Positions 1-64,000 of a DNA stretch of 64,000 nucleotides are shown in pieces (position 1 is the first letter of the stretch; each line of letters begins with the position of its first letter). The notes beneath the pieces are model-generated. The model saw only the letters and a list, made by a program, of their open reading frames with translations. It had not been told where the DNA came from and did no database searches. Source of the DNA: Bacteroidales bacterium. GTDB taxonomy: Bacteria; Bacteroidota; Bacteroidia; Bacteroidales; UBA4181. A program made the position numbers and the translations under genes. Location of the stretch: NCBI GenBank assembly GCA_031275285.1, contig JAISOY010000173.1:1098-65097 (forward strand), in the 5' to 3' direction.

Positions 1-1
1 C

Positions 2-394
2 TTTCTCCGATGGATATTCAGGTTGTTAGAAAATACCGCTACTGCAGCTATTGCTATTGTCAGCATGATGTGTACTGCCAAATGTCAACGTTTAGGGGAT
101 TTAGCCGCTAAAACATGTGTAATCCGGACCAGGCAAAAGGCGAAGTTAACAGAATTACCTGTAGTGGACTCTAACCATGAAGTCTTCTTTCCATCGGCGA
201 CCCTTCTTAGTGATAAGGATGTATCTTTGATTTCCCAAATCATTACAAACCCTGCCATTGTACAAAACAAGAAAGGGTTAAAGCAATTGGCCGATAAGGT
301 AAAAGATATCACACAAACTCAATCAGAATCCCATGATCTGGTTTATCTGAGAAGGATATTATCCGATTATAATTATTTAGCAGGAAAGCTATAG
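2..394 (+). CDS. hypothetical protein, probable 3' part of a gene entering from upstream of the window
   Basis: The frame is open from nt 2 to the TAG at 392-394. The listed ORF begins at a TTG (23). No recognisable motif. Confidence 0.35.
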   Translation, partial: FLRWIFRLLENTATAAIAIVSMMCTAKCQRLGDLAAKTCVIRTRQKAKLTELPVVDSNHEVFFPSATLLSDKDVSLISQIITNPAIVQNKKGLKQLADKVKDITQTQSESHDLVYLRRILSDYNYLAGKL

Positions 395-397
395 TAA

Positions 398-1153
398 TCA
401 GAAATGTTCAATTAACGGATACCTTTGCCGTGCTTCGGTTAATGAGCAGGCATTAAAATGCCACCATTCCCCGCTGATACTGCGAAATCCCGCATGATAC
501 ATCACTTCTCTGAGTAATTTCCTGTTTTGGACCTGTTGTTCCGTTAAAATACCTTGTTCTAACAATTCAGGTTCATTAGCGACACTTGCTGCTTTGCCGA
601 AGAAATCAAATTCTGTTCCCATATCTATCGGAATAAACAGGCTATCACTAATAGTGAGGTCCACCGCAGCACCGTAATTATGGAGGCTGGTTCTTTCAGG
701 AGTTGCAACATATTTGTGATGACGGGTGTCTTTTACCTGATCCCACATCTCTTTTTGTGTAGCTAATGGGCGGGCAGCATCATAAACCAACAGGCTTAAG
801 CCGGGATAATTCCTTTGTAAGTATTGTTGTGCTTTACTCAACATGACAGCAACATCTGTCTGTAAATACGCCTGGCTAAAATCCTTATAAAGAATTTTTC
901 CTGTAAAATTATCCGTTGTTGCGTATTTTAGCTGTACACCGATGGTGCTGTCCATATCTTGTATATTTACCAATCCCAGACTGTCCAACAAATAATTCAC
1001 GGGTGGTGTCCTTGATTCAGTGATTATATCGGTCAGTAATGTATCTTCGCTTTTAGTGGAAACAATATCTTCTGTATGATTATTCGTTCTTTTTCCCAAT
1101 AGAACAAATAAGAGTATTCCCCCCAAAATAAAAATGATATAATATCTTTTCAT
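398..1153 (-). CDS. D-alanyl-D-alanine dipeptidase (VanX/DdpX-like, peptidase M15D), with N-terminal signal/anchor
   Basis: Zn-ligand motifs SLHNYGAAVDLT and GEWWHFN are typical of the VanX family. Hydrophobic N-terminus. Confidence 0.85.
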   Translation of the reverse strand: MKRYYIIFILGGILLFVLLGKRTNNHTEDIVSTKSEDTLLTDIITESRTPPVNYLLDSLGLVNIQDMDSTIGVQLKYATTDNFTGKILYKDFSQAYLQTDVAVMLSKAQQYLQRNYPGLSLLVYDAARPLATQKEMWDQVKDTRHHKYVATPERTSLHNYGAAVDLTISDSLFIPIDMGTEFDFFGKAASVANEPELLEQGILTEQQVQNRKLLREVMYHAGFRSISGEWWHFNACSLTEARQRYPLIEHF

Positions 1154-4100
1154 TTAGATCTTAACACCGATCATCAATACGTCATCCAGTTGTTCGATAT
1201 TGCCTTTCCAAAGATCAAAGTTTTCTTTGATTACCCTGTATTGTTCATCCATATCACGATTGTGTATGTCTTCAAAAACACTTTGAAGGCGGTTCATCTT
1301 GAATTTTTTTCCTGCCGGTCCGCCAAACTGGTCCGGATAACCATCCGTGAACATATAAATGATATCTCCTTTAGAGAGTTGTAACTCAACCTGTTCAAAT
1401 GTTTTATTCCTTAGCTGCTGACCACCTATTGAAGAATGGCTACCCTTATATGTAGTAGGAACTCCATCGTGATAAACCACAAAAGGACGCATTGCGGAAG
1501 AAATCCGGGTAAAATATGTCCGGGTATTGATTTCGCAGACGACAATATCCATACCATCATTAGCCTGTTCAGATTCCTGATTCTGGTTAAGGGTTGATTG
1601 TATATTTTCATCCAGACGGTAAAGGATCTCTTTAGGGGTTTGAATTTCAGGGCGCATTACAATGTCTTTGATCAGTGTGGTTCCGATAAGAGACATAAAT
1701 GCTCCTGGAACCCCATGGCCGGTTGAATCGGCACAAACGATCAACAGGCATTCTGTTTCCGGAAAATATTCGAACCAGTAAAAATCACCACTGACAATGT
1801 CGCGTGGCCGGTAAAAAATAAAAGCACCGGAACAATTCTCCAACAAAGTTTTAGTAGAAGGAAGCACACTGAATTGGATACGTTGCGCATAATTGATACT
1901 ATCCGTGATATCCCTGTTCTTTTCTTCAATTTCTTCTTTTTGTTCTAAAACTTCCTTGGTACGTGCATCCAGCTCCCGTTCCAGATATTCCTGTTGAATC
2001 CTGTGGTTGCGTTCGCGAATGGTAATGATGATATAGACGATACCCACTAAGATCCCTATTACCAAAAGAATAAACCACCAGGTTTTCCAGAAAGGTTTAT
2101 TGATTTTTAATGTGAACAACAAAGTGGGATCAGTACAATCGTCACCATTACAGGATTTTACCCAGAACTTATATTCTCCATCCGCTAAACTGGGATAGAT
2201 GGCAAAGTTAAAACTTGAAAGATGCGACCATTCTTTTTCGAATCCCTCCAAAATATATTGATAGGTTACTGCTTCAGGATTGCGGTAATGCAATCCTACA
2301 AAATTGAAATGAACTTTATATTTATCCTGGTCATACGGAAGTACCAAAGGCTCGTTTGGGTTAAATGTCTGGTCTCCAATAGTAACGTTGATCAGATTAA
2401 GGATCGGTGCCTGATTGATGCTCTCATCAGCATTGATATCGTATAACAATACACCATCAGTAAGGCCTACCATCAATTCATTGCTTTCGTTCACCAACAT
2501 GGTATTCGGATTAACATCACCTGTAATTCCATCTTCTTTTCCATAAGTGGTAATGGTAAGTTGCTGGATATTTATGCGGCTTAATCCCTGGCGATGTCCA
2601 ATCCATACATGGTTATTTTTGTCTGATGATATCGCATAACAATAGTCGGATTTTAAACCGTCAAGTGAGGTAAAATGATATACGGTATCATTTTTCCTGT
2701 CGAACATGTATACCCCGTTGCCGTCTGTTCCGGCCCATATATTTCCAAGGCGGCCTTCGGTAATGGATGTAAATTCAACTTTTGCATCTCCTTCAACGGT
2801 AAGCCTGTCTTCTTTCCCGATAACAGACAGATTGTTTTGATGGCCAAGAAGTTTATTGATGCTTATCACAGAATTACTGCTGGTGGCAATCCAGACAATA
2901 CCTTTTGAGTCTTTGTAAATATCCTTGATGTTGTTATGAGGCAAACCATTAAAGGTATTGATTACTTTTGATCCGCCGGTTTGGGTATTAATAATGACTA
3001 CCCCGTTACGCGAGGCATAGACAATACTGTCGTTGACGGATGTGATGGCTTGTATGGTATTGGATAAGGAATTTTCGGAGCGATAATACGGAAGAACTTC
3101 CCGGGAATCCTTTGGTAACCTGAAAAGACCGCTTTTTTCCGTACCAATCCATAAATTTTCGTGTTTATCCATATGAAGTGCCGTAATACGATCATTTGGA
3201 ACACCATTGGCCTGGTTCAGGATAATATGTGATTCGTCCGGGTTCGGAGCAAATTTTACTATAGCGCCTATACCTGCCGCCCAATATGCCGTATTGTCCT
3301 TGGAATATATTGCTGAAGCGTTGTTCCACACATATGGGATTTTTTCCAAAAAGGAAATGGAACGATTAGTTAGAGAAGAGACCCCTTGCATAGTACCTAC
3401 CCACAGATTTTGCTGATTATCGAAAAAAACCTGCTTGACGAAATCACTTCCTAATCCGTTTTCATAGTTATAATTGTACAGGTTCTCAGTGACCAGTTCG
3501 TGGGTGTACTGTACACGGAAAAGCCCTTTCCCAAACGTAGAGATCCATAGGTCATTTCGATCATCCTCATTGACAGACTGTACACTGGCGTCTTCAATCA
3601 CAGGGATGTCCATCTTTTTGATGATCAAGTCATCTCTAACAGATTTTATGCTGTAAATTCCGTCTTCTTCTGTTGCTACCCAAAAATTATCCTGTGAGCC
3701 TGGAATGACAGACCGGATCAGTGAATTCGGAACATCTACCCTTTTTATAAGGGATAAGTTATCTTTTTCATCGTCATATCTGTAAATGAATAAACCATCG
3801 AGACATCCGATAAACAGACGGTTTTCATCAATAAAACATATGGAATAAATAATCTTATTAGTCGTATCCAGGGTAAGATAAGTCACCTTTTTTTCTGAAA
3901 TACGGACGATAGAACCATTCAGGGTTGTAGCCAGGATATCTCCTTTAGGGGATTGGATGATCTGGGTGATTTCAGAGTTTTTTGATGTATCTTCTAATGA
4001 GAAATTTAAGCCATCATATTTAAGAATGAGTCCGTCGTCATATCCAAACCAGAGATTCCCGGATTTGTCTTTAAATGAAGCAGTTACATTAAGAGTTGGT

Positions 4101-4336
4101 AATTCCTGCTCAGGTGTTGTAAATTCAATTCCGTCATAACGACATAATCCCAACCCGGAAGCGAACCAGATGAAGCCATATTTATCCTGAACAATTGAAT
4201 TAATGGTATAATGGCAAAGTCCCTGATTTATACCGTAATGCCTGAACTTGTATACCTGGGCATCACTTACATAACAGAATGACACGAAAAATGTGATAAG
4301 GAGAACATTCCGGGTGAGCCTGCTTCTCATTGCCAT
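1154..4336 (-). CDS. sensor protein: periplasmic two-component-regulator beta-propeller/Y_Y_Y region, one TM helix, cytoplasmic PP2C/SpoIIE-type phosphatase
   Basis: 1060 aa. N-terminal signal peptide and repeated propeller-like segments (G..WFGT, GL..Y). TM segment WWFILLVIGILVGIVYIIITI. C-terminal SGDFYW...DSTGHGVPGA...TDGYPDQFGG motifs match SpoIIE/PP2C. Confidence 0.8.
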   Translation of the reverse strand: MAMRSRLTRNVLLITFFVSFCYVSDAQVYKFRHYGINQGLCHYTINSIVQDKYGFIWFASGLGLCRYDGIEFTTPEQELPTLNVTASFKDKSGNLWFGYDDGLILKYDGLNFSLEDTSKNSEITQIIQSPKGDILATTLNGSIVRISEKKVTYLTLDTTNKIIYSICFIDENRLFIGCLDGLFIYRYDDEKDNLSLIKRVDVPNSLIRSVIPGSQDNFWVATEEDGIYSIKSVRDDLIIKKMDIPVIEDASVQSVNEDDRNDLWISTFGKGLFRVQYTHELVTENLYNYNYENGLGSDFVKQVFFDNQQNLWVGTMQGVSSLTNRSISFLEKIPYVWNNASAIYSKDNTAYWAAGIGAIVKFAPNPDESHIILNQANGVPNDRITALHMDKHENLWIGTEKSGLFRLPKDSREVLPYYRSENSLSNTIQAITSVNDSIVYASRNGVVIINTQTGGSKVINTFNGLPHNNIKDIYKDSKGIVWIATSSNSVISINKLLGHQNNLSVIGKEDRLTVEGDAKVEFTSITEGRLGNIWAGTDGNGVYMFDRKNDTVYHFTSLDGLKSDYCYAISSDKNNHVWIGHRQGLSRINIQQLTITTYGKEDGITGDVNPNTMLVNESNELMVGLTDGVLLYDINADESINQAPILNLINVTIGDQTFNPNEPLVLPYDQDKYKVHFNFVGLHYRNPEAVTYQYILEGFEKEWSHLSSFNFAIYPSLADGEYKFWVKSCNGDDCTDPTLLFTLKINKPFWKTWWFILLVIGILVGIVYIIITIRERNHRIQQEYLERELDARTKEVLEQKEEIEEKNRDITDSINYAQRIQFSVLPSTKTLLENCSGAFIFYRPRDIVSGDFYWFEYFPETECLLIVCADSTGHGVPGAFMSLIGTTLIKDIVMRPEIQTPKEILYRLDENIQSTLNQNQESEQANDGMDIVVCEINTRTYFTRISSAMRPFVVYHDGVPTTYKGSHSSIGGQQLRNKTFEQVELQLSKGDIIYMFTDGYPDQFGGPAGKKFKMNRLQSVFEDIHNRDMDEQYRVIKENFDLWKGNIEQLDDVLMIGVKI

Positions 4337-4345
4337 GTAATTATA

Positions 4346-5329
4346 TTAATTATTAGGACTGCTTATTTTCCGTCCTCCGATAGTGGGTTTATATTTGGGA
4401 ACGCCACCAATAGGAACCGAGAAGAATATCATTTGTTCACCATATTGGTTCTGTATATTGATGACCACATTATTGTTCTTTATTACATTGGTTTTTCTTT
4501 TGATGAATTGGAAATCAAGGGATTTTCCTTTTTCTCCGTCCATAATGATGAACTCGCTTTTTGCCCATACCGCATCACCGGAAACATCGCAATTTTTTTC
4601 CCGCCTGACTTCTGATGTAACACGGATATGACCATCATTATCCCAATCAAAATTCGATTGCATTATTTTGGTTGTTTTAGGATCTACATATGGATAAATG
4701 TGCGATACCTCTTCCGGGTTATCATGCATACGGAAAGAGTATTCGTATGCAAAGGCATTACCTCCTTCGATGGCGATATTTTCACCGGGAGAGGTACTGA
4801 GGAAATAACGATAAAGATTTCCGTCATCACCATCGATTCCTTCACAGACTACTTTAAAAATATAACCGCCGAAATCAGGGACAAGCTCTCCCTGTGTAGG
4901 ATTGAACGGCCCAAAGGTGAACCAGTTATTGTCATATTTGGGGTCAATCCCGAATGTTTTGGTGGCCAACAGATTCCCACTTTTCACATCTCCCTCCGGG
5001 TGAATATCTTGTGCCTTAGGGTTCGTATAAGCTTCTTTTCCACCGTATACGGAATATTGCATTTTGGTATCAAAAGTACCGTTTATTTCATCGTGCATTC
5101 CTCCTACATCGGGATCGAATACCCGGATAAATACCAATCCTTTATATGATTCGGGAACAATAAAAAAGAATGTTTGCGAGTAATCATCATCTCCCCAGCT
5201 AATTTCAGCTTTATTCCCGAATGTCATCAGGAATGGAATATTTTCCTCATCAGAAGGAACTCCCTGGGCGTATATATCCAACCCGATAAAAAATATAATA
5301 AAAAAAATAAAAAACTTCTTCACCCTCAA
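4346..5329 (-). CDS. secreted hypothetical protein, co-oriented 9 nt upstream of the SpoIIE sensor
   Basis: 327-aa ORF with signal peptide (FFIFFIIFFIGLDIYAQG). No recognisable catalytic motif. Confidence 0.55.
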   Translation of the reverse strand: MRVKKFFIFFIIFFIGLDIYAQGVPSDEENIPFLMTFGNKAEISWGDDDYSQTFFFIVPESYKGLVFIRVFDPDVGGMHDEINGTFDTKMQYSVYGGKEAYTNPKAQDIHPEGDVKSGNLLATKTFGIDPKYDNNWFTFGPFNPTQGELVPDFGGYIFKVVCEGIDGDDGNLYRYFLSTSPGENIAIEGGNAFAYEYSFRMHDNPEEVSHIYPYVDPKTTKIMQSNFDWDNDGHIRVTSEVRREKNCDVSGDAVWAKSEFIIMDGEKGKSLDFQFIKRKTNVIKNNNVVINIQNQYGEQMIFFSVPIGGVPKYKPTIGGRKISSPNN

Positions 5330-5480
5330 TCAATTAAATTCAAAAACCCCAAAAAACATGAACACCGGATATCCCTAATAAAATCAGATAATACCCTATC
5401 ATTATTATACGTAATATTTTCAGGAAATGTTACATACAAAATGATAAAATCCCAGAATACCAGACAAAGATGATGCCAGA

Positions 5481-5687
5481 CTAAAAACCTTCATTATCCG
5501 GCCACTCCTGTTGAGAATGTGAGCCGTCACAATATGGTTGATTGTTTGAATGTCCACATCTGCATAGATATATTTCTTCATCGGATACATCTTTTGTTAT
5601 CCCATTCAGTTTGTGTGGTCCTTCTATTTTTATAGGTCCTTTTTTGATAATTATAATATTCGGTGTCTTGGGAGTATTTGTCATCAT
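5481..5687 (-). CDS. CDGSH iron-sulfur domain protein
   Basis: CRCGHSNNQPYCDGSH matches the CDGSH 2Fe-2S signature. 68 aa. Confidence 0.75.
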   Translation of the reverse strand: MMTNTPKTPNIIIIKKGPIKIEGPHKLNGITKDVSDEEIYLCRCGHSNNQPYCDGSHSQQEWPDNEGF

Positions 5688-5689
5688 TT

Positions 5690-6148
5690 TTAACGTTTTT
5701 CCGAAAATCCGGTTTGTGCATGTGCCCCGTCACAGTATGGCTGATGTTTTGAATGAGCACAACGGCATAATGCAGTAATTCCTGATGAACGGAATTTTCT
5801 CCCTTCATTGTCAGAAATTGAATAGGATCCTTTACAGATCAGTGGGCCATTTTTAGCAATCGTAATATCGAGAAAATTATCAGGCTTCTCTGATGATGTT
5901 TCGTGCCCGGTATTTTCATTATCTAAATCTTTGTTCCATTTGTAAGTCAGCGCATTGGTGGGGCATTGGTCAACCACTTTGATGATTTCTTCTGTAGAAG
6001 CACCCTCCATATTTACCCACGGACGTTTCGACGGATTGAAAACAGTCCTTAGTCTCATAAAACAAATGGTAGAATGTATACATTCGGAAGGTCGCCAAAA
6101 TACGGTTATTTCATTATTGGTGTATTCTCTGTTGTTAGGATTGGCCAT
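5690..6148 (-). CDS. divergent 4Fe-4S mono-cluster domain + CDGSH domain protein
   Basis: CRCAHSKHQPYCDGAH is a CDGSH motif. The N-terminal part (ITVFWRPSECIHSTIC...) resembles (4Fe-4S)-binding DUF1271-type proteins. The listed ORF extends to 6238, but a start at Met31 (6148) or Met28 (6157) is more likely. Confidence 0.7.
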   Translation of the reverse strand: MANPNNREYTNNEITVFWRPSECIHSTICFMRLRTVFNPSKRPWVNMEGASTEEIIKVVDQCPTNALTYKWNKDLDNENTGHETSSEKPDNFLDITIAKNGPLICKGSYSISDNEGRKFRSSGITALCRCAHSKHQPYCDGAHAQTGFSEKR

Positions 6149-6301
6149 AATTGTCATTATAAAAAAGGAAATGATTATTCCTGCAGCAAATATAATTATT
6201 TTTAGAAATACAAAATAATACCAAACAATTAAAGTCATATTTAATAAATGTAATCAATTTGATCGATGTGACTCAAGAAAACAATAAGTAGCACTGGTTG
6301 C

Positions 6302-7066
6302 TTAATGCTTTTCCGGTAAATATTTCCAATAGCGGCGGGGAAGAAAATGCATCATTAAACGGGTGTTCTTTCTTTCCGGGATATTGATCGCTTTATAATA
6401 GGTTTTCCAGAGTTTTTGATAAAGGTCCTCATCTTCCGATCTGATGTGGTGGCTTATTCTTCCGTTAAGCTGGTTGAATTGTTTTTCTGTAAGGACAATT
6501 TCCCGGATCCCGGATGGATCAAAATAGATACCTTTATCCCTCTTGGTATCATAGATCACCCATTTTTGATCAGCATATCGGCTTGCAAAATGAGGGGCTA
6601 ATAATGAAAGAATATTAAAAACAGGATCGATGGCAGAAAAAAATAACCCGTCGGATGTTTCCTGGAAACGGACAAAACCCTTGAAACGATGCGCTTCATA
6701 CCTGACCTTTCTGGCGATATTGAATAAATCAAAGGCATGTTCATCGAGCAGGTTTCTGGAATAGTTTCCGGAAGTATCAGCAAATAGTTTTTCGAGGTAA
6801 TAAAATATTTTGAGCTCAATATCCGGTAATTCGGAGGCAAAGGCGGTATATAACATCTGCGATACGCTTGTGCCGGACCGGGTAATGATGCTTTGCCATA
6901 CTCTTTCGCTCTTTATTTCATCCGTGATGATCTGTTTGGTAGTATCGAAGAAGGTCGGATGCCACTTCTGTTCTTTCACGATCTGTACAGGTCTTTCCTT
7001 TGACACATATGACTCAAATACCACAGATAAAAGTCCGTCAAAGCTGCCGTCATACATATACACCAT
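6302..7066 (-). CDS. DUF4130/TIGR03915-like putative DNA-repair protein (partner of the radical-SAM protein)
   Basis: N-terminus YMYDGSFDGLLSVVFESY and C-terminal PRRYWKYLPE are typical of this family. It lies directly downstream of the radical-SAM gene. Confidence 0.75.
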   Translation of the reverse strand: MVYMYDGSFDGLLSVVFESYVSKERPVQIVKEQKWHPTFFDTTKQIITDEIKSERVWQSIITRSGTSVSQMLYTAFASELPDIELKIFYYLEKLFADTSGNYSRNLLDEHAFDLFNIARKVRYEAHRFKGFVRFQETSDGLFFSAIDPVFNILSLLAPHFASRYADQKWVIYDTKRDKGIYFDPSGIREIVLTEKQFNQLNGRISHHIRSEDEDLYQKLWKTYYKAINIPERKNTRLMMHFLPRRYWKYLPEKH

Positions 7067-7083
7067 AGCCTGTAGAGCAAAGA

Positions 7084-8349
7084 TTAAAATAAAGATAACT
7101 GCACATACTGTTGCTGGACCTGTTCAGGTACATGAAGCTTTCTGCGGATGAGGGAAGGAGACAGTCCGGCAAGTTGTGAAGGTAATTCTTTGGTAGTGAT
7201 AAAAAATTTTGCACGGTTCAGGGCTACCCGCATCTTCTTGAGATGCGCCAAAGTAATATGTCCGAATCGTCGGTTATGAACGATTAATTTGGCTGAACGC
7301 ACACCGATGCCGGGAACCCTCAGGATCATCTCATAATCGGCGGTATTCAGATCTATTGGGAAGAGATACGGATGACGCAATGCATAAGCCAATTTAGGAT
7401 CAATATCCGTATCGAGCTGAGGGTGTTCGTCATTAACAATTTCATTACATTGGAATTCATAGAAACGCATCAGCCAGTCTGCCTGGTACAGACGATGTTC
7501 CCGCAGCAGAGGTGCCTGTTTCAGCATGGGCAACCTTTCATCTGAGGCATTAACAGGAATAAATCCTGAATAGTAAACCCGCTTTAGATGCTGGTCATTG
7601 TAGAATCCTGAAGCGAGGGTTAAAATCTGCTTATCATTATCAGAGGTAGCGCCAATGATCAATTGGGTGCTTTGTCCTGCAGGGACAAAATGGGGAGCTT
7701 TCCGGAATTTTCTTCTGGCTTCTTTATGGTCGATGATCGATTCCTTGATCTGGTTCATCGGATGATACACACTGGGGAAATTTTTTTCAGGAGCCAGTAA
7801 CTTGAGGTTGTTTTCAGAAGGTATTTCTATGTTTACGCTCATCCTGTCGGCATAAAGCCCTGCTTCATGAACCAACCCGGGACTGGCGCCCGGGATGGCT
7901 TTCAAGTGTATATAACCGCCAAAACGATGTTCCTGTCTCAACGATTTAGCAACACGGAGTAATGCTTCCATTGTGTAATCCGGGTTCCGGATCACGCCCG
8001 AACTGAGAAACAATCCCTCGATATAATTACGCCGGTAAAAATTAATGGTGAGCTCAACCAGCTCGGTTACTTTCAGTGTGGCTCTGCGGATGTCATTACT
8101 ACGCCGGTTAATGCAGTATGCGCAATCATAAATACAGACATTGGTCAACAACACTTTAAGCAAGGAGATGCAACGTCCATCTTCTGAGAAAGAATGACAA
8201 ATTCCCATTGGTGCGGCATTACCCAATCCTTTCCCATCATTCGGGCGGTTACTTCCGCTCGATGAACAGGAAACATCATATTTTGCCGAATCAGCTAAAA
8301 TATGTAATTTATTTAGGGTTTTGTCATTCATATAATTATATTTCGCCAA
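7084..8349 (-). CDS. putative DNA modification/repair radical SAM protein (TIGR03916-like) with C-terminal helix-hairpin-helix
   Basis: CIYDCAYC is a CxxxCxxC radical-SAM motif. C-terminal ILRVPGIGVRSAKLIV is HhH-like. Confidence 0.85.
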   Translation of the reverse strand: MAKYNYMNDKTLNKLHILADSAKYDVSCSSSGSNRPNDGKGLGNAAPMGICHSFSEDGRCISLLKVLLTNVCIYDCAYCINRRSNDIRRATLKVTELVELTINFYRRNYIEGLFLSSGVIRNPDYTMEALLRVAKSLRQEHRFGGYIHLKAIPGASPGLVHEAGLYADRMSVNIEIPSENNLKLLAPEKNFPSVYHPMNQIKESIIDHKEARRKFRKAPHFVPAGQSTQLIIGATSDNDKQILTLASGFYNDQHLKRVYYSGFIPVNASDERLPMLKQAPLLREHRLYQADWLMRFYEFQCNEIVNDEHPQLDTDIDPKLAYALRHPYLFPIDLNTADYEMILRVPGIGVRSAKLIVHNRRFGHITLAHLKKMRVALNRAKFFITTKELPSQLAGLSPSLIRRKLHVPEQVQQQYVQLSLF

Positions 8350-8542
8350 AAAGACAACTTATTGCAAATAAGCATTAAGAAGTCTTTTGTACATTTTCAA
8401 ATATACAAAAATAATGCGTCCAAATTTCAGTAATTAGCATAACAGAAAATGAAAATATTCTTCGGGGCTTATAACACAAACAGAACGGAATGTTAAATTT
8501 ATTTCTTATTTTTTAAACTTTCCGTTCTGTTGTTTTTTTGAT

Positions 8543-9715
8543 TTATCCCTCTTTGGAAATTGGCTGTGCAAAGGCAACTACATCCTTGTCCGTGATGACT
8601 TTATCGCAAAGGATGATCAATCGTTCTATAACATTCCTGAATTCACGGATATTCCCGGTCCAGTTGATCTTTTGTAATTCGGCAATGGCTTCCTGGGTGA
8701 TCTCTTTAGGAGGCATACCATATTCTGCGCAGATTTGCTTGATGAAATGATCGGCTAATAAAGGAATGTCCTCTATTCTTTCATTTAAAGTCGGAACACG
8801 GATCAATATAACACTTAACCGATGGTACAAATCCTCGCGAAACTGGCTTTTTTCTATGGCTACCTTGAGGTCTTTATTCGTAGCTGCGATAATTCGCACA
8901 TCCACTTTTATCTCCTTATCACTTCCTACGCGGGAAATTTTATTTTCCTGCAATGCCCTTAATACTTTAGCTTGGGCTGATAGGCTCATATCGCCGATCT
9001 CATCAAGGAAAATAGTTCCTTTGTTGGCCGCCTCGAATTTCCCTTTTCTGTCTTTGTAGGCGGATGTAAACGAACCTTTTTCGTGTCCGAATAACTCACT
9101 TTCTATCAATTCAGAAGGTATCGCGGCACAATTGACCTCCACGAACGGTCCGCCTGCCCTGGAACTTTTTTCATGCAGCCACCTGGCGACAAGTTCCTTA
9201 CCCGTCCCATTGCTTCCTGTGATCAGGACACGGGCATCGGTGGGTGCTACGCGCTCAATAATTTCAATAACATTTTTAATGGCAGAAGATTCGCCGATGA
9301 TTTCATATGTTTTATTAACACGGCGTTTCAGCACTTTTGTTTCCGTAACCAATTCCTTCTTTTCTATGGCATTACGGATAGTGATCAATAACCGGTTAAG
9401 GTCCAGCGGCTTTTCAATAAAGTCAAAGGCGCCTTTTTTTATGGCTTCCACAGCTGTATCTATGTTGCCATGTCCGGATATCATTACTACAGGAGCATCG
9501 CCGGGCATGTCCAGGATTTTTTCCAGTACTTCCATCCCATCCATATTCGGCATCTTGATATCGCATAAAACCAGTTCGTATTTGCCTTTACCGAACATTT
9601 CAATTCCTTCGATACCATCGACAGCTGTATCTACTTCATGGTTTTCATATTCCAATACTTCTTTTAGGGTATTGCGAATGCTGCGTTCATCATCAATGAC
9701 TAATATTTTTGCCAT
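8543..9715 (-). CDS. sigma-54-interacting response regulator (REC + AAA+), apparently lacking a C-terminal HTH
   Basis: REC motifs (ILVIDDE, VLCDIKMP). Walker A GSNGTGKE, Walker B IFLDEIGDM, GAFTGA-position loop reads GSFTSA. The protein ends about 20 aa after the AAA+ lid. Confidence 0.85.
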   Translation of the reverse strand: MAKILVIDDERSIRNTLKEVLEYENHEVDTAVDGIEGIEMFGKGKYELVLCDIKMPNMDGMEVLEKILDMPGDAPVVMISGHGNIDTAVEAIKKGAFDFIEKPLDLNRLLITIRNAIEKKELVTETKVLKRRVNKTYEIIGESSAIKNVIEIIERVAPTDARVLITGSNGTGKELVARWLHEKSSRAGGPFVEVNCAAIPSELIESELFGHEKGSFTSAYKDRKGKFEAANKGTIFLDEIGDMSLSAQAKVLRALQENKISRVGSDKEIKVDVRIIAATNKDLKVAIEKSQFREDLYHRLSVILIRVPTLNERIEDIPLLADHFIKQICAEYGMPPKEITQEAIAELQKINWTGNIREFRNVIERLIILCDKVITDKDVVAFAQPISKEG

Positions 9716-9766
9716 CTGTACAAAATTATTATAGTGTTAGTCTCTTCTTACTATTGTCAATATTCA

Positions 9767-10507
9767 TTATAAATCACGAATCCAAATATTCCTAAAGCTA
9801 ACCGCATCTCCATGATCCTGAAGGATAATGGGTAATTTTCCGTGTGGCTTATAAGCAGGGAGTCCGATGTATTCGGTATTTCCCTTTATCTCTGTATGAT
9901 TTTGTACGACCACGCCGTTTTGTATCACTGTTATATATGCCGGAGTGACTACTTCTCCTTTTCCATTGAATTCAGGGGCTGTATATATGATATCATATAC
10001 CTGCCATTCTCCCGGTTTACGGCATACATTTACCAGAGGAGCGGTTTGCTTGTATATGCTTCCTGCCTGTCCGTTAGAATAGGTCTTATTGTCGTAATTA
10101 TCAAGAACCTGGAGCTCATAACGGCTTTGTAGAAAGATACCACTGTTACCACGTCCCTGGCCGGTTTTTTTCGGATTGACTTCTGCAGGTGTTCTCCATT
10201 CGATATGTAACTGGCAGCTACCAAAGACTTTTTTCGTTTGAATCGCCTTAGCGCCACCGACAACAGTCATGATATCTTTTTCAATTTTCCATTTGGGTTC
10301 CGTACCATCCTGGCAGACCCATTCCGATAAATCTTTACCATTGAAAAGGACAATAGCATCTGATGGCGGTTTGGTTCCTTCGCCCGGAGTAATGATCTCA
10401 GGTTGATTGTTCCAGTATTCGGTGTGTTCAGGTTTCCATTTGAGATCCTGCGCAAAAATTTGTCCTACAAAAAAAGAAACAGTCAATAAAGCAATGTATT
10501 TTTTCAT
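9767..10507 (-). CDS. secreted DUF1080 (3-keto-disaccharide hydrolase-like) protein
   Basis: Signal peptide. GNSGIFLQSRYELQVLD and FRNIWIRDL are typical of DUF1080. Confidence 0.8.
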   Translation of the reverse strand: MKKYIALLTVSFFVGQIFAQDLKWKPEHTEYWNNQPEIITPGEGTKPPSDAIVLFNGKDLSEWVCQDGTEPKWKIEKDIMTVVGGAKAIQTKKVFGSCQLHIEWRTPAEVNPKKTGQGRGNSGIFLQSRYELQVLDNYDNKTYSNGQAGSIYKQTAPLVNVCRKPGEWQVYDIIYTAPEFNGKGEVVTPAYITVIQNGVVVQNHTEIKGNTEYIGLPAYKPHGKLPIILQDHGDAVSFRNIWIRDL

Positions 10508-10988
10508 GGTTGATGTTTTTTGAATTTAGCGGATAAAGGTACGTATTTTTCAAATACGACGGAATGTAGGTTTTTAAATTAAAGATCATGAGTATATCTT
10601 ATCCGGTGGAAATGTTAATTCATCCTTCATTATTTTGAAGATCCGGAAAATAATTGACTGAAATAAAACAACAGTATATTGTTTTATTTTAATTTTTGTT
10701 CATATAATTCTGTATCTTGTGTAAATGTGTGCTTTAATTTTGATATTGAGTGATGATTTGTTATAAAAAATGAAATAAATGTGTTTTTTGTTAAAAATAA
10801 AATAATTTAACAATTGATTTAGTTTTAAATTGAAACTATAAGATGATTTGTGGTAATAAAATATCATAATTATTACATAAAAAACATCGTTTTATCTAAT
10901 TTTGCGATATAATAATTTCATTCAGTAAATTTATAATATTTTGCTGTAATCAGTATGAAATATATATCACAAATAGTCAATCATATAT

Positions 10989-13900
10989 ATGAACACACTT
11001 TATCAACCGGAATTTGAACACGATGCCTGTGGTGTAGGTTTACTGGCAAATATTAATGGCGACAAATCCCATGAGATCGTCGATAAGGGTTTGCAGGTGC
11101 TGGAGCATATGTTACACCGCGGAGCCGAAAATGCCGATAACAAAACCGGCGATGGTGCAGGTATCATGCTGCAGATTCCTCATGAGTTTATTCTTTTGCA
11201 GGGAATACCAGTACCCGAACGTGGGAAGTATGGCACCGGACTGATATTTCTTCCTAAGGAAGAGGAGCAGGCAGAATTGTGTCTTACAGTGTTGCGTGAA
11301 ACTGTGGAAAAGGAAGAACTAAGATTACTGGCAGTACGTGATGTCCCTGTCAATAGCGGTATCCTGGGTGAAATGTCGCGCGATAATGAACCGTCCATCA
11401 AACAGATATTTGTAGTAGGAGAGGACCGATCTGAAATACTCGAACGGAAATTATATATTGTCCGTCGTAAACTGGAAAAAAAAGTGTTGAAATCGACACT
11501 GGCACACAAACGTAGTTTTTATGTAGTCAGCCTGTCGACCCGGCGGATCGTTTACAAAGGAATGCTGACCTCCGTACAGTTGCGTGATTATTTTCCGGAT
11601 CTGTCTGATCCGTATTTTACAAGCGGTCTGGCTTTGGTACATTCACGCTTCAGTACCAATACCTTTCCTTCATGGGATCTGGCCCAACCTTTCCGTCTGA
11701 TCGGGCATAACGGCGAAATCAATACCATACGGGGCAACCGTTACTGGATGGAAGCCCGGGAAAGCATTCTGCAATCCGGATCACTGGGAAATGTAGAGGA
11801 TATTTTTCCTATTGTACAGGCCGGGATGAGTGATAGCGCTTCACTGGACAATGTGCTGGAATTCCTGGTAATGTCGGGTAAGAGCCTGCCTCATGCTTTG
11901 GCTATGTTGGTTCCGGAAAGCTGGAATGCAAAAAATCCGATCTCCGACGACCTGAAAGCATTTTATGAATACCACAGTATCCTGATGGAGCCTTGGGACG
12001 GGCCGGCCACACTGCTTTTCACCGATGGGCGTTATGCCGGTGGAATGCTCGACAGGAACGGATTACGACCTGCACGTTACCTGATTACCAGGAGCGGGGT
12101 GATCGTGGTGGCTTCCGAAGCCGGGGTATTGCCTTTCGAGGCATCCGATATTAAAGAGAAAGGGCGTTTACAACCCGGTAAAATGCTGATGATCGATACG
12201 CAGGAAGGGACGGTACATTATGATGCCGAGCTAAAAGAAGAACTGGCAAAAGCTTATCCGTACGGGGAATGGTTATCGAAAAACCGTATTGTTTTGTCCG
12301 ACATTTCATCCGGCCGTACTGTCAAACAGCATGTGGAGCAATTTCCCGGGCTACTGAAGGCATTCGGGTATACACAGGAAGATATCGAAAAGATCATGTT
12401 GCCGATGGCAGTGGATGGTAAAGAACCGGTAGGTTCCATGGGAAATGATACCCCGCTGGCTGTATTGTCCGGTAAGCCTCAGCGATTGTTTGCTTATTTC
12501 CGGCAATTATTTGCACAGGTAACCAATCCACCAATTGATCCTATCCGTGAAGAGTTGGTAATGTCTTTGTCTATGTATATCGGGTGCCAGGAAACCAATA
12601 TCCTGGAGCCATCGCCGGACTTATGTAAAATGGTGAAATTCAAAAGCCCGGTCATCAATAACCGTGATCTGGATATTTTGCGGCATCTGGGCTATAAAGG
12701 TTTCCGCACCTTGACGCTTCCGATGCTGTTTGATGCATCCGAACAGGCAAAGGGGATGGAACAGGCGTTGGCCAGGATCTGTCGGCAAGCCGAAAAAGCA
12801 GTGGATGACGGTTATAATTATGTGATCCTCAGTGACCGTGGCGTAAATGAACGGCAAGCAGCAATCCCATCATTGCTGGCTGTTTCGGCTGTTCATCATT
12901 ACCTGATCGATAAGCGTAAGCGGATGCAGATCGCCATTATGGTGGAAAGTGCCGAACCGCGCGAAGTGATGCATTTTGCGTTGTTGTTTGGCTTCGGCGC
13001 CAGCGGTGTGAACCCGTATATGGCTTTTGCTGTGTTGGATGACCTGGTGAAACGGCATGAGATACATCTGGATTATGCCACTGCCGAAAAGAACTATATC
13101 AGGTCCGTTAATAAAGGATTGTTGAAAGTGCTGTCAAAAATGGGTATCTCTACCTTACGTAGTTATCGTGGGTCGCAAATTTTTGAGGCCGTTGGTATCG
13201 GCCAGAAATTACTTGACCGGTATTTTCGCGGTATGATATCGCGTATCGGTGGTATTGACCTGAAAGATATCACTATCGATACACTTATTCACCATTACGA
13301 AGGATTTTCGGATAAACAGAAGTTGGATAAGTTGAAAAACATCGGCTTGTATGCTTACCGTCGTGACGGCGAATACCATGCATGGAATCCCGAAACTATT
13401 TCAAAGCTGCAAATTGCTACCCGCTTGGGTGACTATGATCGCTTTAAAGAATATAGTTCGATTGTTGATGGGAAGTCGACACCTGTATTTTTAAGGGATT
13501 TCCTGGATTTTAAACGTAATCCGATCGACATATCTGAAGTGGAACCTGTTGAGGCCATTACACGCCGTTTTGTGACAGGCGCCATGTCTTATGGGTCTAT
13601 TAGTAAGGAGGCACATGAGGCTTTGGCTATTGCCTTAAACACACTGAATGGCCGGAGTAATACGGGCGAAGGAGGCGAAAATGCCGATCGTTTTAATATC
13701 GGTGCAGACGGATTGAACCGTCGCAGTGCGATCAAACAGATCGCTTCGGGCCGTTTTGGCGTGACGGCGGAATATCTGGTCAATGCCGATGAACTGCAGA
13801 TTAAAATTGCACAGGGTGCTAAACCGGGAGAAGGCGGCCAGCTGCCCGGCTTTAAAGTGGATAAAATTATTGCGGCGACCCGTCATTCCCTCCCCGGGAT

Positions 13901-15473
13901 CACACTGATCTCACCACCGCCGCATCATGATATTTATTCCATAGAAGATCTGGCACAACTGATTTTTGACCTGAAAAACGTGAATCCACAGGCAAAGATC
14001 AGTGTCAAGCTGGTATCTGAAAGTGGTGTGGGTACGGTTGCTGCCGGAGTAGCTAAAGCCAAAGCCGACCTGATCGTGATCAGTGGTGCGGAAGGCGGAA
14101 CCGGCGCCAGTCCGGTAAGTTCTATCCGCCATGCCGGAATGCCTTGGGAATTAGGGTTGGCTGAAACACAACAGACGTTGGTGATGAACAATCTGCGCGG
14201 AAATGTAGTATTGCAGACCGACGGGCAGCTCAAAACCGGAAAAGACATCATTATCGCAACTTTACTGGGAGCCGAAGAATACGGTTTTGCTACCAGCGCC
14301 CTGATCGTGCTCGGTTGTGTAATGATGCGTAAATGCCACTTGAACACTTGTCCGGTAGGTATTGCCACACAGGATGAGCGATTGCGGCAGCGATTCAAGG
14401 GTGAATATGAATATGTGGTGAACTTTATGACTTTCCTGGCGCAGGAAGTCCGTGAGTATTTGGCTGAAATGGGTTTCCGGAGCATCGATGAGATAATCGG
14501 GCGCAGTGATCTGCTGGAACTAAGGAAGTTCGAAGAGCATCCCAAAGCACAGAAGCTGGATTTCTCCAAGCTTTTGTATTTCCCCGAAGAAACGTCCCAT
14601 GCGCTCCGCTGGGAAAAGGAACAGGACCACAAAATAGATGAGGTACTTGACCTGCAGCTGATCAGGAAAGCACGTCCTGCGCTGGAAAAATCACTTCCGG
14701 CGGAGATGGATAGTCTGATTTCCAATATCGACCGGTCGGTAGGTGCCATGCTTTCCGGAAAGGTGGCCAAACGATACGGGAGTATGGGCTTGCCGGACAG
14801 TACGATCACTGTTGCCTTCAAGGGATCTGCCGGACAGAGTTTCGGCGCTTTTCTTGCTGCCGGCATCACTTTCCGGCTGGAAGGGGAAGCCAATGATTAT
14901 CTCGGCAAGGGATTATCCGGAGGACGTATTGTTGTGCTACCACCCAAAGGCAGCATTTTTGCCCCTGAAAACAACATTATCGCAGGGAATACACTGTTAT
15001 ATGGAGCTACTTTAGGCGAAGTATACATCAACGGACGTGTCGGTGAGCGTTTCTGTGTCAGGAACAGTGGCGCAATAGCAGTGGTGGAAGGCGTAGGTGA
15101 TCACTGTTGCGAATATATGACAGGAGGAAGGACGGTAGTGTTGGGAAGTACCGGGAAGAATTTTGCTGCCGGTATGAGCGGAGGCGTTGCCTATGTGTAT
15201 GATCCCGATGGAACCTTCGATTATTTCTGTAATATGGAAATGGTAGAGTTATCGCTGATTGAAGACAAAACAGATGACCAGGAACTGTTCAGGCTGATCT
15301 CGGCACATGCACACCATACAAAGAGCCCGCTGGCACTTCGTATGGTGGGTGACTGGGAGAACCACCTGAAACATTTCCTGAAAGTGATGCCGATCGAATA
15401 TAAAAAAGTACTTCATGATGAAGCCATGGAAGCCATCAGGAAAAAGATCGCACAAGTGGAATACGATTATTAA
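10989..15473 (+). CDS. gltB: glutamate synthase large subunit
   Basis: 1494 aa. Ntn-amidotransferase start ...HDACGVG. FMN/synthase region and C-terminal GXGXG-domain region are recognisable throughout. Confidence 0.95.
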   Translation: MNTLYQPEFEHDACGVGLLANINGDKSHEIVDKGLQVLEHMLHRGAENADNKTGDGAGIMLQIPHEFILLQGIPVPERGKYGTGLIFLPKEEEQAELCLTVLRETVEKEELRLLAVRDVPVNSGILGEMSRDNEPSIKQIFVVGEDRSEILERKLYIVRRKLEKKVLKSTLAHKRSFYVVSLSTRRIVYKGMLTSVQLRDYFPDLSDPYFTSGLALVHSRFSTNTFPSWDLAQPFRLIGHNGEINTIRGNRYWMEARESILQSGSLGNVEDIFPIVQAGMSDSASLDNVLEFLVMSGKSLPHALAMLVPESWNAKNPISDDLKAFYEYHSILMEPWDGPATLLFTDGRYAGGMLDRNGLRPARYLITRSGVIVVASEAGVLPFEASDIKEKGRLQPGKMLMIDTQEGTVHYDAELKEELAKAYPYGEWLSKNRIVLSDISSGRTVKQHVEQFPGLLKAFGYTQEDIEKIMLPMAVDGKEPVGSMGNDTPLAVLSGKPQRLFAYFRQLFAQVTNPPIDPIREELVMSLSMYIGCQETNILEPSPDLCKMVKFKSPVINNRDLDILRHLGYKGFRTLTLPMLFDASEQAKGMEQALARICRQAEKAVDDGYNYVILSDRGVNERQAAIPSLLAVSAVHHYLIDKRKRMQIAIMVESAEPREVMHFALLFGFGASGVNPYMAFAVLDDLVKRHEIHLDYATAEKNYIRSVNKGLLKVLSKMGISTLRSYRGSQIFEAVGIGQKLLDRYFRGMISRIGGIDLKDITIDTLIHHYEGFSDKQKLDKLKNIGLYAYRRDGEYHAWNPETISKLQIATRLGDYDRFKEYSSIVDGKSTPVFLRDFLDFKRNPIDISEVEPVEAITRRFVTGAMSYGSISKEAHEALAIALNTLNGRSNTGEGGENADRFNIGADGLNRRSAIKQIASGRFGVTAEYLVNADELQIKIAQGAKPGEGGQLPGFKVDKIIAATRHSLPGITLISPPPHHDIYSIEDLAQLIFDLKNVNPQAKISVKLVSESGVGTVAAGVAKAKADLIVISGAEGGTGASPVSSIRHAGMPWELGLAETQQTLVMNNLRGNVVLQTDGQLKTGKDIIIATLLGAEEYGFATSALIVLGCVMMRKCHLNTCPVGIATQDERLRQRFKGEYEYVVNFMTFLAQEVREYLAEMGFRSIDEIIGRSDLLELRKFEEHPKAQKLDFSKLLYFPEETSHALRWEKEQDHKIDEVLDLQLIRKARPALEKSLPAEMDSLISNIDRSVGAMLSGKVAKRYGSMGLPDSTITVAFKGSAGQSFGAFLAAGITFRLEGEANDYLGKGLSGGRIVVLPPKGSIFAPENNIIAGNTLLYGATLGEVYINGRVGERFCVRNSGAIAVVEGVGDHCCEYMTGGRTVVLGSTGKNFAAGMSGGVAYVYDPDGTFDYFCNMEMVELSLIEDKTDDQELFRLISAHAHHTKSPLALRMVGDWENHLKHFLKVMPIEYKKVLHDEAMEAIRKKIAQVEYDY

Positions 15474-15585
15474 TGGAGAATGGAAAATGTTGGGAACGAA
15501 CAAAAATGTTCATTCCTGGTTTTCCTCTTCAAATTTCCACTATCCATTATTCTCAATTTTTAATTCTCAATTTTCAATTCTAAAA

Positions 15586-17007
15586 ATGGGTAACCCGAAA
15601 GCATTTTTAACCATTCCCCGCAAAGAGGCGGGATATAGGCCTATATTGGAACGCATCACGGATTTTGGTGAAGTGGAACAGACCCTGAATAGCGATGACC
15701 GTATCCTGCAGGGGTCACGGTGTATGGAGTGTGGTGTTCCGTTTTGCCACTGGGCCTGTCCGATTGGTAACTGTATGCCCGAATGGCAGGATTCCTTGAC
15801 TAAAGGAAAATGGCAGGAGGCATATGAACGGCTGGCAGCTACCAATAATTTTCCCGAATTTACAGGACGCGTATGTCCGGCACTGTGTGAGAAAAGTTGC
15901 GTACTGGCTATGACAGACCAGGCTGTCACTATACGGGAAAACGAAGCAGCCATTGCCGAACATGCCTTCCATGAAGGGTATGTAAAACCACGTATCCCAC
16001 AAAAAAGAACCGGAAAAAAAGTGGCTGTGATCGGATCCGGGCCTGCCGGCCTCTCTGTGGCGGATATGCTTAACCGGCAGGGACATTGTATTACGGTTTT
16101 TGAAAAAGACGAAGCTCTGGGAGGATTATTGCGTTTTGGTATTCCTGATTTTAAACTGAATAAGGAAATTATCGACCGGAGGCTGGGAATACTCCGTGAA
16201 GAAGGGATTGAATTCAAAACCGGCATAAACATCGGAAAGGACATCAGCCATGAGCAACTCCTGAAAAAATACGATGCCATCTGCCTGGCAGTCGGTGCGG
16301 GACATCCCCGCGATCTTCCGGTAGAGGGGAAGAAACTAAAAGGAATACATTTCGCTTTGGAACTGTTGCAACAACAGAACCGGGTTGTGGCGGGGGAGGT
16401 CATTTCGAAAGAACACCTGATCTCTGCAAAAGGAAAGCATGTTGTGGTGATTGGCGGGGGAGATACCGGTTCCGATTGTGTGGGTACTTCCGTACGCCAT
16501 AAGGCGGCTCAAGTCACACAAATAGAGATCATGTCCCAGCCACCCGGATCATATAATCCGGAAACACCGTGGCCACTCTATCCGAATGTGTTGAGAACAT
16601 CCAGTTCCCATAAAGAGGGATGCTTGCGCCGTTGGAACCTGGCTACAAAACGGTTTATCGGGGAAAAAGGAAAAGTAACCGGTGTGGAAGTAGCCGAAGT
16701 TGTATGGAGTAAAGACAAAACCGGACGTATGCTAATGAAGGAAACAGGAAAAACAGAGATCATCAAAGCCGACCTGGTATTATTGTCCATGGGTTTTATC
16801 CACCCGGTCCATGAAGGCTTACTGGATAGCCTGGGAGTTAAGTATGACGGACGGGGTAATGTTCAGTCGGTTATACCCGGCCGGACATCAGTGGATAAAA
16901 TTTTTGTTGCAGGAGACGCCACGCTGGGAGCCAGTCTTGTTGTGCGGGCAATTCAATCGGGTAGGGAAGCCGCCGAAGCCATCGGACGGTTCCTGGAAAA
17001 TAGTTAA
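15586..17007 (+). CDS. gltD: glutamate synthase small subunit (NADPH)
   Basis: Start MGNPKAFLTIPRKE is typical of GltD. Fe-S Cys clusters and dinucleotide folds VAVIGSGPAGL and VVVIGGGDTGSD. The listed ORF start at 15415 overlaps gltB and is rejected. Confidence 0.9.
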   Translation: MGNPKAFLTIPRKEAGYRPILERITDFGEVEQTLNSDDRILQGSRCMECGVPFCHWACPIGNCMPEWQDSLTKGKWQEAYERLAATNNFPEFTGRVCPALCEKSCVLAMTDQAVTIRENEAAIAEHAFHEGYVKPRIPQKRTGKKVAVIGSGPAGLSVADMLNRQGHCITVFEKDEALGGLLRFGIPDFKLNKEIIDRRLGILREEGIEFKTGINIGKDISHEQLLKKYDAICLAVGAGHPRDLPVEGKKLKGIHFALELLQQQNRVVAGEVISKEHLISAKGKHVVVIGGGDTGSDCVGTSVRHKAAQVTQIEIMSQPPGSYNPETPWPLYPNVLRTSSSHKEGCLRRWNLATKRFIGEKGKVTGVEVAEVVWSKDKTGRMLMKETGKTEIIKADLVLLSMGFIHPVHEGLLDSLGVKYDGRGNVQSVIPGRTSVDKIFVAGDATLGASLVVRAIQSGREAAEAIGRFLENS

Positions 17008-17041
17008 AGAGTCCGGTTTATTATGAACCTATATGCTATTT

Positions 17042-17494
17042 TTATAGTTTGAAGGTGTAAAAATTTTCGGCTTTTATAAAACCAAAATCTTTATACAGGT
17101 ATTCTCCCGCTTTTGAAGCGCTGACTCTCAAAATCCCGATTCTGCGTGCTTTTGCTTCGTCGACAATGATTTTCAGCAGATGACTTGCAAAGCCCTTTCT
17201 TCTGTGTCCCTCTTCTGTAAACACATTACAAACTTCTCCGATTAAACCGCTTGTATTTTGATAATACGGCGGTTTTTTGCTAAAGGCAATTCCACAAGTC
17301 GAAACTATCTTACCGTTTACTTCGGCAACCCACGCAATAAAAGAACCATCAGCGATTGCAGATGTATAATAGCCAGACAGATCTTTGCTTATATCGATAT
17401 CCAAAGCCGAGCCTTCAGCTAAAAGTTGCTCCATACGCAAGACTACAAGCTCCTTTACATCAGCATGCGTTGCTATCCTATAAATAACTTCCAT
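17042..17494 (-). CDS. GNAT family N-acetyltransferase
   Basis: 150 aa. The acetyl-CoA motif region RRKGFASHLLK fits the GNAT Q/RxxGxG/A pattern. Confidence 0.8.
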   Translation of the reverse strand: MEVIYRIATHADVKELVVLRMEQLLAEGSALDIDISKDLSGYYTSAIADGSFIAWVAEVNGKIVSTCGIAFSKKPPYYQNTSGLIGEVCNVFTEEGHRRKGFASHLLKIIVDEAKARRIGILRVSASKAGEYLYKDFGFIKAENFYTFKL

Positions 17495-17539
17495 TTATTT
17501 TATCTATTATAAATATATTACTTAGCCGGTGAATGACGA

Positions 17540-18979
17540 TCATTTCATCTCTATATCCTCGACAAATCCTTGTATAATCATATTGTCCTGAGAAACAGGA
17601 TTCCCGTTAAACGAGACATTTTCAAACAATACCCGGCTTATCTTGTGTTCCCGGTCATGTCCTTTCAGTTCGATGTCTGGGGATCTTCCGGAAGCATGTA
17701 TATTTTTGAACACTACATCGTGTATGTTTCCTCTTTCCTGGTCTTTTGACCACACTGCTTCGCCTAACCACAATGAGATAAACCTCCGGCTCTCTTCGAT
17801 ACGAATGTCTTCAAAACGTATGTTGCTGATGGTGGCTGCATCCGAATGAAAAATACGTAACGCCCATTCTCTCCCCTGGTCATGGATCACATCACAATTC
17901 CTGAATGTAACCTGATCCACATTGTTGGTTAATTCGGCACCGATACTCAGGGCGTGTGCTACTTCGTTCCATAATACGCAATCCTGTACGAGGATACGGC
18001 CTGCCGGCCCCTCATGGTTCAGTGTCTTTACAACGACAAGGTCATCAAGTGTACGTATAAAGCAATCGTTTACAGTAATATCATGACTGCTGCAGATATC
18101 TATTCCGTCTGAATTGGCGCGGTATCCCAGTATCTTTATATTGTTTACCGTTACATTTTCAGCGCTGAAGATGGGGATGGTCCAGGTACTGGGATCCCGT
18201 AAGATGATACCCTCCACTTCGATGTTTTCACCTTTTATATTGATCATATTTCTGGCATGGGTAGTACAGCCGGTAGCATCCAGTATCCCGCGTCCACGGA
18301 CTTTGATATTTTTCCCCCTTAATTCCAGGGTAGGCGTATAGCCGCGTAATCCGCTGTAACTACTGATCCAATATTTTTCTTCGGGATCGATAATGGCCCT
18401 GACTACGGCTCCTCCGGCAATATATACGGTTTTATTATCGCTCACTCTCAGATGACTGATCTCGTGTATGCCCGGACCAAAATAGATGACATCCGGATCG
18501 TCTTTTTCTGGTATGTCGGTTTCAAACGGGTTGGCGAAAATGTGGAGGCAATGGATCCAGTCATCGTTGATCTCAATGGTTAACTTACGGGGCTGGTCCA
18601 GATTAAAAGAGATCGTATTTCCATTGATATCGGGAACCATACCTAATGAAGAAGGTAATATTTTCGCGGAACGGATCTTTGAATCCACTGAAACACTGAT
18701 CTTAACCGGGCCATTCATGTCAAAATAAGCAAATGAGGCCGTATCATGGTAAAGAGCAGAATTGGCTTTGTCATCCATGGCCAGCCATCTTGACCTGTCG
18801 TCTTCCGGAGCTATTCTTGCCTGATATACAGGAATTTTTTCGCCTTCCACTTTAACTTCATACGCTGTGCTTAATTCTTCACCTTCAGGGGCAGGGTATA
18901 TCTTTATATGGTTATCTTTATTCGCACAGGAACAGGATATACATGCAATAAGGATCAATAGCCAAATTTTATTTTTCAT
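17540..18979 (-). CDS. right-handed beta-helix glycoside hydrolase-like lipoprotein (GH28-like)
   Basis: Lipoprotein signal (LILIACISCSC). NSDGIDIC...CFIRTLDDLVVVK...HALSIG pattern resembles GH28 catalytic motifs. Confidence 0.6.
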   Translation of the reverse strand: MKNKIWLLILIACISCSCANKDNHIKIYPAPEGEELSTAYEVKVEGEKIPVYQARIAPEDDRSRWLAMDDKANSALYHDTASFAYFDMNGPVKISVSVDSKIRSAKILPSSLGMVPDINGNTISFNLDQPRKLTIEINDDWIHCLHIFANPFETDIPEKDDPDVIYFGPGIHEISHLRVSDNKTVYIAGGAVVRAIIDPEEKYWISSYSGLRGYTPTLELRGKNIKVRGRGILDATGCTTHARNMINIKGENIEVEGIILRDPSTWTIPIFSAENVTVNNIKILGYRANSDGIDICSSHDITVNDCFIRTLDDLVVVKTLNHEGPAGRILVQDCVLWNEVAHALSIGAELTNNVDQVTFRNCDVIHDQGREWALRIFHSDAATISNIRFEDIRIEESRRFISLWLGEAVWSKDQERGNIHDVVFKNIHASGRSPDIELKGHDREHKISRVLFENVSFNGNPVSQDNMIIQGFVEDIEMK

Positions 18980-19438
18980 CTGTTTATATTTTATTTTTTT
19001 AAGGTCAGATGCAATACGCCATAGATAATCATTACGGTGGGTGAACAGTAATGTTCATGGCTATTTCATAGTGGAAAGAATTTAAGTGCCGGTCTTGTTA
19101 CAAAAGCTACCGGATGATTTCTGAAAAACTATTTAAAGGTAATCCCAAAAACTAACTTTTAAGCACTCAGTGCCATTAATTGTTTTCTTAAGTCGCATTG
19201 ATTATGATTATTAATATGAAATTAATTTATTGGTATTACTTAATTCTGTCAAAGATAAGACCCTTTTTACCAACTTTTAACCAGTCACCAATAAAATTCT
19301 TATCATGTTTTTGTTTTGGTATGAATACGCTCTTTCTTCCAATATATGTTATAGACGGATCAAATTCTTGAGTTAAAGTTTTATATTTGCTACATCCTTA
19401 ACAATTGTACAAATCTCCAATAGATATTCGGATAATAT

Positions 19439-20548
19439 ATGCACATGTTTATGAAACAACTTATTGCTGTGACAAGCCTTTTGATCTTGTTTTTTACTAT
19501 TGCCTGCAACAGTAAACGAGAACTTACTTTTTCCAAAGCTACTTATGTCGCACGTGTAACAGGTGATGTACTTGCCGGAGAGATGGAGGAGTTTCCGAAT
19601 TCCAACAGAACCGGTGAAGATTTTAATATAGGAGCTACTGATCTCGGGATCATTTGGGAAATGAAAAACGGCGAATATGGTATTTTTTTCGGTGATACAT
19701 ATGGAAGGGATCATTTTAAAGATATGGGTGATGGAAAAGTACCCAATTATAGTGATTGGAGATGTAATGTGCTTGTCTTTTCCAATGACCGGAACCTGGA
19801 AGACGGGTTGACGTTCGATGGGGCGGCAATGGATCCGACCGGATCAGCACGTGAAATTATATATGGAGCCAAAGACCAGTCGGGTACCGGTGACTGGACC
19901 TCTATACCCACAGGGGCGATCTGCGCCAACGGGATAGATTATGTCCATTATATGAATGTGAAAAATTGGCTCAAGGATAATGACTGGATCAGTAATTATT
20001 CCGGTTTGTACCGTTCGAGAGATAGTGGCCGGAACTGGGAGAAATGTGAAAATATGTATTGGGATTCCGGCAGTAATTTTGGACAGGTAGGCTATTGGAA
20101 AAAAGACGGTTATGTTTATATGATGGGTACTGAGACCGGCAGGAAATCAACAGCCCGGGTAGCCCGCTTCAGGGAAGGTGATATAGAGGAACAGGATCAG
20201 TATGAGTATTGGAATGAAATTGAAAAAAAATGGATAAAAGGCGATGAATTAAGGGCGACCGATTTGTTCGAGGATACGGTTGGCGAATTATCTGTTATCT
20301 ACCATAAAAAAAGCAGAAAATGGATCGTCACTTATTTCTGCGGACAACGTTACAATATCACTGTCCGGTATGCCGATAACATTACAGGCCCATGGAGCGA
20401 GCCGCAGGAACTGGCGCATGGTAGTGAATTCCCCCAGTTATACGGATCATTCATCCATCCTTTGTCTGCCGATGGCGATCATCTTTATTTTCTGATGTCG
20501 CGCTGGGCTCCGTACAATGTTTTTCTGATGAAGTCGGAAGTTAAATGA
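19439..20548 (+). CDS. beta-propeller glycoside-hydrolase-like lipoprotein (DUF4185-like) with Asp-box
   Basis: Lipoprotein signal (LLILFFTIACNS). Asp-box SRDSGRNW. The overall pattern recalls DUF4185. The family call is tentative. Confidence 0.5.
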   Translation: MHMFMKQLIAVTSLLILFFTIACNSKRELTFSKATYVARVTGDVLAGEMEEFPNSNRTGEDFNIGATDLGIIWEMKNGEYGIFFGDTYGRDHFKDMGDGKVPNYSDWRCNVLVFSNDRNLEDGLTFDGAAMDPTGSAREIIYGAKDQSGTGDWTSIPTGAICANGIDYVHYMNVKNWLKDNDWISNYSGLYRSRDSGRNWEKCENMYWDSGSNFGQVGYWKKDGYVYMMGTETGRKSTARVARFREGDIEEQDQYEYWNEIEKKWIKGDELRATDLFEDTVGELSVIYHKKSRKWIVTYFCGQRYNITVRYADNITGPWSEPQELAHGSEFPQLYGSFIHPLSADGDHLYFLMSRWAPYNVFLMKSEVK

Positions 20549-20582
20549 TATTGTTACCATTCCAAAAAGATAGAATTAAAAT

Positions 20583-23510
20583 ATGGGCCTGAGTGTGGAA
20601 AAAGATCAACTTGTTCAACCATCCGGGGAATGTACCGGATTCCTCCGGCAGGTGGCGGCTTATTTGCATCGGGCATATGGCGAACAATTGCACCGGTTTT
20701 GTATCGTTTTTCCGAATATCCGGGCCGGGTTGTTTTTCAGGAAGTATCTTGCCGCTCTGTCTGACAGGCCGGTGTGGAGCCCTGCGTTCCGTTCCATGAA
20801 TTCATTGATGGAAGAAATAGCCGGCTGGACGGAATCCGACCGGGTCGGGATGGTATTCGATTTGTATCAGGCTTACCGGGAACATAAACCAACTGCTGAA
20901 AGTTTCGATGAATTTTATTTCTGGGGTGAAATGTTGCTGGATGATTTTGACGATATCGATAAACATCTGGTAGATGCCCGGGACCTGTTCCGGAACGTTT
21001 CCGACCTCAAAGAGATAGATCAGTTATTCGATTATTTGTCGGAAGACCAAAAGAACGCTATCCGTATTTTCTGGCAGGATTTCAATGGAGGGAAGACAGG
21101 TGCCCTGAAAGCGGACTTTGCAACCGTATGGCCTTCACTTCACCTGATCTATCATTCTTTTAAGAAACGGTTGCAGGATAAGTCGTTGGGTTATGAAGGC
21201 ATGATACAACGGGAAGCGGTAAGGTTGATCCGTAGTAATAAAGCCGGAAATACCGGATATGAACGATATGTATTTATCGGCTTCAATGCGTTGAATCCCT
21301 GTGAAAAATATTTTTTCAAATCGCTGCAGAAACAGGATAAAGCCATGTTCTTCTGGGATTATGACGACTATTACCTGAACCACAAATGGCATGAAGCCGG
21401 AATATTTATGCGGGAAAATATCCGTCAGTTCCCTTCTGAATGGCACATTGATTCACAGAACCTGACGGACAAGGCCAAAGAGATGGAGGTTATTTCAGTT
21501 CCTTCCGAAACGGGGCAGGCAGGAATGGCCGGGCAGATACTGAACGGGATGCCTGCAGGTATCGATTGGGACCGTACGGCCGTGGTGCTGCCCGACGAGC
21601 ATTTATTGTTGCCGGTACTTTCGTCTATTCCACAGGAAATAAGGGATATCAATATTACCATGGGGTATCCTTTTGTTTTTTCTCCGGCCAACAGCCTTTT
21701 CGAGCGGCTGGCCCTGTTACAACAAAGAGTACGTATTTATTCCGGGGTGGTCAAATTTTACCATCATGATGTAAATATGGTTTTACACCATCCATATATT
21801 CAGAATATTGCATCAAAAGAGGCTGATGAGGCCATTCGGGATACCGTGGAACATAACCGGATCTATGTATCCGTGGAGGAAATGACCGATCATCCGTTAT
21901 TCCGTATGTTATTCCGGAAGTGTTCGGGTGCAGGGGATTTTATCGCTTATTTGCTGGAAGCCGCTTCGGAAATCATCGGATGGATCAAAAAAAATGAAGA
22001 TACAGAGGCGCATATCTCCGCCAACGAACAATACCAGTTGGAATACCTGTATACATTTTATACCTCACTGCAAAGGATCGGGGACATATTTTCTTCGGAA
22101 CAGATCGATATGGAGGTCCATGTATTTTGCCGTTTGATGCGTAAAGTTTTTGCCTCGCTCAAAATTCCTTTCAGCGGGGAACCGCTTAAAGGGCTTCAGG
22201 TGATGGGAATGCTCGAGACACGGGTGCTCGATTTTGAACATGTCATCATCCTGTCGATGAACGAGGGTATTATCCCGAAGCCCAATCCCCGCCAGTCTTT
22301 TATTCCCTATAATCTTCGTAAGGGTTTTGGGTTGACGACCTCCGAACGTTACGATGCCATCAGCGCTTATCATTTTTATCGTTTGATCCAGAGGGCGTCA
22401 AATATCCATTTGATCTACAATTCGGCGGCAACCGACCGGAATACGGGTGAGATGAGCCGCTTTATCAGCCAGTTGATCTATGAACCTGCATTTGAAGTAC
22501 GGAAACGGGATATTACTTTTCATGTTCGTACCCAGGACGACAGGGAGATCATTCACGAAAGGACAGCAGATATTAGGAAATTACTGGCTTTATATTGTTC
22601 TCAGGGTGAGGGAAAAAGAATGTTGTCTCCCAGCGCTTTGAATACTTACCTGGATTGCCGCCTGCGTTTTTACTTCCGTTATATCGAGGGATTGGAGGAA
22701 CAGGAACAGGTCATCGATGAGATCGACCCTTCTGTATTCGGGTTGTTGTTGCATAAAACCATGGAAGATCTTTACCGTCCGTACCTGAACGAAGTGATGT
22801 CTGTAGAATTGCTCACGCAGATACAAAAGAATACATCCCTGATCGATGAGACCCTGTTGAAAGCCTTTGCAGAACATTATTTTCATTCCCGGCATGTCGA
22901 TGAAAGCGATATTACCGGACGGAATATCATTATCCGGGAAGTGTTGCTGAAATATATCCATCGGGTAATAGAGGTGGATAAAGCTGCGGCTCCGTTCACA
23001 CTGCTGGGATTGGAAGAAAAACTGAATATTCCTGTTCCGGTCAGCAGTATTTCTTCTTCTGCTACCGTGAACATGTACGGCATCATTGATCGTATCGAAT
23101 GCAGGAATGAGGCATTGTATATTATTGACTATAAAACAGGGAATGCCAGCCGGAAATTCAGGTCCGTTCCCGATCTGTTTGACCGCAATAAGAACGGAAA
23201 TCACGCTGTGATGCAGACACTGGTATATGCCTGTATGGCGAAGCTGGTTTATCCCGGATACCGGAAGATCAATTCAGGATTGTATGTGGTCAAGGATCTG
23301 TTCCGGGAACCGGATTATGATCCGAGGATCTCTATCATAAGACAGGATCCTTTGGATAATTACTTTGATGTGTCCAAAGAGTTCGAATACCTGTTGAATG
23401 AATTACTGGCGGAAATGTTTCTCAGTGATGTTCCTTTTACACAAACCCCGGATGAAAAGAAATGCCTGAATTGTCTGTATGCGGATATTTGCCACAGGAA
23501 ACGGGGATAA
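20583..23510 (+). CDS. AddB-like PD-(D/E)XK nuclease family protein with Fe-S staple
   Basis: 975 aa. C-terminal nuclease motif IIDYKTG is flanked by Cys (YLDCRLRF and CLNCLYADIC), as in AddB-type iron-staple nucleases. Confidence 0.75.
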   Translation: MGLSVEKDQLVQPSGECTGFLRQVAAYLHRAYGEQLHRFCIVFPNIRAGLFFRKYLAALSDRPVWSPAFRSMNSLMEEIAGWTESDRVGMVFDLYQAYREHKPTAESFDEFYFWGEMLLDDFDDIDKHLVDARDLFRNVSDLKEIDQLFDYLSEDQKNAIRIFWQDFNGGKTGALKADFATVWPSLHLIYHSFKKRLQDKSLGYEGMIQREAVRLIRSNKAGNTGYERYVFIGFNALNPCEKYFFKSLQKQDKAMFFWDYDDYYLNHKWHEAGIFMRENIRQFPSEWHIDSQNLTDKAKEMEVISVPSETGQAGMAGQILNGMPAGIDWDRTAVVLPDEHLLLPVLSSIPQEIRDINITMGYPFVFSPANSLFERLALLQQRVRIYSGVVKFYHHDVNMVLHHPYIQNIASKEADEAIRDTVEHNRIYVSVEEMTDHPLFRMLFRKCSGAGDFIAYLLEAASEIIGWIKKNEDTEAHISANEQYQLEYLYTFYTSLQRIGDIFSSEQIDMEVHVFCRLMRKVFASLKIPFSGEPLKGLQVMGMLETRVLDFEHVIILSMNEGIIPKPNPRQSFIPYNLRKGFGLTTSERYDAISAYHFYRLIQRASNIHLIYNSAATDRNTGEMSRFISQLIYEPAFEVRKRDITFHVRTQDDREIIHERTADIRKLLALYCSQGEGKRMLSPSALNTYLDCRLRFYFRYIEGLEEQEQVIDEIDPSVFGLLLHKTMEDLYRPYLNEVMSVELLTQIQKNTSLIDETLLKAFAEHYFHSRHVDESDITGRNIIIREVLLKYIHRVIEVDKAAAPFTLLGLEEKLNIPVPVSSISSSATVNMYGIIDRIECRNEALYIIDYKTGNASRKFRSVPDLFDRNKNGNHAVMQTLVYACMAKLVYPGYRKINSGLYVVKDLFREPDYDPRISIIRQDPLDNYFDVSKEFEYLLNELLAEMFLSDVPFTQTPDEKKCLNCLYADICHRKRG

Positions 23511-23574
23511 ATACATGAAGCTGCGATGGAGAAATAAATATATGTATAAGAATAACCATAAAAATTTGACAACA

Positions 23575-24018
23575 ATGAAATTCAGTAACGTAAGATTATT
23601 AGTAAAGGATTTTGCTAAATGTTTTAAGTTCTACTCTGAAAAACTTGGATTGGAACCGGCCTGGGGTGATGAGAGCAGTGGATATGCCAGTTTTAAGGTA
23701 GCAGACGGGATAGAAGGTTTCGCTCTTTTTGTATCCGATTGGATGGCACCGTCTGTAGGTAATGCGAATAAAGAATTGCCTGTAGGATTCCGGGAGAAGT
23801 CACTTGTGTCATTCAGTGTGGATAATGTTGATGACACTTATGTAGCTTTGAAAGCAAAGGGTGTGATATTTGTTAATGAACCTACCGATATGGCTGATTG
23901 GGGGATGCGCACGGTACATTTGCGCGATCCTGAAGATAATTTAATAGAACTTTTTTCACCATTGGCTTCGGACCAATGGAGTGAAGAGCTAATAGAAGAA
24001 AATAAAAGATACGAGTAA
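23575..24018 (+). CDS. VOC/glyoxalase family protein (integration target of the island)
   Basis: MKFSNVRLLVKDF...HLRDPEDNLIELF is typical of glyoxalase/bleomycin-resistance fold proteins. The upstream extension to 23479 overlaps the previous gene. Confidence 0.8.
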   Translation: MKFSNVRLLVKDFAKCFKFYSEKLGLEPAWGDESSGYASFKVADGIEGFALFVSDWMAPSVGNANKELPVGFREKSLVSFSVDNVDDTYVALKAKGVIFVNEPTDMADWGMRTVHLRDPEDNLIELFSPLASDQWSEELIEENKRYE

Positions 24019-24133
24019 ACAGGGTTTACATTGGTAGTATTTACAATAAAGCGGGAAATCTAAGATATTATGAGATTTCCCGCTTTATTGATAAAATAAG
24101 GTTTTCAGGTGTATTGGAATAGGACCCGTCAAC
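23980..24133 (+). repeat. left copy of the 154-bp direct repeat (last 39 nt of the VOC CDS plus its terminator region); attL candidate
   Basis: 23980-24062 is identical to 52929-53011 (83/83 by hand alignment). 24063-24133 matches 53012-53082 at 57/71 and ends in the shared CCGTCAAC. Confidence 0.9.
24051..24090 (+). terminator. rho-independent terminator of the VOC gene
   Basis: Perfect 11-bp stem GCGGGAAATCT / AGATTTCCCGC with an 11-nt loop, followed by TTTATT. Confidence 0.6.
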
Positions 24134-24183
24134 GCCCACGGAACGGTAAAATCCTAAAAAGACAGGAGAAGCCAACAAAAGAC

Positions 24184-24222
24184 AAAAAGTCTGTTAGTCA
24201 GTAGATTAACAGACTTTTTTTT
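24184..24222 (+). terminator. bidirectional terminator-like hairpin between attL and int
   Basis: AAAAAGTCTGTTA-loop-TAACAGACTTTTT, followed by further T residues. Confidence 0.45.
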
Positions 24223-24265
24223 ATTCTACCCTCGGACAAGAAAAGACAGTTTAGGACAGCAGTCG

Positions 24266-24310
24266 AGTGAGTAAAAAGTGAGTAAAACCACTTGCTGAAT
24301 TTTACTCACT
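24266..24310 (+). promoter_or_regulatory. integrase arm-type site candidates: AGTGAGTAAAA x2 in tandem plus one inverted copy (a fourth 9/11 copy lies at 24392-24400)
   Basis: Perfect 11-mers at 24266-24276 and 24277-24287. Reverse complement at 24300-24310. The same motif recurs in tandem at the other island end (52150-52171). Confidence 0.6.
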
Positions 24311-24429
24311 TTTAAGCGGATTATTAGCTGGTAGCTAATGACTTATAATGACCTAACTTGGCTTTTTTGAGAGCTTCATTCTTTAAGGTTCAGTGAGTAA
24401 TTTTGTCGAATTATTAAAAAGAATGAGCA

Positions 24430-25653
24430 ATGAAAAGTACGTATCGAATCCTTTTCTTAATCAGAAAGAGAGACTTAAACAAGGATGGACTCGCCAATAT
24501 CATGGTTAGAATAACAATTAGCGGAGAAAAAGCAGAATTCAGTTCCAAAGAATTTGTCAAGCCTGAAATGTGGAACTCATTGGGCAAAGTCATGGGAAGA
24601 ACAAAGGAAGCCCAACAAATAAATGATTCGCTGGATAAAATAAAGATTGCTTTGGATAAGCAATACAAAGAAATTCTTGAAAAAGATGGCTATGTTACAC
24701 CGGATAAACTCCGAGACACCTATCTGGGTAAGATTATTCGTAAACATACCGTCTTATCCCTATATAATATTAAGGTAGAGCAAAAGCGAAATCTTGTCGG
24801 AAAAACAATCCGTTGTACCACTCTTTCTAAATATTTGGCTACCCGAAAGCGTGTTGCCGATTTCATGGTGTACAAATATAAGAAAGAAGATATGCCAATC
24901 CGCGATGTAGATTTTCAATTTGTGACGGACTATGAGGTTTATCTGAAATCAATCTGCAAATGTGGACATAACTCTACCGTCAAACATTTACGTTACTTGA
25001 AGCAAGTAGTTACCAATGCGCTTAAAAACAGATATATTGCCGTTGACCCTTTCGATGATTATACATTAGGATACAAGCCTGTAAAAAAGGAATTTCTGAT
25101 TGAGCCTGAAATCAAGAAGCTAATGAATAAGAAATTCGAGTCAAAACGACTAGCGGAAGTACGAGATGTATTTTTGTTTCAAATTTTCACTGGGTTAGCC
25201 TACATAGATGCCGCCAATCTAACAGAGAATAATATTATAGAAGACGGTTACGGACAGAAATGGATACAACTGACCCGTCAGAAATCTTCTGTTCAGGCTA
25301 ATATTCCACTATTGGATGTTCCTTTATCTATTCTCAAAAAATATAAAGGATTGAAAAACGGTAAACTGTTACCCATTCATACCAACCAAAAAATGAACGA
25401 ATATTTGAAAGAAATTGCTTCTTTATGTGGCATAAATAAAAGATTGACAACGCATTGCGGTAGGCATTCGTTCGGAACGATTATGCTGACCAAAGGGGTT
25501 TCAATCGAAAGTGTTTCTAAGATGTTAGGTCATACAAATATCACTACAACACAGATTTACGCGAAAGTTCTTAATCAGAAAATATTCACGGAAGTGAATA
25601 AGGTCAGAGGAGAATTGGATGGGTTGGCAAAGTATTATAGACAGAGGAAATAA
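24430..25653 (+). CDS. tyrosine-type site-specific integrase (Bacteroides type, N-terminal arm-binding domain)
   Basis: 407 aa. C-terminal catalytic pattern HCGRHSFGT...LGHTNITTTQIYAKV (R..HxxR..Y). The N-terminus resembles Bacteroidetes integrase arm-binding domains. Confidence 0.92.
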   Translation: MKSTYRILFLIRKRDLNKDGLANIMVRITISGEKAEFSSKEFVKPEMWNSLGKVMGRTKEAQQINDSLDKIKIALDKQYKEILEKDGYVTPDKLRDTYLGKIIRKHTVLSLYNIKVEQKRNLVGKTIRCTTLSKYLATRKRVADFMVYKYKKEDMPIRDVDFQFVTDYEVYLKSICKCGHNSTVKHLRYLKQVVTNALKNRYIAVDPFDDYTLGYKPVKKEFLIEPEIKKLMNKKFESKRLAEVRDVFLFQIFTGLAYIDAANLTENNIIEDGYGQKWIQLTRQKSSVQANIPLLDVPLSILKKYKGLKNGKLLPIHTNQKMNEYLKEIASLCGINKRLTTHCGRHSFGTIMLTKGVSIESVSKMLGHTNITTTQIYAKVLNQKIFTEVNKVRGELDGLAKYYRQRK

Positions 25654-25750
25654 TTCCTAAAAACTTAAATTCATTCCCCAAATAATGAAGTTCATCAGAA
25701 AAATCAGAAGATTTACCCTGAATTTCCGGCGAAAAATCTACTTTTGAACC

Positions 25751-26776
25751 ATGATACAGATTAAAAAGATAAATATAAAACATATCCTTATTTTTCTGTT
25801 TGCCACACTGCTTTATGCTTTGTGTCAAATGCTTTTCAGTGCTATTCTGATGAAAGAAGATTTAGGGGATAAATTTCTGATTCAGCTACTATCCCACTAT
25901 GTCGTAATCTTTACCATGTGTATCGCAGATTACCTGTTATTACTATTCCTGAATAAGTATATACCCTATTCCAAAAACATATTACTCCGTGTCATAGCAG
26001 ACTTTGTTGGGGTAATCGTAATATGCCTGATTGTATTGGGTATGTTCAATTACCTGATATATGATGTACTTCTTATTTCAAAAGACGGGCTGCCTTCTTT
26101 CCTTGTCAAATTTGCATTTGGGATGACAAACAATATCCCTATCCTGTTGGCATTTGAGCTGATCCACTACTTCCAATCCGAACAAAAAGCCATCGCTGAT
26201 TCCGAGAAAGCAAAACGTGAAGCATTGCTGTTCGAACATGAAACGCTGAGGTCGCAGATAAACCCGCATTTTCTGTTTAACTCGCTGAATGTATTATCGT
26301 CATTAATCTATATGAATCCGGACAATGCGAATAAGTTCACCAAAGCCCTCTCAAAAACTTATCGCTATGTGCTTTCTTTAAACCGCCGACCAATGGTTTC
26401 TGTTGAAGAAGATTTGGACGCACTGGAATCATATATCTTCCTAATGGAAATGAGATTTGAAAACTCTTTTACTTTTACGGTAAACAAAACGTGCGCCTGT
26501 GAAAAGAAGATGATTATTCCCCTTACCCTGCAATTACTGATAGAGAACGTATTCAAGCATAATGTAGCAACCGAAGAAATGCCATTGGATATAAAAATTA
26601 CTATCGGGAGTGAATACATTACAGTTGAGAACAATATCCAGCCCTCGAATGATGTGGATAAAGGAGGAATCGGACTGAAATATCTCACAAAGCAATATAA
26701 ACTGTATGCCAAAGAGGTAGTCGTTGAGCATACTCCCCAAGTGTTTATTGTAAAAATCCCCTATATACAACCATGA
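25751..26776 (+). CDS. LytS/YehU-type sensor histidine kinase
   Basis: Multi-TM N-terminus. The His_kinase motif LRSQINPHFLFNSLN and ATPase motifs LLIENVFKHN and GGIGL are present. Confidence 0.85.
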   Translation: MIQIKKINIKHILIFLFATLLYALCQMLFSAILMKEDLGDKFLIQLLSHYVVIFTMCIADYLLLLFLNKYIPYSKNILLRVIADFVGVIVICLIVLGMFNYLIYDVLLISKDGLPSFLVKFAFGMTNNIPILLAFELIHYFQSEQKAIADSEKAKREALLFEHETLRSQINPHFLFNSLNVLSSLIYMNPDNANKFTKALSKTYRYVLSLNRRPMVSVEEDLDALESYIFLMEMRFENSFTFTVNKTCACEKKMIIPLTLQLLIENVFKHNVATEEMPLDIKITIGSEYITVENNIQPSNDVDKGGIGLKYLTKQYKLYAKEVVVEHTPQVFIVKIPYIQP

Positions 26777-27525
26777 AGTACCTGATAGTAGAAGATGAGC
26801 GGTTTGCATACGAAGAACTGAAACGCATGATGACGGAGTTACGTCCCGATTATTCGTTGGAGAAGCGGACGAAAACAGTCGTAGACACCATTGCGTTTTT
26901 GAAAACTTCTGCTGTCGATCTGATTTTGTTGGATATACGGCTTGCCGATGGCAACTGCTTCGAGATATTCAACCATGTAGAGGTCAGTACGCCTGTCATA
27001 TTTACCACTGCTTACGATGAACACGCTATCAAGGCATTCAAGTTGAACAGCATTGATTACCTGTTAAAACCTTTTGATGAAAAGGAACTGGAGGCGGCAT
27101 TAATCAAGTTTGAGAATATCTTCCACGATAATTCTCATAAAACCGATCCGAAGAACTTCGAGCAGATATTGGCAGCCAAAAACAAGAACCGTTTCTTGAT
27201 ATCGAAAGGAGACAATTATCATTATATAGAAACGGCGGATATTGCTCATTTTTACAGTGAAGAAGGGGTTGTATTCCTGCATACGTTTCAAAACAAACGA
27301 TATATCATCAATTACACGTTAGACCAACTGGAACAGCAGCTTGATAGCCGCCTGTTTTTTCGAGTATCACGTAATTGCATCAGTAATGTGAAGGCAATCG
27401 AAAATGTGGCTAAATACTTCAATAGCCGTTTAAAGCTCTCTTTCCAACCTGCCTGTCCTCACGAAGTGCTGGTCAGCAGGGTGCGTGTACCCGACTTTCT
27501 GAAATGGATGGACGGGATTCTTTAA
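26773..27525 (+). CDS. LytTR-family response regulator
   Basis: REC (YLIVEDE, LILLDIRL) plus a C-terminal LytTR-like region. ATGA overlap with the kinase gene. Confidence 0.88.
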   Translation: MKYLIVEDERFAYEELKRMMTELRPDYSLEKRTKTVVDTIAFLKTSAVDLILLDIRLADGNCFEIFNHVEVSTPVIFTTAYDEHAIKAFKLNSIDYLLKPFDEKELEAALIKFENIFHDNSHKTDPKNFEQILAAKNKNRFLISKGDNYHYIETADIAHFYSEEGVVFLHTFQNKRYIINYTLDQLEQQLDSRLFFRVSRNCISNVKAIENVAKYFNSRLKLSFQPACPHEVLVSRVRVPDFLKWMDGIL

Positions 27526-27567
27526 GAAGAAAGGCGTAATCACATTGAAAAGTCCTATTTTTGCAAA

Positions 27568-28410
27568 ATGGATTCTATTCCCATTCATAAAACATCCGAA
27601 CTCTTTCAGGGAGAAGTCGCCCAAATGCGGTATATTTCGGGAGAAGAAAAATCGCCTGTCAATGCTCATGTACATAGAGACGATTATTATATTTTCCTTT
27701 TAATAGAGAAAGGCAAGGGCACTGTATTAATTGATTTTGAGGAACGCAAAATAGCCGGAAATAATATTTATTGTATTCTGCCGGGGCAAGTTCATCACTC
27801 TGGTAATAAAGTCAATGCCAGTGGTTGGTTTTTAGCGGTTGATAGCATGCTTGTAAAAAGTGAACATAAGGAAATATTTGAGAAAGCTATCATTGCCGGA
27901 TACACACCCAAACCAGACGAAGGTACGATCAATACATTAAGAAGTTGTGCTGTTCTTGTTCATAAACGACTTCAATCCGATAAACAAAATAGCGGACAAC
28001 AAATTCTGCATGATTTACTTTCAGCCTATATTGGGATGATAGCAGAAGTTTATCAAGAAGGGTTATCCCCATCAGCCAATAAACGTTTTGCTATCATTAC
28101 TTACGAGTTCAAGACTTTGCTGTCCGTCAATTATCGCTCAATGAAACAGCCATCTCAATATGCGGCTAAAATGAATATTTCTCCGATATATCTATATGAA
28201 GCTGTTAAACAGACCACCGGACAGAGTGTGAGTAATTATATCCACAACGAAATTGTCATTCAAGCCAAACGCTTGCTGTTCTATACCGATAGAAGCGTTA
28301 AGGAGATTGCTTTGGAGTTGGGATATGAAGATTATGCCTACTTTACACGTCTGTTTACTAAGACATCAAAACTATCCCCGACACAATTCCGAAAGAAATA
28401 CCTTAAATAG
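27568..28410 (+). CDS. AraC family transcriptional regulator
   Basis: Cupin-like N-terminus (ILPGQVHH). C-terminal double HTH (IALELGYEDYAYFTRLFTK). Confidence 0.88.
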   Translation: MDSIPIHKTSELFQGEVAQMRYISGEEKSPVNAHVHRDDYYIFLLIEKGKGTVLIDFEERKIAGNNIYCILPGQVHHSGNKVNASGWFLAVDSMLVKSEHKEIFEKAIIAGYTPKPDEGTINTLRSCAVLVHKRLQSDKQNSGQQILHDLLSAYIGMIAEVYQEGLSPSANKRFAIITYEFKTLLSVNYRSMKQPSQYAAKMNISPIYLYEAVKQTTGQSVSNYIHNEIVIQAKRLLFYTDRSVKEIALELGYEDYAYFTRLFTKTSKLSPTQFRKKYLK

Positions 28411-28494
28411 TCCAACTTATACCTTTTTCTCTCCATTTCCGTATCCTTTCCATTTCCGTTTCTTTGCACTCTGTAACAATCAATACAAGTAAAG

Positions 28495-28722
28495 ATGGAA
28501 AAGGGAGCGGAACGATTAAAAAAGATACAGACTCTGTATATGAGTATTAATCCTCATAAATGCAAAGCCTGTTGGGAATGTATAACTGTTTGTCCGAAAC
28601 AAGTAATCGGCAAAGTTGGATTCCTATGGCATAAACATATCGTATTCAAAGATTCCGATAACTGTTCGGGATGTCAAAAGTGTATCAAGATTTGTCCGCA
28701 TGGGGTATTCAATCATCAATAA
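28495..28722 (+). CDS. small 4Fe-4S ferredoxin-type protein
   Basis: Two Cys clusters, CKACWECITVCP and CSGCQKCIKICP. Confidence 0.7.
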   Translation: MEKGAERLKKIQTLYMSINPHKCKACWECITVCPKQVIGKVGFLWHKHIVFKDSDNCSGCQKCIKICPHGVFNHQ

Positions 28723-28727
28723 ATATT

Positions 28728-29063
28728 ATGGAAAAAACAAATAAGAAAGCATTTAGCCAACGCAAATTCGTATCTGTCGGGCTATTTTTATCGCTGGCGA
28801 TATTAGTTATAACGGGGATTCTGATTCAGATTTATGAGCACTTCGATGAGGGTTTTGCTATACATTTCTTTGTCGGCGTTCATGTTCTTACGGGGATTTT
28901 CTTTTCGGTTATATCAATACTTCATATCATAATCAACTGGCGGGCATTAAAAAGTTATATCAAGACAAAGAATGTAAGTATTGGCAAAGAAACCATAGCG
29001 GCGATTGTGGTAGCTATCTTAATTATTTTCATTGGGTTTATTGTTGAATATCATCATCTTTAA
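28728..29063 (+). CDS. small integral membrane protein (DUF4405-like)
   Basis: Three predicted TM helices. Start chosen at the ATG (28728) just after the ferredoxin stop. Confidence 0.5.
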   Translation: MEKTNKKAFSQRKFVSVGLFLSLAILVITGILIQIYEHFDEGFAIHFFVGVHVLTGIFFSVISILHIIINWRALKSYIKTKNVSIGKETIAAIVVAILIIFIGFIVEYHHL

Positions 29064-29272
29064 TTGTGGTGTATCCGACTTCCTGAAATGGATAGACGGG
29101 AGTTTGGACTAATCCTCAAATAAAAATTTTCTTTTTGTACAGGGTATGGAAATTCCATGCCCTGTTTTCTGCATTTCATTTTGCCAATTCTGAACTCCAT
29201 AGTTATTGGCTTTCGGTATTGCTTCATTCATTGTTCTTTTGCGGAGATTATAAACGCAAAAATTTTAAAATC

Positions 29273-30199
29273 ATGAAGTTAGCATCATTGTTCTTAGTGG
29301 TATTGGGAACCCTTCTATGTCTGGAAGGGAAAGCACAACAATTATCGTTCAAAACCGAATATCTTGGAAATTCCGGTTATTATTTCTTGCCTCCCGGCGA
29401 AAAGCCAAGAGAGAAAATAGGCGATGCCAAAGGTTCTGTCGTAGTTTATCAGGGAGCGTTCAACATGCCCCTATCCGTGAAACTGAATGAGAACAATCGT
29501 CCGACTGCTTGGGGTATTGGTCTTGGCGGGTCATACACATCATTGAACAACAAAAATTTCACGGATCACATGGTTTCCGAAATCATGAATTTACAGGTAG
29601 GGCTTTACCACTTACGACCGTTAAACGACAAATGGTCGATGCGGGCAAGTGCGGGCGTGGCGGTACTCGCTCCTTCCGCCGATCTTTCTAAAATCAGGTT
29701 CAAGCACGTACTTGGAAGCGGAGGAATTATCTTCATCCGCCACCTGAAACCCAATCTATCTATTGGCGGCGGTGTGGCTATAAACAGTTCGTTGGGTTAT
29801 CCGATGATATTCCCTGCGGTGTATCTGAATTGGGAACTTGACGGGAAGTTCGATGTAAACGTGGAGCTGGTCGAAGGGTTGGACGTGTCGGCAGGTTATA
29901 GTTTCAACGATTGGTTTAAGCTATCGTATGCTTTAGAAATGAACGGACAGGCAGCTTTGTTGGAAAAGGACGGCAAAGATGTCATATTCTCCCACCAATA
30001 TATCGTAACGGGGTTTCGTCCCGAAATAAAGGTTGGCAAAACCGGATTATCCATGACTGCTATGGCAGGGTTGAACCTGTATCGTCCGGCTTCTTACAGC
30101 GACCGAACGCTGAAGGGAGTGTTTGCGACCGATAATGATTATTATTTCTCTGTTTCGCCATACGTGTCTTTCGGAATCAAATACAATTTCGGAAAATGA
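29273..30199 (+). CDS. putative outer-membrane beta-barrel protein
   Basis: Signal peptide MKLASLFLVVLGTLLCLEGKAQQ, alternating beta-strand pattern, C-terminal ...GIKYNFGK. ATGA overlap with the TolC-like gene. Confidence 0.55.
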   Translation: MKLASLFLVVLGTLLCLEGKAQQLSFKTEYLGNSGYYFLPPGEKPREKIGDAKGSVVVYQGAFNMPLSVKLNENNRPTAWGIGLGGSYTSLNNKNFTDHMVSEIMNLQVGLYHLRPLNDKWSMRASAGVAVLAPSADLSKIRFKHVLGSGGIIFIRHLKPNLSIGGGVAINSSLGYPMIFPAVYLNWELDGKFDVNVELVEGLDVSAGYSFNDWFKLSYALEMNGQAALLEKDGKDVIFSHQYIVTGFRPEIKVGKTGLSMTAMAGLNLYRPASYSDRTLKGVFATDNDYYFSVSPYVSFGIKYNFGK

Positions 30200-31533
30200 G
30201 GACGATTCAGGTTTTGTTTGCCCTATTGATAACAGGCAATACAGTCATGGCGCAGGAATACCCGCAGAAGTTCTCTTTGCAACAATGCCTCGACTTTGCC
30301 GTCAATAACAGCTATGCCGCGCATAGGGCAAATCTCGATGTCAGTGAGGCAGGTTATCAGATAAACGAAGCCCGGTCGAACGTATTGCCGCATATAAACG
30401 CTTCGGGCGGTTTCGACCATAGCTTGGTTTTGCCCACAACGATGTTGCCCGGCGAACTTATCGGCGAAAGCGGAACGCAAATCCCTGTTCAGATGGGTTC
30501 AAAGAACGAATTGGATTTTGACGTTTCCGTTGAACAAGTAATCTTTTCGCCAACCTTATTCACAGGAATTAAGATAGCCAAGAACAATCAGGAACTTCAA
30601 AGGCTTCGAGCAGCTATGACAAGAGAAGAAGTGATTTTCGATGTAAGCAATGCCTTCTATGACATTCTTAATAGCATGCAGGAATTGGAAAACATCCATT
30701 ATATGGTATCCATGCAGGATTCGCTTTATCAGCTAATGGAAAAACGGGTGGAAGAAAACGTAACGCGGGAAGTCGATTTGAACCGTATCAAAGTAAACCT
30801 GACCAATTTACGGGCAAGAGGCAAAAATATGAATAATACTATATTGCAGCAGAAACGTTATCTGCAAATCCTGATCGGTATTCCCATTGAAGATGCTTTT
30901 GAGGTGGACGATTCGGAAGTTCAAAGCATTGGTCTATCCGAACTCCGAGGCTACTCACAGCCACAAAACAGAATAGAACTTGATGTGCTGAATAAGCAAA
31001 AAGAAATGTTAGAACTCGAAATCCGTAGCCATAAAATGGAGTATCTGCCGACGTTATCGGCTATCGCCACCGCCGGGTATCAATTTCAGTCGAACCGGCT
31101 GAATCTGACGAGAGATCCGTGGTATAGCTCTGCCATTGTCGGCGTTCGTTTAACCATTCCAATCTTCGACGGTTTGGGCAAACGAAGCCGGATAAGACGG
31201 AAACAAACACAACTGCAAAGTTTGGATTGGGATATTCGGGAAACCCGCCAAAGCCTGTCCGCCGATTACCTGAATGCGAGAAACGGACTGGAGATGACCT
31301 ATGAGTTGGTGCAAGTGCAATCCGAGAACCTGAAACTGGCAGAGAAAGTATATACCCAAACAATGGCATTATATACCGAAGGTTTGGCGAGTATAACAGA
31401 CCTCCTTGAAACGGAAACCTCTCTGCATGAAGTAAAAATAGCCTATACCACAGAACTTATCCGCTACAAAAAGACAGAAATAGATTTGTTGAAAGCAAGC
31501 GGCACACTTAAATACTTATTAAGCAACAATTAA
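30196..31533 (+). CDS. TolC family outer-membrane efflux protein
   Basis: 445 aa. Signal peptide and two OEP-like repeats (LSLQQCLDFAVNNS..., coiled segments). Confidence 0.88.
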   Translation: MRTIQVLFALLITGNTVMAQEYPQKFSLQQCLDFAVNNSYAAHRANLDVSEAGYQINEARSNVLPHINASGGFDHSLVLPTTMLPGELIGESGTQIPVQMGSKNELDFDVSVEQVIFSPTLFTGIKIAKNNQELQRLRAAMTREEVIFDVSNAFYDILNSMQELENIHYMVSMQDSLYQLMEKRVEENVTREVDLNRIKVNLTNLRARGKNMNNTILQQKRYLQILIGIPIEDAFEVDDSEVQSIGLSELRGYSQPQNRIELDVLNKQKEMLELEIRSHKMEYLPTLSAIATAGYQFQSNRLNLTRDPWYSSAIVGVRLTIPIFDGLGKRSRIRRKQTQLQSLDWDIRETRQSLSADYLNARNGLEMTYELVQVQSENLKLAEKVYTQTMALYTEGLASITDLLETETSLHEVKIAYTTELIRYKKTEIDLLKASGTLKYLLSNN

Positions 31534-31535
31534 AA

Positions 31536-32594
31536 ATGAAATCCAAAATAGTAACCCCAATTATAGTAACCGTTTCCATTGTCGGTCTTATCGCATGGAA
31601 GCTGGTCGATAATAAACAGGCCATTGACCGGAATGCTGAATTATCATTGACCGTAAACACAGTCGTTCCCGTTATGGTTGAGAAACCCCGATATGTGGAG
31701 TTGAGTGAAAAAATCAGCGTAAACGGTCGTATTGATTCGGAAAACGAGGTAGCTGTTTATTCAAAGACACAGGGTATTGTCATAAAGAAATACAATAAGG
31801 TAGGCGATGTTGTCAGCCGGGGGACGGTAATCGCTCAACTTGAAAATAACGTAATACGGGAAAACCTGCGGCTCTCCGAACTGGATTTAGCGAAAGCGCA
31901 AAAAGATGTAGAGCGTTTTCAAAACCTTGTATCCATTGGCGCGGTAACGGTACGGGAACTGGAAGAATCCCAAATTACCTTACGCAGTATTGAGAGTAGG
32001 ATAACAGACCTACAAGACCAACTTCGCCATACGACCATTACGTCCCCCACCTCCGGCATCATTAACAAAGATTATTTCGAAGAAGGGACATTGCTTTCTG
32101 TTGGTAGTAGTGTTGTGGATATTGTGGATAATAAAATATTGAAAATGGTTGCCAATGTAACCGAAAAGGAAGTATTAAAGCTAAAAGTAGGCATGGAAGC
32201 GGTCATTACGACAGACCTATATCCCGGCAACACATTTACAGGCACAATCGAGGCTATTTCTCCTAAAAGCAACGACAGATACTATTATTCAGTAGAATTG
32301 TCATTGAACGACCATCAACTCAAACCCGGTATGTTCGCCACCGCTATTTTTAATGTGGACGGGAATAACTGCAATACTCCCGTAGTAAGCCGGGAGGCTA
32401 TTGTCGGCGGACTAAAAGCCCCTCATGTGTTTGTGATACGAGATTCTAAAGCCTATAAAGTAGCCGTACAGGTTGGCATTTCGGACGGAGAATATATTGA
32501 AATAGCCGATGGTATATCGTCTGGTGATACCATTGTGAAAAGCGGACAAATCAATTTGATTGATGGTACAGAGGTATCCATTCTAAACTTATAA
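31536..32594 (+). CDS. RND efflux periplasmic adaptor (MFP/HlyD family)
   Basis: N-terminal anchor, lipoyl/hairpin/beta-barrel pattern (ITSPTSGIINKDYFEEG). Located between the TolC-like and RND genes. Confidence 0.9.
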   Translation: MKSKIVTPIIVTVSIVGLIAWKLVDNKQAIDRNAELSLTVNTVVPVMVEKPRYVELSEKISVNGRIDSENEVAVYSKTQGIVIKKYNKVGDVVSRGTVIAQLENNVIRENLRLSELDLAKAQKDVERFQNLVSIGAVTVRELEESQITLRSIESRITDLQDQLRHTTITSPTSGIINKDYFEEGTLLSVGSSVVDIVDNKILKMVANVTEKEVLKLKVGMEAVITTDLYPGNTFTGTIEAISPKSNDRYYYSVELSLNDHQLKPGMFATAIFNVDGNNCNTPVVSREAIVGGLKAPHVFVIRDSKAYKVAVQVGISDGEYIEIADGISSGDTIVKSGQINLIDGTEVSILNL

Positions 32595-32597
32595 AAC

Positions 32598-35500
32598 ATG
32601 AACATCATAAAAATGTCAATCACTCGTCCGACTACCGTTGTCGTGATGTTTGTCATACTCGCTTTTTTCGGCGTTTATTCTTTGACACAGCTTAATAGGG
32701 AATTAATGCCCCGCATGGAGTTTGACGTTATTTCCATCAGCACCCTATATCCGGGAGCAGGAGCCTGCGAAGTAGAAAATTCCGTAACCAAAAAGATAGA
32801 AGATGCCGTCTCTTCTATCGAAGGAATTGAAGAGATTACTTCTACCTCAATAGAAAACTTCTCTTTGGTAACTATCCGGTTAAAGGCCGAAAGTAATTTG
32901 GATAAAGCCATTCAAAATGCACAGCGAAAGGTAAATGCCATACGTTCCGATCTGCCAGAGAGCGTGAAAGAACCGTCTATCAATGATTTCAGCCTCGCAG
33001 ATATTCCCATTATGACAATCGGAACAGTCGCCAATATGGGCGAAACCGGATTTTATGACCTTATCGACCACGAAATAAAACCCGCTTTGGAGAGAATACC
33101 TGGTGTGGCACAAGTTACACTTATCGGTGGGAATGAACGTGAAATACAGGTAAATATCAATGAGGAAAGAATGGCGGCATACGGGCTTTCCATTCTCGAC
33201 ATTAGTAATGTATTGATTAACTCTAACCTTGACTTCCCTACCGGAAAAATAAAAAGCAACAATAAACAAACGCAAATCCGTTTACAGGGGAAATATAACA
33301 GCCTTGCCGATATTGAGAATGTGATATTGAAGTATTTGCCCGATGGAACAGCCGTAAAAGTGAAGAATGTTGCGGATGTACACGATGGGAGCAAGGAAGT
33401 CGAAACCCTTAGCCGGATAAATGGAATACCATCTATCGGTATCACAATACAACGTTCTGCTGATGCCAATACCGTAGAAATATCCGAAACAACACGGAGG
33501 ATACTGGATGCCTTAGAATCAGAATATGAAGCCTCCGGGTTACACTTCACGATAGCGGCTGATAATGCCGAATTTACATTGGAAGCCTCCAACTCTGTAA
33601 TGATCGACCTTGTAATAGCCATCATTCTGGTAGCCTTTACAATGCTACTCTTTTTATGCAGTGTGCGAAACTCCATTATTGTTTCCATAGCCATTCCGCT
33701 ATCGCTCGTTTCCACGTTCATCGTCATGTATCTATTTGGTTTCAGCCTTAACCTGATGTCGCTGTTAGCTATAACACTTGTAGTTGGTATTTTGGTTGAT
33801 GATGCCATTGTCGTTATTGAGAATATCCACCGCCACATGGAAATGGGGAAAAACAGAATGCAGGCGGCATACGACGGGCTTCGGGAGATAGGCGGTACAA
33901 TCGTTTCCATTACGCTGGTGCTGGTGGTCGTATTTATCCCTATTTCTCTGACACAAGGCATTATTGCCAATGTATTCCGCCAATTTGCCGTTACTATCGC
34001 CATCGCCGTACTGTTCAGCCTGTTGGTTTCATTTACCGTAGTACCGTTGCTTTACTCCCGATTTGGAAAGATAAACGAGTTCAACCGTGAGGGCTTTATC
34101 GGACGAGGCATTCAGGCTCTCGAGAACCGAATAGAGAGGATAGCCAAATGGTTTTCAAGTCTTTTAGCTTGGTCTTTGTCGCATAAGCTGATTACGTTGC
34201 TGGTTACTCTTATGGCTCTGACAGGCTCTGTAAGCCTGATAGCATTCGGTTTTATCGGAAGCAACTTCGCGCCGATGGGCGATCAGGGACAATTTGTGAT
34301 GAAGCTGGAACTGCCCCGCGATGTTACAATCGAACAATCCAACCAGATCACTTACCAAGCTGAAAATATTTTGAGAAGTAGCCCCTTAGTCGAAACCGTA
34401 TTTACCACCGTAGGCGCAGAAGAAAACGGACAACCACAAGCCCGTTTAGCAGACCTGCGGGTAAAGATGATTCCACATAACCGGCGCAATATTTCAACTT
34501 CCGATTTCTCACGGGAAGCTAAACTTTTTCTACAACAGCACATACCCGGAGCGCAAATATGGGTGGCAACAACCGACCTGATGGGGAATATAGATGAAGC
34601 TCCGATACAGTATTACATTATCGGACATCATATTGATTCCGTGCGGATGGCAGCCGATCGTCTTCTCCATAATATAAAATCCGTAAAAGGGATAATCGAT
34701 CCCAAATTATCAGCCGAAGAAAGCAGTCCCGAAATCAGTATCATTCCCGACCGTGAAAAGATGGCGGCTTTAGGAATCCCTTTTGAAATGTTAGGCATGG
34801 CGTTGGGTAACGCATTTGCCGGAAACAACGATGCAAAATTCAGGCAAAACGAATATGAATACGACATCAATATACGCCTTGATAATTTCGACCGCAGGAG
34901 TATGGCAGACGTTGAAAACCTTACATTCATAAATACCTTCGGCGAAGCCATCAAACTGAAACAGTTTGCACGAATAGAAGAAAGCAATGCGCCGGGTATT
35001 TTGGAACGCCGTAACCGTAGTGCTTGCATAACGCTGAATTGTCAGGTCGGCACTCGTCCCATCGGCGACATCGGGCAGGACATTAGCCAAATAATAAACT
35101 CCCTCGATTTGCCGGAAAACATCACGATAATTCCCGGTGGCGAACTTGAAATGCAGGACGAAAGTTTTGGTACAATGGGCGTGGCGCTCATCATTTCCAT
35201 TCTGTTGGTTTATCTCATCATGGTATTATTATACAATAACTACGTCTATCCCTTTGTCGTATTAATCTCTATTCCTCTTGCTATAATCGGCGCACTGCTC
35301 GCTTTGGCTCTGACGATGGATACCCTAAACCTGTTTACCCTGTTGGGCTTACTTGCACTCATAGGGCTTGTCGCCAAAAACGCCATCATCTTAGTCGATT
35401 TCACTAACCAGTCGAAAGAAAAAGGCATGGAACTGAAAGCCGCTCTCATCGAAGCCACCCGCCAACGCTTTCGCCCAATCCTAATGACAACGGCTGCAAC

Positions 35501-35702
35501 GGTAATAGGTATGCTTCCTATTGCATTGGCAACCGGAGCAGGAGCCGAATGGAAAAACGGTCTGGCTTGGGTTATGATCGGGGGATTGGTTAGTTCAATG
35601 TTTCTAACGCTTATTGTCGTGCCGGTGGTTTATTACGTGATGGATAAAATGTTGGCAAAAGTGGGATTGGGTAAGAAAAAAGTTATTGAAATAAAAGAAT
35701 AA
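32598..35702 (+). CDS. RND efflux transporter permease (AcrB/HAE1 family)
   Basis: 1034 aa with 12-TM architecture. The N-terminus MSITRPTTVVVMFV and the segment GILVDDAIVVIENI are typical of this family. Confidence 0.93.
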   Translation: MNIIKMSITRPTTVVVMFVILAFFGVYSLTQLNRELMPRMEFDVISISTLYPGAGACEVENSVTKKIEDAVSSIEGIEEITSTSIENFSLVTIRLKAESNLDKAIQNAQRKVNAIRSDLPESVKEPSINDFSLADIPIMTIGTVANMGETGFYDLIDHEIKPALERIPGVAQVTLIGGNEREIQVNINEERMAAYGLSILDISNVLINSNLDFPTGKIKSNNKQTQIRLQGKYNSLADIENVILKYLPDGTAVKVKNVADVHDGSKEVETLSRINGIPSIGITIQRSADANTVEISETTRRILDALESEYEASGLHFTIAADNAEFTLEASNSVMIDLVIAIILVAFTMLLFLCSVRNSIIVSIAIPLSLVSTFIVMYLFGFSLNLMSLLAITLVVGILVDDAIVVIENIHRHMEMGKNRMQAAYDGLREIGGTIVSITLVLVVVFIPISLTQGIIANVFRQFAVTIAIAVLFSLLVSFTVVPLLYSRFGKINEFNREGFIGRGIQALENRIERIAKWFSSLLAWSLSHKLITLLVTLMALTGSVSLIAFGFIGSNFAPMGDQGQFVMKLELPRDVTIEQSNQITYQAENILRSSPLVETVFTTVGAEENGQPQARLADLRVKMIPHNRRNISTSDFSREAKLFLQQHIPGAQIWVATTDLMGNIDEAPIQYYIIGHHIDSVRMAADRLLHNIKSVKGIIDPKLSAEESSPEISIIPDREKMAALGIPFEMLGMALGNAFAGNNDAKFRQNEYEYDINIRLDNFDRRSMADVENLTFINTFGEAIKLKQFARIEESNAPGILERRNRSACITLNCQVGTRPIGDIGQDISQIINSLDLPENITIIPGGELEMQDESFGTMGVALIISILLVYLIMVLLYNNYVYPFVVLISIPLAIIGALLALALTMDTLNLFTLLGLLALIGLVAKNAIILVDFTNQSKEKGMELKAALIEATRQRFRPILMTTAATVIGMLPIALATGAGAEWKNGLAWVMIGGLVSSMFLTLIVVPVVYYVMDKMLAKVGLGKKKVIEIKE

Positions 35703-35704
35703 CA

Positions 35705-36574
35705 ATGAAACAAATTTTACAAACCATTGCATACAAAAGTATTTATGGTGTTGTTTATGCCATAAGCCTACTACCTATGACCTTCTTGTATGCAATGGCT
35801 TCATTTACTTTTTTCCTTGCCTATCATGTTATTGAATATAGGAAAGCGGTCGTGATTCAGAATATTTCACGTTCTTTTCCCGATATGAAATATGCAGAAA
35901 TCCGCTGTGTGGTAAAGAAATTCTACACCTGCTTTACCGCCTACTTTGCCGAAATACTTAAAAGTATATCCGCTCCGGCAAAGGTTCTTGATAAGAAGAT
36001 AACGTTTGAAAACTTGGAACTTATAGACAGGCATATGAACGCTGGACGGAATATCATTGCTTGTTTGGGTCATTGCGGAAATTGGGAAATGTTGAACTTT
36101 ATGCCTTATAAACTTTACCACGATATGTATGCCGTTTATAAGCCTCTGCGGTCAGGTATAATGAACAGATTAATGATTAAACTCCGGTCACGGTTCGGAA
36201 TGAAGTTAATACCTGACAAATCGGTTATACGTCATATTCTGACACAAAAATCATCCCCTGCGGTTTATCTGTTTTTGTCCGACCAATGCCCCCGGATAAA
36301 AGATGATAAATATAAATTCGAGTTGTTGAATCAGGAAACCTATTTCTTTTCGGGCATGGAGAAGCTGGCGCGTATAAGTCGGTCGGCAGTTATCTACCTG
36401 CATATTACACAGCTATCAAAAGGAAATTATAAAGTAACGTGTATCCCTGTATGCTCCAAAGCAGAATCTACGAATGAAGGAGAAATAAGCCAAAAATATG
36501 TTGATTTACTGACTGAAAATATCAAAGAAGAACCATACGGTTGGCTATGGACGCATAAACGGTGGAAAAGATAA
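35705..36574 (+). CDS. LpxL/HtrB-type lipid A (lysophospholipid) acyltransferase family protein
   Basis: N-terminal TM, catalytic-dyad region GHCGNWE, C-terminal YGWLWTHKRWK typical of the family. Confidence 0.8.
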   Translation: MKQILQTIAYKSIYGVVYAISLLPMTFLYAMASFTFFLAYHVIEYRKAVVIQNISRSFPDMKYAEIRCVVKKFYTCFTAYFAEILKSISAPAKVLDKKITFENLELIDRHMNAGRNIIACLGHCGNWEMLNFMPYKLYHDMYAVYKPLRSGIMNRLMIKLRSRFGMKLIPDKSVIRHILTQKSSPAVYLFLSDQCPRIKDDKYKFELLNQETYFFSGMEKLARISRSAVIYLHITQLSKGNYKVTCIPVCSKAESTNEGEISQKYVDLLTENIKEEPYGWLWTHKRWKR

Positions 36575-36726
36575 AACAATGATCTGACAATTAATAATCT
36601 CAAAAAAATATAATTATGGACAGTTCTTAAAAATTAAAACGAAAGCCACTAAAAAATCAAGGATAGACTTAGCAATTGACTTATGATATCGTATGAACTT
36701 TCTTTTGATTACATCTTAAAAAACAA

Positions 36727-37375
36727 TTGTATATGAAAGAATTATTCGACACGAAGTTATTCAGTCTATTGTCTGAAGCTTCAACAGTAACAAACCGTGA
36801 AATACAGAATGCCTATGGGCACTTTATGGAACAAATAGAATCTATTGGTCAATTCGAAACTGATTTCTCGAAAATCTTTCGATTATTGACTTATTCTCGT
36901 ATAGAGCTTAAAACATTACAAACACAAATCTTATACGAGCAGGAAAAAAAATGCGCTCAAAAATCTCTATATCCAAAAAGCAATATGGTTCCTTGAATCT
37001 GAAATTGAGTTATTAAAACTCAAAATTCACTCCCCGCAATCACTCCAACAATCAATTGAGCAGACATTTAAATCTACTTTATCACTCATACCTAAATTTC
37101 CGAATCTGGGAATAATGGGCATGACAGAATTACTCACTTCTATAGAATTGTTAGGTGGTATTGATGATGCAGGTAAAAATCCTTCAAAAATAGCATTTGC
37201 CAATGTTTTTGAACAGAGTTTTGGATTCAGTTTCAATGATATTTATGATTGCCAAAGAGAGCTTTTCAAACGAAAGCCTTATAATCTGACTAAAACGCTT
37301 GATGCGTTGAAATCTGCTCTCATCAAAGAATACAATAAACGAAAAGCCCAAAAAGAAAAAGATGAAAAAAGATGA
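36727..37375 (+). pseudogene. RteC-like regulator gene interrupted by a +1 frameshift near an A8 run (36944-36951)
   Basis: Frame 1 runs 36727-36996. Frame 2 is open from 36905 to 37375 and encodes the RteC-like C-terminus (...ELLTSIELLGGIDDAGKNPSKIAFANVFEQSFGF...RKPYNLTKTLDALK). Removing one A would fuse the two frames. Confidence 0.6.
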
Positions 37376-37413
37376 TTTTATAACCGGTTGATATACTATT
37401 TCTTACAAATACG

Positions 37414-37447
37414 AAATAGAGGGTCTGTACCAGATACCTCTATTTTT
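37414..37447 (+). terminator. rho-independent terminator after the RteC-like gene
   Basis: 9-bp perfect stem AAATAGAGG / CCTCTATTT with a 14-nt loop, followed by TT. Confidence 0.55.
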
Positions 37448-37525
37448 ATACCTTCATTCGTATGACCTTTGTCGTACCAATGCATTGGAATTAATCGAGT
37501 TATTAATTTCAAAACAAGTAGAATT

Positions 37526-37840
37526 ATGTATATCAATAATGATGATTTTGACAAATGGATGGAGAAGCTATCCAAAAAACTGAATGAGATTGGTCAGGAC
37601 TTAAAGTCACTGGTAAATACAACGGAAATATTCGATAAGGATGAAAAGCTATTGGACAATCAGGACTTGGCATTTCTGCTCAAAACCTCCTATCGTACAC
37701 TCCAACGGCACAGGACAAGCGGCAAGCTTCCGTATTTTATGATCGGACACAAAACCTATTACCGGGCTTCCGATGTCAGGGAATTTATACGGAATCATGG
37801 CAACAGCGGTATGATGTCTGAACTGGACAAGCAAACGTAA
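37526..37840 (+). CDS. excisionase-like HTH (HTH_17/MerR-like) DNA-binding protein
   Basis: C-terminal LAFLLKTSYRTLQRHRTSGKLPYFMIGHKTYYRASDVREFI resembles HTH_17 proteins of Bacteroidetes mobile elements. Start chosen at MYINNDD. Confidence 0.7.
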   Translation: MYINNDDFDKWMEKLSKKLNEIGQDLKSLVNTTEIFDKDEKLLDNQDLAFLLKTSYRTLQRHRTSGKLPYFMIGHKTYYRASDVREFIRNHGNSGMMSELDKQT

Positions 37841-37865
37841 CCGCATGTATCCGCCTCTCTCCAAC

Positions 37866-37930
37866 AAATATTTTTCTTTTCGAACGTCCCCTCACCAACC
37901 CCTTTGGGGACTTTGAAAAGAGAAATATTT
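37866..37930 (+). terminator. long imperfect hairpin (about 25-bp stem) downstream of the HTH gene
   Basis: AAATATTTTTCTTTTC...GTCCCC-loop-GGGGAC...GAAAAGAGAAATATTT, followed by CTTTT. Confidence 0.4.
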
Positions 37931-38244
37931 CTTTTATATGTTGTTGTAACCGTTATTGCAAGCGGTTGTTAGTAGAATTTAGATTATGAGTTTTTTCAAG
38001 TAAATTCAATAATGATGATGATGGCTTGTTGAAAGATGGAAATAACTTTTAGCGTAGCGTTAAAAAAGTTATTCTGTCTTTCAATAAGCTCTCCCATGAA
38101 CTATATCTGTTTTCCTCGTTTGCGTCTTTTGGCTTTGTGTTGCCGTTGTTTTTTCATTCTATTCCTTCTCTATTACTTGGGAATTATCCCTGCAACCTAT
38201 AACTTTGCGGCTGCCAAATAATCATACTACAAAAGATGATTTAG

Positions 38245-39117
38245 ATGCATGATTATACAATGGAAAAAAGCAAAGAATTATCAATAGTTAAAGAACTTAC
38301 AAACGTAAATGATGACAGTCGCATTGCCGTAAATGACATTGGATGGACAAGCCGTGTTTATATCGTAGATAATGGGTTGTTTGTATTTAAATTCCTGAAA
38401 AACAGGGAGTATAAAGAGGAACTCGAACATGAGATAAACATATTGAAACGAATAAGGGAATACGAGTTTAATGTAAATATTCCTTTAATCAATCATATCG
38501 GTGAAGATACCGCTTACATTGGTTTTCGTGGTGTGGCAGGAAAGTCTATGACAACAGAAATCGTTCGTAAACTGAACGAAGAGCAAAAAAGAAAAATCGG
38601 CACTCAAATAGGCTTGTTCTTAAAAAAACTTCATGCTATTGATTACAAAGGTGAAAGCCCGAATGATGAAAACAGTATAATCGAATGGTTTCAAGCATCT
38701 TTCAGTAAGGGAAAGCGCACATTGGAAAAATATTTTAATGAAAAAGAACTCAATTCCATTGAAGAGCTTGTAACAAGTCTACCACAAAAATCGGCAAAGC
38801 TTGGTATAGAAGAAGTTTTTTGTCATGGAGATTTAGGTTATAATAATATTCTGTTAACCGATGATTTTGAGGTTGGCATAATAGATTTTGGCGATGCCGG
38901 AAATCTTGATAAATCGTATGATTTTATTGGAATTGAAGACGATACTATTTTGGATGCAGCAATATTAATGTATGGCGATAACGACGTTTTAAGGGAAAAA
39001 GTCGCCGTAAGACGACAATTGCTTCCGCTGATGGAAATGTTATTTCTGATTGACCGAAAAGAATGGGACGAAGTAAAAATATGTGCAGACAAAATGCGCG
39101 TTAATGTAATTTCCTAA
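38245..39117 (+). CDS. aminoglycoside phosphotransferase (APH) family protein, APH(2'')-like motifs
   Basis: Kinase-fold motifs FCHGDLGYNNILL (HGDxxxxN) and IIDFGDAGNLDKSYDF. About 290 aa. Confidence 0.75.
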   Translation: MHDYTMEKSKELSIVKELTNVNDDSRIAVNDIGWTSRVYIVDNGLFVFKFLKNREYKEELEHEINILKRIREYEFNVNIPLINHIGEDTAYIGFRGVAGKSMTTEIVRKLNEEQKRKIGTQIGLFLKKLHAIDYKGESPNDENSIIEWFQASFSKGKRTLEKYFNEKELNSIEELVTSLPQKSAKLGIEEVFCHGDLGYNNILLTDDFEVGIIDFGDAGNLDKSYDFIGIEDDTILDAAILMYGDNDVLREKVAVRRQLLPLMEMLFLIDRKEWDEVKICADKMRVNVIS

Positions 39118-39138
39118 TGCTGATATAATTCAGCCAAG

Positions 39139-40419
39139 TTATAACTGCCGTCCTCGTTTCCGCTTCTTTGCTTTTAGTTGTCGTTGTTTTTCTTCCCGTT
39201 CTTTTTCTCTGGCAAAGGCGACATCTTCATAATTTTCGCCCTGTGGCTCAACGTCAAAAAGACTGAACAGGCTTGAAGCCGCATCTGTGATACCTGACAT
39301 ATTAAGCGATGGCGAAGAGGGCTTTTCCGGTTGAGGTGTATAGCTGACTTGTGTTTCCGGTCTTTCTTTTTTCACCGGAACATCATTGAACAGATTTTGG
39401 AACTGATTAGCCGAAAACTCTTTGCCTAAGCGAGAACCGTTAAGTATTGCCTGATTTTGATGATCTATAAATGTTACTCCGTATATCCGCCCTTGCTCGT
39501 TTTGCCGGAAAATAGCTCCGATATTTTTTCCTTTCAACAGAAGCTTGAAATCATGTATGTTATTTGTGTCTTTCATGGCTTTGGCTACAATCGGACGAAG
39601 ATTCTCCCTTATCCTGTTTTTCTCAATCGCTGATTTGGATAACTCAAAATGCTTTTGCATGGCATCGTAACCAACCGGTTTGCCGAACAATGACGATTTC
39701 AGAGGAACACCTACTTTCTCACCCTTGTCGTTTATTACAGAATAGATTAATCCCTGATAGGGTTTTCCCCGGTGTTCGCCTTTCACTTCTTCGACCGTAA
39801 CATTGAATTGTTCCAGCAATGTCCGGTACTCCCCGAATGACTGGAAATAGAAATGGTTCATAACCGACTTGGTAATATTGCCGACCTGATGTTTTATGTC
39901 TCCGGCTTTGTAATCTATCTTTTTTGTAGGGGCTTCGCTTTCCCGTCTTCCTTTCTCCAACGGGATAAGATTGAATTCCTGTTCCAGTTCCTTGCATATC
40001 TTCATCGAACGGGCTACTTCAAAGCTATCGTTTATCTTCTTGCCGGTTTCATCGACCCGCAGTGATACAATATGTGCGTGCGTCCGGTCTATGTCCGAAT
40101 GTTTGAATACGATATAAGGCTGATTTCCGTAGCCGAGTTTTTCCATGTATTGTCGGGCAATCTCCGACAAGCGTTCATCCGATAGTTTATCTTTCGGATC
40201 AGGATTAAGAGAAGCATGGAATACGACTTTTTCCGTCCTGTTGTTCATCGCCAGATAGGGAGCAAACGAATCCATACAATCATGGATAGAGAATTTACCG
40301 TCAGGAGAATCGAACATCCTCTGACTGTACAAAATTTCCGCCTGATTATCTTCCACCTTGATTTTATTATAGGCTAATACCCCGAATACCGATTTACCGG
40401 AACTTATTTTGGCGAGCAT
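39139..40419 (-). CDS. relaxase/mobilization nuclease (Bacteroides MobB/BmgA-like)
   Basis: N-terminal relaxase domain with 3-His motif HSDIDRTHAHIV. Basic C-terminal tail. Confidence 0.88.
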   Translation of the reverse strand: MLAKISSGKSVFGVLAYNKIKVEDNQAEILYSQRMFDSPDGKFSIHDCMDSFAPYLAMNNRTEKVVFHASLNPDPKDKLSDERLSEIARQYMEKLGYGNQPYIVFKHSDIDRTHAHIVSLRVDETGKKINDSFEVARSMKICKELEQEFNLIPLEKGRRESEAPTKKIDYKAGDIKHQVGNITKSVMNHFYFQSFGEYRTLLEQFNVTVEEVKGEHRGKPYQGLIYSVINDKGEKVGVPLKSSLFGKPVGYDAMQKHFELSKSAIEKNRIRENLRPIVAKAMKDTNNIHDFKLLLKGKNIGAIFRQNEQGRIYGVTFIDHQNQAILNGSRLGKEFSANQFQNLFNDVPVKKERPETQVSYTPQPEKPSSPSLNMSGITDAASSLFSLFDVEPQGENYEDVAFAREKEREEKQRQLKAKKRKRGRQL

Positions 40420-40844
40420 CGTTCCCTGATTTGAGTGTATAAATCTTCTATCTGACCTTTCAATAGTATAAAATCCAATGTCGGCTTCTCGATTATTTTC
40501 AACATCGAACGGGCTTTTCCCTCTCCCACATGCCGCACTAATGAGGCGAAAACCTGATTATAATTCGTCTTTATCGCTCGGAATTGAGCAAAGAACTGGG
40601 ATAACAGTATGGCAAAATCCATTGCCGGTTTATCTATCGGAATAATCTTTAGCGGATTATTCAGGATACAATTCACCATGAAACGGGACTTACTTTTGTG
40701 TCCCGACTTATGATACAAGGATAGAAACCGTTCGTTATCCTTGTTATTGAGGCGTATCATATGGCGGTGCATTTGTTTATCCGCCTTGGGCTTACGCCCT
40801 CTTTTCTTTTTGAGCCGTCCAGCTTCATGCTCATCATGCTTCAT
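40404..40844 (-). CDS. MobC-like relaxosome accessory protein
   Basis: Basic N-terminus (KKKRGRKPK) and RHH-like segment. 16-nt overlap with the relaxase gene. Start set at Met104 of the listed ORF, whose upstream part crosses the oriT-like repeats. Confidence 0.65.
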   Translation of the reverse strand: MKHDEHEAGRLKKKRGRKPKADKQMHRHMIRLNNKDNERFLSLYHKSGHKSKSRFMVNCILNNPLKIIPIDKPAMDFAILLSQFFAQFRAIKTNYNQVFASLVRHVGEGKARSMLKIIEKPTLDFILLKGQIEDLYTQIRERCSPK

Positions 40845-40986
40845 ACTTAATTGCATCATTAAAAGGTTCGACTTGGGAGAATCGCCCCCAAACCACCGGT
40901 TTGGGCAAGAAATGTTTTTGGAAGAAGGAAAATGGAATTTTTCGCTGACAAAAACACTTCTTGCTATTGTCCGGCGACAATAAAAT

Positions 40987-41083
40987 CCGCCACTCGTGGC
41001 GGACGTTAGCAGTAAGCGCGGGCGGTTACTCATTAATCGGGAGTATAAAATCAAAAACAACTCCCGACTTTCATTCCCGCCCG
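40987..41083. other. candidate oriT: hairpin plus nested inverted repeats upstream of the mob operon
   Basis: CCGCCAC-TC-GTGGCGG (40987-41002). Nested pairs CGGGCGG (41019-41025)/CCGCCCG (41077-41083) and CGGGAGT (41038-41044)/ACTCCCG (41060-41066). Confidence 0.4.
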
Positions 41084-41336
41084 ACAAAGATAGGTGATGA
41101 ACTCCGCTTGTACACAATAAGATAAGCGGACAGAAAGAGCCAGTTGGTGCCACATATACCCGATTTCAGAATCAGCTTTCTTTTATCACTTTATTTGTGT
41201 CGGCAAACAAACAGGGATTTATACAACCTTACTTATATGTCGGGTTTATGCCGGTAATGATATATCGACTGCCTATCTGTTAGTGTGTCACCATGTAGGC
41301 AGTAAAACAAGATAGAAACCAAGTAAATAGCATTAT

Positions 41337-41780
41337 ATGAAAGAAGATAGTAAAACAGACAAGAAGCAAAGTACGGGAATAGACACGAGTGCCTTCATCC
41401 GCCAAGTATCGGTTGCAGGCACAACAACTGACATTCCGCCAACCGTGCAACCGGTATCGGACGAAAACGAACAGGCGAATGAACCGGAAGCCGTTCAACC
41501 ACCCAACGAACCTGAAAAACAATCAGTCAGACGAAAGAAGTATCAAACGAATATCGACTATCCGGCGGTTTTTCTGTCCCGATACGAATTAAAAACGCGA
41601 CAAGGAATTTATATCGAAAAGGAAACCAATGAAACGATCAAGCGCATAGTCCATAATATTGGCGGCGAACGACTGACTGTTAGCGGATTTATCGAGAATG
41701 TATTAAAACATCACTTCGAGCTATATAAAGACGAGATCAACAACCTGTATGAATCGAAATTCAGTAAACCCATTAAATAA
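41337..41780 (+). CDS. DUF3408-like protein of Bacteroidetes mobile elements
   Basis: C-terminal YPAVFLSR...GIYIEKETNETIKRIV...FIENVLKHHFELYKDEI matches my recollection of DUF3408. Confidence 0.6.
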   Translation: MKEDSKTDKKQSTGIDTSAFIRQVSVAGTTTDIPPTVQPVSDENEQANEPEAVQPPNEPEKQSVRRKKYQTNIDYPAVFLSRYELKTRQGIYIEKETNETIKRIVHNIGGERLTVSGFIENVLKHHFELYKDEINNLYESKFSKPIK

Positions 41781-41787
41781 TAAGAAC

Positions 41788-42573
41788 ATGAACAATTCAG
41801 AGAATCAAAAACAAGCAAGACCTGTGTATCTTTCTTTTTGCACCCAAAAAGGCGGAGCGGGCAAATCCGTATTTACAACTTTAGTCGCCAGCTACCTGCA
41901 TTATTTGAAAAACTATAATGTGGCTGTAATAGATTGTGATTATCCGCAATGGAGTATCCAGAAGATGCGGAAACGGGAAGCGGAGCAACTACAAACCAAT
42001 GCTTTTTATCAGAGGAAAGCGGAAGCCCTGTTCACGAAATTGGGTAAACCGACTTATCCCATCGTTCCGACCGAACCGGAGCAAGCTCTGACAAGAGCAA
42101 AAGCATTTTTGGAGAACGAATCCGAGGAATATGATGTAGTCCTGTTCGACTTGCCGGGAACGGTGAACAACGAAAATGTCGTTCAGATATTTTTTCAGAT
42201 GGATTACCTGTTTGTTCCGATAACTACTTCGCGTATCAATATGGAAAGCACCTTGCCGTTTATTATTTCTATTAACGAGATGATAACCATGAATCCGCAG
42301 GTTAGGTTAAAAGGTATCTATCCTTTTTGGAACAGAGTAACCAACCGTGAAAGACGGGAACTGTTCAATTATTACGAAGAAGCCATCTTAGGATTGGGCA
42401 TTTCCATTATGGAAAGCCGTATTCCGCAAAGTGTCCGTTACGACAGGGAACAATCCATAGAGGGCAACGACTATCTGTTCTTATCTACAATCTTTCCTCC
42501 TGATAAGCCACTTCTGAAAGACAGTAATTTGGATTTGTTGGTAGAGGAAGTTATCAAAGCGACCAATCTGTAA
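41788..42573 (+). CDS. ParA-family ATPase (TraA-like)
   Basis: Deviant Walker A CTQKGGAGKS. Walker B VVLFDLPG. Confidence 0.85.
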   Translation: MNNSENQKQARPVYLSFCTQKGGAGKSVFTTLVASYLHYLKNYNVAVIDCDYPQWSIQKMRKREAEQLQTNAFYQRKAEALFTKLGKPTYPIVPTEPEQALTRAKAFLENESEEYDVVLFDLPGTVNNENVVQIFFQMDYLFVPITTSRINMESTLPFIISINEMITMNPQVRLKGIYPFWNRVTNRERRELFNYYEEAILGLGISIMESRIPQSVRYDREQSIEGNDYLFLSTIFPPDKPLLKDSNLDLLVEEVIKATNL

Positions 42574-42580
42574 CATATAT

Positions 42581-43264
42581 ATGATGGAAGCTGAAAAGAT
42601 AAAAGTAATTCTACTGGCGACAGCATGTTTCTTTATGGCGTGCCTGAACCTCTGGAATATTTTCAAGGATTGGTTTGATGAAAAATACCAATCCAGACAA
42701 AAAGATAAGGATAGTAAGGAGCGGTCGCCAGTCAAAGAGCCGATACCGGATATTATTGGAAAAACGAAGTTCAAACTATCCGATGAAAGGAAGCCCAAGC
42801 AGGAAGAGCCAGTAAAACAAGATGATCCATTGAAAAAGGAAATAGCCGAGTTGAAAGAACTGGTACTGCAACAATCCAAGATGATAGAAGAAAACAAGCC
42901 TTTCATGTCTATCCCGTTGGAGAAAAAAGAACCTTCCAACATTGATTTGGACACTATAGATGATGAAAGTATTCCACTCCTGACGGAAAAGGAACGGTCG
43001 CAATTCAGCACAGGAACAACCCTTGATGAATTTGAGTTAGTGGTCAAGACACTGAAAGGCAATCCGATTACGAAAGAAGAAGAAACGCAAGGCGGGCAAA
43101 TCATCTCCAAAATTGACGGGACAGATATTTACAATCAATTCACCAAACAGATTCATGGTGCGGAGGAACGAGCGATGGCAATCCTGAATCGGATTGAGGA
43201 TAATAGAACTTTGTCTGGTAATGGAGATGAGGAGTTTGATTATAGGAAGTATGTTAGGGAGTAA
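42581..43264 (+). CDS. membrane-anchored, charged hypothetical protein
   Basis: One N-terminal TM helix, Lys/Glu-rich coiled region, no catalytic motif. Confidence 0.45.
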   Translation: MMEAEKIKVILLATACFFMACLNLWNIFKDWFDEKYQSRQKDKDSKERSPVKEPIPDIIGKTKFKLSDERKPKQEEPVKQDDPLKKEIAELKELVLQQSKMIEENKPFMSIPLEKKEPSNIDLDTIDDESIPLLTEKERSQFSTGTTLDEFELVVKTLKGNPITKEEETQGGQIISKIDGTDIYNQFTKQIHGAEERAMAILNRIEDNRTLSGNGDEEFDYRKYVRE

Positions 43265-43330
43265 GTAAAAAATAAATTATTTATGGATATTATTCAAGAA
43301 CTTCCCTCTTTTATCAACTAATTGAAGTAC

Positions 43331-43363
43331 TTTGGGTAGTATCGAAAAAAATCAATATATTTG
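43331..43363 (+). promoter_or_regulatory. Bacteroidetes-type promoter candidate for the defence operon
   Basis: TTTG (43331-43334), a 21-nt spacer, then TATATTTG (43356-43363, fits TAnnTTTG), 35 nt upstream of the ATG at 43398. Confidence 0.5.
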
Positions 43364-43397
43364 CAAAATATACCAACTAATTAGTAAGAAAGAAGAG

Positions 43398-43589
43398 ATG
43401 AACAGACTTAAAGCGGTATTAGCCGAGCAGCGTCGTACAGGTAAATGGCTTGCAGAAACCCTAGGAAGAGATCAATCCACGGTATCTAGATGGTGTTCAA
43501 ATAAAAGCCAGCCTCCTATGGATACAATGCATAAAATAGCGAATTTGTTAGATATTGATGTTAAAGAGCTTATAATTTCAACAAAATAA
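43398..43589 (+). CDS. XRE/Cro-C1-type HTH protein (controller C-protein-like)
   Basis: 63 aa. GKWLAETLGRDQSTVSRWCSNKSQP is a classic HTH_3 pattern. It is the first gene of the methyltransferase operon. Confidence 0.8.
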   Translation: MNRLKAVLAEQRRTGKWLAETLGRDQSTVSRWCSNKSQPPMDTMHKIANLLDIDVKELIISTK

Positions 43590-43595
43590 CCTGAA

Positions 43596-44867
43596 ATGGA
43601 ACAATACATACAATATATACATTTCGATAATGTACCTGTTAATCCTGACTGGTGCTTTAAGAATGTGCGTTCTACAGAACAATGGACACATGGATACCAT
43701 AGATATCCTGCTAAATTCTTACCCAATTTAGTGAAAAAGTTAATAGAAGAATATACTCAAGAAGATGATTTAGTGGCAGATATGTTTGCGGGATGTGGAA
43801 CAACTCTTGTTGAAGCGAAAATACATGGCCGAAAATCTGTTGGAGTTGATATTAATCCTGTAGCAGAGTTAATAACACGAGCTAAAATAAATCCAATAAA
43901 TCCAGAGAAGCTAACTAAAAGATATAATAAAATAATTAAAAGATTAGATCAGTTTTCTCAAACAGATTATATGAATCTATCTGTTCATGAAAAAATTGAT
44001 TACTGGTTTTTTCCTGAGCATAAAGCGAAAATAGCGTTTTTATATAATGAAATTACATCAATTAAGAATACAAAAGAAAAAGAGTTTTTCCTCGTTTCGC
44101 TTTCTCACATTCTCAAAAATTGCTCAAAATGGTTACAATCAAGCACTAAACCTCAAATTGATCCTAAAAAGAAACCTTCTGACCCTTTTGACGCATTTCA
44201 GTTACATTCAAGACAGATGATGAACAAAAATTCAGATTTTTATTCACAGCTAGTAACTAATGATTTTTTAAATGTTAGATGTGATATAAAGTTAGAAGAT
44301 GCTAGAAAAACATCAATAAAATCTAATTCAGTTGCAGCTATTGTCACATCACCACCATATGTAACCTCTTATGAATATGCAGATATTCATCAACTGACAG
44401 GATATTGGTATGAATACATAGAAAATTTAGCAGACTTTAGAAGAAATTTTATTGGTACATTTTATTCATTAAATCAAAATTTAGAATGTGAGTCAAGACT
44501 AGCTCAGGATATTGTCAGCCAGCTATTAAAGAAAGACCCTCGAACAGCAAAAGAGGTAGCGAATTATTTTAAAGACATGTCTGATGTAGGAAAAGAAATG
44601 CATAGAATACTTAGAAAAGGTGGTCATGCTTGTCTTGTAATAGGAAATACAACATTTAAAAACATAAAAATAAAATCAGCCGAGGTTATTGCGGATTTAC
44701 TTATCTTATTAGGATTTGAAATTGTTGAAGTAATAAAAAGAAGTATTCCTAATAAGTTAATACCGACAATAAGAGATGAAGTTACAGGCAAATTTTCTAA
44801 ACTAGAAAATGCAAATAGTAAACTTGTTTATCCTGAAGAATACATATTAATAGTAAAGAAAATATGA
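43596..44867 (+). CDS. amino-DNA methyltransferase (N4-C or N6-A), motif I before motif IV
   Basis: HRYPAKFLP, SAM motif DMFAGCGTT (aa 62-70), GVDINP, catalytic TSPPY (aa 251-255). Confidence 0.88.
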   Translation: MEQYIQYIHFDNVPVNPDWCFKNVRSTEQWTHGYHRYPAKFLPNLVKKLIEEYTQEDDLVADMFAGCGTTLVEAKIHGRKSVGVDINPVAELITRAKINPINPEKLTKRYNKIIKRLDQFSQTDYMNLSVHEKIDYWFFPEHKAKIAFLYNEITSIKNTKEKEFFLVSLSHILKNCSKWLQSSTKPQIDPKKKPSDPFDAFQLHSRQMMNKNSDFYSQLVTNDFLNVRCDIKLEDARKTSIKSNSVAAIVTSPPYVTSYEYADIHQLTGYWYEYIENLADFRRNFIGTFYSLNQNLECESRLAQDIVSQLLKKDPRTAKEVANYFKDMSDVGKEMHRILRKGGHACLVIGNTTFKNIKIKSAEVIADLLILLGFEIVEVIKRSIPNKLIPTIRDEVTGKFSKLENANSKLVYPEEYILIVKKI

Positions 44868-44868
44868 T

Positions 44869-47091
44869 ATGGCAATTATAAAAAAAGATAGTCAACCATT
44901 TCAGCCATATGCACGATTGATGAATATTCTTGGAGATCAGCTTATTACAGACAAAAAGGTCGCTGTAATAGAAATCCTAAAGAATAGTTATGATGCGGAT
45001 GCAGATGATGTTAAAGTCCGTTTCTTTAATTTAGAAAATTATGGAAAAAAATACTTAGAAGATGATGAGTTACCATATATCGAAATAGAAGATGATGGAG
45101 ATGGTATGACTCTCGAAACAATCCAAAACGTATGGCTTAGGCCTGCCACTCCTAATAAATTAGATAAGAAAAAAAGAAAAGAAAATCATACTAAGAAAGG
45201 GCGAATTATTCAAGGAGAGAAAGGTGTTGGGCGTTTCGCAATACACAAATTGGGAGAGAGAATAGATTTATACACTAAAACGTTAGAAGGAGAAGAGGTT
45301 AGGCTAGAGATGGATTTTACCGAATATAATCCAGAAGATATAGACTTATTCAATCAACCTTCTTCCCAATATAAATTGCTAAATGAAGTTCATAATACTT
45401 GGTATGTGAATGATCCTCCTGTAGAAATAAAGAAAGAAAAAGGTACTCTTATAAGAATTCATAATCTGAGGGAGAAATGGACTTCAAAAGATTTTGAAGA
45501 TTTATATAAGTCTATTTTACGTCTTATCCCTCCGATTGATGAAAATGCTATAAAGTTAGGAGTTAATTTTATACAAGACTTTTCAATAGAATTATTCTTA
45601 AATGATAAGCTATATATTTCTAGCGAGGTTACAACTTTTAAAGATGTCGTAGAAAGAGCTCAGTTCTCAATGATCGGTGAAGTTTCTGGTGATGGTGTGT
45701 TAAAATTTGAATATAATTCGACATCTCCCAAAAGAAATTTCCATAGAAGCATTAATCTTTTGGATAAAGATAATTTGTCACAGTTTCAATACCCAACAAA
45801 AACAATTGAAGACTGGTTTATTAAATTTGGAAGAGTGCCTAGCTGTGGTAGTTTTAAATTTACGTTTTATGCTTTTAATTTAAAGAAAAGAGATAAAACT
45901 ATTATTACAGCTGAAATTGACCAATTCATTAAACAAAATTTTGTTTACTTACTAAGAGATGGGGTACGTGTATATCCATATGGAGAAAAGGGTTATGACT
46001 GGCTAGAACTAGATAAATTAAGGGCTACTATTAAAGCAGGTGATTATATTAGTTATAATGATTTAATTGGTTTTGTCTATATAAGTCAAGAAAATAATCC
46101 TAGGTTAAAAGACTCAACCAATAGACAAGGGATTATGGATGTTGATGGTGCTTTTGAAGATTTTAAGAGATTGTTAACAGAAACCACTCAAATACTAAAT
46201 ACGGAAAAGAAAATTGATGAAAACAAACTAGAGATAAATAAAAACCAAACTTATAAAGACTCCAATAATTTAGTATTAAATTCTTTTAACCTCTTTAAGT
46301 CAAGTCTTCAAAATGTAGATAATAAAGATGTATTAGAAAAAGCAAATAAGTTTCTTAAAGCTGTTAATAATCATACAACTATCATGAAAGAACGTATGGA
46401 AACAGTTGAGGATTTAGCCGGTCTTGGAATGGCTGTAGAGAGATCTTCACACGATTCTCTAACATTGCTGGCTAAAATGAGAGTAAATGTTAAAGACTTT
46501 AAAATAAAGGTGAAAAAAAAAGATTATAAGGACAAAGATATTTTGGCATTACTTGATGAACTTGATGAAAGCTTAAATTTTGTTTATGATGAAATGCAAG
46601 TTATTCAACCTTTATTTAAAAATCAACGTAAAGCCATAAAAAATATTAGCATTTATGAAACAGCTAATAAGGTAGTAAAGTATTTCAGAAGAGATATTGA
46701 CGGAAAAATTAATGTTTCAATACAAAATGATGGTGATATTACAGTAAAAACCAACGCAGGGCTTATTCTTCAAATATTAATCAATTTGCTTGATAATGCA
46801 ATTTATTGGGTTAATAAAAATGAAACATCACCAAAAGAAATAACGATCAAAATAAATTCTAAAAATGACACTCTTGTCATTGCTGATAATGGGCCTGGTA
46901 TACGTGAAGATACCATACCTCTTATATATAATGAATTTTTTTCACTAAAATCAGATGGACGTGGATTGGGACTTTATATCGTTAAAGAAATTCTTCTTAG
47001 AATTAATGGGGAAATTTCAGTTATTCAAGATGAAGATCGTAAGCTTCTTCATGGAGCAAACTTTATCATTAAATTTAATCAAGAGCAATAA
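44869..47091 (+). CDS. fusion protein: N-terminal MutL/MORC-like GHKL ATPase plus C-terminal histidine-kinase core (HisKA-like + HATPase_c)
   Basis: N-terminal: EILKNSYDA (ExxxNxxD), EDDGDGM (DxGxG), GEKGVGRFA. C-terminal: H-box ERSSHDSLTLL (His528, codon 46450-46452), N-box LINLLDNAIYW, G1 IADNGPGI, F IYNEFF, G2 GRGLGLYIV. Confidence 0.8.
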   Translation: MAIIKKDSQPFQPYARLMNILGDQLITDKKVAVIEILKNSYDADADDVKVRFFNLENYGKKYLEDDELPYIEIEDDGDGMTLETIQNVWLRPATPNKLDKKKRKENHTKKGRIIQGEKGVGRFAIHKLGERIDLYTKTLEGEEVRLEMDFTEYNPEDIDLFNQPSSQYKLLNEVHNTWYVNDPPVEIKKEKGTLIRIHNLREKWTSKDFEDLYKSILRLIPPIDENAIKLGVNFIQDFSIELFLNDKLYISSEVTTFKDVVERAQFSMIGEVSGDGVLKFEYNSTSPKRNFHRSINLLDKDNLSQFQYPTKTIEDWFIKFGRVPSCGSFKFTFYAFNLKKRDKTIITAEIDQFIKQNFVYLLRDGVRVYPYGEKGYDWLELDKLRATIKAGDYISYNDLIGFVYISQENNPRLKDSTNRQGIMDVDGAFEDFKRLLTETTQILNTEKKIDENKLEINKNQTYKDSNNLVLNSFNLFKSSLQNVDNKDVLEKANKFLKAVNNHTTIMKERMETVEDLAGLGMAVERSSHDSLTLLAKMRVNVKDFKIKVKKKDYKDKDILALLDELDESLNFVYDEMQVIQPLFKNQRKAIKNISIYETANKVVKYFRRDIDGKINVSIQNDGDITVKTNAGLILQILINLLDNAIYWVNKNETSPKEITIKINSKNDTLVIADNGPGIREDTIPLIYNEFFSLKSDGRGLGLYIVKEILLRINGEISVIQDEDRKLLHGANFIIKFNQEQ

Positions 47092-47092
47092 T

Positions 47093-48328
47093 ATGGAAGG
47101 TATTATTTTATTTGCAGATGACAATGTTTTTGATTCTGATCGACTTGAGAACAAATTATTTCATAAGTTCAATTCAAATGGCTATTTTTCTATATTACCA
47201 ATTAATAATTTAACTATTCTTGAAAAAACAGTTTCATCCATATCTACTTATAAAGCGTTGATTCTAGATTGGAATTTTAAGAGATTTGTTGATGATGAGG
47301 ATTTTGAAGATATAGAAGTGGAAGATGAAACACCATTAGAATTTTTAAGAAAAAACAAATTATATTCATTAATCTATATATATTCTCAAGATTTAATTCC
47401 TCAAGATATACAAGATGAGCTGAATGCTTTATATCCTAATAAAATATTCTTTGAGAAAAAAAATGCTACGAATGAAACAGAAAAAGAATATAACAAAATT
47501 ATCGCTGGAATTAATAAGTTTCAGGAAGAAAATACACACTTAGAAGTTCCTTTTGTGTGGAGTCAAGCTATAAACCAATCAGCTCAAGTTATATTCTCTG
47601 AATTGGAAAAAGCTGATCCGAACTGGATCAGAGAAATATATCAAACTGCGCAAACAGATGGGGCAGAGCCTAGTATTGAAGTTATAAATGTATTTCACAA
47701 TTTATTGAATGAATCAATTGTTCAGAATGATATTCTGTCAAGAGTTTTGTCTGAGTATACTGAATCTTCAAATGTGAGAAATCCAACTAGTGAACTATCT
47801 TTAGCTAAATTATATAATAGAATTTATTATACAAAATTGCTTGATACTGCTCCATTCATGACAGGGGATATTTTTAAATTTTCTGAGGAAGATTTTGCAA
47901 TATTATTTACTCCAGAATGTGATGTTTCTTCTAAGCAAGATAAAGCTCTCGAATTTTTAGTTTTCAGAAAAAATAATTTTAATGATTTTTTATCCGATAA
48001 GAAGCAATACTCAAAGGATCAGTATTCACAAATGATTAATAAACAAAAACAATCAAAAGATTTAACATCCCAGTTCAATAATGGAAATATGGCATTCCAT
48101 ATTCTTCCATCCTTTCCTTTTGATGAGACTTCATATAATATGTCTGCTTTTATTGACTTTGAATCTGCTTTTGTTGTCAAGGATACTGATTTTTTTAAGG
48201 ATAAAAGAAGCCAATATAAATTGAATTCTCCATATATTTATCAATTACGTCAGCGTTATATTGCATATATTGGACGAGTTGGAGTTCCTGCGATTCCTCA
48301 AAGTTTACGACTTTACAATTTGAAATAA
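47093..48328 (+). CDS. receiver (REC)-like domain protein with an uncharacterised ~290-aa C-terminal domain
   Basis: IILFADD (acidic pair D9/D10), ALILDWN (Asp59, codon 47267-47269), IYIYS (Ser98), FFEKK (Lys122). The start is 1 nt after the kinase stop. The rest is unrecognised. Confidence 0.6.
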   Translation: MEGIILFADDNVFDSDRLENKLFHKFNSNGYFSILPINNLTILEKTVSSISTYKALILDWNFKRFVDDEDFEDIEVEDETPLEFLRKNKLYSLIYIYSQDLIPQDIQDELNALYPNKIFFEKKNATNETEKEYNKIIAGINKFQEENTHLEVPFVWSQAINQSAQVIFSELEKADPNWIREIYQTAQTDGAEPSIEVINVFHNLLNESIVQNDILSRVLSEYTESSNVRNPTSELSLAKLYNRIYYTKLLDTAPFMTGDIFKFSEEDFAILFTPECDVSSKQDKALEFLVFRKNNFNDFLSDKKQYSKDQYSQMINKQKQSKDLTSQFNNGNMAFHILPSFPFDETSYNMSAFIDFESAFVVKDTDFFKDKRSQYKLNSPYIYQLRQRYIAYIGRVGVPAIPQSLRLYNLK

Positions 48329-48365
48329 CACTTTAGCATATTTCTTATAACCGAGAACAGATTGA

Positions 48366-50003
48366 ATGTATGATTCTCTAAAAATAAGGAAATTTGAATC
48401 CGAAATTCTGGATAAACATCATCTGAGCTTTGAATTATATTCTTACTCAGAAGATATTGTCATACCGTATTTACTACAATCCTATGGAGATATTGGACGA
48501 TACAGGGATATAATTTTAAAAAATAATATTAGCGAATTTAACTTTCAAGGCTATTTAACTAATATGACACATGGAATCAGTCACTGTATTAGATGGATAA
48601 AGAAACAGGCAAAATCTAATCACGATGAGATTCCTGATAATTTAAACATATCAGTATTTCATAATCAGATAATGGACTTTTTGAATTGGGGCGTGAGTTA
48701 TCATCTGATTGCACAGGAGTTTGTTATATGGTCAAGAGGGCTGAAATCTGCACAATTGAATGAGAAAGAGAAGACTATAAAGTTCATCAACTCCAATAAC
48801 TATAATTATTCTGACATCTATACGAAACAGCTTTTATATGGAGAACAATTACAAGGAGTATTTGAGAATTATCCACATAGTATAATGGAAGATGAGTTTT
48901 CTGAATGGGTCAAAGAAATAGATTTTTCAAAACCACCTATAGCAAATCAGATAAAATGGTCAAGAGGACAAATATCCAAATCTTTTCCACTTTTATATTC
49001 TACAATGGAAAGCATAGTCTTTCCTGAATTAATTGACGATACTGATTTAGGAGGGTACAATCTCTCACAACTCAGAAGGTTTTTTGCATTAATGTTTCTG
49101 AACTTTTATTATATTACTTGTGTCGAGTCGTTGATTGATTCAAAGTATGGAGTCCAGAATTCCTTTGGTTCAAATCCTCTAAACATAAAGAAATCTGAAA
49201 TAGACGAATTTATATCAGAAATAACCGGACTCCCATATCCTGTATCACAAGCTATAATTAAAGACTTAACATTCAATCCTGATAGTTTTCATACCAGCAT
49301 TTCTATCCAACCTTTTATCCTCTCTAGCACCAATATTTATTACATATTGCCAAATCTTTTTACCCAACTGGATCCTCAAAGAGTAATTTTAGGTGCGATG
49401 AATAAAAGCCCGGAGAAGAAAAAAGTATATGATCGATTGATCAATAAGATAGAAAAGGTAAACTTGAAAAAAATATTTGATGCTCTTTCTCAAACTGAAA
49501 AATGGAATAATTACCAAGAAAGAACCATTAAGTTCAATAATAAACAAATAAATCCAGACCTAATACTTATAGATAAAACTGAAAAATTCATATGTATTGT
49601 TGACTATAAACATTTTATTGTACCTATAACAGCATCAGAAGTGCAATTTAGAATGAATGAACTGGAAAAAGGTATTCGACAAATAGAAAACTATAAAATT
49701 GTACTGTCAAAAAAAGGTCATTTAGGAAAAGATGATATAAATAATTATGAGATTTGTGGATTATTATTAACTCATCGTCCTCTACCGATTCCAATTAAAA
49801 ACAATATTAATATCGGTATTGCAGATATGGATTCTTTTATATCTAAATTAGCTCAAAATATAAGTTTGAGAAACTTTTGGATAGATTTCTATGATTATCC
49901 TAACCATAAAGAAATAAAAAAAGAATTTTCGAAAATCGAATCAGAAGTAAATGTGACTGATTGGAAAATAATTCGCGAACAATTTTTTCTTTCATTTGAA
50001 TGA
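48366..50003 (+). CDS. large hypothetical protein with a C-terminal PD-(D/E)xK (NERD-like) nuclease motif
   Basis: INPD(398)LILIDKTEKFICIVD(413)YK(415)HF fits hhhD-x(n)-hhhDxK. The first ~390 aa are unrecognised. Confidence 0.5.
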   Translation: MYDSLKIRKFESEILDKHHLSFELYSYSEDIVIPYLLQSYGDIGRYRDIILKNNISEFNFQGYLTNMTHGISHCIRWIKKQAKSNHDEIPDNLNISVFHNQIMDFLNWGVSYHLIAQEFVIWSRGLKSAQLNEKEKTIKFINSNNYNYSDIYTKQLLYGEQLQGVFENYPHSIMEDEFSEWVKEIDFSKPPIANQIKWSRGQISKSFPLLYSTMESIVFPELIDDTDLGGYNLSQLRRFFALMFLNFYYITCVESLIDSKYGVQNSFGSNPLNIKKSEIDEFISEITGLPYPVSQAIIKDLTFNPDSFHTSISIQPFILSSTNIYYILPNLFTQLDPQRVILGAMNKSPEKKKVYDRLINKIEKVNLKKIFDALSQTEKWNNYQERTIKFNNKQINPDLILIDKTEKFICIVDYKHFIVPITASEVQFRMNELEKGIRQIENYKIVLSKKGHLGKDDINNYEICGLLLTHRPLPIPIKNNINIGIADMDSFISKLAQNISLRNFWIDFYDYPNHKEIKKEFSKIESEVNVTDWKIIREQFFLSFE

Positions 50004-50276
50004 ATATTGTAGTATTTGCCAAGTGTTATTTGCATTAGGATTAGAAAAAGACTGACTGCTCCTTGCAAAAAGGATGATTTATTAGGAAAAGAGCTACAGA
50101 ATATTGGATCACTAGTCAGAAAATGTGTTCCGAAAAGAAAATGGATGTGAATTTTAGCAATAAATATGGATTACAATCCAGAAAAATGGCAATATTTTCG
50201 GATTAGACAAAAGAATGTTTAGTATATCACGTAGTTTGTCCGAAAAATCACATATAATTCGGACATATAAATCCAT

Positions 50277-51230
50277 TTATTTGTTATTTCTTATCTTCCA
50301 AATTGCCATTGGATGATTTTTGATTCGCTCTACAATTTCAGTATCTTCAAACAATAATTCCGGTCGATAGACATTATTGTTGAAGTTTTCGATAAACGAC
50401 TTTTCTTCTTCGGTAAATATCATCAATTTTAGAAGAAATGCTTTCACTTCTACTTTTGCTGATTCAAAGTCAAATCGTTCACTTTTCTTAAGGACAGGAA
50501 GCAAAGAACTTCTGATTTGTGCAAATTTTAGGTTATTAATACTTTCAAAACTATAGCTGTTTAAAGGTTTATCATTTCCTCCTACAGCAAGATAGAATAA
50601 TATAATTTTACGGAGTTTATCCATCTCATCAGGATGAATGATGTTATATTTCAACATGTTGTGAATATCATACAAGTCCCGGGGAGCCGTTCGCTCAATA
50701 AGAGCCTTAATTTTGCTTCCAAACAGTTCAAGGGTGGAAAGGGTTTTTACTTCGGAATCAAATTGCAGAAAATCTATATTCACTTTCTTTTCTATTATTG
50801 GCAAGACATGATTTCGCAAAGAATAGTTTATTTCTACTTTCAGGTTATCTTTATTCCCTCCTGCATTCTGGAAATAAAATACCCATGAATCAAGTGAATG
50901 TGGACTTTTTGTGTTAGGGCTTAACGCATATCCTTGTGTAAACATATAGCTCAGAAAATCCTGATTGATGCTATCCCGAATTATCGTCATTTCATCTCGG
51001 GAACATTCTTTCGTAAAATCCAAGTCGATATCAACCGATAGTCGAGGAAGATTAAAAACGGTCAGGTTAATTGCGGTTCCTCCTTTCAATGCCAAATGTT
51101 CTGCAAATAAAGGATTTTCATTTAAGTGCTTCAAAATATCACAAAGCCGGAACACTTTTTCCAGATTATCCCGAATGAAATCTGTACCGGAAGCTATTCT
51201 CTCTAAGTCAGTTTTGCTATAATTATACAT
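50277..51230 (-). CDS. AbiEii/AbiGii nucleotidyltransferase toxin
   Basis: LKGGTAINL...SVDIDLDF...PRDLYDI motifs of the DUF1814/AbiEii family. Confidence 0.85.
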   Translation of the reverse strand: MYNYSKTDLERIASGTDFIRDNLEKVFRLCDILKHLNENPLFAEHLALKGGTAINLTVFNLPRLSVDIDLDFTKECSRDEMTIIRDSINQDFLSYMFTQGYALSPNTKSPHSLDSWVFYFQNAGGNKDNLKVEINYSLRNHVLPIIEKKVNIDFLQFDSEVKTLSTLELFGSKIKALIERTAPRDLYDIHNMLKYNIIHPDEMDKLRKIILFYLAVGGNDKPLNSYSFESINNLKFAQIRSSLLPVLKKSERFDFESAKVEVKAFLLKLMIFTEEEKSFIENFNNNVYRPELLFEDTEIVERIKNHPMAIWKIRNNK

Positions 51231-51990
51231 TTACACTTCCTCCTTGTTCTAAAAATGAAAGAATATTTTGGGGAGCATAAAGTCTCCATTTGCTAAAATA
51301 AACGTTGGATTCCTGTTTATCAGTCAGGTAACGAATGCTTTTCCCTATCTTGGATTTACAAAAATCAAAGAAAGCATCGCTTAGCTTCATTTCCTTTTGA
51401 AAATAGTTAAGGATAAATCCTGTCTTTTGATAAAGAACCTGTTTATTGAGTAGTGTCAAATAGTCGCGCAGCTTATTTTCATTGATATAAGTGATAAGGG
51501 CAAAGCATTCTATTATTTCTTCCAGTCCTCCGCTTCGGTCTATCTGATTGATACAATCTAAAACAGTACGTTCCAAATCGGTTACTCTGATTAACGTATC
51601 GGCAGGAGGAGTAATAACTCCGGCATCCGATTTTGATTCCGAATAGATATAACTAATTCCATCATACTCAAAGTTATTGAACCTCTCTTTGGATGAAACC
51701 TGCATTTCATAAAAAATCTGATGAGCCAGACCATGATATTCCAACGCAGCGTGATAGGATAGATAAGAAGAAGAATTGATTTGACTACCGATTTCGTACT
51801 TTGAAGCAGAACTGGTTTTTGTAGCCAAATCCGTTGCAACATAGAGGTCTCGCCTTACTTGTGATATGAATCGTTGTTTCTTATACCTCCGCAAAAGTTC
51901 TTTTGCTGCATTTTCGTTATTGGTCAATGCAACAATGTCCTTTTTGTGGAAGATTTTGAGTTTATGAAATTCTTCGATATATTTGTTCAT
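51223..51990 (-). CDS. AbiEi family antitoxin/transcriptional regulator
   Basis: N-terminal wHTH-like region, YLSYHAALEYHGL and TDLERTVLDC patterns. 8-nt overlap with the AbiEii gene. Confidence 0.8.
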   Translation of the reverse strand: MNKYIEEFHKLKIFHKKDIVALTNNENAAKELLRRYKKQRFISQVRRDLYVATDLATKTSSASKYEIGSQINSSSYLSYHAALEYHGLAHQIFYEMQVSSKERFNNFEYDGISYIYSESKSDAGVITPPADTLIRVTDLERTVLDCINQIDRSGGLEEIIECFALITYINENKLRDYLTLLNKQVLYQKTGFILNYFQKEMKLSDAFFDFCKSKIGKSIRYLTDKQESNVYFSKWRLYAPQNILSFLEQGGSVNV

Positions 51991-52149
51991 ATTCTTCTTA
52001 CTTTGCTTTGTTTTCCGCGCAAAGATACATATAAATTCACACTATTGCGCGTAAACTAAAACAAATATTTGGAAAGTCATAAATTTATCCCTATCTTTGC
52101 CCCATCACTTAAAGAGGAAAAGTTCTCTTAAATTTCACCCTAAAAACGG

Positions 52150-52171
52150 AGTGAGTAACGAGTGAGTAGAA
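52150..52171 (+). promoter_or_regulatory. right-end arm-type site candidates (AGTGAGTAAcg AGTGAGTAgaa)
   Basis: Tandem 11-bp-spaced copies of the motif found at 24266-24310, in the same orientation. Confidence 0.55.
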
Positions 52172-52260
52172 TACAATCTTCGATAGTTAAACGACTGACA
52201 GCATACGGGTTAGATAGGACACTCAAAATCCGTCAACAATAAAAGTAAAGATTTGCTTCG

Positions 52261-52923
52261 CTGGCGCGCGTTTGTAACGCGTGCAATAGCCGCATTATCA
52301 AAACCATTTTCTATCATGTTGTTTACCATTTTCCAGTTACCAGACAAACATCCAATAAATAATCCATTTCAGCATAGTTTCTTGCCGAACTGAATAAATA
52401 ATCCTCAGGATAAGAGACGATCATTTCTTCTACGGGATTGCGATGGATGTAATCCAGTTTTACCTGTAAAAATTCCGGTGTGTTTATTTCTTCCGCATGA
52501 TTGCCATCCTGCCAGAGTTTATATTCCTTAATCCGTTTTAAATCCTTACCTGCTTTATAAAACAATTCCAGCATCCATGCACGCCGGCTTTCAGGTTCTT
52601 CCATAATCTGTCTGACCAGTGCTTTGGATGTATATTTTTTAAAATCACGCAGTATTCCGGATAAAGTATTGATTTCTTCTGTCTTTACAATAGCGTGCAG
52701 ATGTTTGGACATCAGGCACCAGCCAAATATCACCAGTCCTTTATTCAGTTGGCAATATTTCAGTGTATCCACAAGTAATAGTTTGTGGTTTTTCCGGGTA
52801 AACACATCTATCCATCCTACTACTACTGTCAGTGTGATGAAATATGCTTTGTCTGTATCCTTTATTTTATATTTGTCTGACATGTTATTGTTTTTAGTGG
52901 CACGCGTTACAAACGCGCGCTAG
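52261..52923. mobile_element. RAYT unit: Y1 (IS200-like, REP-associated) transposase flanked by 24-bp inverted REP-like repeats
   Basis: CTGGCGCGCGTTTGTAACGCGTGC (52261-52284) matches the reverse complement of 52900-52923 at 23/24. Each arm contains the hairpin CGCGTT-TGT-AACGCG. Confidence 0.75.
52323..52883 (-). CDS. REP-associated tyrosine transposase (RAYT, Y1/HUH family)
   Basis: HUH motif KHLHAIV and C-terminal YIHRNPV (catalytic Tyr region). 186 aa. Confidence 0.85.
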   Translation of the reverse strand: MSDKYKIKDTDKAYFITLTVVVGWIDVFTRKNHKLLLVDTLKYCQLNKGLVIFGWCLMSKHLHAIVKTEEINTLSGILRDFKKYTSKALVRQIMEEPESRRAWMLELFYKAGKDLKRIKEYKLWQDGNHAEEINTPEFLQVKLDYIHRNPVEEMIVSYPEDYLFSSARNYAEMDYLLDVCLVTGKW

Positions 52924-52928
52924 TTGGT

Positions 52929-53082
52929 AGTGAAGAGCTAATAGAAGAAAATAAAAGATACGAGTAAACAGGGTTTACATTGGTAGTATTTACAATAAAG
53001 CGGGAAATCTATGATATTATGAGATTCCTCGCTTTATTGGCAAAATACTGTTTTCAGGTATATCGAATTTGGATCCGTCAAC
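52929..53082 (+). repeat. right copy of the 154-bp direct repeat (orphan VOC 3' fragment plus degenerate terminator); attR candidate
   Basis: See the left copy. The terminator stem carries two mismatches here (AGATTCCTCGC). Confidence 0.9.
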
Positions 53083-53671
53083 AACCTTTGCTGGCGCGCG
53101 AGCTGGGTGATACTTCTATGAATTTTTGTATGGCTGCCACTGCTTCTTCCTGGGCTTTTTTCAGATCATCATTGATAATGATGCAATCAAACTGAGGTGC
53201 GAAGGTCAGCTCATATTCGGCTTTCGCTACCCGTTGCCGTATTTTTTCCTCACTGTCTGTAGAACGTGCTACCAGCCTCCGTTCCAATTCTTCAACCGAT
53301 GGAGGCTCAACAAATATTGCCAGCGCTTTTTCCCCGAATTTCTTTTTTAAAGCCAGCCCACCTTTCACATCCACATCGAACAATACATGTTTTCCTTCAG
53401 ACCAAATACGATTGACTTCGCTGTTCAGCGTCCCATAATAACTGCCTTCATATACCTCTTCCCATTCTACAAAATCGTCGTTCTCAATATGTTTCTGGAA
53501 TTCCGGTACAGTCATGAAATAATAATCACGTCCGTTGACTTCACCAGGCCGCATGGATCTGGTACAGGCAGAAATAGAAAATGCCAACGGCAATCGATGC
53601 TCCAGAACATGTTTGACCAGTGTCGTTTTGCCGGCTCCTGATGGAGCTGAAAAAATGATTAATTTTCCCAT
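53078..53671 (-). CDS. gmk: guanylate kinase
   Basis: P-loop SAPSGAGKTTL, plus TRSMRPGEVNGRDYYF and the lid region. Confidence 0.92.
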   Translation of the reverse strand: MGKLIIFSAPSGAGKTTLVKHVLEHRLPLAFSISACTRSMRPGEVNGRDYYFMTVPEFQKHIENDDFVEWEEVYEGSYYGTLNSEVNRIWSEGKHVLFDVDVKGGLALKKKFGEKALAIFVEPPSVEELERRLVARSTDSEEKIRQRVAKAEYELTFAPQFDCIIINDDLKKAQEEAVAAIQKFIEVSPSSRASKGC

Positions 53672-53687
53672 TGTCGGACCGGATTAC

Positions 53688-54560
53688 TTACAATATGTTG
53701 GATATTTGTTCCTTCACTTTTTCGAGCTCATCCTTCATCTGGATCACTACCTGCTGCATGTCTGCATGATTGGCTTTAGAGCCTATGGTGTTGATCTCGC
53801 GTCCGATCTCCTGGGCGATGAATCCCAGTTTTTTCCCTATACTACCATCTTCTTGCATGGTTGCCATAAAATAACTGCAATGGTTCCTCAGGCGTACTTT
53901 TTCTTCATTGATATCTATTTTTTCCAGATAATAGATCAGTTCCTGTTCGAACCGGTTCTGGTCTATCGTATTTTCACCTACATATTCAACCAGATTTTGG
54001 CGCAAACGTGTTTTTATGGCTTCAATACGCTGAATTTCAAATTTTTCCACTTCAACAATACTTGTTTCAATGCTTTTAATGCGGGCCTGGATATCATCAG
54101 CCAATGCTTTGCCTTCCTGTTGCCGGAACTCATTCACCTGTTCCAGCCCTTTCCGGATACAATTGAGTAATGCAGTCCATTCCTTTTCATCCGGCTCTTG
54201 TCTGTCGGTCTTTAATACATCAGGTAGACGGATGATAGAGTTCAGAATATCAGGAGGTAACGATATGCCGTTTTTTTCGGATATTTTGGCTAGCTGCCGG
54301 TAATATTGATTGATAATGGTTTCATTGAACTGGGCCATTTCTTCCCCAATGTTCTCTTCAATTGAAACATACAATTCGATTTTTCCACGCAGGAGGCTGT
54401 TGGCTAATTCATTCCGAACCTCCAGTTCCTTTTCTTTATATACGTTGGGAATCTTTACTATCAGGTCAGCCTGTTTGCTGTTTAATGTTTTAATCTCAAC
54501 GATTACTTTTCTTTTATCATTGGAGCATTCGGCTTTACCGAAACCGGTCATTGACTTCAT
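53688..54560 (-). CDS. yicC: YicC/YloC family stress-induced protein (endoribonuclease)
   Basis: MKSMTGFGKA start and C-terminal DUF1732-like region (QEIGREINTIGSKAN). Confidence 0.88.
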   Translation of the reverse strand: MKSMTGFGKAECSNDKRKVIVEIKTLNSKQADLIVKIPNVYKEKELEVRNELANSLLRGKIELYVSIEENIGEEMAQFNETIINQYYRQLAKISEKNGISLPPDILNSIIRLPDVLKTDRQEPDEKEWTALLNCIRKGLEQVNEFRQQEGKALADDIQARIKSIETSIVEVEKFEIQRIEAIKTRLRQNLVEYVGENTIDQNRFEQELIYYLEKIDINEEKVRLRNHCSYFMATMQEDGSIGKKLGFIAQEIGREINTIGSKANHADMQQVVIQMKDELEKVKEQISNIL

Positions 54561-54733
54561 GGTGTTTATTTAAATGTCTACTAATAAGTATTTTGCAAAA
54601 AACATATAACTTCACGCCTTATTATTTCGTATATAATCAATGAAATATAAGAATTCGTAAAAATATATAAAATAACCCTATAATTGGTGGTGGTATCCAT
54701 TTTTTTGTACCTTTATACCCTTTGCTTGTTGTC

Positions 54734-55438
54734 ATGTTTGTGTTGAAAAAGTATTTGATTTGTACCATTCTGGTATTTGTTGGGATCGGGTTACAACAAT
54801 TACGTGCTCAGGAAATTTTGATTCAATGGACTGGGGTGGTTCGTGATGATTTATTGCAACCCATTCCTTTTACCCATATTATTGTGAAAAAAGATTTCAG
54901 GGGAACAGTCAGTGATCCGGAGGGAAGATTTACGATCATTACTTATCCCAATGATACCCTTTTGATTTCAAGTATGGGCTATAAGCCTATGAGAATACCG
55001 GTTCCGGATATTTCACTGGAAGATTCCAAGCATTATATTAAGGACATTATTATGGAACCGGATACCATTATGCTTGGGGAGGTAACGATATTTCCGTGGA
55101 AAACATACAAAGAATTCAAAGATGCATTTATGGCGTTGGAATTACCGGAAGATGACCTACAGCGGGCGTATCATAATATTGCCATAATGCAGGACCAGAT
55201 CTACCATGCAATTAGTTCGCGTTCGGCGTCTCCTGCGGCAAATTTTCGTGATGTGATGGCAACAAGGCATAACCGTATGATGACATATGGACATATGTAT
55301 CCTACCTATTCGATTACCAATCCTCTTGCGTGGGCACGATTTTTCAAAGCAATACGTGATGGAGAATTCAAGAAGAAGGACAACAACAGAAACGAAAACA
55401 GGCCTTCTGTTATTGAAGAATATAATAACCCAGATTGA
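54734..55438 (+). CDS. carboxypeptidase-regulatory-like domain protein
   Basis: GVVRDD...PIPFTHIIVKKDFRGTVSDPEGRFTI...LLISSMGYKP pattern. The listed ORF starts at TTG 54722; the ATG at 54734 is preferred. Confidence 0.55.
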   Translation: MFVLKKYLICTILVFVGIGLQQLRAQEILIQWTGVVRDDLLQPIPFTHIIVKKDFRGTVSDPEGRFTIITYPNDTLLISSMGYKPMRIPVPDISLEDSKHYIKDIIMEPDTIMLGEVTIFPWKTYKEFKDAFMALELPEDDLQRAYHNIAIMQDQIYHAISSRSASPAANFRDVMATRHNRMMTYGHMYPTYSITNPLAWARFFKAIRDGEFKKKDNNRNENRPSVIEEYNNPD

Positions 55439-56724
55439 TGAAAAAAATTGTTGTTTTTGGTCCCGGTCCGGGTTTTAAGGGTGGTATCGCTAATTTCAGC
55501 ATTTCTTTGGCCAAAGCTTTTGCCGGAATTGAAGATACTGAAACACACATGGTATCATGGACACACCAATATCCATTCTTTATTCCGCGTGATTTTATTG
55601 ATGACAAAAGCCAGACAGAATTATTGGAAAAAAGTGGGGTGACTGTGCAATATACCATGAACTACAATAATTTCTTTACCTGGCAGAAAACATACCAGGC
55701 TATTGTTGATATTGATCCTGATTTTGTGGTGATACAATGGTCCAGTACCATACAGGCATTCCCGATCGCTTACCTGATCCGCGAACTCAAATCCAATACG
55801 CAGATACGGATCATTGCGGATTTACACTTCGGGAACCATAAAGAATATACCAAAATGGTCAAGAGACTGGCTACCTATGCAATCAAGTATGCAGATGCAT
55901 ATGTGGTACACTCTTATAAGACAGCATTTGAGGTCAAAGAATTATTTCCCGATATTACTTTTGATTTGATCGAGGGACTGGATGACAGGCCGGAAAATAA
56001 AGGAAAACCGATACTGAAACTGTATCATCCCATCTATGATATGTTTACGCCAGATCCTACATTTGATGTGGAAGCACAAAAAAAGCAGTTACATTTACGG
56101 AAATATGTATTTTTATTTTTCGGGTTCATCATCAAGTATAAAGGCCTGCACAATGCGATTCTGGCATTTGCAGAACTGGCCAGGACAAGGGACGATGTAT
56201 CATTGTTGATCGTCGGCGAATCATCATGGCAGGCGCAAAAGCAAAAAAAGAAAAAACGGCTCAGACGTTTTTTTAGCCGGCACTTACGTGCATTATTTGT
56301 TAGTAAAAGAGAAGATGAGACCAATTACCAGCCCTTGGATATGATCGACCAATTGGGGATCCGGGATTGTGTTACAGTGGTTAATGAGTTTATTCCCAAT
56401 GAAGAAGTATATAAATATTACCAGGTGAGTGACGCCATAGCTTTATTCTATGAAACAGCTACATCCTCAGGAGTGGAATCTATTGCATATAATTTCAAAT
56501 TACCTATTGTCGCAACACGGGTAGGGCATTTCCCGGAAACGGTAAAGGAAGGTGTGACGGGCTATCTGGCTGATCCTGGCGATATTTCATCTATGACCGA
56601 AGCCATGCAGAATATTATTGATCAACCCATTCCTCCCGAAAATTTTGATAAAGTGGCCAAAGATATGAGTTGGGCCAGTTATGCCCGTTCCATAAAGAGC
56701 ATGGCCGAGTCGATTAAAAATTAA
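55435..56724 (+). CDS. glycosyltransferase (GT4/GT1-type)
   Basis: GT-B C-terminal motif region (SSGVESIAYNFKLPIVATRVGHFPETVKEGVTGYL). Confidence 0.78.
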   Translation: MMKKIVVFGPGPGFKGGIANFSISLAKAFAGIEDTETHMVSWTHQYPFFIPRDFIDDKSQTELLEKSGVTVQYTMNYNNFFTWQKTYQAIVDIDPDFVVIQWSSTIQAFPIAYLIRELKSNTQIRIIADLHFGNHKEYTKMVKRLATYAIKYADAYVVHSYKTAFEVKELFPDITFDLIEGLDDRPENKGKPILKLYHPIYDMFTPDPTFDVEAQKKQLHLRKYVFLFFGFIIKYKGLHNAILAFAELARTRDDVSLLIVGESSWQAQKQKKKKRLRRFFSRHLRALFVSKREDETNYQPLDMIDQLGIRDCVTVVNEFIPNEEVYKYYQVSDAIALFYETATSSGVESIAYNFKLPIVATRVGHFPETVKEGVTGYLADPGDISSMTEAMQNIIDQPIPPENFDKVAKDMSWASYARSIKSMAESIKN

Positions 56725-57806
56725 TTTCTTTTATTTTTCTTCAGGAAGATATCTAAATAAACCGGGAGGTGATCACTGATCCCGTTGTTGTATTTTTGTC
56801 CGATATAGGTCCGGTAAGGTTTAACTCCCGAATAACGTTCATCCGGTTCGAATAGGTGATCTGCACGGAAAATATGACAATGGCCTGCATTCGTTTGTAT
56901 ACTGTTTTTAGTAGAGAGTAAACTCCCTGAGACGATCATCTGGTCATAAACAAACCATCTGCCCTGATATTTTATAGTTCCTGTTTTTTCCCCGGTTTTA
57001 TAAGCCGTTAGGTTGAAGAGATTGGCCATTTTATTTTGAGATGTATCCTGTAAAGCTTTCAGTTCTTTTAAGACACTTTTATCTGATGGATTATCATTCA
57101 TATCTCCGGTAATGATTATATTGGCCCATGGGTTCCTGGCATAGATAGAGTCCACTTTTTCGCGTAATAACGATGCTGCCAGCATACGGGCCGGTTCGCT
57201 TTGGCGTTGTCCGCCGCTGCGCGAGGGCCAGTGGTTGGCGAAAATATGTAAAGTGTCGCTATTTCCGGCCAGCATTGTCGCATACACAATATCACGTGTT
57301 CGTTTCCGGTTATCGGGGAATCGGACACGAATGAATTGCTGGCGGATACATTTCAGATAATCATTTCTGTACAATATGGCGACATCGATACCCCGCTGGT
57401 CCGGAGAATCCTTATGAATAATGCGATAGGGATATTTCATGAGCGGCGTCCGTTTGGTCAATTCATCCAGGACAAACCTGTTTTCCACTTCGCACAAGGC
57501 GATCAGCGCTGGAGGATCCCATTCACCGACATTTGCAATAACACGGAATAATGCATTCCTTTTGGCCAGGTACCTGCTTTGTGTCCATCTCATCTGACCT
57601 TCAGGAGTGAATGGATTATCGTTGGTGGAGGGATCATTTTCCGTATCGAAAAAATTCTCCACGTTATAGAACATCAACCGGAGAAAAGTATTTCCCTGTT
57701 CATGGATTTTCTGGCTGTAACCAAAGGTAAAGGAGGAATAAAGAAATAAAAAGGACAAAATGATTTTTTGTCCTTTCATGAGATACTGCCTGGATGTATG
57801 TATCAT
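56721..57806 (-). CDS. endonuclease/exonuclease/phosphatase (EEP) family protein, secreted
   Basis: FYNVENFFD near the N-terminus, GDMND, and terminal SDHLPVYLD. Confidence 0.75.
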   Translation of the reverse strand: MIHTSRQYLMKGQKIILSFLFLYSSFTFGYSQKIHEQGNTFLRLMFYNVENFFDTENDPSTNDNPFTPEGQMRWTQSRYLAKRNALFRVIANVGEWDPPALIALCEVENRFVLDELTKRTPLMKYPYRIIHKDSPDQRGIDVAILYRNDYLKCIRQQFIRVRFPDNRKRTRDIVYATMLAGNSDTLHIFANHWPSRSGGQRQSEPARMLAASLLREKVDSIYARNPWANIIITGDMNDNPSDKSVLKELKALQDTSQNKMANLFNLTAYKTGEKTGTIKYQGRWFVYDQMIVSGSLLSTKNSIQTNAGHCHIFRADHLFEPDERYSGVKPYRTYIGQKYNNGISDHLPVYLDIFLKKNKRN

Positions 57807-57812
57807 AAATGA

Positions 57813-58700
57813 TCAATCGCTTTTTCTCGATTCATCAATATTCTTAATTGTTTCACGTAAAAAGGCTTCAAATGGGACGGCAAATTCTTTCCGGCGTAAT
57901 GCAAATTCAACGGTTGTTTTCAGAAAATCCATTTTGTTCCCTATGTCATAACGTTTTCCCTCGATAGTTGAAGAGATAATGTTCTCCTGTTTTAATAATA
58001 AACGTAAAGCGTCCGTTAATTGTATTTCATTTCCTTTTCCCTTAGCCGTTTTCTCAATTGCCGGAAATATTTGCGGTGTTAGCACATACCTTCCTGCGAT
58101 AGCGAGATTGGATGGGGCCTTTTTTACTTCCGGTTTCTCCACCAATTCAGAGAGCTGCATGATCCGGTTGTTTAATTTCGTTCCACCTACAATGCCGTAG
58201 CGCGATACTTTATCATGGGGTACTTCTTCAACCGCAATGACACACTGATGGTACTGTTCATAAGCATCAATTAACTGTTGGGTTACCGGAATTACAGAAT
58301 TGATGATCGTATCACCGAGTAATACCGCAAAAGGCTCATTCCCGCAATGGAACCGGGCATGATAGATCGCATCTCCCAGGCCATTCAATTCTTTTTGACG
58401 GATAAAGTGGATATTGGCCATATCCTCAATATGACGGATCTGGTTGTATAAGATCTCATCTTCTTTCTCCTGGATACGGGTTTCCAATTCGAAATTGCGA
58501 TCAAAATGATCTTCGATAGAACGTTTCCCTTTTCCGGAAATGATCAGAATATCTTCGATGCCTGAATCCACACATTCCTGAACTACATACTGGATAGTTG
58601 GGGTGTCAATAATGGGTAGCATTTCTTTAGGTTGGGCCTTGGTGGCAGGCAGAAACCGGGTACCGAACCCGGCCGCAGGAATTACAGCTTTTCTTACCAT
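57813..58700 (-). CDS. galU: UTP-glucose-1-phosphate uridylyltransferase
   Basis: AAGFGTRFLPATKAQPKEMLPI signature. 295 aa. Confidence 0.92.
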   Translation of the reverse strand: MVRKAVIPAAGFGTRFLPATKAQPKEMLPIIDTPTIQYVVQECVDSGIEDILIISGKGKRSIEDHFDRNFELETRIQEKEDEILYNQIRHIEDMANIHFIRQKELNGLGDAIYHARFHCGNEPFAVLLGDTIINSVIPVTQQLIDAYEQYHQCVIAVEEVPHDKVSRYGIVGGTKLNNRIMQLSELVEKPEVKKAPSNLAIAGRYVLTPQIFPAIEKTAKGKGNEIQLTDALRLLLKQENIISSTIEGKRYDIGNKMDFLKTTVEFALRRKEFAVPFEAFLRETIKNIDESRKSD

Positions 58701-58748
58701 TTACATTCAATAATTATGATGAAGTTCAATATAAATTTCCGTTAAAAA

Positions 58749-59744
58749 TTATAATACATAGGGTTTGATCACCCTGGCATTGATTTTTTTCAGGTTGACC
58801 ACCAGCTTGCTCAAGGTTTCATCATCAGGATACATGCCGATAATGGCTCCCCCGGAACCGGAAAATTTGGCCGATGCTCCTGATTTACGTGCCGTATGTA
58901 CCAGCTCCATATTACTGTCGGATATATTCATGATGTTACAGCGTAGATCAAAATTCCGGTTGATCAGTTCATTGAGGGTTCCGTAATCCTTTTTCAGGAT
59001 TGCTGTTTTTCCCAGTTCGGCGACTTCAGCCAGTTCATCAATGGTTTTTAACACCTGTTCATCCCCTTTTTCATAACGTTCTTTCAGGTTATTGAAAACG
59101 GTACCGGAAACTTTGCTTAAATCTGTTTTATATGCCAGATATAATTTAGGAAGTAAAGACGGATCAATTCGTTCATATTTTCCATGGTGGTGCTCTTCCA
59201 TATACTTCCTGTTGAAATCCATATAAACACAACCTTCATATACCTGTATCACCCTGTCCTGAAGGCCGGCGTTAATCGCCAGTTCTTCCATTTCAGCAGC
59301 CAGTATGATGCTGGGCAATGTTTCGATAGGGATTTCTACCTGATAGAATTGCATCAGGGCACGTATGGTAGCAGTGGCAATAGCGCTTGATCCGGCTAAT
59401 CCGACCTGTCTTGGAATGGACGACTGGTAACGGATCGTGAAGTTCTTATTGGCCAGCCTGATATCGTTCTGCTCACAATATTCACAAAAACGTTTGATAA
59501 TGGCCTTTATTAAACGGCGCCCTCCGTAGTATCCATTTTGCCTGATGGTTTCTGTTAGATGATAAATATTACGAAAGCTATTCCGGTCGACTTCAGTCTC
59601 TTCTATCACTAATTCCGGAGTCTGGTAAAGGGAAATAATAGCTCCGAAGTTTTTTACAATGATGGAAATAGTCTTCCCAAAGTATCCGTCGGAAGGATTT
59701 CCTAATAATCCTGCACGGGCATACGCTCTGCTTTCTATGATCAT
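58749..59744 (-). CDS. GHMP-family sugar kinase
   Basis: GHMP motif II PRQVGLAGSSAIATA. Adjacent to galU. Confidence 0.72.
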   Translation of the reverse strand: MIIESRAYARAGLLGNPSDGYFGKTISIIVKNFGAIISLYQTPELVIEETEVDRNSFRNIYHLTETIRQNGYYGGRRLIKAIIKRFCEYCEQNDIRLANKNFTIRYQSSIPRQVGLAGSSAIATATIRALMQFYQVEIPIETLPSIILAAEMEELAINAGLQDRVIQVYEGCVYMDFNRKYMEEHHHGKYERIDPSLLPKLYLAYKTDLSKVSGTVFNNLKERYEKGDEQVLKTIDELAEVAELGKTAILKKDYGTLNELINRNFDLRCNIMNISDSNMELVHTARKSGASAKFSGSGGAIIGMYPDDETLSKLVVNLKKINARVIKPYVL

Positions 59745-59968
59745 TATTATTTCTTATTAAAATGCAAAACTACCAAATAAAATATAAATATTTTTGTCTG
59801 TCAAGCATCAAATGATACCAGGTAATTTATATTCTTGTCAAAAATAGCAAAAAACAAGTTATATTTGTAATGATTGTAATAAAAGTTTCAAATGCTTCAT
59901 TGGCCGATAGATGACACAATTACGTCGCGCAGGTGAAGGATGCAAATATTGTCATGTACTAGTCCTTA

Positions 59969-61807
59969 ATGTCCATCCGTACATATTATATTTCTATTTT
60001 CATTTTTATATGGTGCGACCTTTTTACCGTGCAGGCTCAGGAGGTCTTTTCTGACAGTGTGGATGAAAGCGTGAAAGGAAAATTTTACCAAAGGGATACT
60101 TCATCAGCCAGATGGATCAGGAGTTTAAAAAACGTGATCCTTATTTCACCCAAAAACGAATCCGTGGCAGATACATTTAATGTTGAATCATACGTGGATG
60201 AGAATATCGGGGCAACAGGGCGTGTCATCAAAAAGATAAATATCATACGTCTGGAACCTTTTGGAGGAGATATTCACGGAGCTACTGACAAAAAAAATTC
60301 ATTTTTAGGAAGTGTCGGCAATACTGTTCATATAGATACCCGTGAATTCATTATCCGCAATGCTCTTTTCTTTCAGGAAGGTGATACGATTGATGTCCTG
60401 AAGCTTTATGATTCGGAGCGTTATCTCCGTCATTTACGTTTTATCGACGATGCCCTTATCAGGGTCGATCCGGTTGGGGATGATGAAGCAGAAGTGACGG
60501 TCATTACACAGGATATTTTTCCTTATGGGGTGGATTTTGGAACTAATTTTTCATCAAGGGTCAATTTAGCGTTATCCAACAGGAATATTATCGGGTTTGG
60601 GCTCGAAACCAAGGCCGGTGTATTTGTCGATTCGAAAAAAGACCATCTGATGGGATATGAGTTCATCATAAGGAAAGATAATATCCGGAATACCCATGTT
60701 TCAACTGAGGCGGAATATCTGGACAGGTATGAAACCAGGAAGATAGGGATCTCATTTAATCGTGATTTTTATACGCCAAGTACCAAATATGCCGGTAATA
60801 TTACCCTATACAATAACCAGATAGGTGTAAATTATTATGATCCCGATTCTTCTTATGCTGAGATCAATCCGGTCCCTGTACGCTTCAATAATTTCGACGG
60901 GTGGATAGGTCGTTCTTTCCAGCTTAAGAAGCATTCTTTCAGCAGGTTGAGTAATAATTTCACGCTGGCATTGAGGGCACAGGAAACCCACTTTCTTCGC
61001 AGGCCTGAAAACTCCGAGAACCGGTATTACCAGTTTCAAAACAGAACGGTTTATCTGGGATCCCTTAGTTACTCGAGGCAGGCACACTATAAAACCAACC
61101 TGATATTTAACTACGGACGGACGGAGGATATTCCATACGGGTATTTATTCTCATTGGTGGGAGGGAAAGAATATAATGAATTATATAACCGGCCTTATTT
61201 TGGCGCAAATGCATCAGCCGGTTTTTTTATCCCGAATTTTGGTTATCTTTCCGGTGCTGCTACCTACGGGACATTTTTTCGCAAAAAAACTACCGAACAA
61301 GGCTCCCTGGATCTTTCCCTGAATTATTTTAGTAACCTTTTTGTTATAGGTAAATTCAGGCAACGTGCATTTACTAATATTCAATATTCCCATCAGCTAA
61401 ATGATCCTATGAATGATTACCTGAGCATTGATGGAGATATGGGGATCCCCGGATTCAAAAACGATTCGGTTTTAGGAAGGTATCGTTTGAATCTTTCATT
61501 GGAATATAATCTTTTCACCCCCTGGAATCTGTATGGATTTCGCTTTGTTACGTATACTTTTGCCAATTTCAGCTGGTTGGGAAATCACAATAAGCCGTTT
61601 ACCGAGAGTACGTTGTATTCTTCGTTTGGTTTAGGTATTCGGGTGAGAAATAACCGGCTGATTATTAATACCATTCAGATACAGTTGGCTTTTTTCCCCA
61701 ATATTCCTAAAAATTCAAGTTTCAGATATATCCACTTAACGAGAGAAACCCTTTTATCTCCCCGTGATTTTTCGCCTAAAGCACCGGAAATAAAATCATT
61801 ATATTAA
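59969..61807 (+). CDS. hypothetical outer-membrane protein (possible Omp85-like barrel)
   Basis: Signal peptide, long beta-rich sequence ending in an aromatic residue (..SLY). The family is not confidently recognised. Confidence 0.5.
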   Translation: MSIRTYYISIFIFIWCDLFTVQAQEVFSDSVDESVKGKFYQRDTSSARWIRSLKNVILISPKNESVADTFNVESYVDENIGATGRVIKKINIIRLEPFGGDIHGATDKKNSFLGSVGNTVHIDTREFIIRNALFFQEGDTIDVLKLYDSERYLRHLRFIDDALIRVDPVGDDEAEVTVITQDIFPYGVDFGTNFSSRVNLALSNRNIIGFGLETKAGVFVDSKKDHLMGYEFIIRKDNIRNTHVSTEAEYLDRYETRKIGISFNRDFYTPSTKYAGNITLYNNQIGVNYYDPDSSYAEINPVPVRFNNFDGWIGRSFQLKKHSFSRLSNNFTLALRAQETHFLRRPENSENRYYQFQNRTVYLGSLSYSRQAHYKTNLIFNYGRTEDIPYGYLFSLVGGKEYNELYNRPYFGANASAGFFIPNFGYLSGAATYGTFFRKKTTEQGSLDLSLNYFSNLFVIGKFRQRAFTNIQYSHQLNDPMNDYLSIDGDMGIPGFKNDSVLGRYRLNLSLEYNLFTPWNLYGFRFVTYTFANFSWLGNHNKPFTESTLYSSFGLGIRVRNNRLIINTIQIQLAFFPNIPKNSSFRYIHLTRETLLSPRDFSPKAPEIKSLY

Positions 61808-61856
61808 ATGTATAATTCCACCCTTTGAGGTTTGGACTTTATAAGGGAAGAAGATG

Positions 61857-62411
61857 TCAAATATCCACAGTATTGATTGTAATTCCTACTTTTTCGGCCA
61901 GTTCACCCAGGGAGGATACCTGGTTTTCCTGAACGGCCGTTAATACGAGTTTGGCACAGGCCTTGGCATCGCTTCCGGCATAATGGTGTAAAAGAGCAAT
62001 GTCGAAACGTTGACATAAGGCATTGAGATTATATGCCGGTAATTTCTTCCAGACCTTCCGGGACATCTGTAAGCTGCATAAATAATCGGACCTGGGATAC
62101 CTGAGATCATAGAGATCCAGTACCGTCCTTAGTACGGATATATCGAAGGAGGCATTGTGGGCCACCAGCGTTTGCCCGTCGAAATAAGGAAACAATTCAT
62201 CCCACATCTGATCGAACGTACGCGCCCTTTCCAGTTCCATGACACTGATCCTGTGTATTTCCTGATAACGTGCGTTCATATAGGGAAAACCATAGGGCTT
62301 GATCAGTAAAGAGCGTTCATCGGTGATCCTTCCGTCCTCTACTACACAGATACCAATCTCACAAGGGATCAGCCCTGCGGAAGTCTCAAAATCTATGGCG
62401 GTAAAATTCAT
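61857..62411 (-). CDS. DnaQ-like 3'-5' exonuclease
   Basis: Exo I AIDFETS, Exo II LVAHNASFD, Exo III HHYAGSDAKA. Confidence 0.85.
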   Translation of the reverse strand: MNFTAIDFETSAGLIPCEIGICVVEDGRITDERSLLIKPYGFPYMNARYQEIHRISVMELERARTFDQMWDELFPYFDGQTLVAHNASFDISVLRTVLDLYDLRYPRSDYLCSLQMSRKVWKKLPAYNLNALCQRFDIALLHHYAGSDAKACAKLVLTAVQENQVSSLGELAEKVGITINTVDI

Positions 62412-62738
62412 GGACGGGGTCTATTTTTAATCCTGTTTCGCTTTGTCAAATATTGTGAAAGCCGGGAAGGCATCGCAATCTTGCTTATATATTTTTCAAA
62501 AATAGAAAAAATCGCTGTTGAAATAACATTTATTGGTAAGAAGTAATGAATGGGGAATTTAACTAGTTTTGCCATTCTTGGTGATAAAGAAAATGACAAA
62601 CAGTACTTCCCGGTCCAAGTATTGGATGTTGAAAGGTTAGAACGAACAAAATAATCAGTTACACCACATGTATGAATGTTTTGATGTCAAGCAAACAGGT
62701 AGCTGTCTGTATCGTCGCATAAACAAAATCAATTAAAT

Positions 62739-63755
62739 GTGAAAAAAATAATACAAATAACCCTTTTCCTTTTTGTAACATTTAGTATTGCAAATGGGCA
62801 GACAAGGTTACAAGTGAAGGAAATTAAATCTAAAAATTATTACACTCATATTCCCACTCAATTAGAATTTCCTAAATCTATATTTTCTGATTTCCAACGG
62901 AAAAACATTCATTCTTTTGATAAGGAAAATAAAAATATTAGTGTTACATATGAAAAAAATGTAAACGGAGAAAAAACAACATTTTCGTTGTATTTGTATC
63001 CAGCTGGCGATGCTTATGAAGGCCGTCTTCGCGAGGAATATCAAAATTCTATACAATCTGTTGCTGCAATGCAGAACAAAGGATTGTATGCCACACAATT
63101 TGCAATGCGACATGTAGGGGCAAAATATGTATGTAATGGTTTTAAAACCATATTTACGGATGAGCAAAAGGATTTATCGCAACTAACAATATTCGAATCC
63201 GGAACCTGGTTTTATAAACTTAGGATTACGACAAACAGGTCAGATACTGCTTTTATGTTAAGTTTAGAGAAGGAAATCCTTCAAAAGTTTGATCCGACAT
63301 CATTAACCGATTTGAATCAGCTCAATGAAAAAATAAGTGTATATTTTTCGAAGTTAGCTTTCGGAGACTCTCTCTTATTAGGCTCTGTCATGGGATCTGC
63401 TTTTAGAAAGATAGACTGGGTAATGGAAAATGTAAAAGAAAATGAAAGAGCGACAGGGTTTCCTGATTTATATTTGAACCTACATGTTGAAGGATTAAAG
63501 GCATTCATGGAATTTCAACATAGAGTTACAACAACAAAAAGTGAATTCACAGAAAATTATTTAAAAGAATTACAGTTAATTTCCGACGCTGATTTTTTAC
63601 CGGAATTTGTAATGGAGCAATTTGAAATGATATTGATAATTCCCGAAAATATGCCGGACAAGTACGATGAATACCTGAAGTGGAAAATAGGAAATAATAT
63701 TTCGATTAACTTAAGCCAAAAGTTTTATGTTTTATCTTTTGATGTAAAAGAATGA
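62739..63755 (+). CDS. secreted hypothetical protein
   Basis: GTG start, signal peptide (ITLFLFVTFSIANGQ), no recognised motif. Confidence 0.45.
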   Translation: MKKIIQITLFLFVTFSIANGQTRLQVKEIKSKNYYTHIPTQLEFPKSIFSDFQRKNIHSFDKENKNISVTYEKNVNGEKTTFSLYLYPAGDAYEGRLREEYQNSIQSVAAMQNKGLYATQFAMRHVGAKYVCNGFKTIFTDEQKDLSQLTIFESGTWFYKLRITTNRSDTAFMLSLEKEILQKFDPTSLTDLNQLNEKISVYFSKLAFGDSLLLGSVMGSAFRKIDWVMENVKENERATGFPDLYLNLHVEGLKAFMEFQHRVTTTKSEFTENYLKELQLISDADFLPEFVMEQFEMILIIPENMPDKYDEYLKWKIGNNISINLSQKFYVLSFDVKE

Positions 63756-63979
63756 ATCCCGTAGTTAACAACCTGTTGTATGAAATTATGACTGTAGCTT
63801 GTCCGAAGGCTTACAAGAAGCGATTTAACTTTGTTGAGCTTACAAGCTCGGTTGGTATTGTGCGGGGCTCTTTCCAGTATCAGGAATTTATGTGCAAATC
63901 TTCCACCCGGACATTTTTACCTGTTATGATAAGAAACGGGTTTATTTCAGCATTAATCAACAGGATAGTAAATGACTAA
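63752..63979 (+). CDS. small hypothetical protein
   Basis: 75-aa ORF with a 4-nt overlap with the preceding gene. No motif. Confidence 0.3.
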   Translation: MNPVVNNLLYEIMTVACPKAYKKRFNFVELTSSVGIVRGSFQYQEFMCKSSTRTFLPVMIRNGFISALINRIVND

Positions 63980-64000
63980 ATAATAACAAAATATCATGAG

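Follow-up and report, generated by a model that had tools for sequence, protein, structure and literature searches.

The question raised by this locus is whether five closely spaced genes in a Bacteroidales genome form a new kind of defense operon or belong to a class that is already known. The window, a stretch of 64,000 nucleotides, was read in a first-pass annotation as carrying a C-protein-like regulator, a DNA methyltransferase, a MORC-like ATPase fused to a histidine kinase, a receiver-domain protein, and a PD-(D/E)xK nuclease. Together these were proposed to make up an undescribed five-gene system in which a phosphorelay controls restriction-modification (R-M)-like enzymes and methylation marks self DNA.

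Organization of the operon

The five genes lie on the same strand at the positions first given for them (Table 1) and are separated by gaps of 6, 1, 1, and 37 nt. The operon is AT-rich, as had been noted, with a GC content of 28-31% between 44 and 50 kb, compared with about 40% in the flanks. The promoter-like motif reported ahead of the operon was also recovered as a Bacteroidetes-type element of the form TTTG-N21-TATATTTG, and a 7-nt palindrome, TATATTT/AAATATA, at 43356-43372 overlaps its -7 box. The pattern itself occurs no more often in the window than expected (3 occurrences observed vs 3.7 expected). In about 10 of 13 diverged loci, however, its TAnnTTTG box and a GCAnnAAAnGCTAATT stretch after it are conserved at this position ahead of the helix-turn-helix (HTH) gene.

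Table 1. Coordinates of the operon and associated features in the window
Feature	Position	Strand	Description
Tyrosine integrase	24430-25653		
Promoter-like element	43331-43363	+	Bacteroidetes-type, upstream of gene 1
Gene 1	43398-43589	+	63 aa, XRE/Cro-C1-type HTH regulator
Gene 2	43596-44867	+	423 aa, amino-DNA methyltransferase
Gene 3	44869-47091	+	740 aa, paraMORC-type GHKL ATPase-histidine kinase fusion
Gene 4, N-terminal receiver (REC) domain	47093-47476	+	Gene 4 ORF, 47093-48328, 411 aa
Gene 4, C-terminal domain	47786-48328	+	Putative output/effector, residues ~232-411
Gene 4, hypervariable segment in C-terminal domain	47923-48217	+	Break in blastn alignment with sister island L033
Gene 5	48366-50003	+	545 aa, PD-(D/E)xK nuclease core

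The regulator and the methyltransferase

The product of gene 1 is an XRE-type HTH protein by profile search (HTH_26, 3e-8; HTH_3, 8.5e-8; a weak match to HipB), which fits its earlier description as C-protein-like, and tblastn places a homologue upstream of the methyltransferase gene in 13 of 23 loci. It is the counterpart of the C proteins of R-M systems and of AbrR from Ambrosia, discussed below. Gene 2 encodes a DNA methyltransferase (PF01555, 2e-25; PADLOC MTase_II, 2e-56) in which both of the expected amino-methyltransferase motifs are present, FAGCG (motif I) at residue 64 followed by TSPPY (motif IV) at residue 251. All 23 homologues keep TSPPY unchanged, and the SPPY it contains suggests that the enzyme may be an N4-cytosine methyltransferase.

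The paraMORC/histidine kinase fusion

Gene 3 is made up of an N-terminal GHKL domain (residues 1 to ~200), a conserved middle region that is taken to be an S5-like domain, a DHp region carrying H528 (codon 46450-46452), and a CA domain at residues 632-738. The N-terminal part matches HATPase_c_3 (3e-18) and, in restriction enzymes of the BbrUII/HgiDII family, the GHKL region at the N terminus (2.8e-18), while the C-terminal part matches HATPase_c (8e-22) and residues 505-723 match the DHp and CA domains of ZraS. Across 19 homologues, down to 44% identity, the Bergerat motifs are all invariant, as are H528-D529, N639/N643, D673-G675-G677, F690, and G697-G699-G701; N39 is likewise invariant among homologues. 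The combination of MutL/MORC-type motifs with a full histidine kinase set, on which the original reading depended, is thus confirmed, including the conservation of H528. No hydrophobic N-terminal segment is visible in the alignment, which by itself points to a soluble kinase.

The receiver protein

Gene 4 keeps the receiver residues D9/D10, D59, S98, and K117/K123 that had been recognized at its start. D9, K123, and the predicted phospho-acceptor D59 (codon 47267-47269) are invariant in a 43-sequence superfamily alignment. The full protein has no match in Pfam, and structure prediction confirms its receiver fold: the top Foldseek matches of its AlphaFold model (pLDDT 80) are all REC domains, e.g., RcsB, FixJ, XynC, and LytR, with target-normalised TM-scores of 0.65-0.74. 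P0394, a distant relative, does match PF00072 above the cutoff.

The C-terminal domain carries a signature of invariant residues, G258-D259 ... P274-x-C276-D277 ... R395-x-G397-x-P399, that matches nothing in Pfam or among PDB sequences, whether single sequences or a profile are used. Because a recognizable catalytic fold was not found, its role as an output or effector domain is conjecture. Comparison with the sister island L033 reveals a segment within this domain at 32-48% amino-acid identity, while genes 1, 2, 3, and 5 are 97-100% identical. A hypervariable stretch so confined, in islands otherwise almost identical, suggests an arms race.

The nuclease

The PD-x14-DYK motif attributed to gene 5 is present and conserved as P397-D398-x14-D413-Y414-K415, in a protein whose PD-(D/E)xK core follows a helical N-terminal region. 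Foldseek matches its AlphaFold model (pLDDT 90) to PD-(D/E)xK nucleases, the best being Upx (9wuf, 5.8e-7), followed by Card1, R2, Cdn1, and Can2. Upx is a single-gene defense protein (Gao et al. 2020) for which 9wuf is the cryo-EM entry. The RE-fold nuclease core is common to the two proteins, but Upx has 1212 aa vs 545 aa in gene 5, and the alignment spans 566 columns with a query-normalised TM-score of only 0.37 and 12% identity. PADLOC returned no match for gene 5.

A conserved four-gene unit on mobile elements

In all 23 genomic loci compared, the methyltransferase, kinase, and REC genes lie side by side in one orientation. These loci come from several phyla and cover Flavobacteriia, Bacteroidia, Saprospiria, Kapaibacteria, one Campylobacter MAG, and one Hyphomicrobiales MAG. 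The same holds for the triad on an Allorhizobium conjugative plasmid. The family is large: grouping at 90% identity gives about 500 clusters, and a 50% cutoff leaves 367 representatives (E<=0.001). Its distribution, which across Bacteroidota includes gut genera, is sporadic and crosses phyla, with the Hyphomicrobiales and Allorhizobium sequences being alphaproteobacterial.

Gene 5 behaves differently. Only 3 of the 23 triad loci contain it, and there it adjoins neither gene 4 nor gene 2; gene 5 and the triad recur in two different arrangements. Homologues of gene 5 are also found apart from the triad, in other restriction settings (L027-L032), with unrelated methylases or with none: in L027 the homologue adjoins a Upx-like gene, and in L028 and L029 it directly follows an HsdM methylase. 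In L005 the four-gene unit is flanked on both sides by housekeeping genes, with neither gene 5 nor another nuclease nearby, and in L006 no nuclease was identified in the downstream genes scanned; the unit is therefore independent of a neighboring nuclease. Since gene 5 is found in few triad loci and also without the triad, the conserved unit, as judged from gene neighborhoods, is four genes (HTH, methyltransferase, kinase, and REC) plus an exchangeable nuclease, with gene 5 an accessory outside the conserved core. The synteny anticipated for the operon thus held for methyltransferase, kinase, and REC and failed for the nuclease, and the idea of five genes acting as one unit has to be given up.

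The unit occurs on mobile elements (plasmids and mobilizable islands) and in defense or R-M neighborhoods. The window also carries a relaxase, MobC_2, DUF3408, a ParA-like gene, and AbiEii, as well as a tyrosine integrase, in agreement with the view that it sits in a mobilizable island beside AbiE.

Relationship to described systems

Current annotation resources miss this branch. PADLOC 2.0 has no model matching gene 3, 4, or 5, and PADLOC 2.0, Pfam, and NCBIfam together gave it no family-level assignment, with nothing whatever for gene 4. The core has nevertheless been described. [quoted passage not shown] Gene 3 resembles HEF_HK in being soluble and in having HATPase_c_3, a DHp histidine followed by an acidic residue, and HATPase_c. 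In all 23 loci the methylase lies immediately upstream of the kinase, and the kinase adjoins an atypical REC protein without another known domain. R-M genes in the neighborhood are a further shared feature. The methylases differ, those of the 2021 study being mostly C5 cytosine enzymes, often with Vsr or HNH_2 nearby (PMC8011034), whereas gene 2 is of the amino (N6_N4) type. PF19191 (HEF_HK) and PF19192 (Response_reg_2) gave no match to genes 3 and 4 (E<=0.1), 31 family members (E<=10), 10 distant relatives, or the Allorhizobium triad, in a library copy for which the presence of the two models is unconfirmed.

Detocs (Rousset et al. 2023) reportedly defends by a kinase-to-receiver phosphorelay that ends in a REC-fused effector. 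A phosphorelay with a REC-fused effector is also what is proposed here, but our operon has a paraMORC ATPase sensor, a different effector domain, and a methyltransferase, and it lacks the buffer REC protein. PADLOC models for DtcA, DtcB, and DtcC match none of the five proteins.

The closest experimentally validated relative is Ambrosia (AbrR-AbrA-AbrB-AbrC-AbrD), an anti-phage system of Pseudomonas aeruginosa described by van den Berg et al. in a 2025 preprint and made up of an XRE regulator, a methyltransferase, a HATPase kinase, a REC protein, and a nuclease (10.1101/2025.09.30.679545). Gene order and architecture correspond gene for gene. Gene 3 and residues 1-399 of AbrB share 29% identity over about 450 columns (BLASTP, E=1e-39), and the two kinases have the same two-GHKL layout at 740 and 747 aa. 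In Ambrosia, defense is lost in the N40A mutant of the N-terminal GHKL domain of the kinase and in the D60A mutant of the REC protein; these are the mutants found, the kinase histidine not being among them (10.1101/2025.09.30.679545). The equivalents of the two residues here are N39 of gene 3 and D59 of gene 4. With both of these and H528 invariant in our family, the proposed coupling of a kinase-to-receiver phosphorelay to R-M-like enzymes gains support.

The remaining components have diverged further. Gene 2 is of the PF01555 type with SPPY, whereas AbrA is a PF02384 N6_Mtase; the two have no significant similarity, and gene 2 is a functional analogue only. At 411 aa, gene 4 is longer than the 209-aa AbrC and has an extra conserved domain of about 180 residues, with the GD...PxCD signature, that AbrC lacks. 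Between the gene 4 superfamily and AbrC there is no detectable similarity (hhalign probability 0.7%). Gene 5 is a 545-aa PD-(D/E)xK protein that is not conserved with the core, whereas AbrD is a 213-aa HNH nuclease, and a Pfam search found no HNH domain in the five operon proteins. Host range differs as well, with Bacteroidota and others here and Gammaproteobacteria only as reported by the Ambrosia authors, who used HMM thresholds of 100, 500, 150, and 200 bits for AbrA, AbrB, AbrC, and AbrD (10.1101/2025.09.30.679545). The operon is thus a divergent relative of Ambrosia. Given the 2021 association and the 2025 validation, the class is already described, and the claim of an undescribed combination cannot stand.

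Competing explanations

We place the probability at roughly 0.6 that the operon is a Bacteroidales member of the two-component-coupled, R-M-like defense class typified by Ambrosia. It could instead be a classical Type II R-M system, made up of genes 1, 2, and 5 under C-protein control, into which the kinase/REC pair was inserted as a regulatory cassette. The C-protein-like HTH, the Type II-like methyltransferase, and the RE-fold nuclease would all suit such a system, and the loci in which HsdM precedes a gene 5 homologue show that this nuclease can partner methylases. A cognate pair would co-vary, however, and the co-inheritance of methylase and endonuclease seen in classical Type II systems is absent: in all 23 loci the kinase and REC genes come after gene 2, which gene 5 rarely accompanies. 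The independent life of gene 5, and of the four-gene unit in L005 and L006, also weighs against a Type II system, and we regard it as improbable. Closer to known paraMORC/MORC R-M systems, which comprise a GHKL-S5 ATPase, an SFII helicase, an RE-fold nuclease, and a methylase (Iyer, Abhiman and Aravind 2008; PMC2292703), would be a reduced version in which the GHKL head of gene 3 works mechanically with gene 5 on DNA and the kinase/REC pair is secondary. In both, an N-terminal GHKL ATPase precedes a conserved middle region and is tied to methylases and RE-fold nucleases, the BbrUII/HgiDII match points the same way, and the locus resembles the "type 3" MORC operon, where a distinct SFII helicase is found with an uncharacterised RE-fold protein (PMC2292703). 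But the window contains no helicase, and most triad loci have neither a helicase nor gene 5. The words "receiver" and "two-component" are absent from that paper's text, and "histidine kinase" occurs solely in the expansion of the GHKL acronym (PMC2292703). Conservation is as strict for the catalytic residues of kinase and receiver as for the GHKL motifs, and the phosphorelay is therefore not vestigial, leaving little to be said for a mechanical paraMORC system.

It is also conceivable, if rather unlikely, that the four-gene unit has no part in defense and serves instead in epigenetics or regulation, as a two-component system controlling, or answering to, an orphan methyltransferase, with gene 4 a transcription factor bearing a novel DNA-binding domain and gene 5 an unrelated stand-alone defense gene. 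No nuclease fold was detected in genes 2-4, gene 5 is found by itself in defense islands with a single-gene defense protein as its best structural match, and a regulatory role was put forward in 2021 (PMC8011034). The Ambrosia authors likewise propose that their REC protein acts on transcription (10.1101/2025.09.30.679545). Against a purely regulatory module stand the sporadic cross-phylum spread on plasmids, mobilizable islands, and R-M neighborhoods, the requirement in phage defense for AbrB, to which gene 3 is closer than to any other characterised homologue, the hypervariable segment of gene 4, and the repeated association of gene 5 with the triad in different arrangements.

Proposed mechanism

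As a member of the Ambrosia-type class, the operon would be repressed by gene 1. Upon infection or entry of foreign DNA, gene 3 would use its paraMORC head to bind or clamp DNA or to sense a nucleotide cue, and H528 would autophosphorylate and pass its phosphate to D59 of gene 4, steps suggested by residue conservation here and the loss of defense in the Ambrosia D60A and N40A mutants. Phosphorylated gene 4 could then act through its GD...PxCD domain, either as the effector itself or as a DNA-binding activator of the operon, and gene 5 would supply or reinforce DNA cleavage. Gene 2 presumably modifies DNA at some motif, possibly as m4C, and this methylation may either protect self DNA or make the substrate of the nuclease. 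The first option, on which the first-pass annotation had settled, is unsupported for the validated relative: phage was not protected by AbrA methylation, and the Ambrosia operon was induced upon infection (10.1101/2025.09.30.679545).

Implications

Ambrosia-type systems combine two much-studied bacterial modules, two-component signaling and restriction-modification, and they raise the questions of what cue the paraMORC sensor receives, how the receiver protein acts, and whether methylation is a protection or a mark. We tentatively suggest, as a possibility that we would not yet bet on, that gene 4 has in its GD...PxCD domain a new effector fold, e.g., a nuclease, activated by phosphorylation of D59, so that HTH, methyltransferase, kinase, and REC form a self-contained phosphorylation-gated restriction system. 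If true, the mechanism would be distinct from that of Ambrosia, with its presumed transcriptional REC protein and separate HNH cutter, and the hypervariable segment would be a determinant of specificity or a means against evasion. The four-gene unit, often found without a separate nuclease, is well suited to the question of whether direct gating of a DNA-targeting effector by a receiver domain is possible.

Organization of the operon and its island

The operon is made up of five forward-strand reading frames separated by 6, 1, 1, and 37 nt, positioned exactly as a first-pass annotation had given them, and the block has a GC content of 28-31% against roughly 40% for the window. Gene 1 encodes a 63-residue XRE/Cro-type HTH protein starting from the ATG at 43398. 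Just 5' of the HTH gene lies TAtATTTGCAnnAAAnGCTAATT, which is conserved in diverged homologous loci from other genomes (L003, L004, L005, L007, L011, L022, and others), and the window copy of this region forms the palindrome TATATTT-GCA-AAATATA. TAtATTTGCAnnAAAnGCTAATT contains the -7 promoter box together with a possible operator for the HTH protein. Scans of the window for sigma-70 promoters and intrinsic terminators were uninformative for this organism.

Gene 2 encodes a 423-residue DNA amino-methyltransferase (PF01555, 2e-25; PADLOC MTase_II, 2e-56) in which the motifs claimed earlier were found, FAGCG at residue 64 and TSPPY at residue 251. TSPPY serves as motif IV in gene 2 and in all 22 homologues compared, including the alphaproteobacterial one, and motif I precedes it, so that the order is permuted with respect to the PF01555 model. 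In motif IV of amino-methyltransferases, SPPY is more typical of N4-cytosine than of N6-adenine enzymes, which suggests that gene 2 may methylate cytosine at N4 rather than adenine at N6.

The neighbourhood of the operon is a mobilizable island. Mobilization genes (relaxase, MobC_2, DUF3408, and a ParA-like gene) follow the integrase, with AbiEii and a probable AbiEi next on the other strand, and the element also holds a lipid A acyltransferase gene. Its right edge is marked by the IS200-like gene and a guanylate kinase. Just outside the island is a gene for a 975-residue protein, which may be an AddB-like repair protein or another nuclease. An rRNA operon was suspected in the GC-rich block at 11-17 kb and was rejected, since the whole window proved free of RNA genes in Rfam and ARAGORN scans.

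Positions and gene content of features in the window and in homologous loci (L numbers); the triad is the methyltransferase, kinase, and receiver genes
Sequence	Feature	Position
Window	975-residue protein with C-terminal PDDEXK_1	20583-23510
Window	Integrative mobilizable element, apparent extent	24430-52900
Window	Tyrosine integrase	24430-25653
Window	LytS-type kinase with LytTR regulator	25751-27525
Window	RND efflux pump	30196-35702
Window	APH-family phosphotransferase	38245-39117
Window	Conserved upstream sequence, containing a -7 promoter box	43356-43390
Window	Gene 2	43596-44867
Window	Break in DNA alignment with L033 (gene 4 residues ~277-375)	47923-48217
Window	IS200-like Y1 transposase	52323-52883
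L005	HTH gene plus triad between heavy-metal ATPase and HflX	
L006	Next large gene after the unit is alanyl-tRNA synthetase	
L011	C5 methylase and BanI alongside triad, opposite strand	
L012	Triad between Type III mod and res (616-617 and 881-884 aa in L012 and L023), all co-oriented	4650-13846
L023	As L012	4659-13860
L013	Conjugative coupling protein (TraG family) downstream of triad	
L015, L016	AAA_5 gene matching PADLOC REase_II models, 3' of triad	
L021	C5 methylase and EcoRII 3' of triad	
L022	Type I HsdM 3' of triad	
L028	HsdS, AAA_15/AAA_21 ATPases, ~295-aa protein, HsdM, gene 5 homologue	1621-8632
L029	As L028	1302-8641
L035	265-residue protein 3' of triad	8296-9093

A conserved core with exchangeable partners

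A survey anchored on gene 4 and limited to one genome per species gave 26 loci. In each of the 23 with a full-length gene 4, the genes for the methyltransferase and the kinase fusion lie side by side with gene 4 on one strand, and the HTH gene is detectable in 13 of the 23. The kinase and receiver are strictly co-inherited with one methyltransferase family. The 23 loci belong to Chryseobacterium, Flavobacterium, Roseivirga, Aquirufa, Sphingobacteriales, Aureispira, Saprospiraceae, Kapaibacterium, Parabacteroides, Bacteroides, Prevotellaceae, Alloprevotella, and Muribaculaceae, and to two MAGs, one of Campylobacter and one of Hyphomicrobiales. Searched against plasmids, gene 4 itself gave no match, and a distant relative of gene 4 identified a single Allorhizobium conjugative plasmid (L035), which carries the same triad with overlapping reading frames and a PF01555-type methyltransferase containing TSPPY. 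The 265-residue protein encoded beyond this triad has weak zinc-ribbon matches only and is a candidate alternative partner.

The content 3' of gene 4 differs between loci, so the conserved unit consists of the HTH, methyltransferase, kinase, and receiver genes and is able to stand alone. These four genes are self-sufficient in L005 and apparently also in L006, and in L012 and L023 the triad seems to be nested within a Type III R-M operon. The first-pass annotation was wrong about the unit: the nuclease, its fifth member, is an exchangeable addition outside the conserved genes.

The nuclease itself was correctly recognized. Its P397-D398-x14-D413-Y414-K415 motif is conserved, and its model (pLDDT 90) matches Upx (9wuf, E=5.8e-7), followed by Card1, R2, Cdn1, and Can2, all of which have restriction-endonuclease-fold cores. 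Gene 5 homologues are also found apart from the triad. The one in L027 neighbours an Upx-like gene, HsdR, and an SLFN/AlbA gene, that in L030 adjoins a complete Type I system, those in L031 and L032 belong to a conjugative transposon, and those in L028 and L029 come immediately after HsdM in Type I-like operons. HsdR is absent from approximately 7 kb on either side of the latter two, and the gene 5 family may therefore substitute for HsdR in a Type I-like system.

The kinase fusion and the receiver protein

Gene 3 encodes a 740-residue protein with HATPase_c_3 at the N-terminus and HATPase_c at the C-terminus, and its residues 505-723 align with the DHp and catalytic domains of ZraS. As had been proposed, it carries both the Bergerat/GHKL motifs and a full set of kinase motifs. 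In an alignment of 19 homologues with identity down to 44%, the GHKL motifs (E35/N39/D44, D75-G77-G79, and G116-K118-G119-G121), the H-box H528-D529, and the N, G1, F, and G2 boxes (N639/N643, D673-G675-G677, F690, and G697-G699-G701) are all invariant. Gene 3 unites a paraMORC-type ATPase and a kinase, both intact, in one soluble protein. A second, kinase-less paraMORC protein of 816-821 residues, with HATPase_c_3 and weak PADLOC REase_II matches, is encoded between the methyltransferase and kinase in four long-form loci (L001, L010, L019, and L034).

The receiver pattern noted earlier at the start of gene 4 was borne out by conservation and by fold. D9, D59, S98, K117, and K123 are invariant in an alignment of 31 homologues, with D10 nearly so, and the N-terminal domain of the AlphaFold model (pLDDT 80) is a (beta-alpha)5 fold whose best Foldseek matches are all REC domains (RcsB, FixJ, XynC, and LytR; target-normalized TM-scores of 0.65-0.74). 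The receiver is intact and adjoins the kinase gene. Among 1.8 billion representative proteins, a profile search recovered 367 relatives, which divide into close family members and a distant tier with lengths of about 400 residues; one protein of this tier matches the canonical Response_reg model above its cutoff. In a superfamily alignment of 43 sequences, where the distant tier is only 17-24% identical to the window protein, the invariant or nearly invariant positions are D9, D59, and K123 in the receiver and G258-D259, C276-D277, R395, G397, and P402 in the C-terminal domain.

This C-terminal domain could be an effector nuclease or a novel DNA-binding output, and the two are treated as alternatives since no sequence method ties it to a known fold. 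Neither gene 4 nor gene 5 has a match in Pfam, NCBIfam, or PADLOC; a single-sequence search of the PDB with gene 4 and a search of the PDB and Pfam with its C-terminal profile gave none; and hhalign detected no relationship between that profile and the gene 5 nuclease family. Foldseek with the whole gene 4 model against the PDB and BFVD returned REC matches only, which mask the C-terminal domain. In the model, this domain runs helix, strand, strand, strand, helix, strand, with D259 opening a strand and E275-C276-D277 placed after the next strand, a predicted layout that loosely recalls a restriction-endonuclease core, although residue 275 varies and a lysine is lacking. Two of the 31 family members have weak matches to DUF2779 (best E 0.0055), a member of the PD-(D/E)xK clan; no weight is put on these matches. 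Direct gating of a new effector fold by the receiver protein is judged less likely than not.

Comparison with the sister island L033 shows where gene 4 changes. The HTH protein is 100% identical, the methyltransferase 99.8%, the kinase 98.2%, and the gene 5 product 97.4%, against just 71.5% for gene 4, in which residues 261-360 fall to 32-48%, and the DNA alignment breaks inside the C-terminal domain. A specificity or anti-evasion determinant would be expected to show such a localized replacement within the output domain.

Relationship to described systems

The operon had been put forward as a candidate undescribed system, but two reports already cover this kind. The soluble kinases described by Bellieny-Rabelo et al. 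2021 (PMC8011034) combine HATPase_c_3, a novel DHp, and HATPase_c. Of 644 regions, 91.6% link such a kinase to an atypical REC protein, with a methylase upstream and R-M genes in the vicinity, and the authors suggested a two-component-like system connected with R-M and paraMORCs. Ambrosia, validated in P. aeruginosa by van den Berg et al. 2025 (bioRxiv 10.1101/2025.09.30.679545), is made up of the XRE regulator AbrR, N6 methyltransferase AbrA, kinase/HATPase AbrB, REC protein AbrC, and HNH nuclease AbrD. Every gene is required for defence, which is abolished by AbrB N40A in the N-terminal GHKL domain and by AbrC D60A at the receiver aspartate; operon reporters are induced upon infection, and AbrA methylation does not protect phage.

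Direct comparison with the Ambrosia proteins (Table S1 of that report) showed gene 3 to be homologous to AbrB (29% identity, E=1e-39). In contrast, gene 2 has no detectable similarity to AbrA, and the gene 4 superfamily has no significant similarity to AbrC (hhalign probability 0.7%), a 209-residue protein that lacks the C-terminal domain. AbrD is an HNH nuclease, whereas gene 5 is of the PD-(D/E)xK type. The operon is an Ambrosia-like, two-component-coupled R-M-like system, set apart by another methylase, a longer receiver protein with an uncharacterized output domain, and an exchangeable PD-(D/E)xK nuclease. PF19191 (HEF_HK) and PF19192 (Response_reg_2) matched none of the scanned kinase or REC proteins of the superfamily. 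By these scans it lies outside the PMC8011034 families at the Pfam level, although it has their defining architecture. PADLOC 2.0 has no model for genes 3-5, and on that ground identity with Detocs was excluded. With neither Pfam family nor PADLOC model matching, current annotation pipelines likely miss this branch.

Proposed mechanism

The first-pass logic of a phosphorelay coupled to R-M-like enzymes is judged right, as the catalytic residues are conserved and the corresponding Ambrosia mutants N40A (AbrB) and D60A (AbrC) lose defence. The paraMORC head of gene 3 would sense DNA or an infection cue, H528 would phosphorylate D59 of gene 4, and the phosphorylated protein would work through its GD...PxCD domain. 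Gene 1 would repress the operon, and gene 5 would be a recruited nuclease. That the four genes are self-sufficient in L005, and apparently in L006, speaks for an output within genes 2-4, with the C-terminal domain of gene 4 as its most plausible seat.

Follow-up and report, generated by a model that had tools for sequence, protein, structure and literature searches.

The gene at positions 44869–47091 of the window (the whole stretch of Bacteroidales bacterium contig JAISOY010000173.1 that was analysed, 64,000 nucleotides long) probably encodes the sensor kinase of an R-M-linked two-component defence module, carried on a horizontally acquired five-gene operon. The decisive context for this assignment is a DNA methyltransferase gene immediately upstream and the gene of a cognate receiver protein immediately downstream; both were missed by the preliminary description of the kinase gene, which was made from the sequence alone. 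The features concerned are the following:

43356–43372, + strand: inverted repeat TATATTT/AAATATA, 7 nt, candidate operator/promoter (one short repeat)
43398–43589, + strand: XRE-family HTH regulator, 63 aa (59% identity to an Elizabethkingia HTH_3 gene)
43596–44867, + strand: DNA methyltransferase, beta-class N6-adenine/N4-cytosine (N6_N4_Mtase), 423 aa (Pfam PF01555)
44869–47091, + strand: GHKL-histidine kinase, AbrB homologue, predicted soluble, 740 aa (ORF list, Pfam, NCBIfam, profile and fold searches)
44956–45393, + strand: kinase GHKL module 1, hydrolase type, aa 30–175 (Pfam HATPase_c_3, E 3.3e-18)
45394–46143, + strand: kinase middle region, alpha/beta, aa 176–425 (conservation, predicted model)
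46150–46407, + strand: two long helices between head and kinase core, aa 428–480 and 486–513 (secondary structure of the AF2 model)
46411–46629, + strand: DHp helical hairpin, aa 515–587, with His528-Asp529, codon 46450–46452 (ZraS H-box alignment, profile matches)
46639–47082, + strand: kinase GHKL module 2, kinase-type catalytic (CA) domain, aa 591–738 (Pfam HATPase_c, E 8.1e-22)
47093–48328, + strand: cognate receiver protein, 411 aa (AF2 model, REC fold matches, conservation)
48366–50003, + strand: 545-aa accessory protein, candidate PD-(D/E)xK nuclease (C-terminal PD...(D)YK motif)

Pfam searches clearly indicated two Bergerat-fold modules in the single 740-aa ORF, both matches lying well beyond the curated cut-offs; the preliminary description had proposed the same two modules in an ORF of the same coordinates, and the motifs were found at the residues where it had placed them. 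The first module contains E35-x3-N39-x2-D42, D75-x-G77-x-G79 and the lid G116-x2-G119-x-G121, with E35 as the general-base Glu; the second, matched by HATPase_c at aa 632–738, contains the N box (N639-x3-N643), the G1 box (D673xGxG), the F box (F690-F691) and the G2 box (G697-x-G-x-G701). Judging by these motifs, the two ATP sites are predicted to differ in type, with a general-base Glu (E35-x3-N39) in one and a kinase N box (N639-x3-N643) in the other. The strongest family motif of the middle region is R363-D-G-x-R367-V-x-P-Y-G...D377-W. A comparison of the kinase-family profile with the PDB revealed DHp and CA cores (3a0r, 6e-33; ZraS 9jfj, 1e-30; HK853, 3e-23) as well as HtpG/GRP94 N-domains at about 1e-9, and in an alignment H528 pairs with the ZraS histidine in the H-box sequence 'AHEIRNPL', which bears out the earlier suggestion of a complete histidine-kinase core. 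A combination of HATPase_c_3, HATPase_c and HisKA had been anticipated; the Pfam search returned the first two, and the HisKA model gave no match to the kinase. As had been noted from the sequence, the kinase has no TM segment (19-residue Kyte-Doolittle averages peak at 1.48) and, according to the Pfam search, no PAS or GAF domain.

AF2 modelling predicted the order of a GHKL and Hsp90-middle-like region (aa 1–425), two long helices (aa 428–513), DHp and CA; the confidence of the model is moderate (pLDDT 71.6), with values below 50 around the DHp and low values at aa 369–397. The two-helix linker is presumed to be a signalling coiled coil. In a fold search of the model against the PDB, the CA domain superposed on HK853, YF1, ZraS and CpxA (TMt 0.5–0.59), and aa 1–450 aligned with the N and middle domains of TRAP1, GRP94 and Hsp90 over approximately 510–530 columns (E ~1e-9), with TM-scores of only 0.25–0.38 and a pLDDT below 50 in part of the region where an S5-fold transducer domain would lie; MutL or MORC structures were absent among the 50 fold matches listed. 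The nearest solved relatives of the kinase head thus appear to be the Hsp90-family N and middle domains (TRAP1, GRP94, HtpG) and not MutL/MORC, which refines the earlier label "MutL/MORC-like"; its hydrolase-type GHKL fold stands.

Conservation was assessed in 65 full-length relatives sharing 27–67% identity. E35, N39, D42, D75, G77, G79, N643, D673, G675, G699 and G701 are invariant in all 65, H528 is kept in 63 of them, and an acidic residue directly follows H528 in 63 of the 65; neither of the two outcomes that had been named as fatal to the original reading, a C-terminal region that is no kinase core or N-terminal motifs that are no GHKL fold, was observed. Homologues of the same length number more than 120 (63–98% identity), and the family comprises 967 clusters (50% identity) at E<=1e-30, so the kinase is no fusion artefact. 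In the databases, the homologues are labelled merely 'sensor histidine kinase' or 'ATP-binding protein'.

The five-gene operon (43398–50003, + strand) encodes, in order, the XRE protein, the methyltransferase, the kinase, the receiver protein and the 545-aa protein with the PD...DxK motif, and the intergenic gaps are 6, 1, 1 and 37 nt. A single nucleotide separates the methyltransferase stop codon from the kinase start codon, and the true start of the receiver gene is 47093, 1 nt past the kinase stop, the mechanical ORF start at 46955 being wrong. The GC content is 29.8%, compared with 39.5% for the window, and the neighbours include mobilisation genes and an AbiE pair; the operon is a low-GC island on a mobile element and was probably acquired horizontally. 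The XRE gene is a controller-protein or AbrR-like first gene; its Elizabethkingia counterpart is located upstream of the homologous operon, and a homologue immediately precedes the methyltransferase gene in 18 of 41 related loci. The inverted repeat, 26–42 nt upstream of the XRE start codon, overlaps a -7 promoter motif of the Bacteroidota type (TAnnTTTG); its sequence and position suggest a putative role as operator/promoter for the five genes. A sigma-70 promoter scan was uninformative, giving fewer matches than shuffled sequences; the Bacteroidota promoter type differs. The methyltransferase is well supported by Pfam PF01555 (2e-25) and PADLOC MTase_II (2e-56), and its gene is syntenic with the kinase gene in 41 related loci. 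The 545-aa protein carries the C-terminal motif P-D-L-I-L-I-D...V-D-Y-K-H, which is kept in five of five homologues; homologues of 48% identity close the operons of Elizabethkingia, Chryseobacterium and Flavobacterium, and only some of the related operons have the protein. Its lone Pfam match, obtained at a permissive threshold, is a weak one to HSDR_N_2 (E 0.06), NCBIfam, PADLOC and PDB searches gave none, and phmmer comparison with the PDB returned chance matches only (Aurora kinase, E ~0.2).

Methyltransferase–kinase–receiver synteny was found in essentially all of approximately 40 genome loci, belonging to at least five phyla. Distant relatives from Elusimicrobia, Rothia and plasmids of Allorhizobium and Bacillus have the cassette as well, and the unrelated genes that follow the receiver gene in those loci indicate that it is self-contained; about one in two related loci has no conserved gene after the receiver gene. 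Among 64 matching plasmids, 53 are conjugative. The plain database labels would suit an ordinary housekeeping two-component system placed beside a methyltransferase by chance, or a product of gene fusion or misassembly, but the three genes travel together across these loci, phyla and conjugative plasmids, the operon forms an island of low GC within a mobile element, and hundreds of full-length homologues are of equal size; the synteny and the number of full-length homologues effectively refute such explanations, which can hardly be given any weight beside that of a dedicated defence module.

The receiver protein consists of a REC domain (aa 1–125), a helical region (aa 129–224) and an alpha/beta C-terminal domain (aa ~230–411). 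The AF2 model (pLDDT 82) resembles PDB REC domains (TMt 0.6–0.74 in the fold search), and the REC active-site residues are D9, D10, D59, S98 and K123; in 41 homologues, D9, D59 and C276 are kept in all, S/T98 in all and K123 in 38. The C-terminal domain is characterised by the motifs strand-P274-x-C276-D277-x3-K and K376-L-N-S-P-Y...R-Q-R...G-R-V-G-V-P, and P-x-C-(D/N)-x3-(R/K) persists in distant loci. Searches of Pfam, NCBIfam, PADLOC and PDB sequences at permissive thresholds gave no match to the protein, the whole-model fold search against the PDB and viral models gave REC-domain matches only, and searching 5.8 billion proteins with a profile of the isolated output domain yielded no annotated relative, nor did the PDB contain one; of the short 'stand-alone' matches to this domain, some came from a frameshifted copy of this operon and the others told nothing further. 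A PD-(D/E)xK reading of the output domain (D259...E275-x-D277) was considered and downgraded, as it fits the close family only; D259 and E275 are lost in distant homologues, where P-x-C-(D/N) is kept, and this weakens the nuclease reading.

Functional clues come from Ambrosia (AbrR-AbrA-AbrB-AbrC-AbrD), an experimentally validated phage defence system of Pseudomonas aeruginosa, which needs all five genes (van den Berg et al., bioRxiv 10.1101/2025.09.30.679545). The window kinase shares 29% identity with AbrB over aa 1–425 (BLASTP, AbrB aa 1–399, E 1e-39, colinear), and its N39 aligns with AbrB N40 in the head ATP site. The substitutions AbrB N40A and AbrC D60A each abolish Ambrosia defence (van den Berg et al.), and the former indicates, through the genetics of a homologue, that the head matters. 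The suggestion of the preliminary description that the head acts as the kinase input agrees with the sensor position of the head in the domain order and with the N40A phenotype, but the idea is not new, since the HATPase_c_3 head was already proposed as the kinase's sensor in 2021 (Bellieny-Rabelo, Pretorius & Moleleki, PMC8011034). The further suggestion of nucleic-acid sensing by a DNA clamp is conjectural.

In the mechanism proposed for the defence module, the GHKL ATPase head and the Hsp90-middle-like domain would constitute the input; they may bind and hydrolyse ATP and shift their dimer or conformational state on an infection cue, the likeliest being foreign or unmodified DNA. The two long helices would relay the change to the DHp hairpin, where the kinase-type GHKL domain, given its intact motifs, is expected to phosphorylate His528. 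The phosphoryl group would then pass to Asp59 of the receiver, as the conservation, the synteny and the loss of defence in AbrC D60A suggest. Phosphorylation might in turn activate the C-terminal output domain, the weakest step of the scheme; this domain could be a direct DNA effector or could work via a variable downstream nuclease, here the 545-aa protein. The methyltransferase would provide a self mark or a modification read by the system, and the XRE protein may repress the operon.

A transcriptional switch of the kind favoured for Ambrosia seems unlikely here, though it deserves consideration: the kinase would detect infection, and the phosphorylated receiver, as a transcription factor acting with the XRE repressor, would induce the methyltransferase and nuclease genes, the pair thus controlling expression and not enzyme activity. 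Ambrosia reporters at the abrA and abrD positions showed no expression in the absence of phage and were switched on by infection, AbrC reportedly has a winged-helix domain, and the authors favour transcriptional control by AbrC (van den Berg et al.). In the window, the operon has the XRE gene and the inverted repeat over its likely promoter, and in the predicted model the receiver region H193-H245 with a β-hairpin could in principle form a winged helix. However, neither Pfam and NCBIfam searches nor the whole-model PDB fold search revealed an HTH or other DNA-binding family in the 411-aa receiver, the invariant Cys and its surrounding P-x-C-(D/N)-x3-(R/K) motif resemble an enzyme site more than a DNA-reading head, and in the roughly half of loci lacking a conserved gene after the receiver such a regulator would control only the methyltransferase and itself. 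The phosphorelay scheme outlined above is the preferred interpretation.

R-M systems are normally regarded as constitutive enzymes. The kinase family inserts a full predicted His-Asp phosphorelay between a methyltransferase and an effector, and restriction-like immunity could accordingly be signal-switched; the family is large, occurs in many phyla and moves on conjugative elements. The operon is suited to two questions, namely what a GHKL ATPase head senses and how a receiver domain couples to a DNA-directed output.

Several known systems share parts of this plan. The N-terminal 200 aa of the kinase resemble the N-terminus of the BbrUII/HgiDII restriction enzymes (NCBIfam NF050001, E 2.8e-18), with a score of 66 bits that is far under the 550-bit cut-off of that model, and the kinase has the Bergerat-fold features of MORC/paraMORC proteins, that is, the catalytic Glu, the Mg-binding Asn and the Gly-rich lids. 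These proteins likewise begin with a hydrolase-type GHKL domain, after which comes a second alpha/beta domain, and are closely linked to methyltransferases, in relatives also to helicases and nucleases; the partnership of paraMORC GHKL+S5 proteins with the nucleases and helicases of R-M systems is well established (Iyer, Abhiman & Aravind 2008, PMC2292703). Such affinities, together with the retained catalytic Glu, would be consistent with the head being an ATP-driven DNA-looping or clamping subunit of a restriction complex, a role proposed for paraMORC and HgiDII-type GHKL ATPases, with the kinase core as a secondary regulatory add-on or largely vestigial. This appears quite improbable, as strong purifying selection has preserved all the kinase motifs and the phospho-acceptor His across phyla, along with the partner's phospho-acceptor Asp and its remaining REC active-site residues, and AbrC D60A kills Ambrosia defence. 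Unlike the window kinase with its DHp and CA core, the paraMORC/MORC and BbrUII/HgiDII proteins have nuclease, TIR or other C-terminal extensions and are without a receiver-domain partner.

Detocs (DtcA-DtcB-DtcC) of Rousset et al. reportedly also combines a cytoplasmic histidine kinase with a receiver-effector and serves anti-phage defence instead of gene regulation; it is said to have no methyltransferase, a different sensor region, an extra 'buffer' receiver and an ATP nucleosidase as its effector. In the window operon, the ORF list contains no further receiver gene of the stand-alone kind, and none of the PADLOC models matches the window kinase, the receiver or the 545-aa protein. MADS (methylation-associated defence system) was rejected as a counterpart, its preprint showing that it is type I-like, consists of eight genes and includes another kinase.

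The arrangement of HATPase_c_3, HEF_HK (PF19191) and HATPase_c with an adjacent receiver-like Response_reg_2 (PF19192) gene was described in 2021 in a study that is computational throughout, which found a linkage of 91.6% between the HK-like and receiver-like genes and an enrichment of R-M genes nearby (PMC8011034). Its 'group 1' has the same three-part architecture as the window kinase, is soluble and has a conserved His followed by Asp/Glu; the adjacent receiver-like protein is also of ~400 aa, without any other known domain, and there, too, a methyltransferase lies upstream and the setting is one of R-M or mobile genes. The emphasis of that study is on C5 methyltransferases, whereas the window enzyme belongs to the N6/N4 class. 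Of the two Pfam models built in that study, HEF_HK gave no match in the window kinase even at E<=10 and matches only 2 of the 65 full-length relatives (E<=1e-3); Response_reg_2 had no match in the window receiver at E<=10, and none was precomputed for 120 homologues. The window kinase does have the DHp helix with His and a following Asp or Glu that HEF_HK represents, and the window receiver has the REC fold and its catalytic residues. The window kinase architecture is therefore not new, the protein being a member of an already described family, and the preliminary description overstated the case in calling it unusual, given the size of the family and its publication in 2021.

The distant Ambrosia is the sole member of the kinase family that has been tested, by genetics alone (van den Berg et al.). 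AbrB and the window kinase are similar in length (747 and 740 aa) and both contain HATPase_c_3 and HATPase_c, and the two operons have the same order of XRE, methyltransferase, kinase, receiver protein (Asp60 in AbrC, Asp59 in the window) and nuclease-like genes. The methyltransferases differ in class, beta (PF01555) in the window and gamma (N6_Mtase/MmeI-like, PF02384) in Ambrosia. AbrA methylation gave phage no protection (van den Berg et al.), so such systems may not simply 'restrict unmethylated DNA'. The window receiver is 411 aa long and includes a large, conserved C-terminal domain, compared with 209 aa for AbrC, and an hhalign comparison revealed no sequence similarity between AbrC and the window receiver family (probability 0.2). 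The last gene encodes the 545-aa PD...DxK protein in the window and the 213-aa type IV HNH endonuclease AbrD in Ambrosia, and the Pfam search found no HNH gene within the window operon. The hosts differ as well, the window belonging to Bacteroidota and Ambrosia having been reported only in Gammaproteobacteria. Taken together, these sequence comparisons suggest that the window module is a Bacteroidota relative of Ambrosia with an AbrB homologue as its kinase, in a branch with a methyltransferase class, a receiver-effector protein and a nuclease partner of its own.

Five genes separated by gaps of 6, 1, 1 and 37 nt make up a compact operon, with the kinase gene in third place; the operon forms an island of 28-31% GC in the window, whose GC content is 40%.

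Genes of the kinase operon (window positions)
43398-43589: XRE HTH regulator
43596-44867: beta-class N6/N4 DNA methyltransferase
44869-47091, forward strand: kinase, 740 aa
47093-48328: receiver protein, 411 aa
48366-50003: 545-aa protein

The 545-aa protein contains a conserved P-D...D-Y-K motif and gives one weak HSDR_N_2 match. A perfect inverted repeat of 7 nt (TATATTT-GCA-AAATATA, 43356-43372) precedes the XRE gene and overlaps a -7 promoter motif of the Bacteroidota type, TAnnTTTG; it may serve as an operator for the controller protein.

The kinase ORF is intact and, as the preliminary description proposed, encodes one polypeptide with two Bergerat-fold modules, assigned to Pfam HATPase_c_3 (aa 30-175, E 3.3e-18) and HATPase_c (aa 632-738, E 8.1e-22); every motif listed in that description was found at the residues it named. 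The modules differ in type, and their two intact ATP sites are differently specialised: the N-terminal head keeps the general-base Glu four residues ahead of the Mg-binding Asn (E35-x3-N39), the pattern of hydrolysing GHKL ATPases, and the second module carries the boxes of a kinase, with N639-x3-N643 as its N box and the G1, F and G2 boxes after it. H528-D529, located between the modules, lies in a helix aligning with the ZraS H-box. PDB searches with the kinase-family profile matched complete DHp+CA kinase cores (E down to 6e-33), bearing out the proposed histidine-kinase core, as well as the HtpG/GRP94 N-domains (E ~1e-9); NCBIfam gives a further match, between the head and the N-terminal part of the BbrUII/HgiDII restriction enzymes. 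Among 65 full-length relatives (27-67% identity), all ATP-site residues of both modules are invariant, and 63 of the relatives retain H528. The 740-aa protein lacks TM segments as well as PAS and GAF domains, in agreement with the first reading. A fusion artefact is ruled out as the origin of the kinase, because there are more than 120 homologues of equal length (63-98% identity) and 967 clusters at 50% identity with E<=1e-30.

The AlphaFold2 model of the kinase is of moderate confidence (pLDDT 71.6) and poor near the DHp, as expected for the monomer of an obligate dimer.

Parts of the kinase in the AlphaFold2 model
aa 1-425: GHKL domain and alpha/beta region
aa 428-513: two long helices
aa 519-587: DHp hairpin
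C-terminal to the DHp hairpin: CA domain

Compared with the PDB, the first 450-500 residues of the model align with TRAP1, GRP94 and Hsp90 (Hsp90-family N and middle domains), and the last 250 residues with HK853, YF1, ZraS and CpxA. The GHKL module of the head, previously called MutL/MORC-like, is real, but its closest structures belong to the Hsp90 family; given these fold alignments and the BbrUII/HgiDII match, "Hsp90/paraMORC-like" would describe the kinase N-terminus better.

The 411-aa receiver protein has no match in Pfam, NCBIfam or PADLOC. Its model (pLDDT 82) contains an N-terminal receiver fold matching many REC domains (TMt 0.6-0.74), followed first by helices and then by a conserved output domain of alpha/beta type (aa 230-411; window 47780-48325). 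The REC active-site residues D9, D59 and S/T98 are each present in 41/41 homologues, D10 in 36/41 and K123 in 38/41; sequence and model thus predict that the protein is the cognate response regulator of the kinase. The phospho-acceptor His and Asp of the pair are intact and encoded by adjacent, co-inherited genes. In the output domain, C276 is invariant within a strand-P-x-C-D-x3-K motif; a search of Pfam and the PDB for relatives of this domain found none. The motif, as strand-P-x-C-(D/N)-x3-(R/K)-helix with the invariant Cys, persists from Bacteroidota to Rothia, as does a second one, (S/P)-P-(Y/F)...R-x-G-x-P; the motifs are also seen in the related loci L048-L051. The spacing Cys-x4-Arg/Lys bears a loose resemblance to loops of the phosphatase or rhodanese type.

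The head may act as the input module, whose ATP-dependent state would be relayed via the long helices to the DHp; the phosphoryl group of His528~P would then be transferred to Asp59 of the receiver protein, activating its C-terminal domain or, through that, an accessory nuclease. Nucleic-acid sensing by the head, as suggested in the preliminary description, is speculation. The main rival to such activation is a receiver protein that controls transcription, as proposed for the Ambrosia system (bioRxiv 10.1101/2025.09.30.679545); this reading is less attractive here, because the window's receiver protein has no detectable DNA-binding domain and its output domain is marked by the invariant Cys motif.

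Synteny was compared in 40 loci, on contigs from one genome per species: as far as the contigs extend, the methyltransferase, kinase and receiver genes lie side by side in one direction. Bacteroidota, Ignavibacteria, Pyrinomonadaceae and a Campylobacter MAG are among the taxa. More remote relatives (27-38% identity) with the trio come from another Bacteroidota genome, Elusimicrobia, Rothia, an Allorhizobium conjugative plasmid and a Bacillus plasmid, the last with a dcm gene ~1.4 kb past the receiver gene; for this plasmid the PLSDB gene table, which is incomplete, annotates no methyltransferase upstream. In the distant loci, the methyltransferase is of either N6/N4 or C5 class and the genes after the trio are unrelated; their receivers are homologous to that of the window (HMM E 1e-11 to 1e-21) and keep P-x-C-(D/N)-x3-(R/K), D259 and E275 not being kept. 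The linkage of the kinase/receiver pair to a DNA methyltransferase is obligatory. What comes after the trio varies: the receiver gene is directly followed by a type III Res subunit in Parabacteroides and in a Bacteroidales MAG, a McrB-like protein is encoded there in some loci, and about half of the related loci have nothing conserved in this place. Methyltransferase, kinase and receiver protein, often joined by XRE (18/41 loci), are therefore the conserved unit. In the Parabacteroides and MAG loci (L020, 13417-16071; L029, 13443-16088), the Res subunit (ResIII helicase and RE_endonuc; PADLOC REase_III, E=0) begins 0-1 nt past the receiver gene, so the kinase/receiver pair has a Mod-like beta-class methyltransferase on one side and Res on the other, as if inserted into a type III R-M operon. 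In a metagenomic contig (L044, 450-4338), the trio is split into many short ORFs, owing either to decay of this copy or to frameshift errors in long reads.

The operon is mobile-element cargo, carried on mobile, defence-rich DNA, with relaxase, MobC, DUF3408 and ParA-like genes upstream and an AbiEii/AbiEi pair downstream; the closest matches of the genome carrying it are Dysgonomonas.

Other features of the window
1154-4336, reverse strand: 1,060-aa Reg_prop/Y_Y_Y protein with terminal SpoIIE phosphatase domain
24430-25653: tyrosine integrase with Arm-DNA-bind_5 domain
25751-27525: His_kinase gene (PF06580, LytS-type), adjoining the integrase
38245-39117, forward strand: APH-family phosphotransferase (Pfam APH, 2.1e-22), in DNA of 34% GC that adjoins the mobilisation genes
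39139-42573: MobA/VirD2-type relaxase, MobC_2, DUF3408 and ParA-like ATPase, just upstream of the operon
50277-51230, reverse strand: AbiEii nucleotidyltransferase toxin (Pfam, 6.5e-27), directly downstream of the operon on the opposite strand
51223-51990, reverse strand: AbiEi-like antitoxin

Together, the mobilisation genes and the integrase point to an integrative element of mobilisable or conjugative type, and the operon with the adjoining AbiE pair makes the region a small defence island. The APH-family protein is possibly an antibiotic kinase; the His_kinase and the SpoIIE-ending protein, two further signalling proteins, appear unrelated to the kinase operon. Relatives of the kinase are encoded on 64 plasmids, 53 of them predicted conjugative and 41 from Campylobacter, and the family seems to spread mainly via conjugative elements.

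The anatomy given by the preliminary description is correct and the finding real; the kinase adds a divergent member to a known kind, and its architecture is not new. Bellieny-Rabelo et al. 2021 described "HK-like" proteins composed of HATPase_c_3, a new DHp domain HEF_HK (PF19191) and HATPase_c, proposed them as a branch from paraMORCs, and reported that their genes are 91.6% linked to "RR-like" genes (Response_reg_2, PF19192), with R-M genes enriched (PMC8011034); the sensor position of the N-terminal HATPase_c_3 was explicitly suggested there, so the head as sensor was already a published interpretation. [quoted passage not shown] New here are the uncharacterised output domain, the evidence for a self-contained three-gene cassette, and the blindness of the family-specific Pfam models and PADLOC to the window's branch.

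MADS and Detocs were considered as identities of the operon and do not fit. Ambrosia, validated in Pseudomonas aeruginosa by van den Berg et al. 2025, comprises AbrR (XRE), AbrA (N6 methyltransferase), AbrB (747-aa HATPase/kinase), AbrC (REC) and AbrD (HNH); every gene is required, infection induces reporters in the operon, AbrA methylation does not protect the phage, and AbrB N40A and AbrC D60A abolish defence (bioRxiv 10.1101/2025.09.30.679545). A head acting as motor only, with a vestigial kinase core, is contradicted by the D60A result and by the conservation of all kinase and receiver active-site residues. The window operon differs from Ambrosia in its methyltransferase class (beta-class N6/N4), in its receiver (which at 411 aa exceeds the 209 aa of AbrC, has an additional domain and shows no detectable similarity to AbrC) and in its last gene (a PD...DxK protein instead of HNH). 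The first 399 residues of AbrB (Table S1 of the preprint) are colinear with kinase aa 1-425 (29% identity, E 1e-39), and N40 aligns with N39; the alignment indicates that the kinase is homologous to a genetically validated defence kinase.
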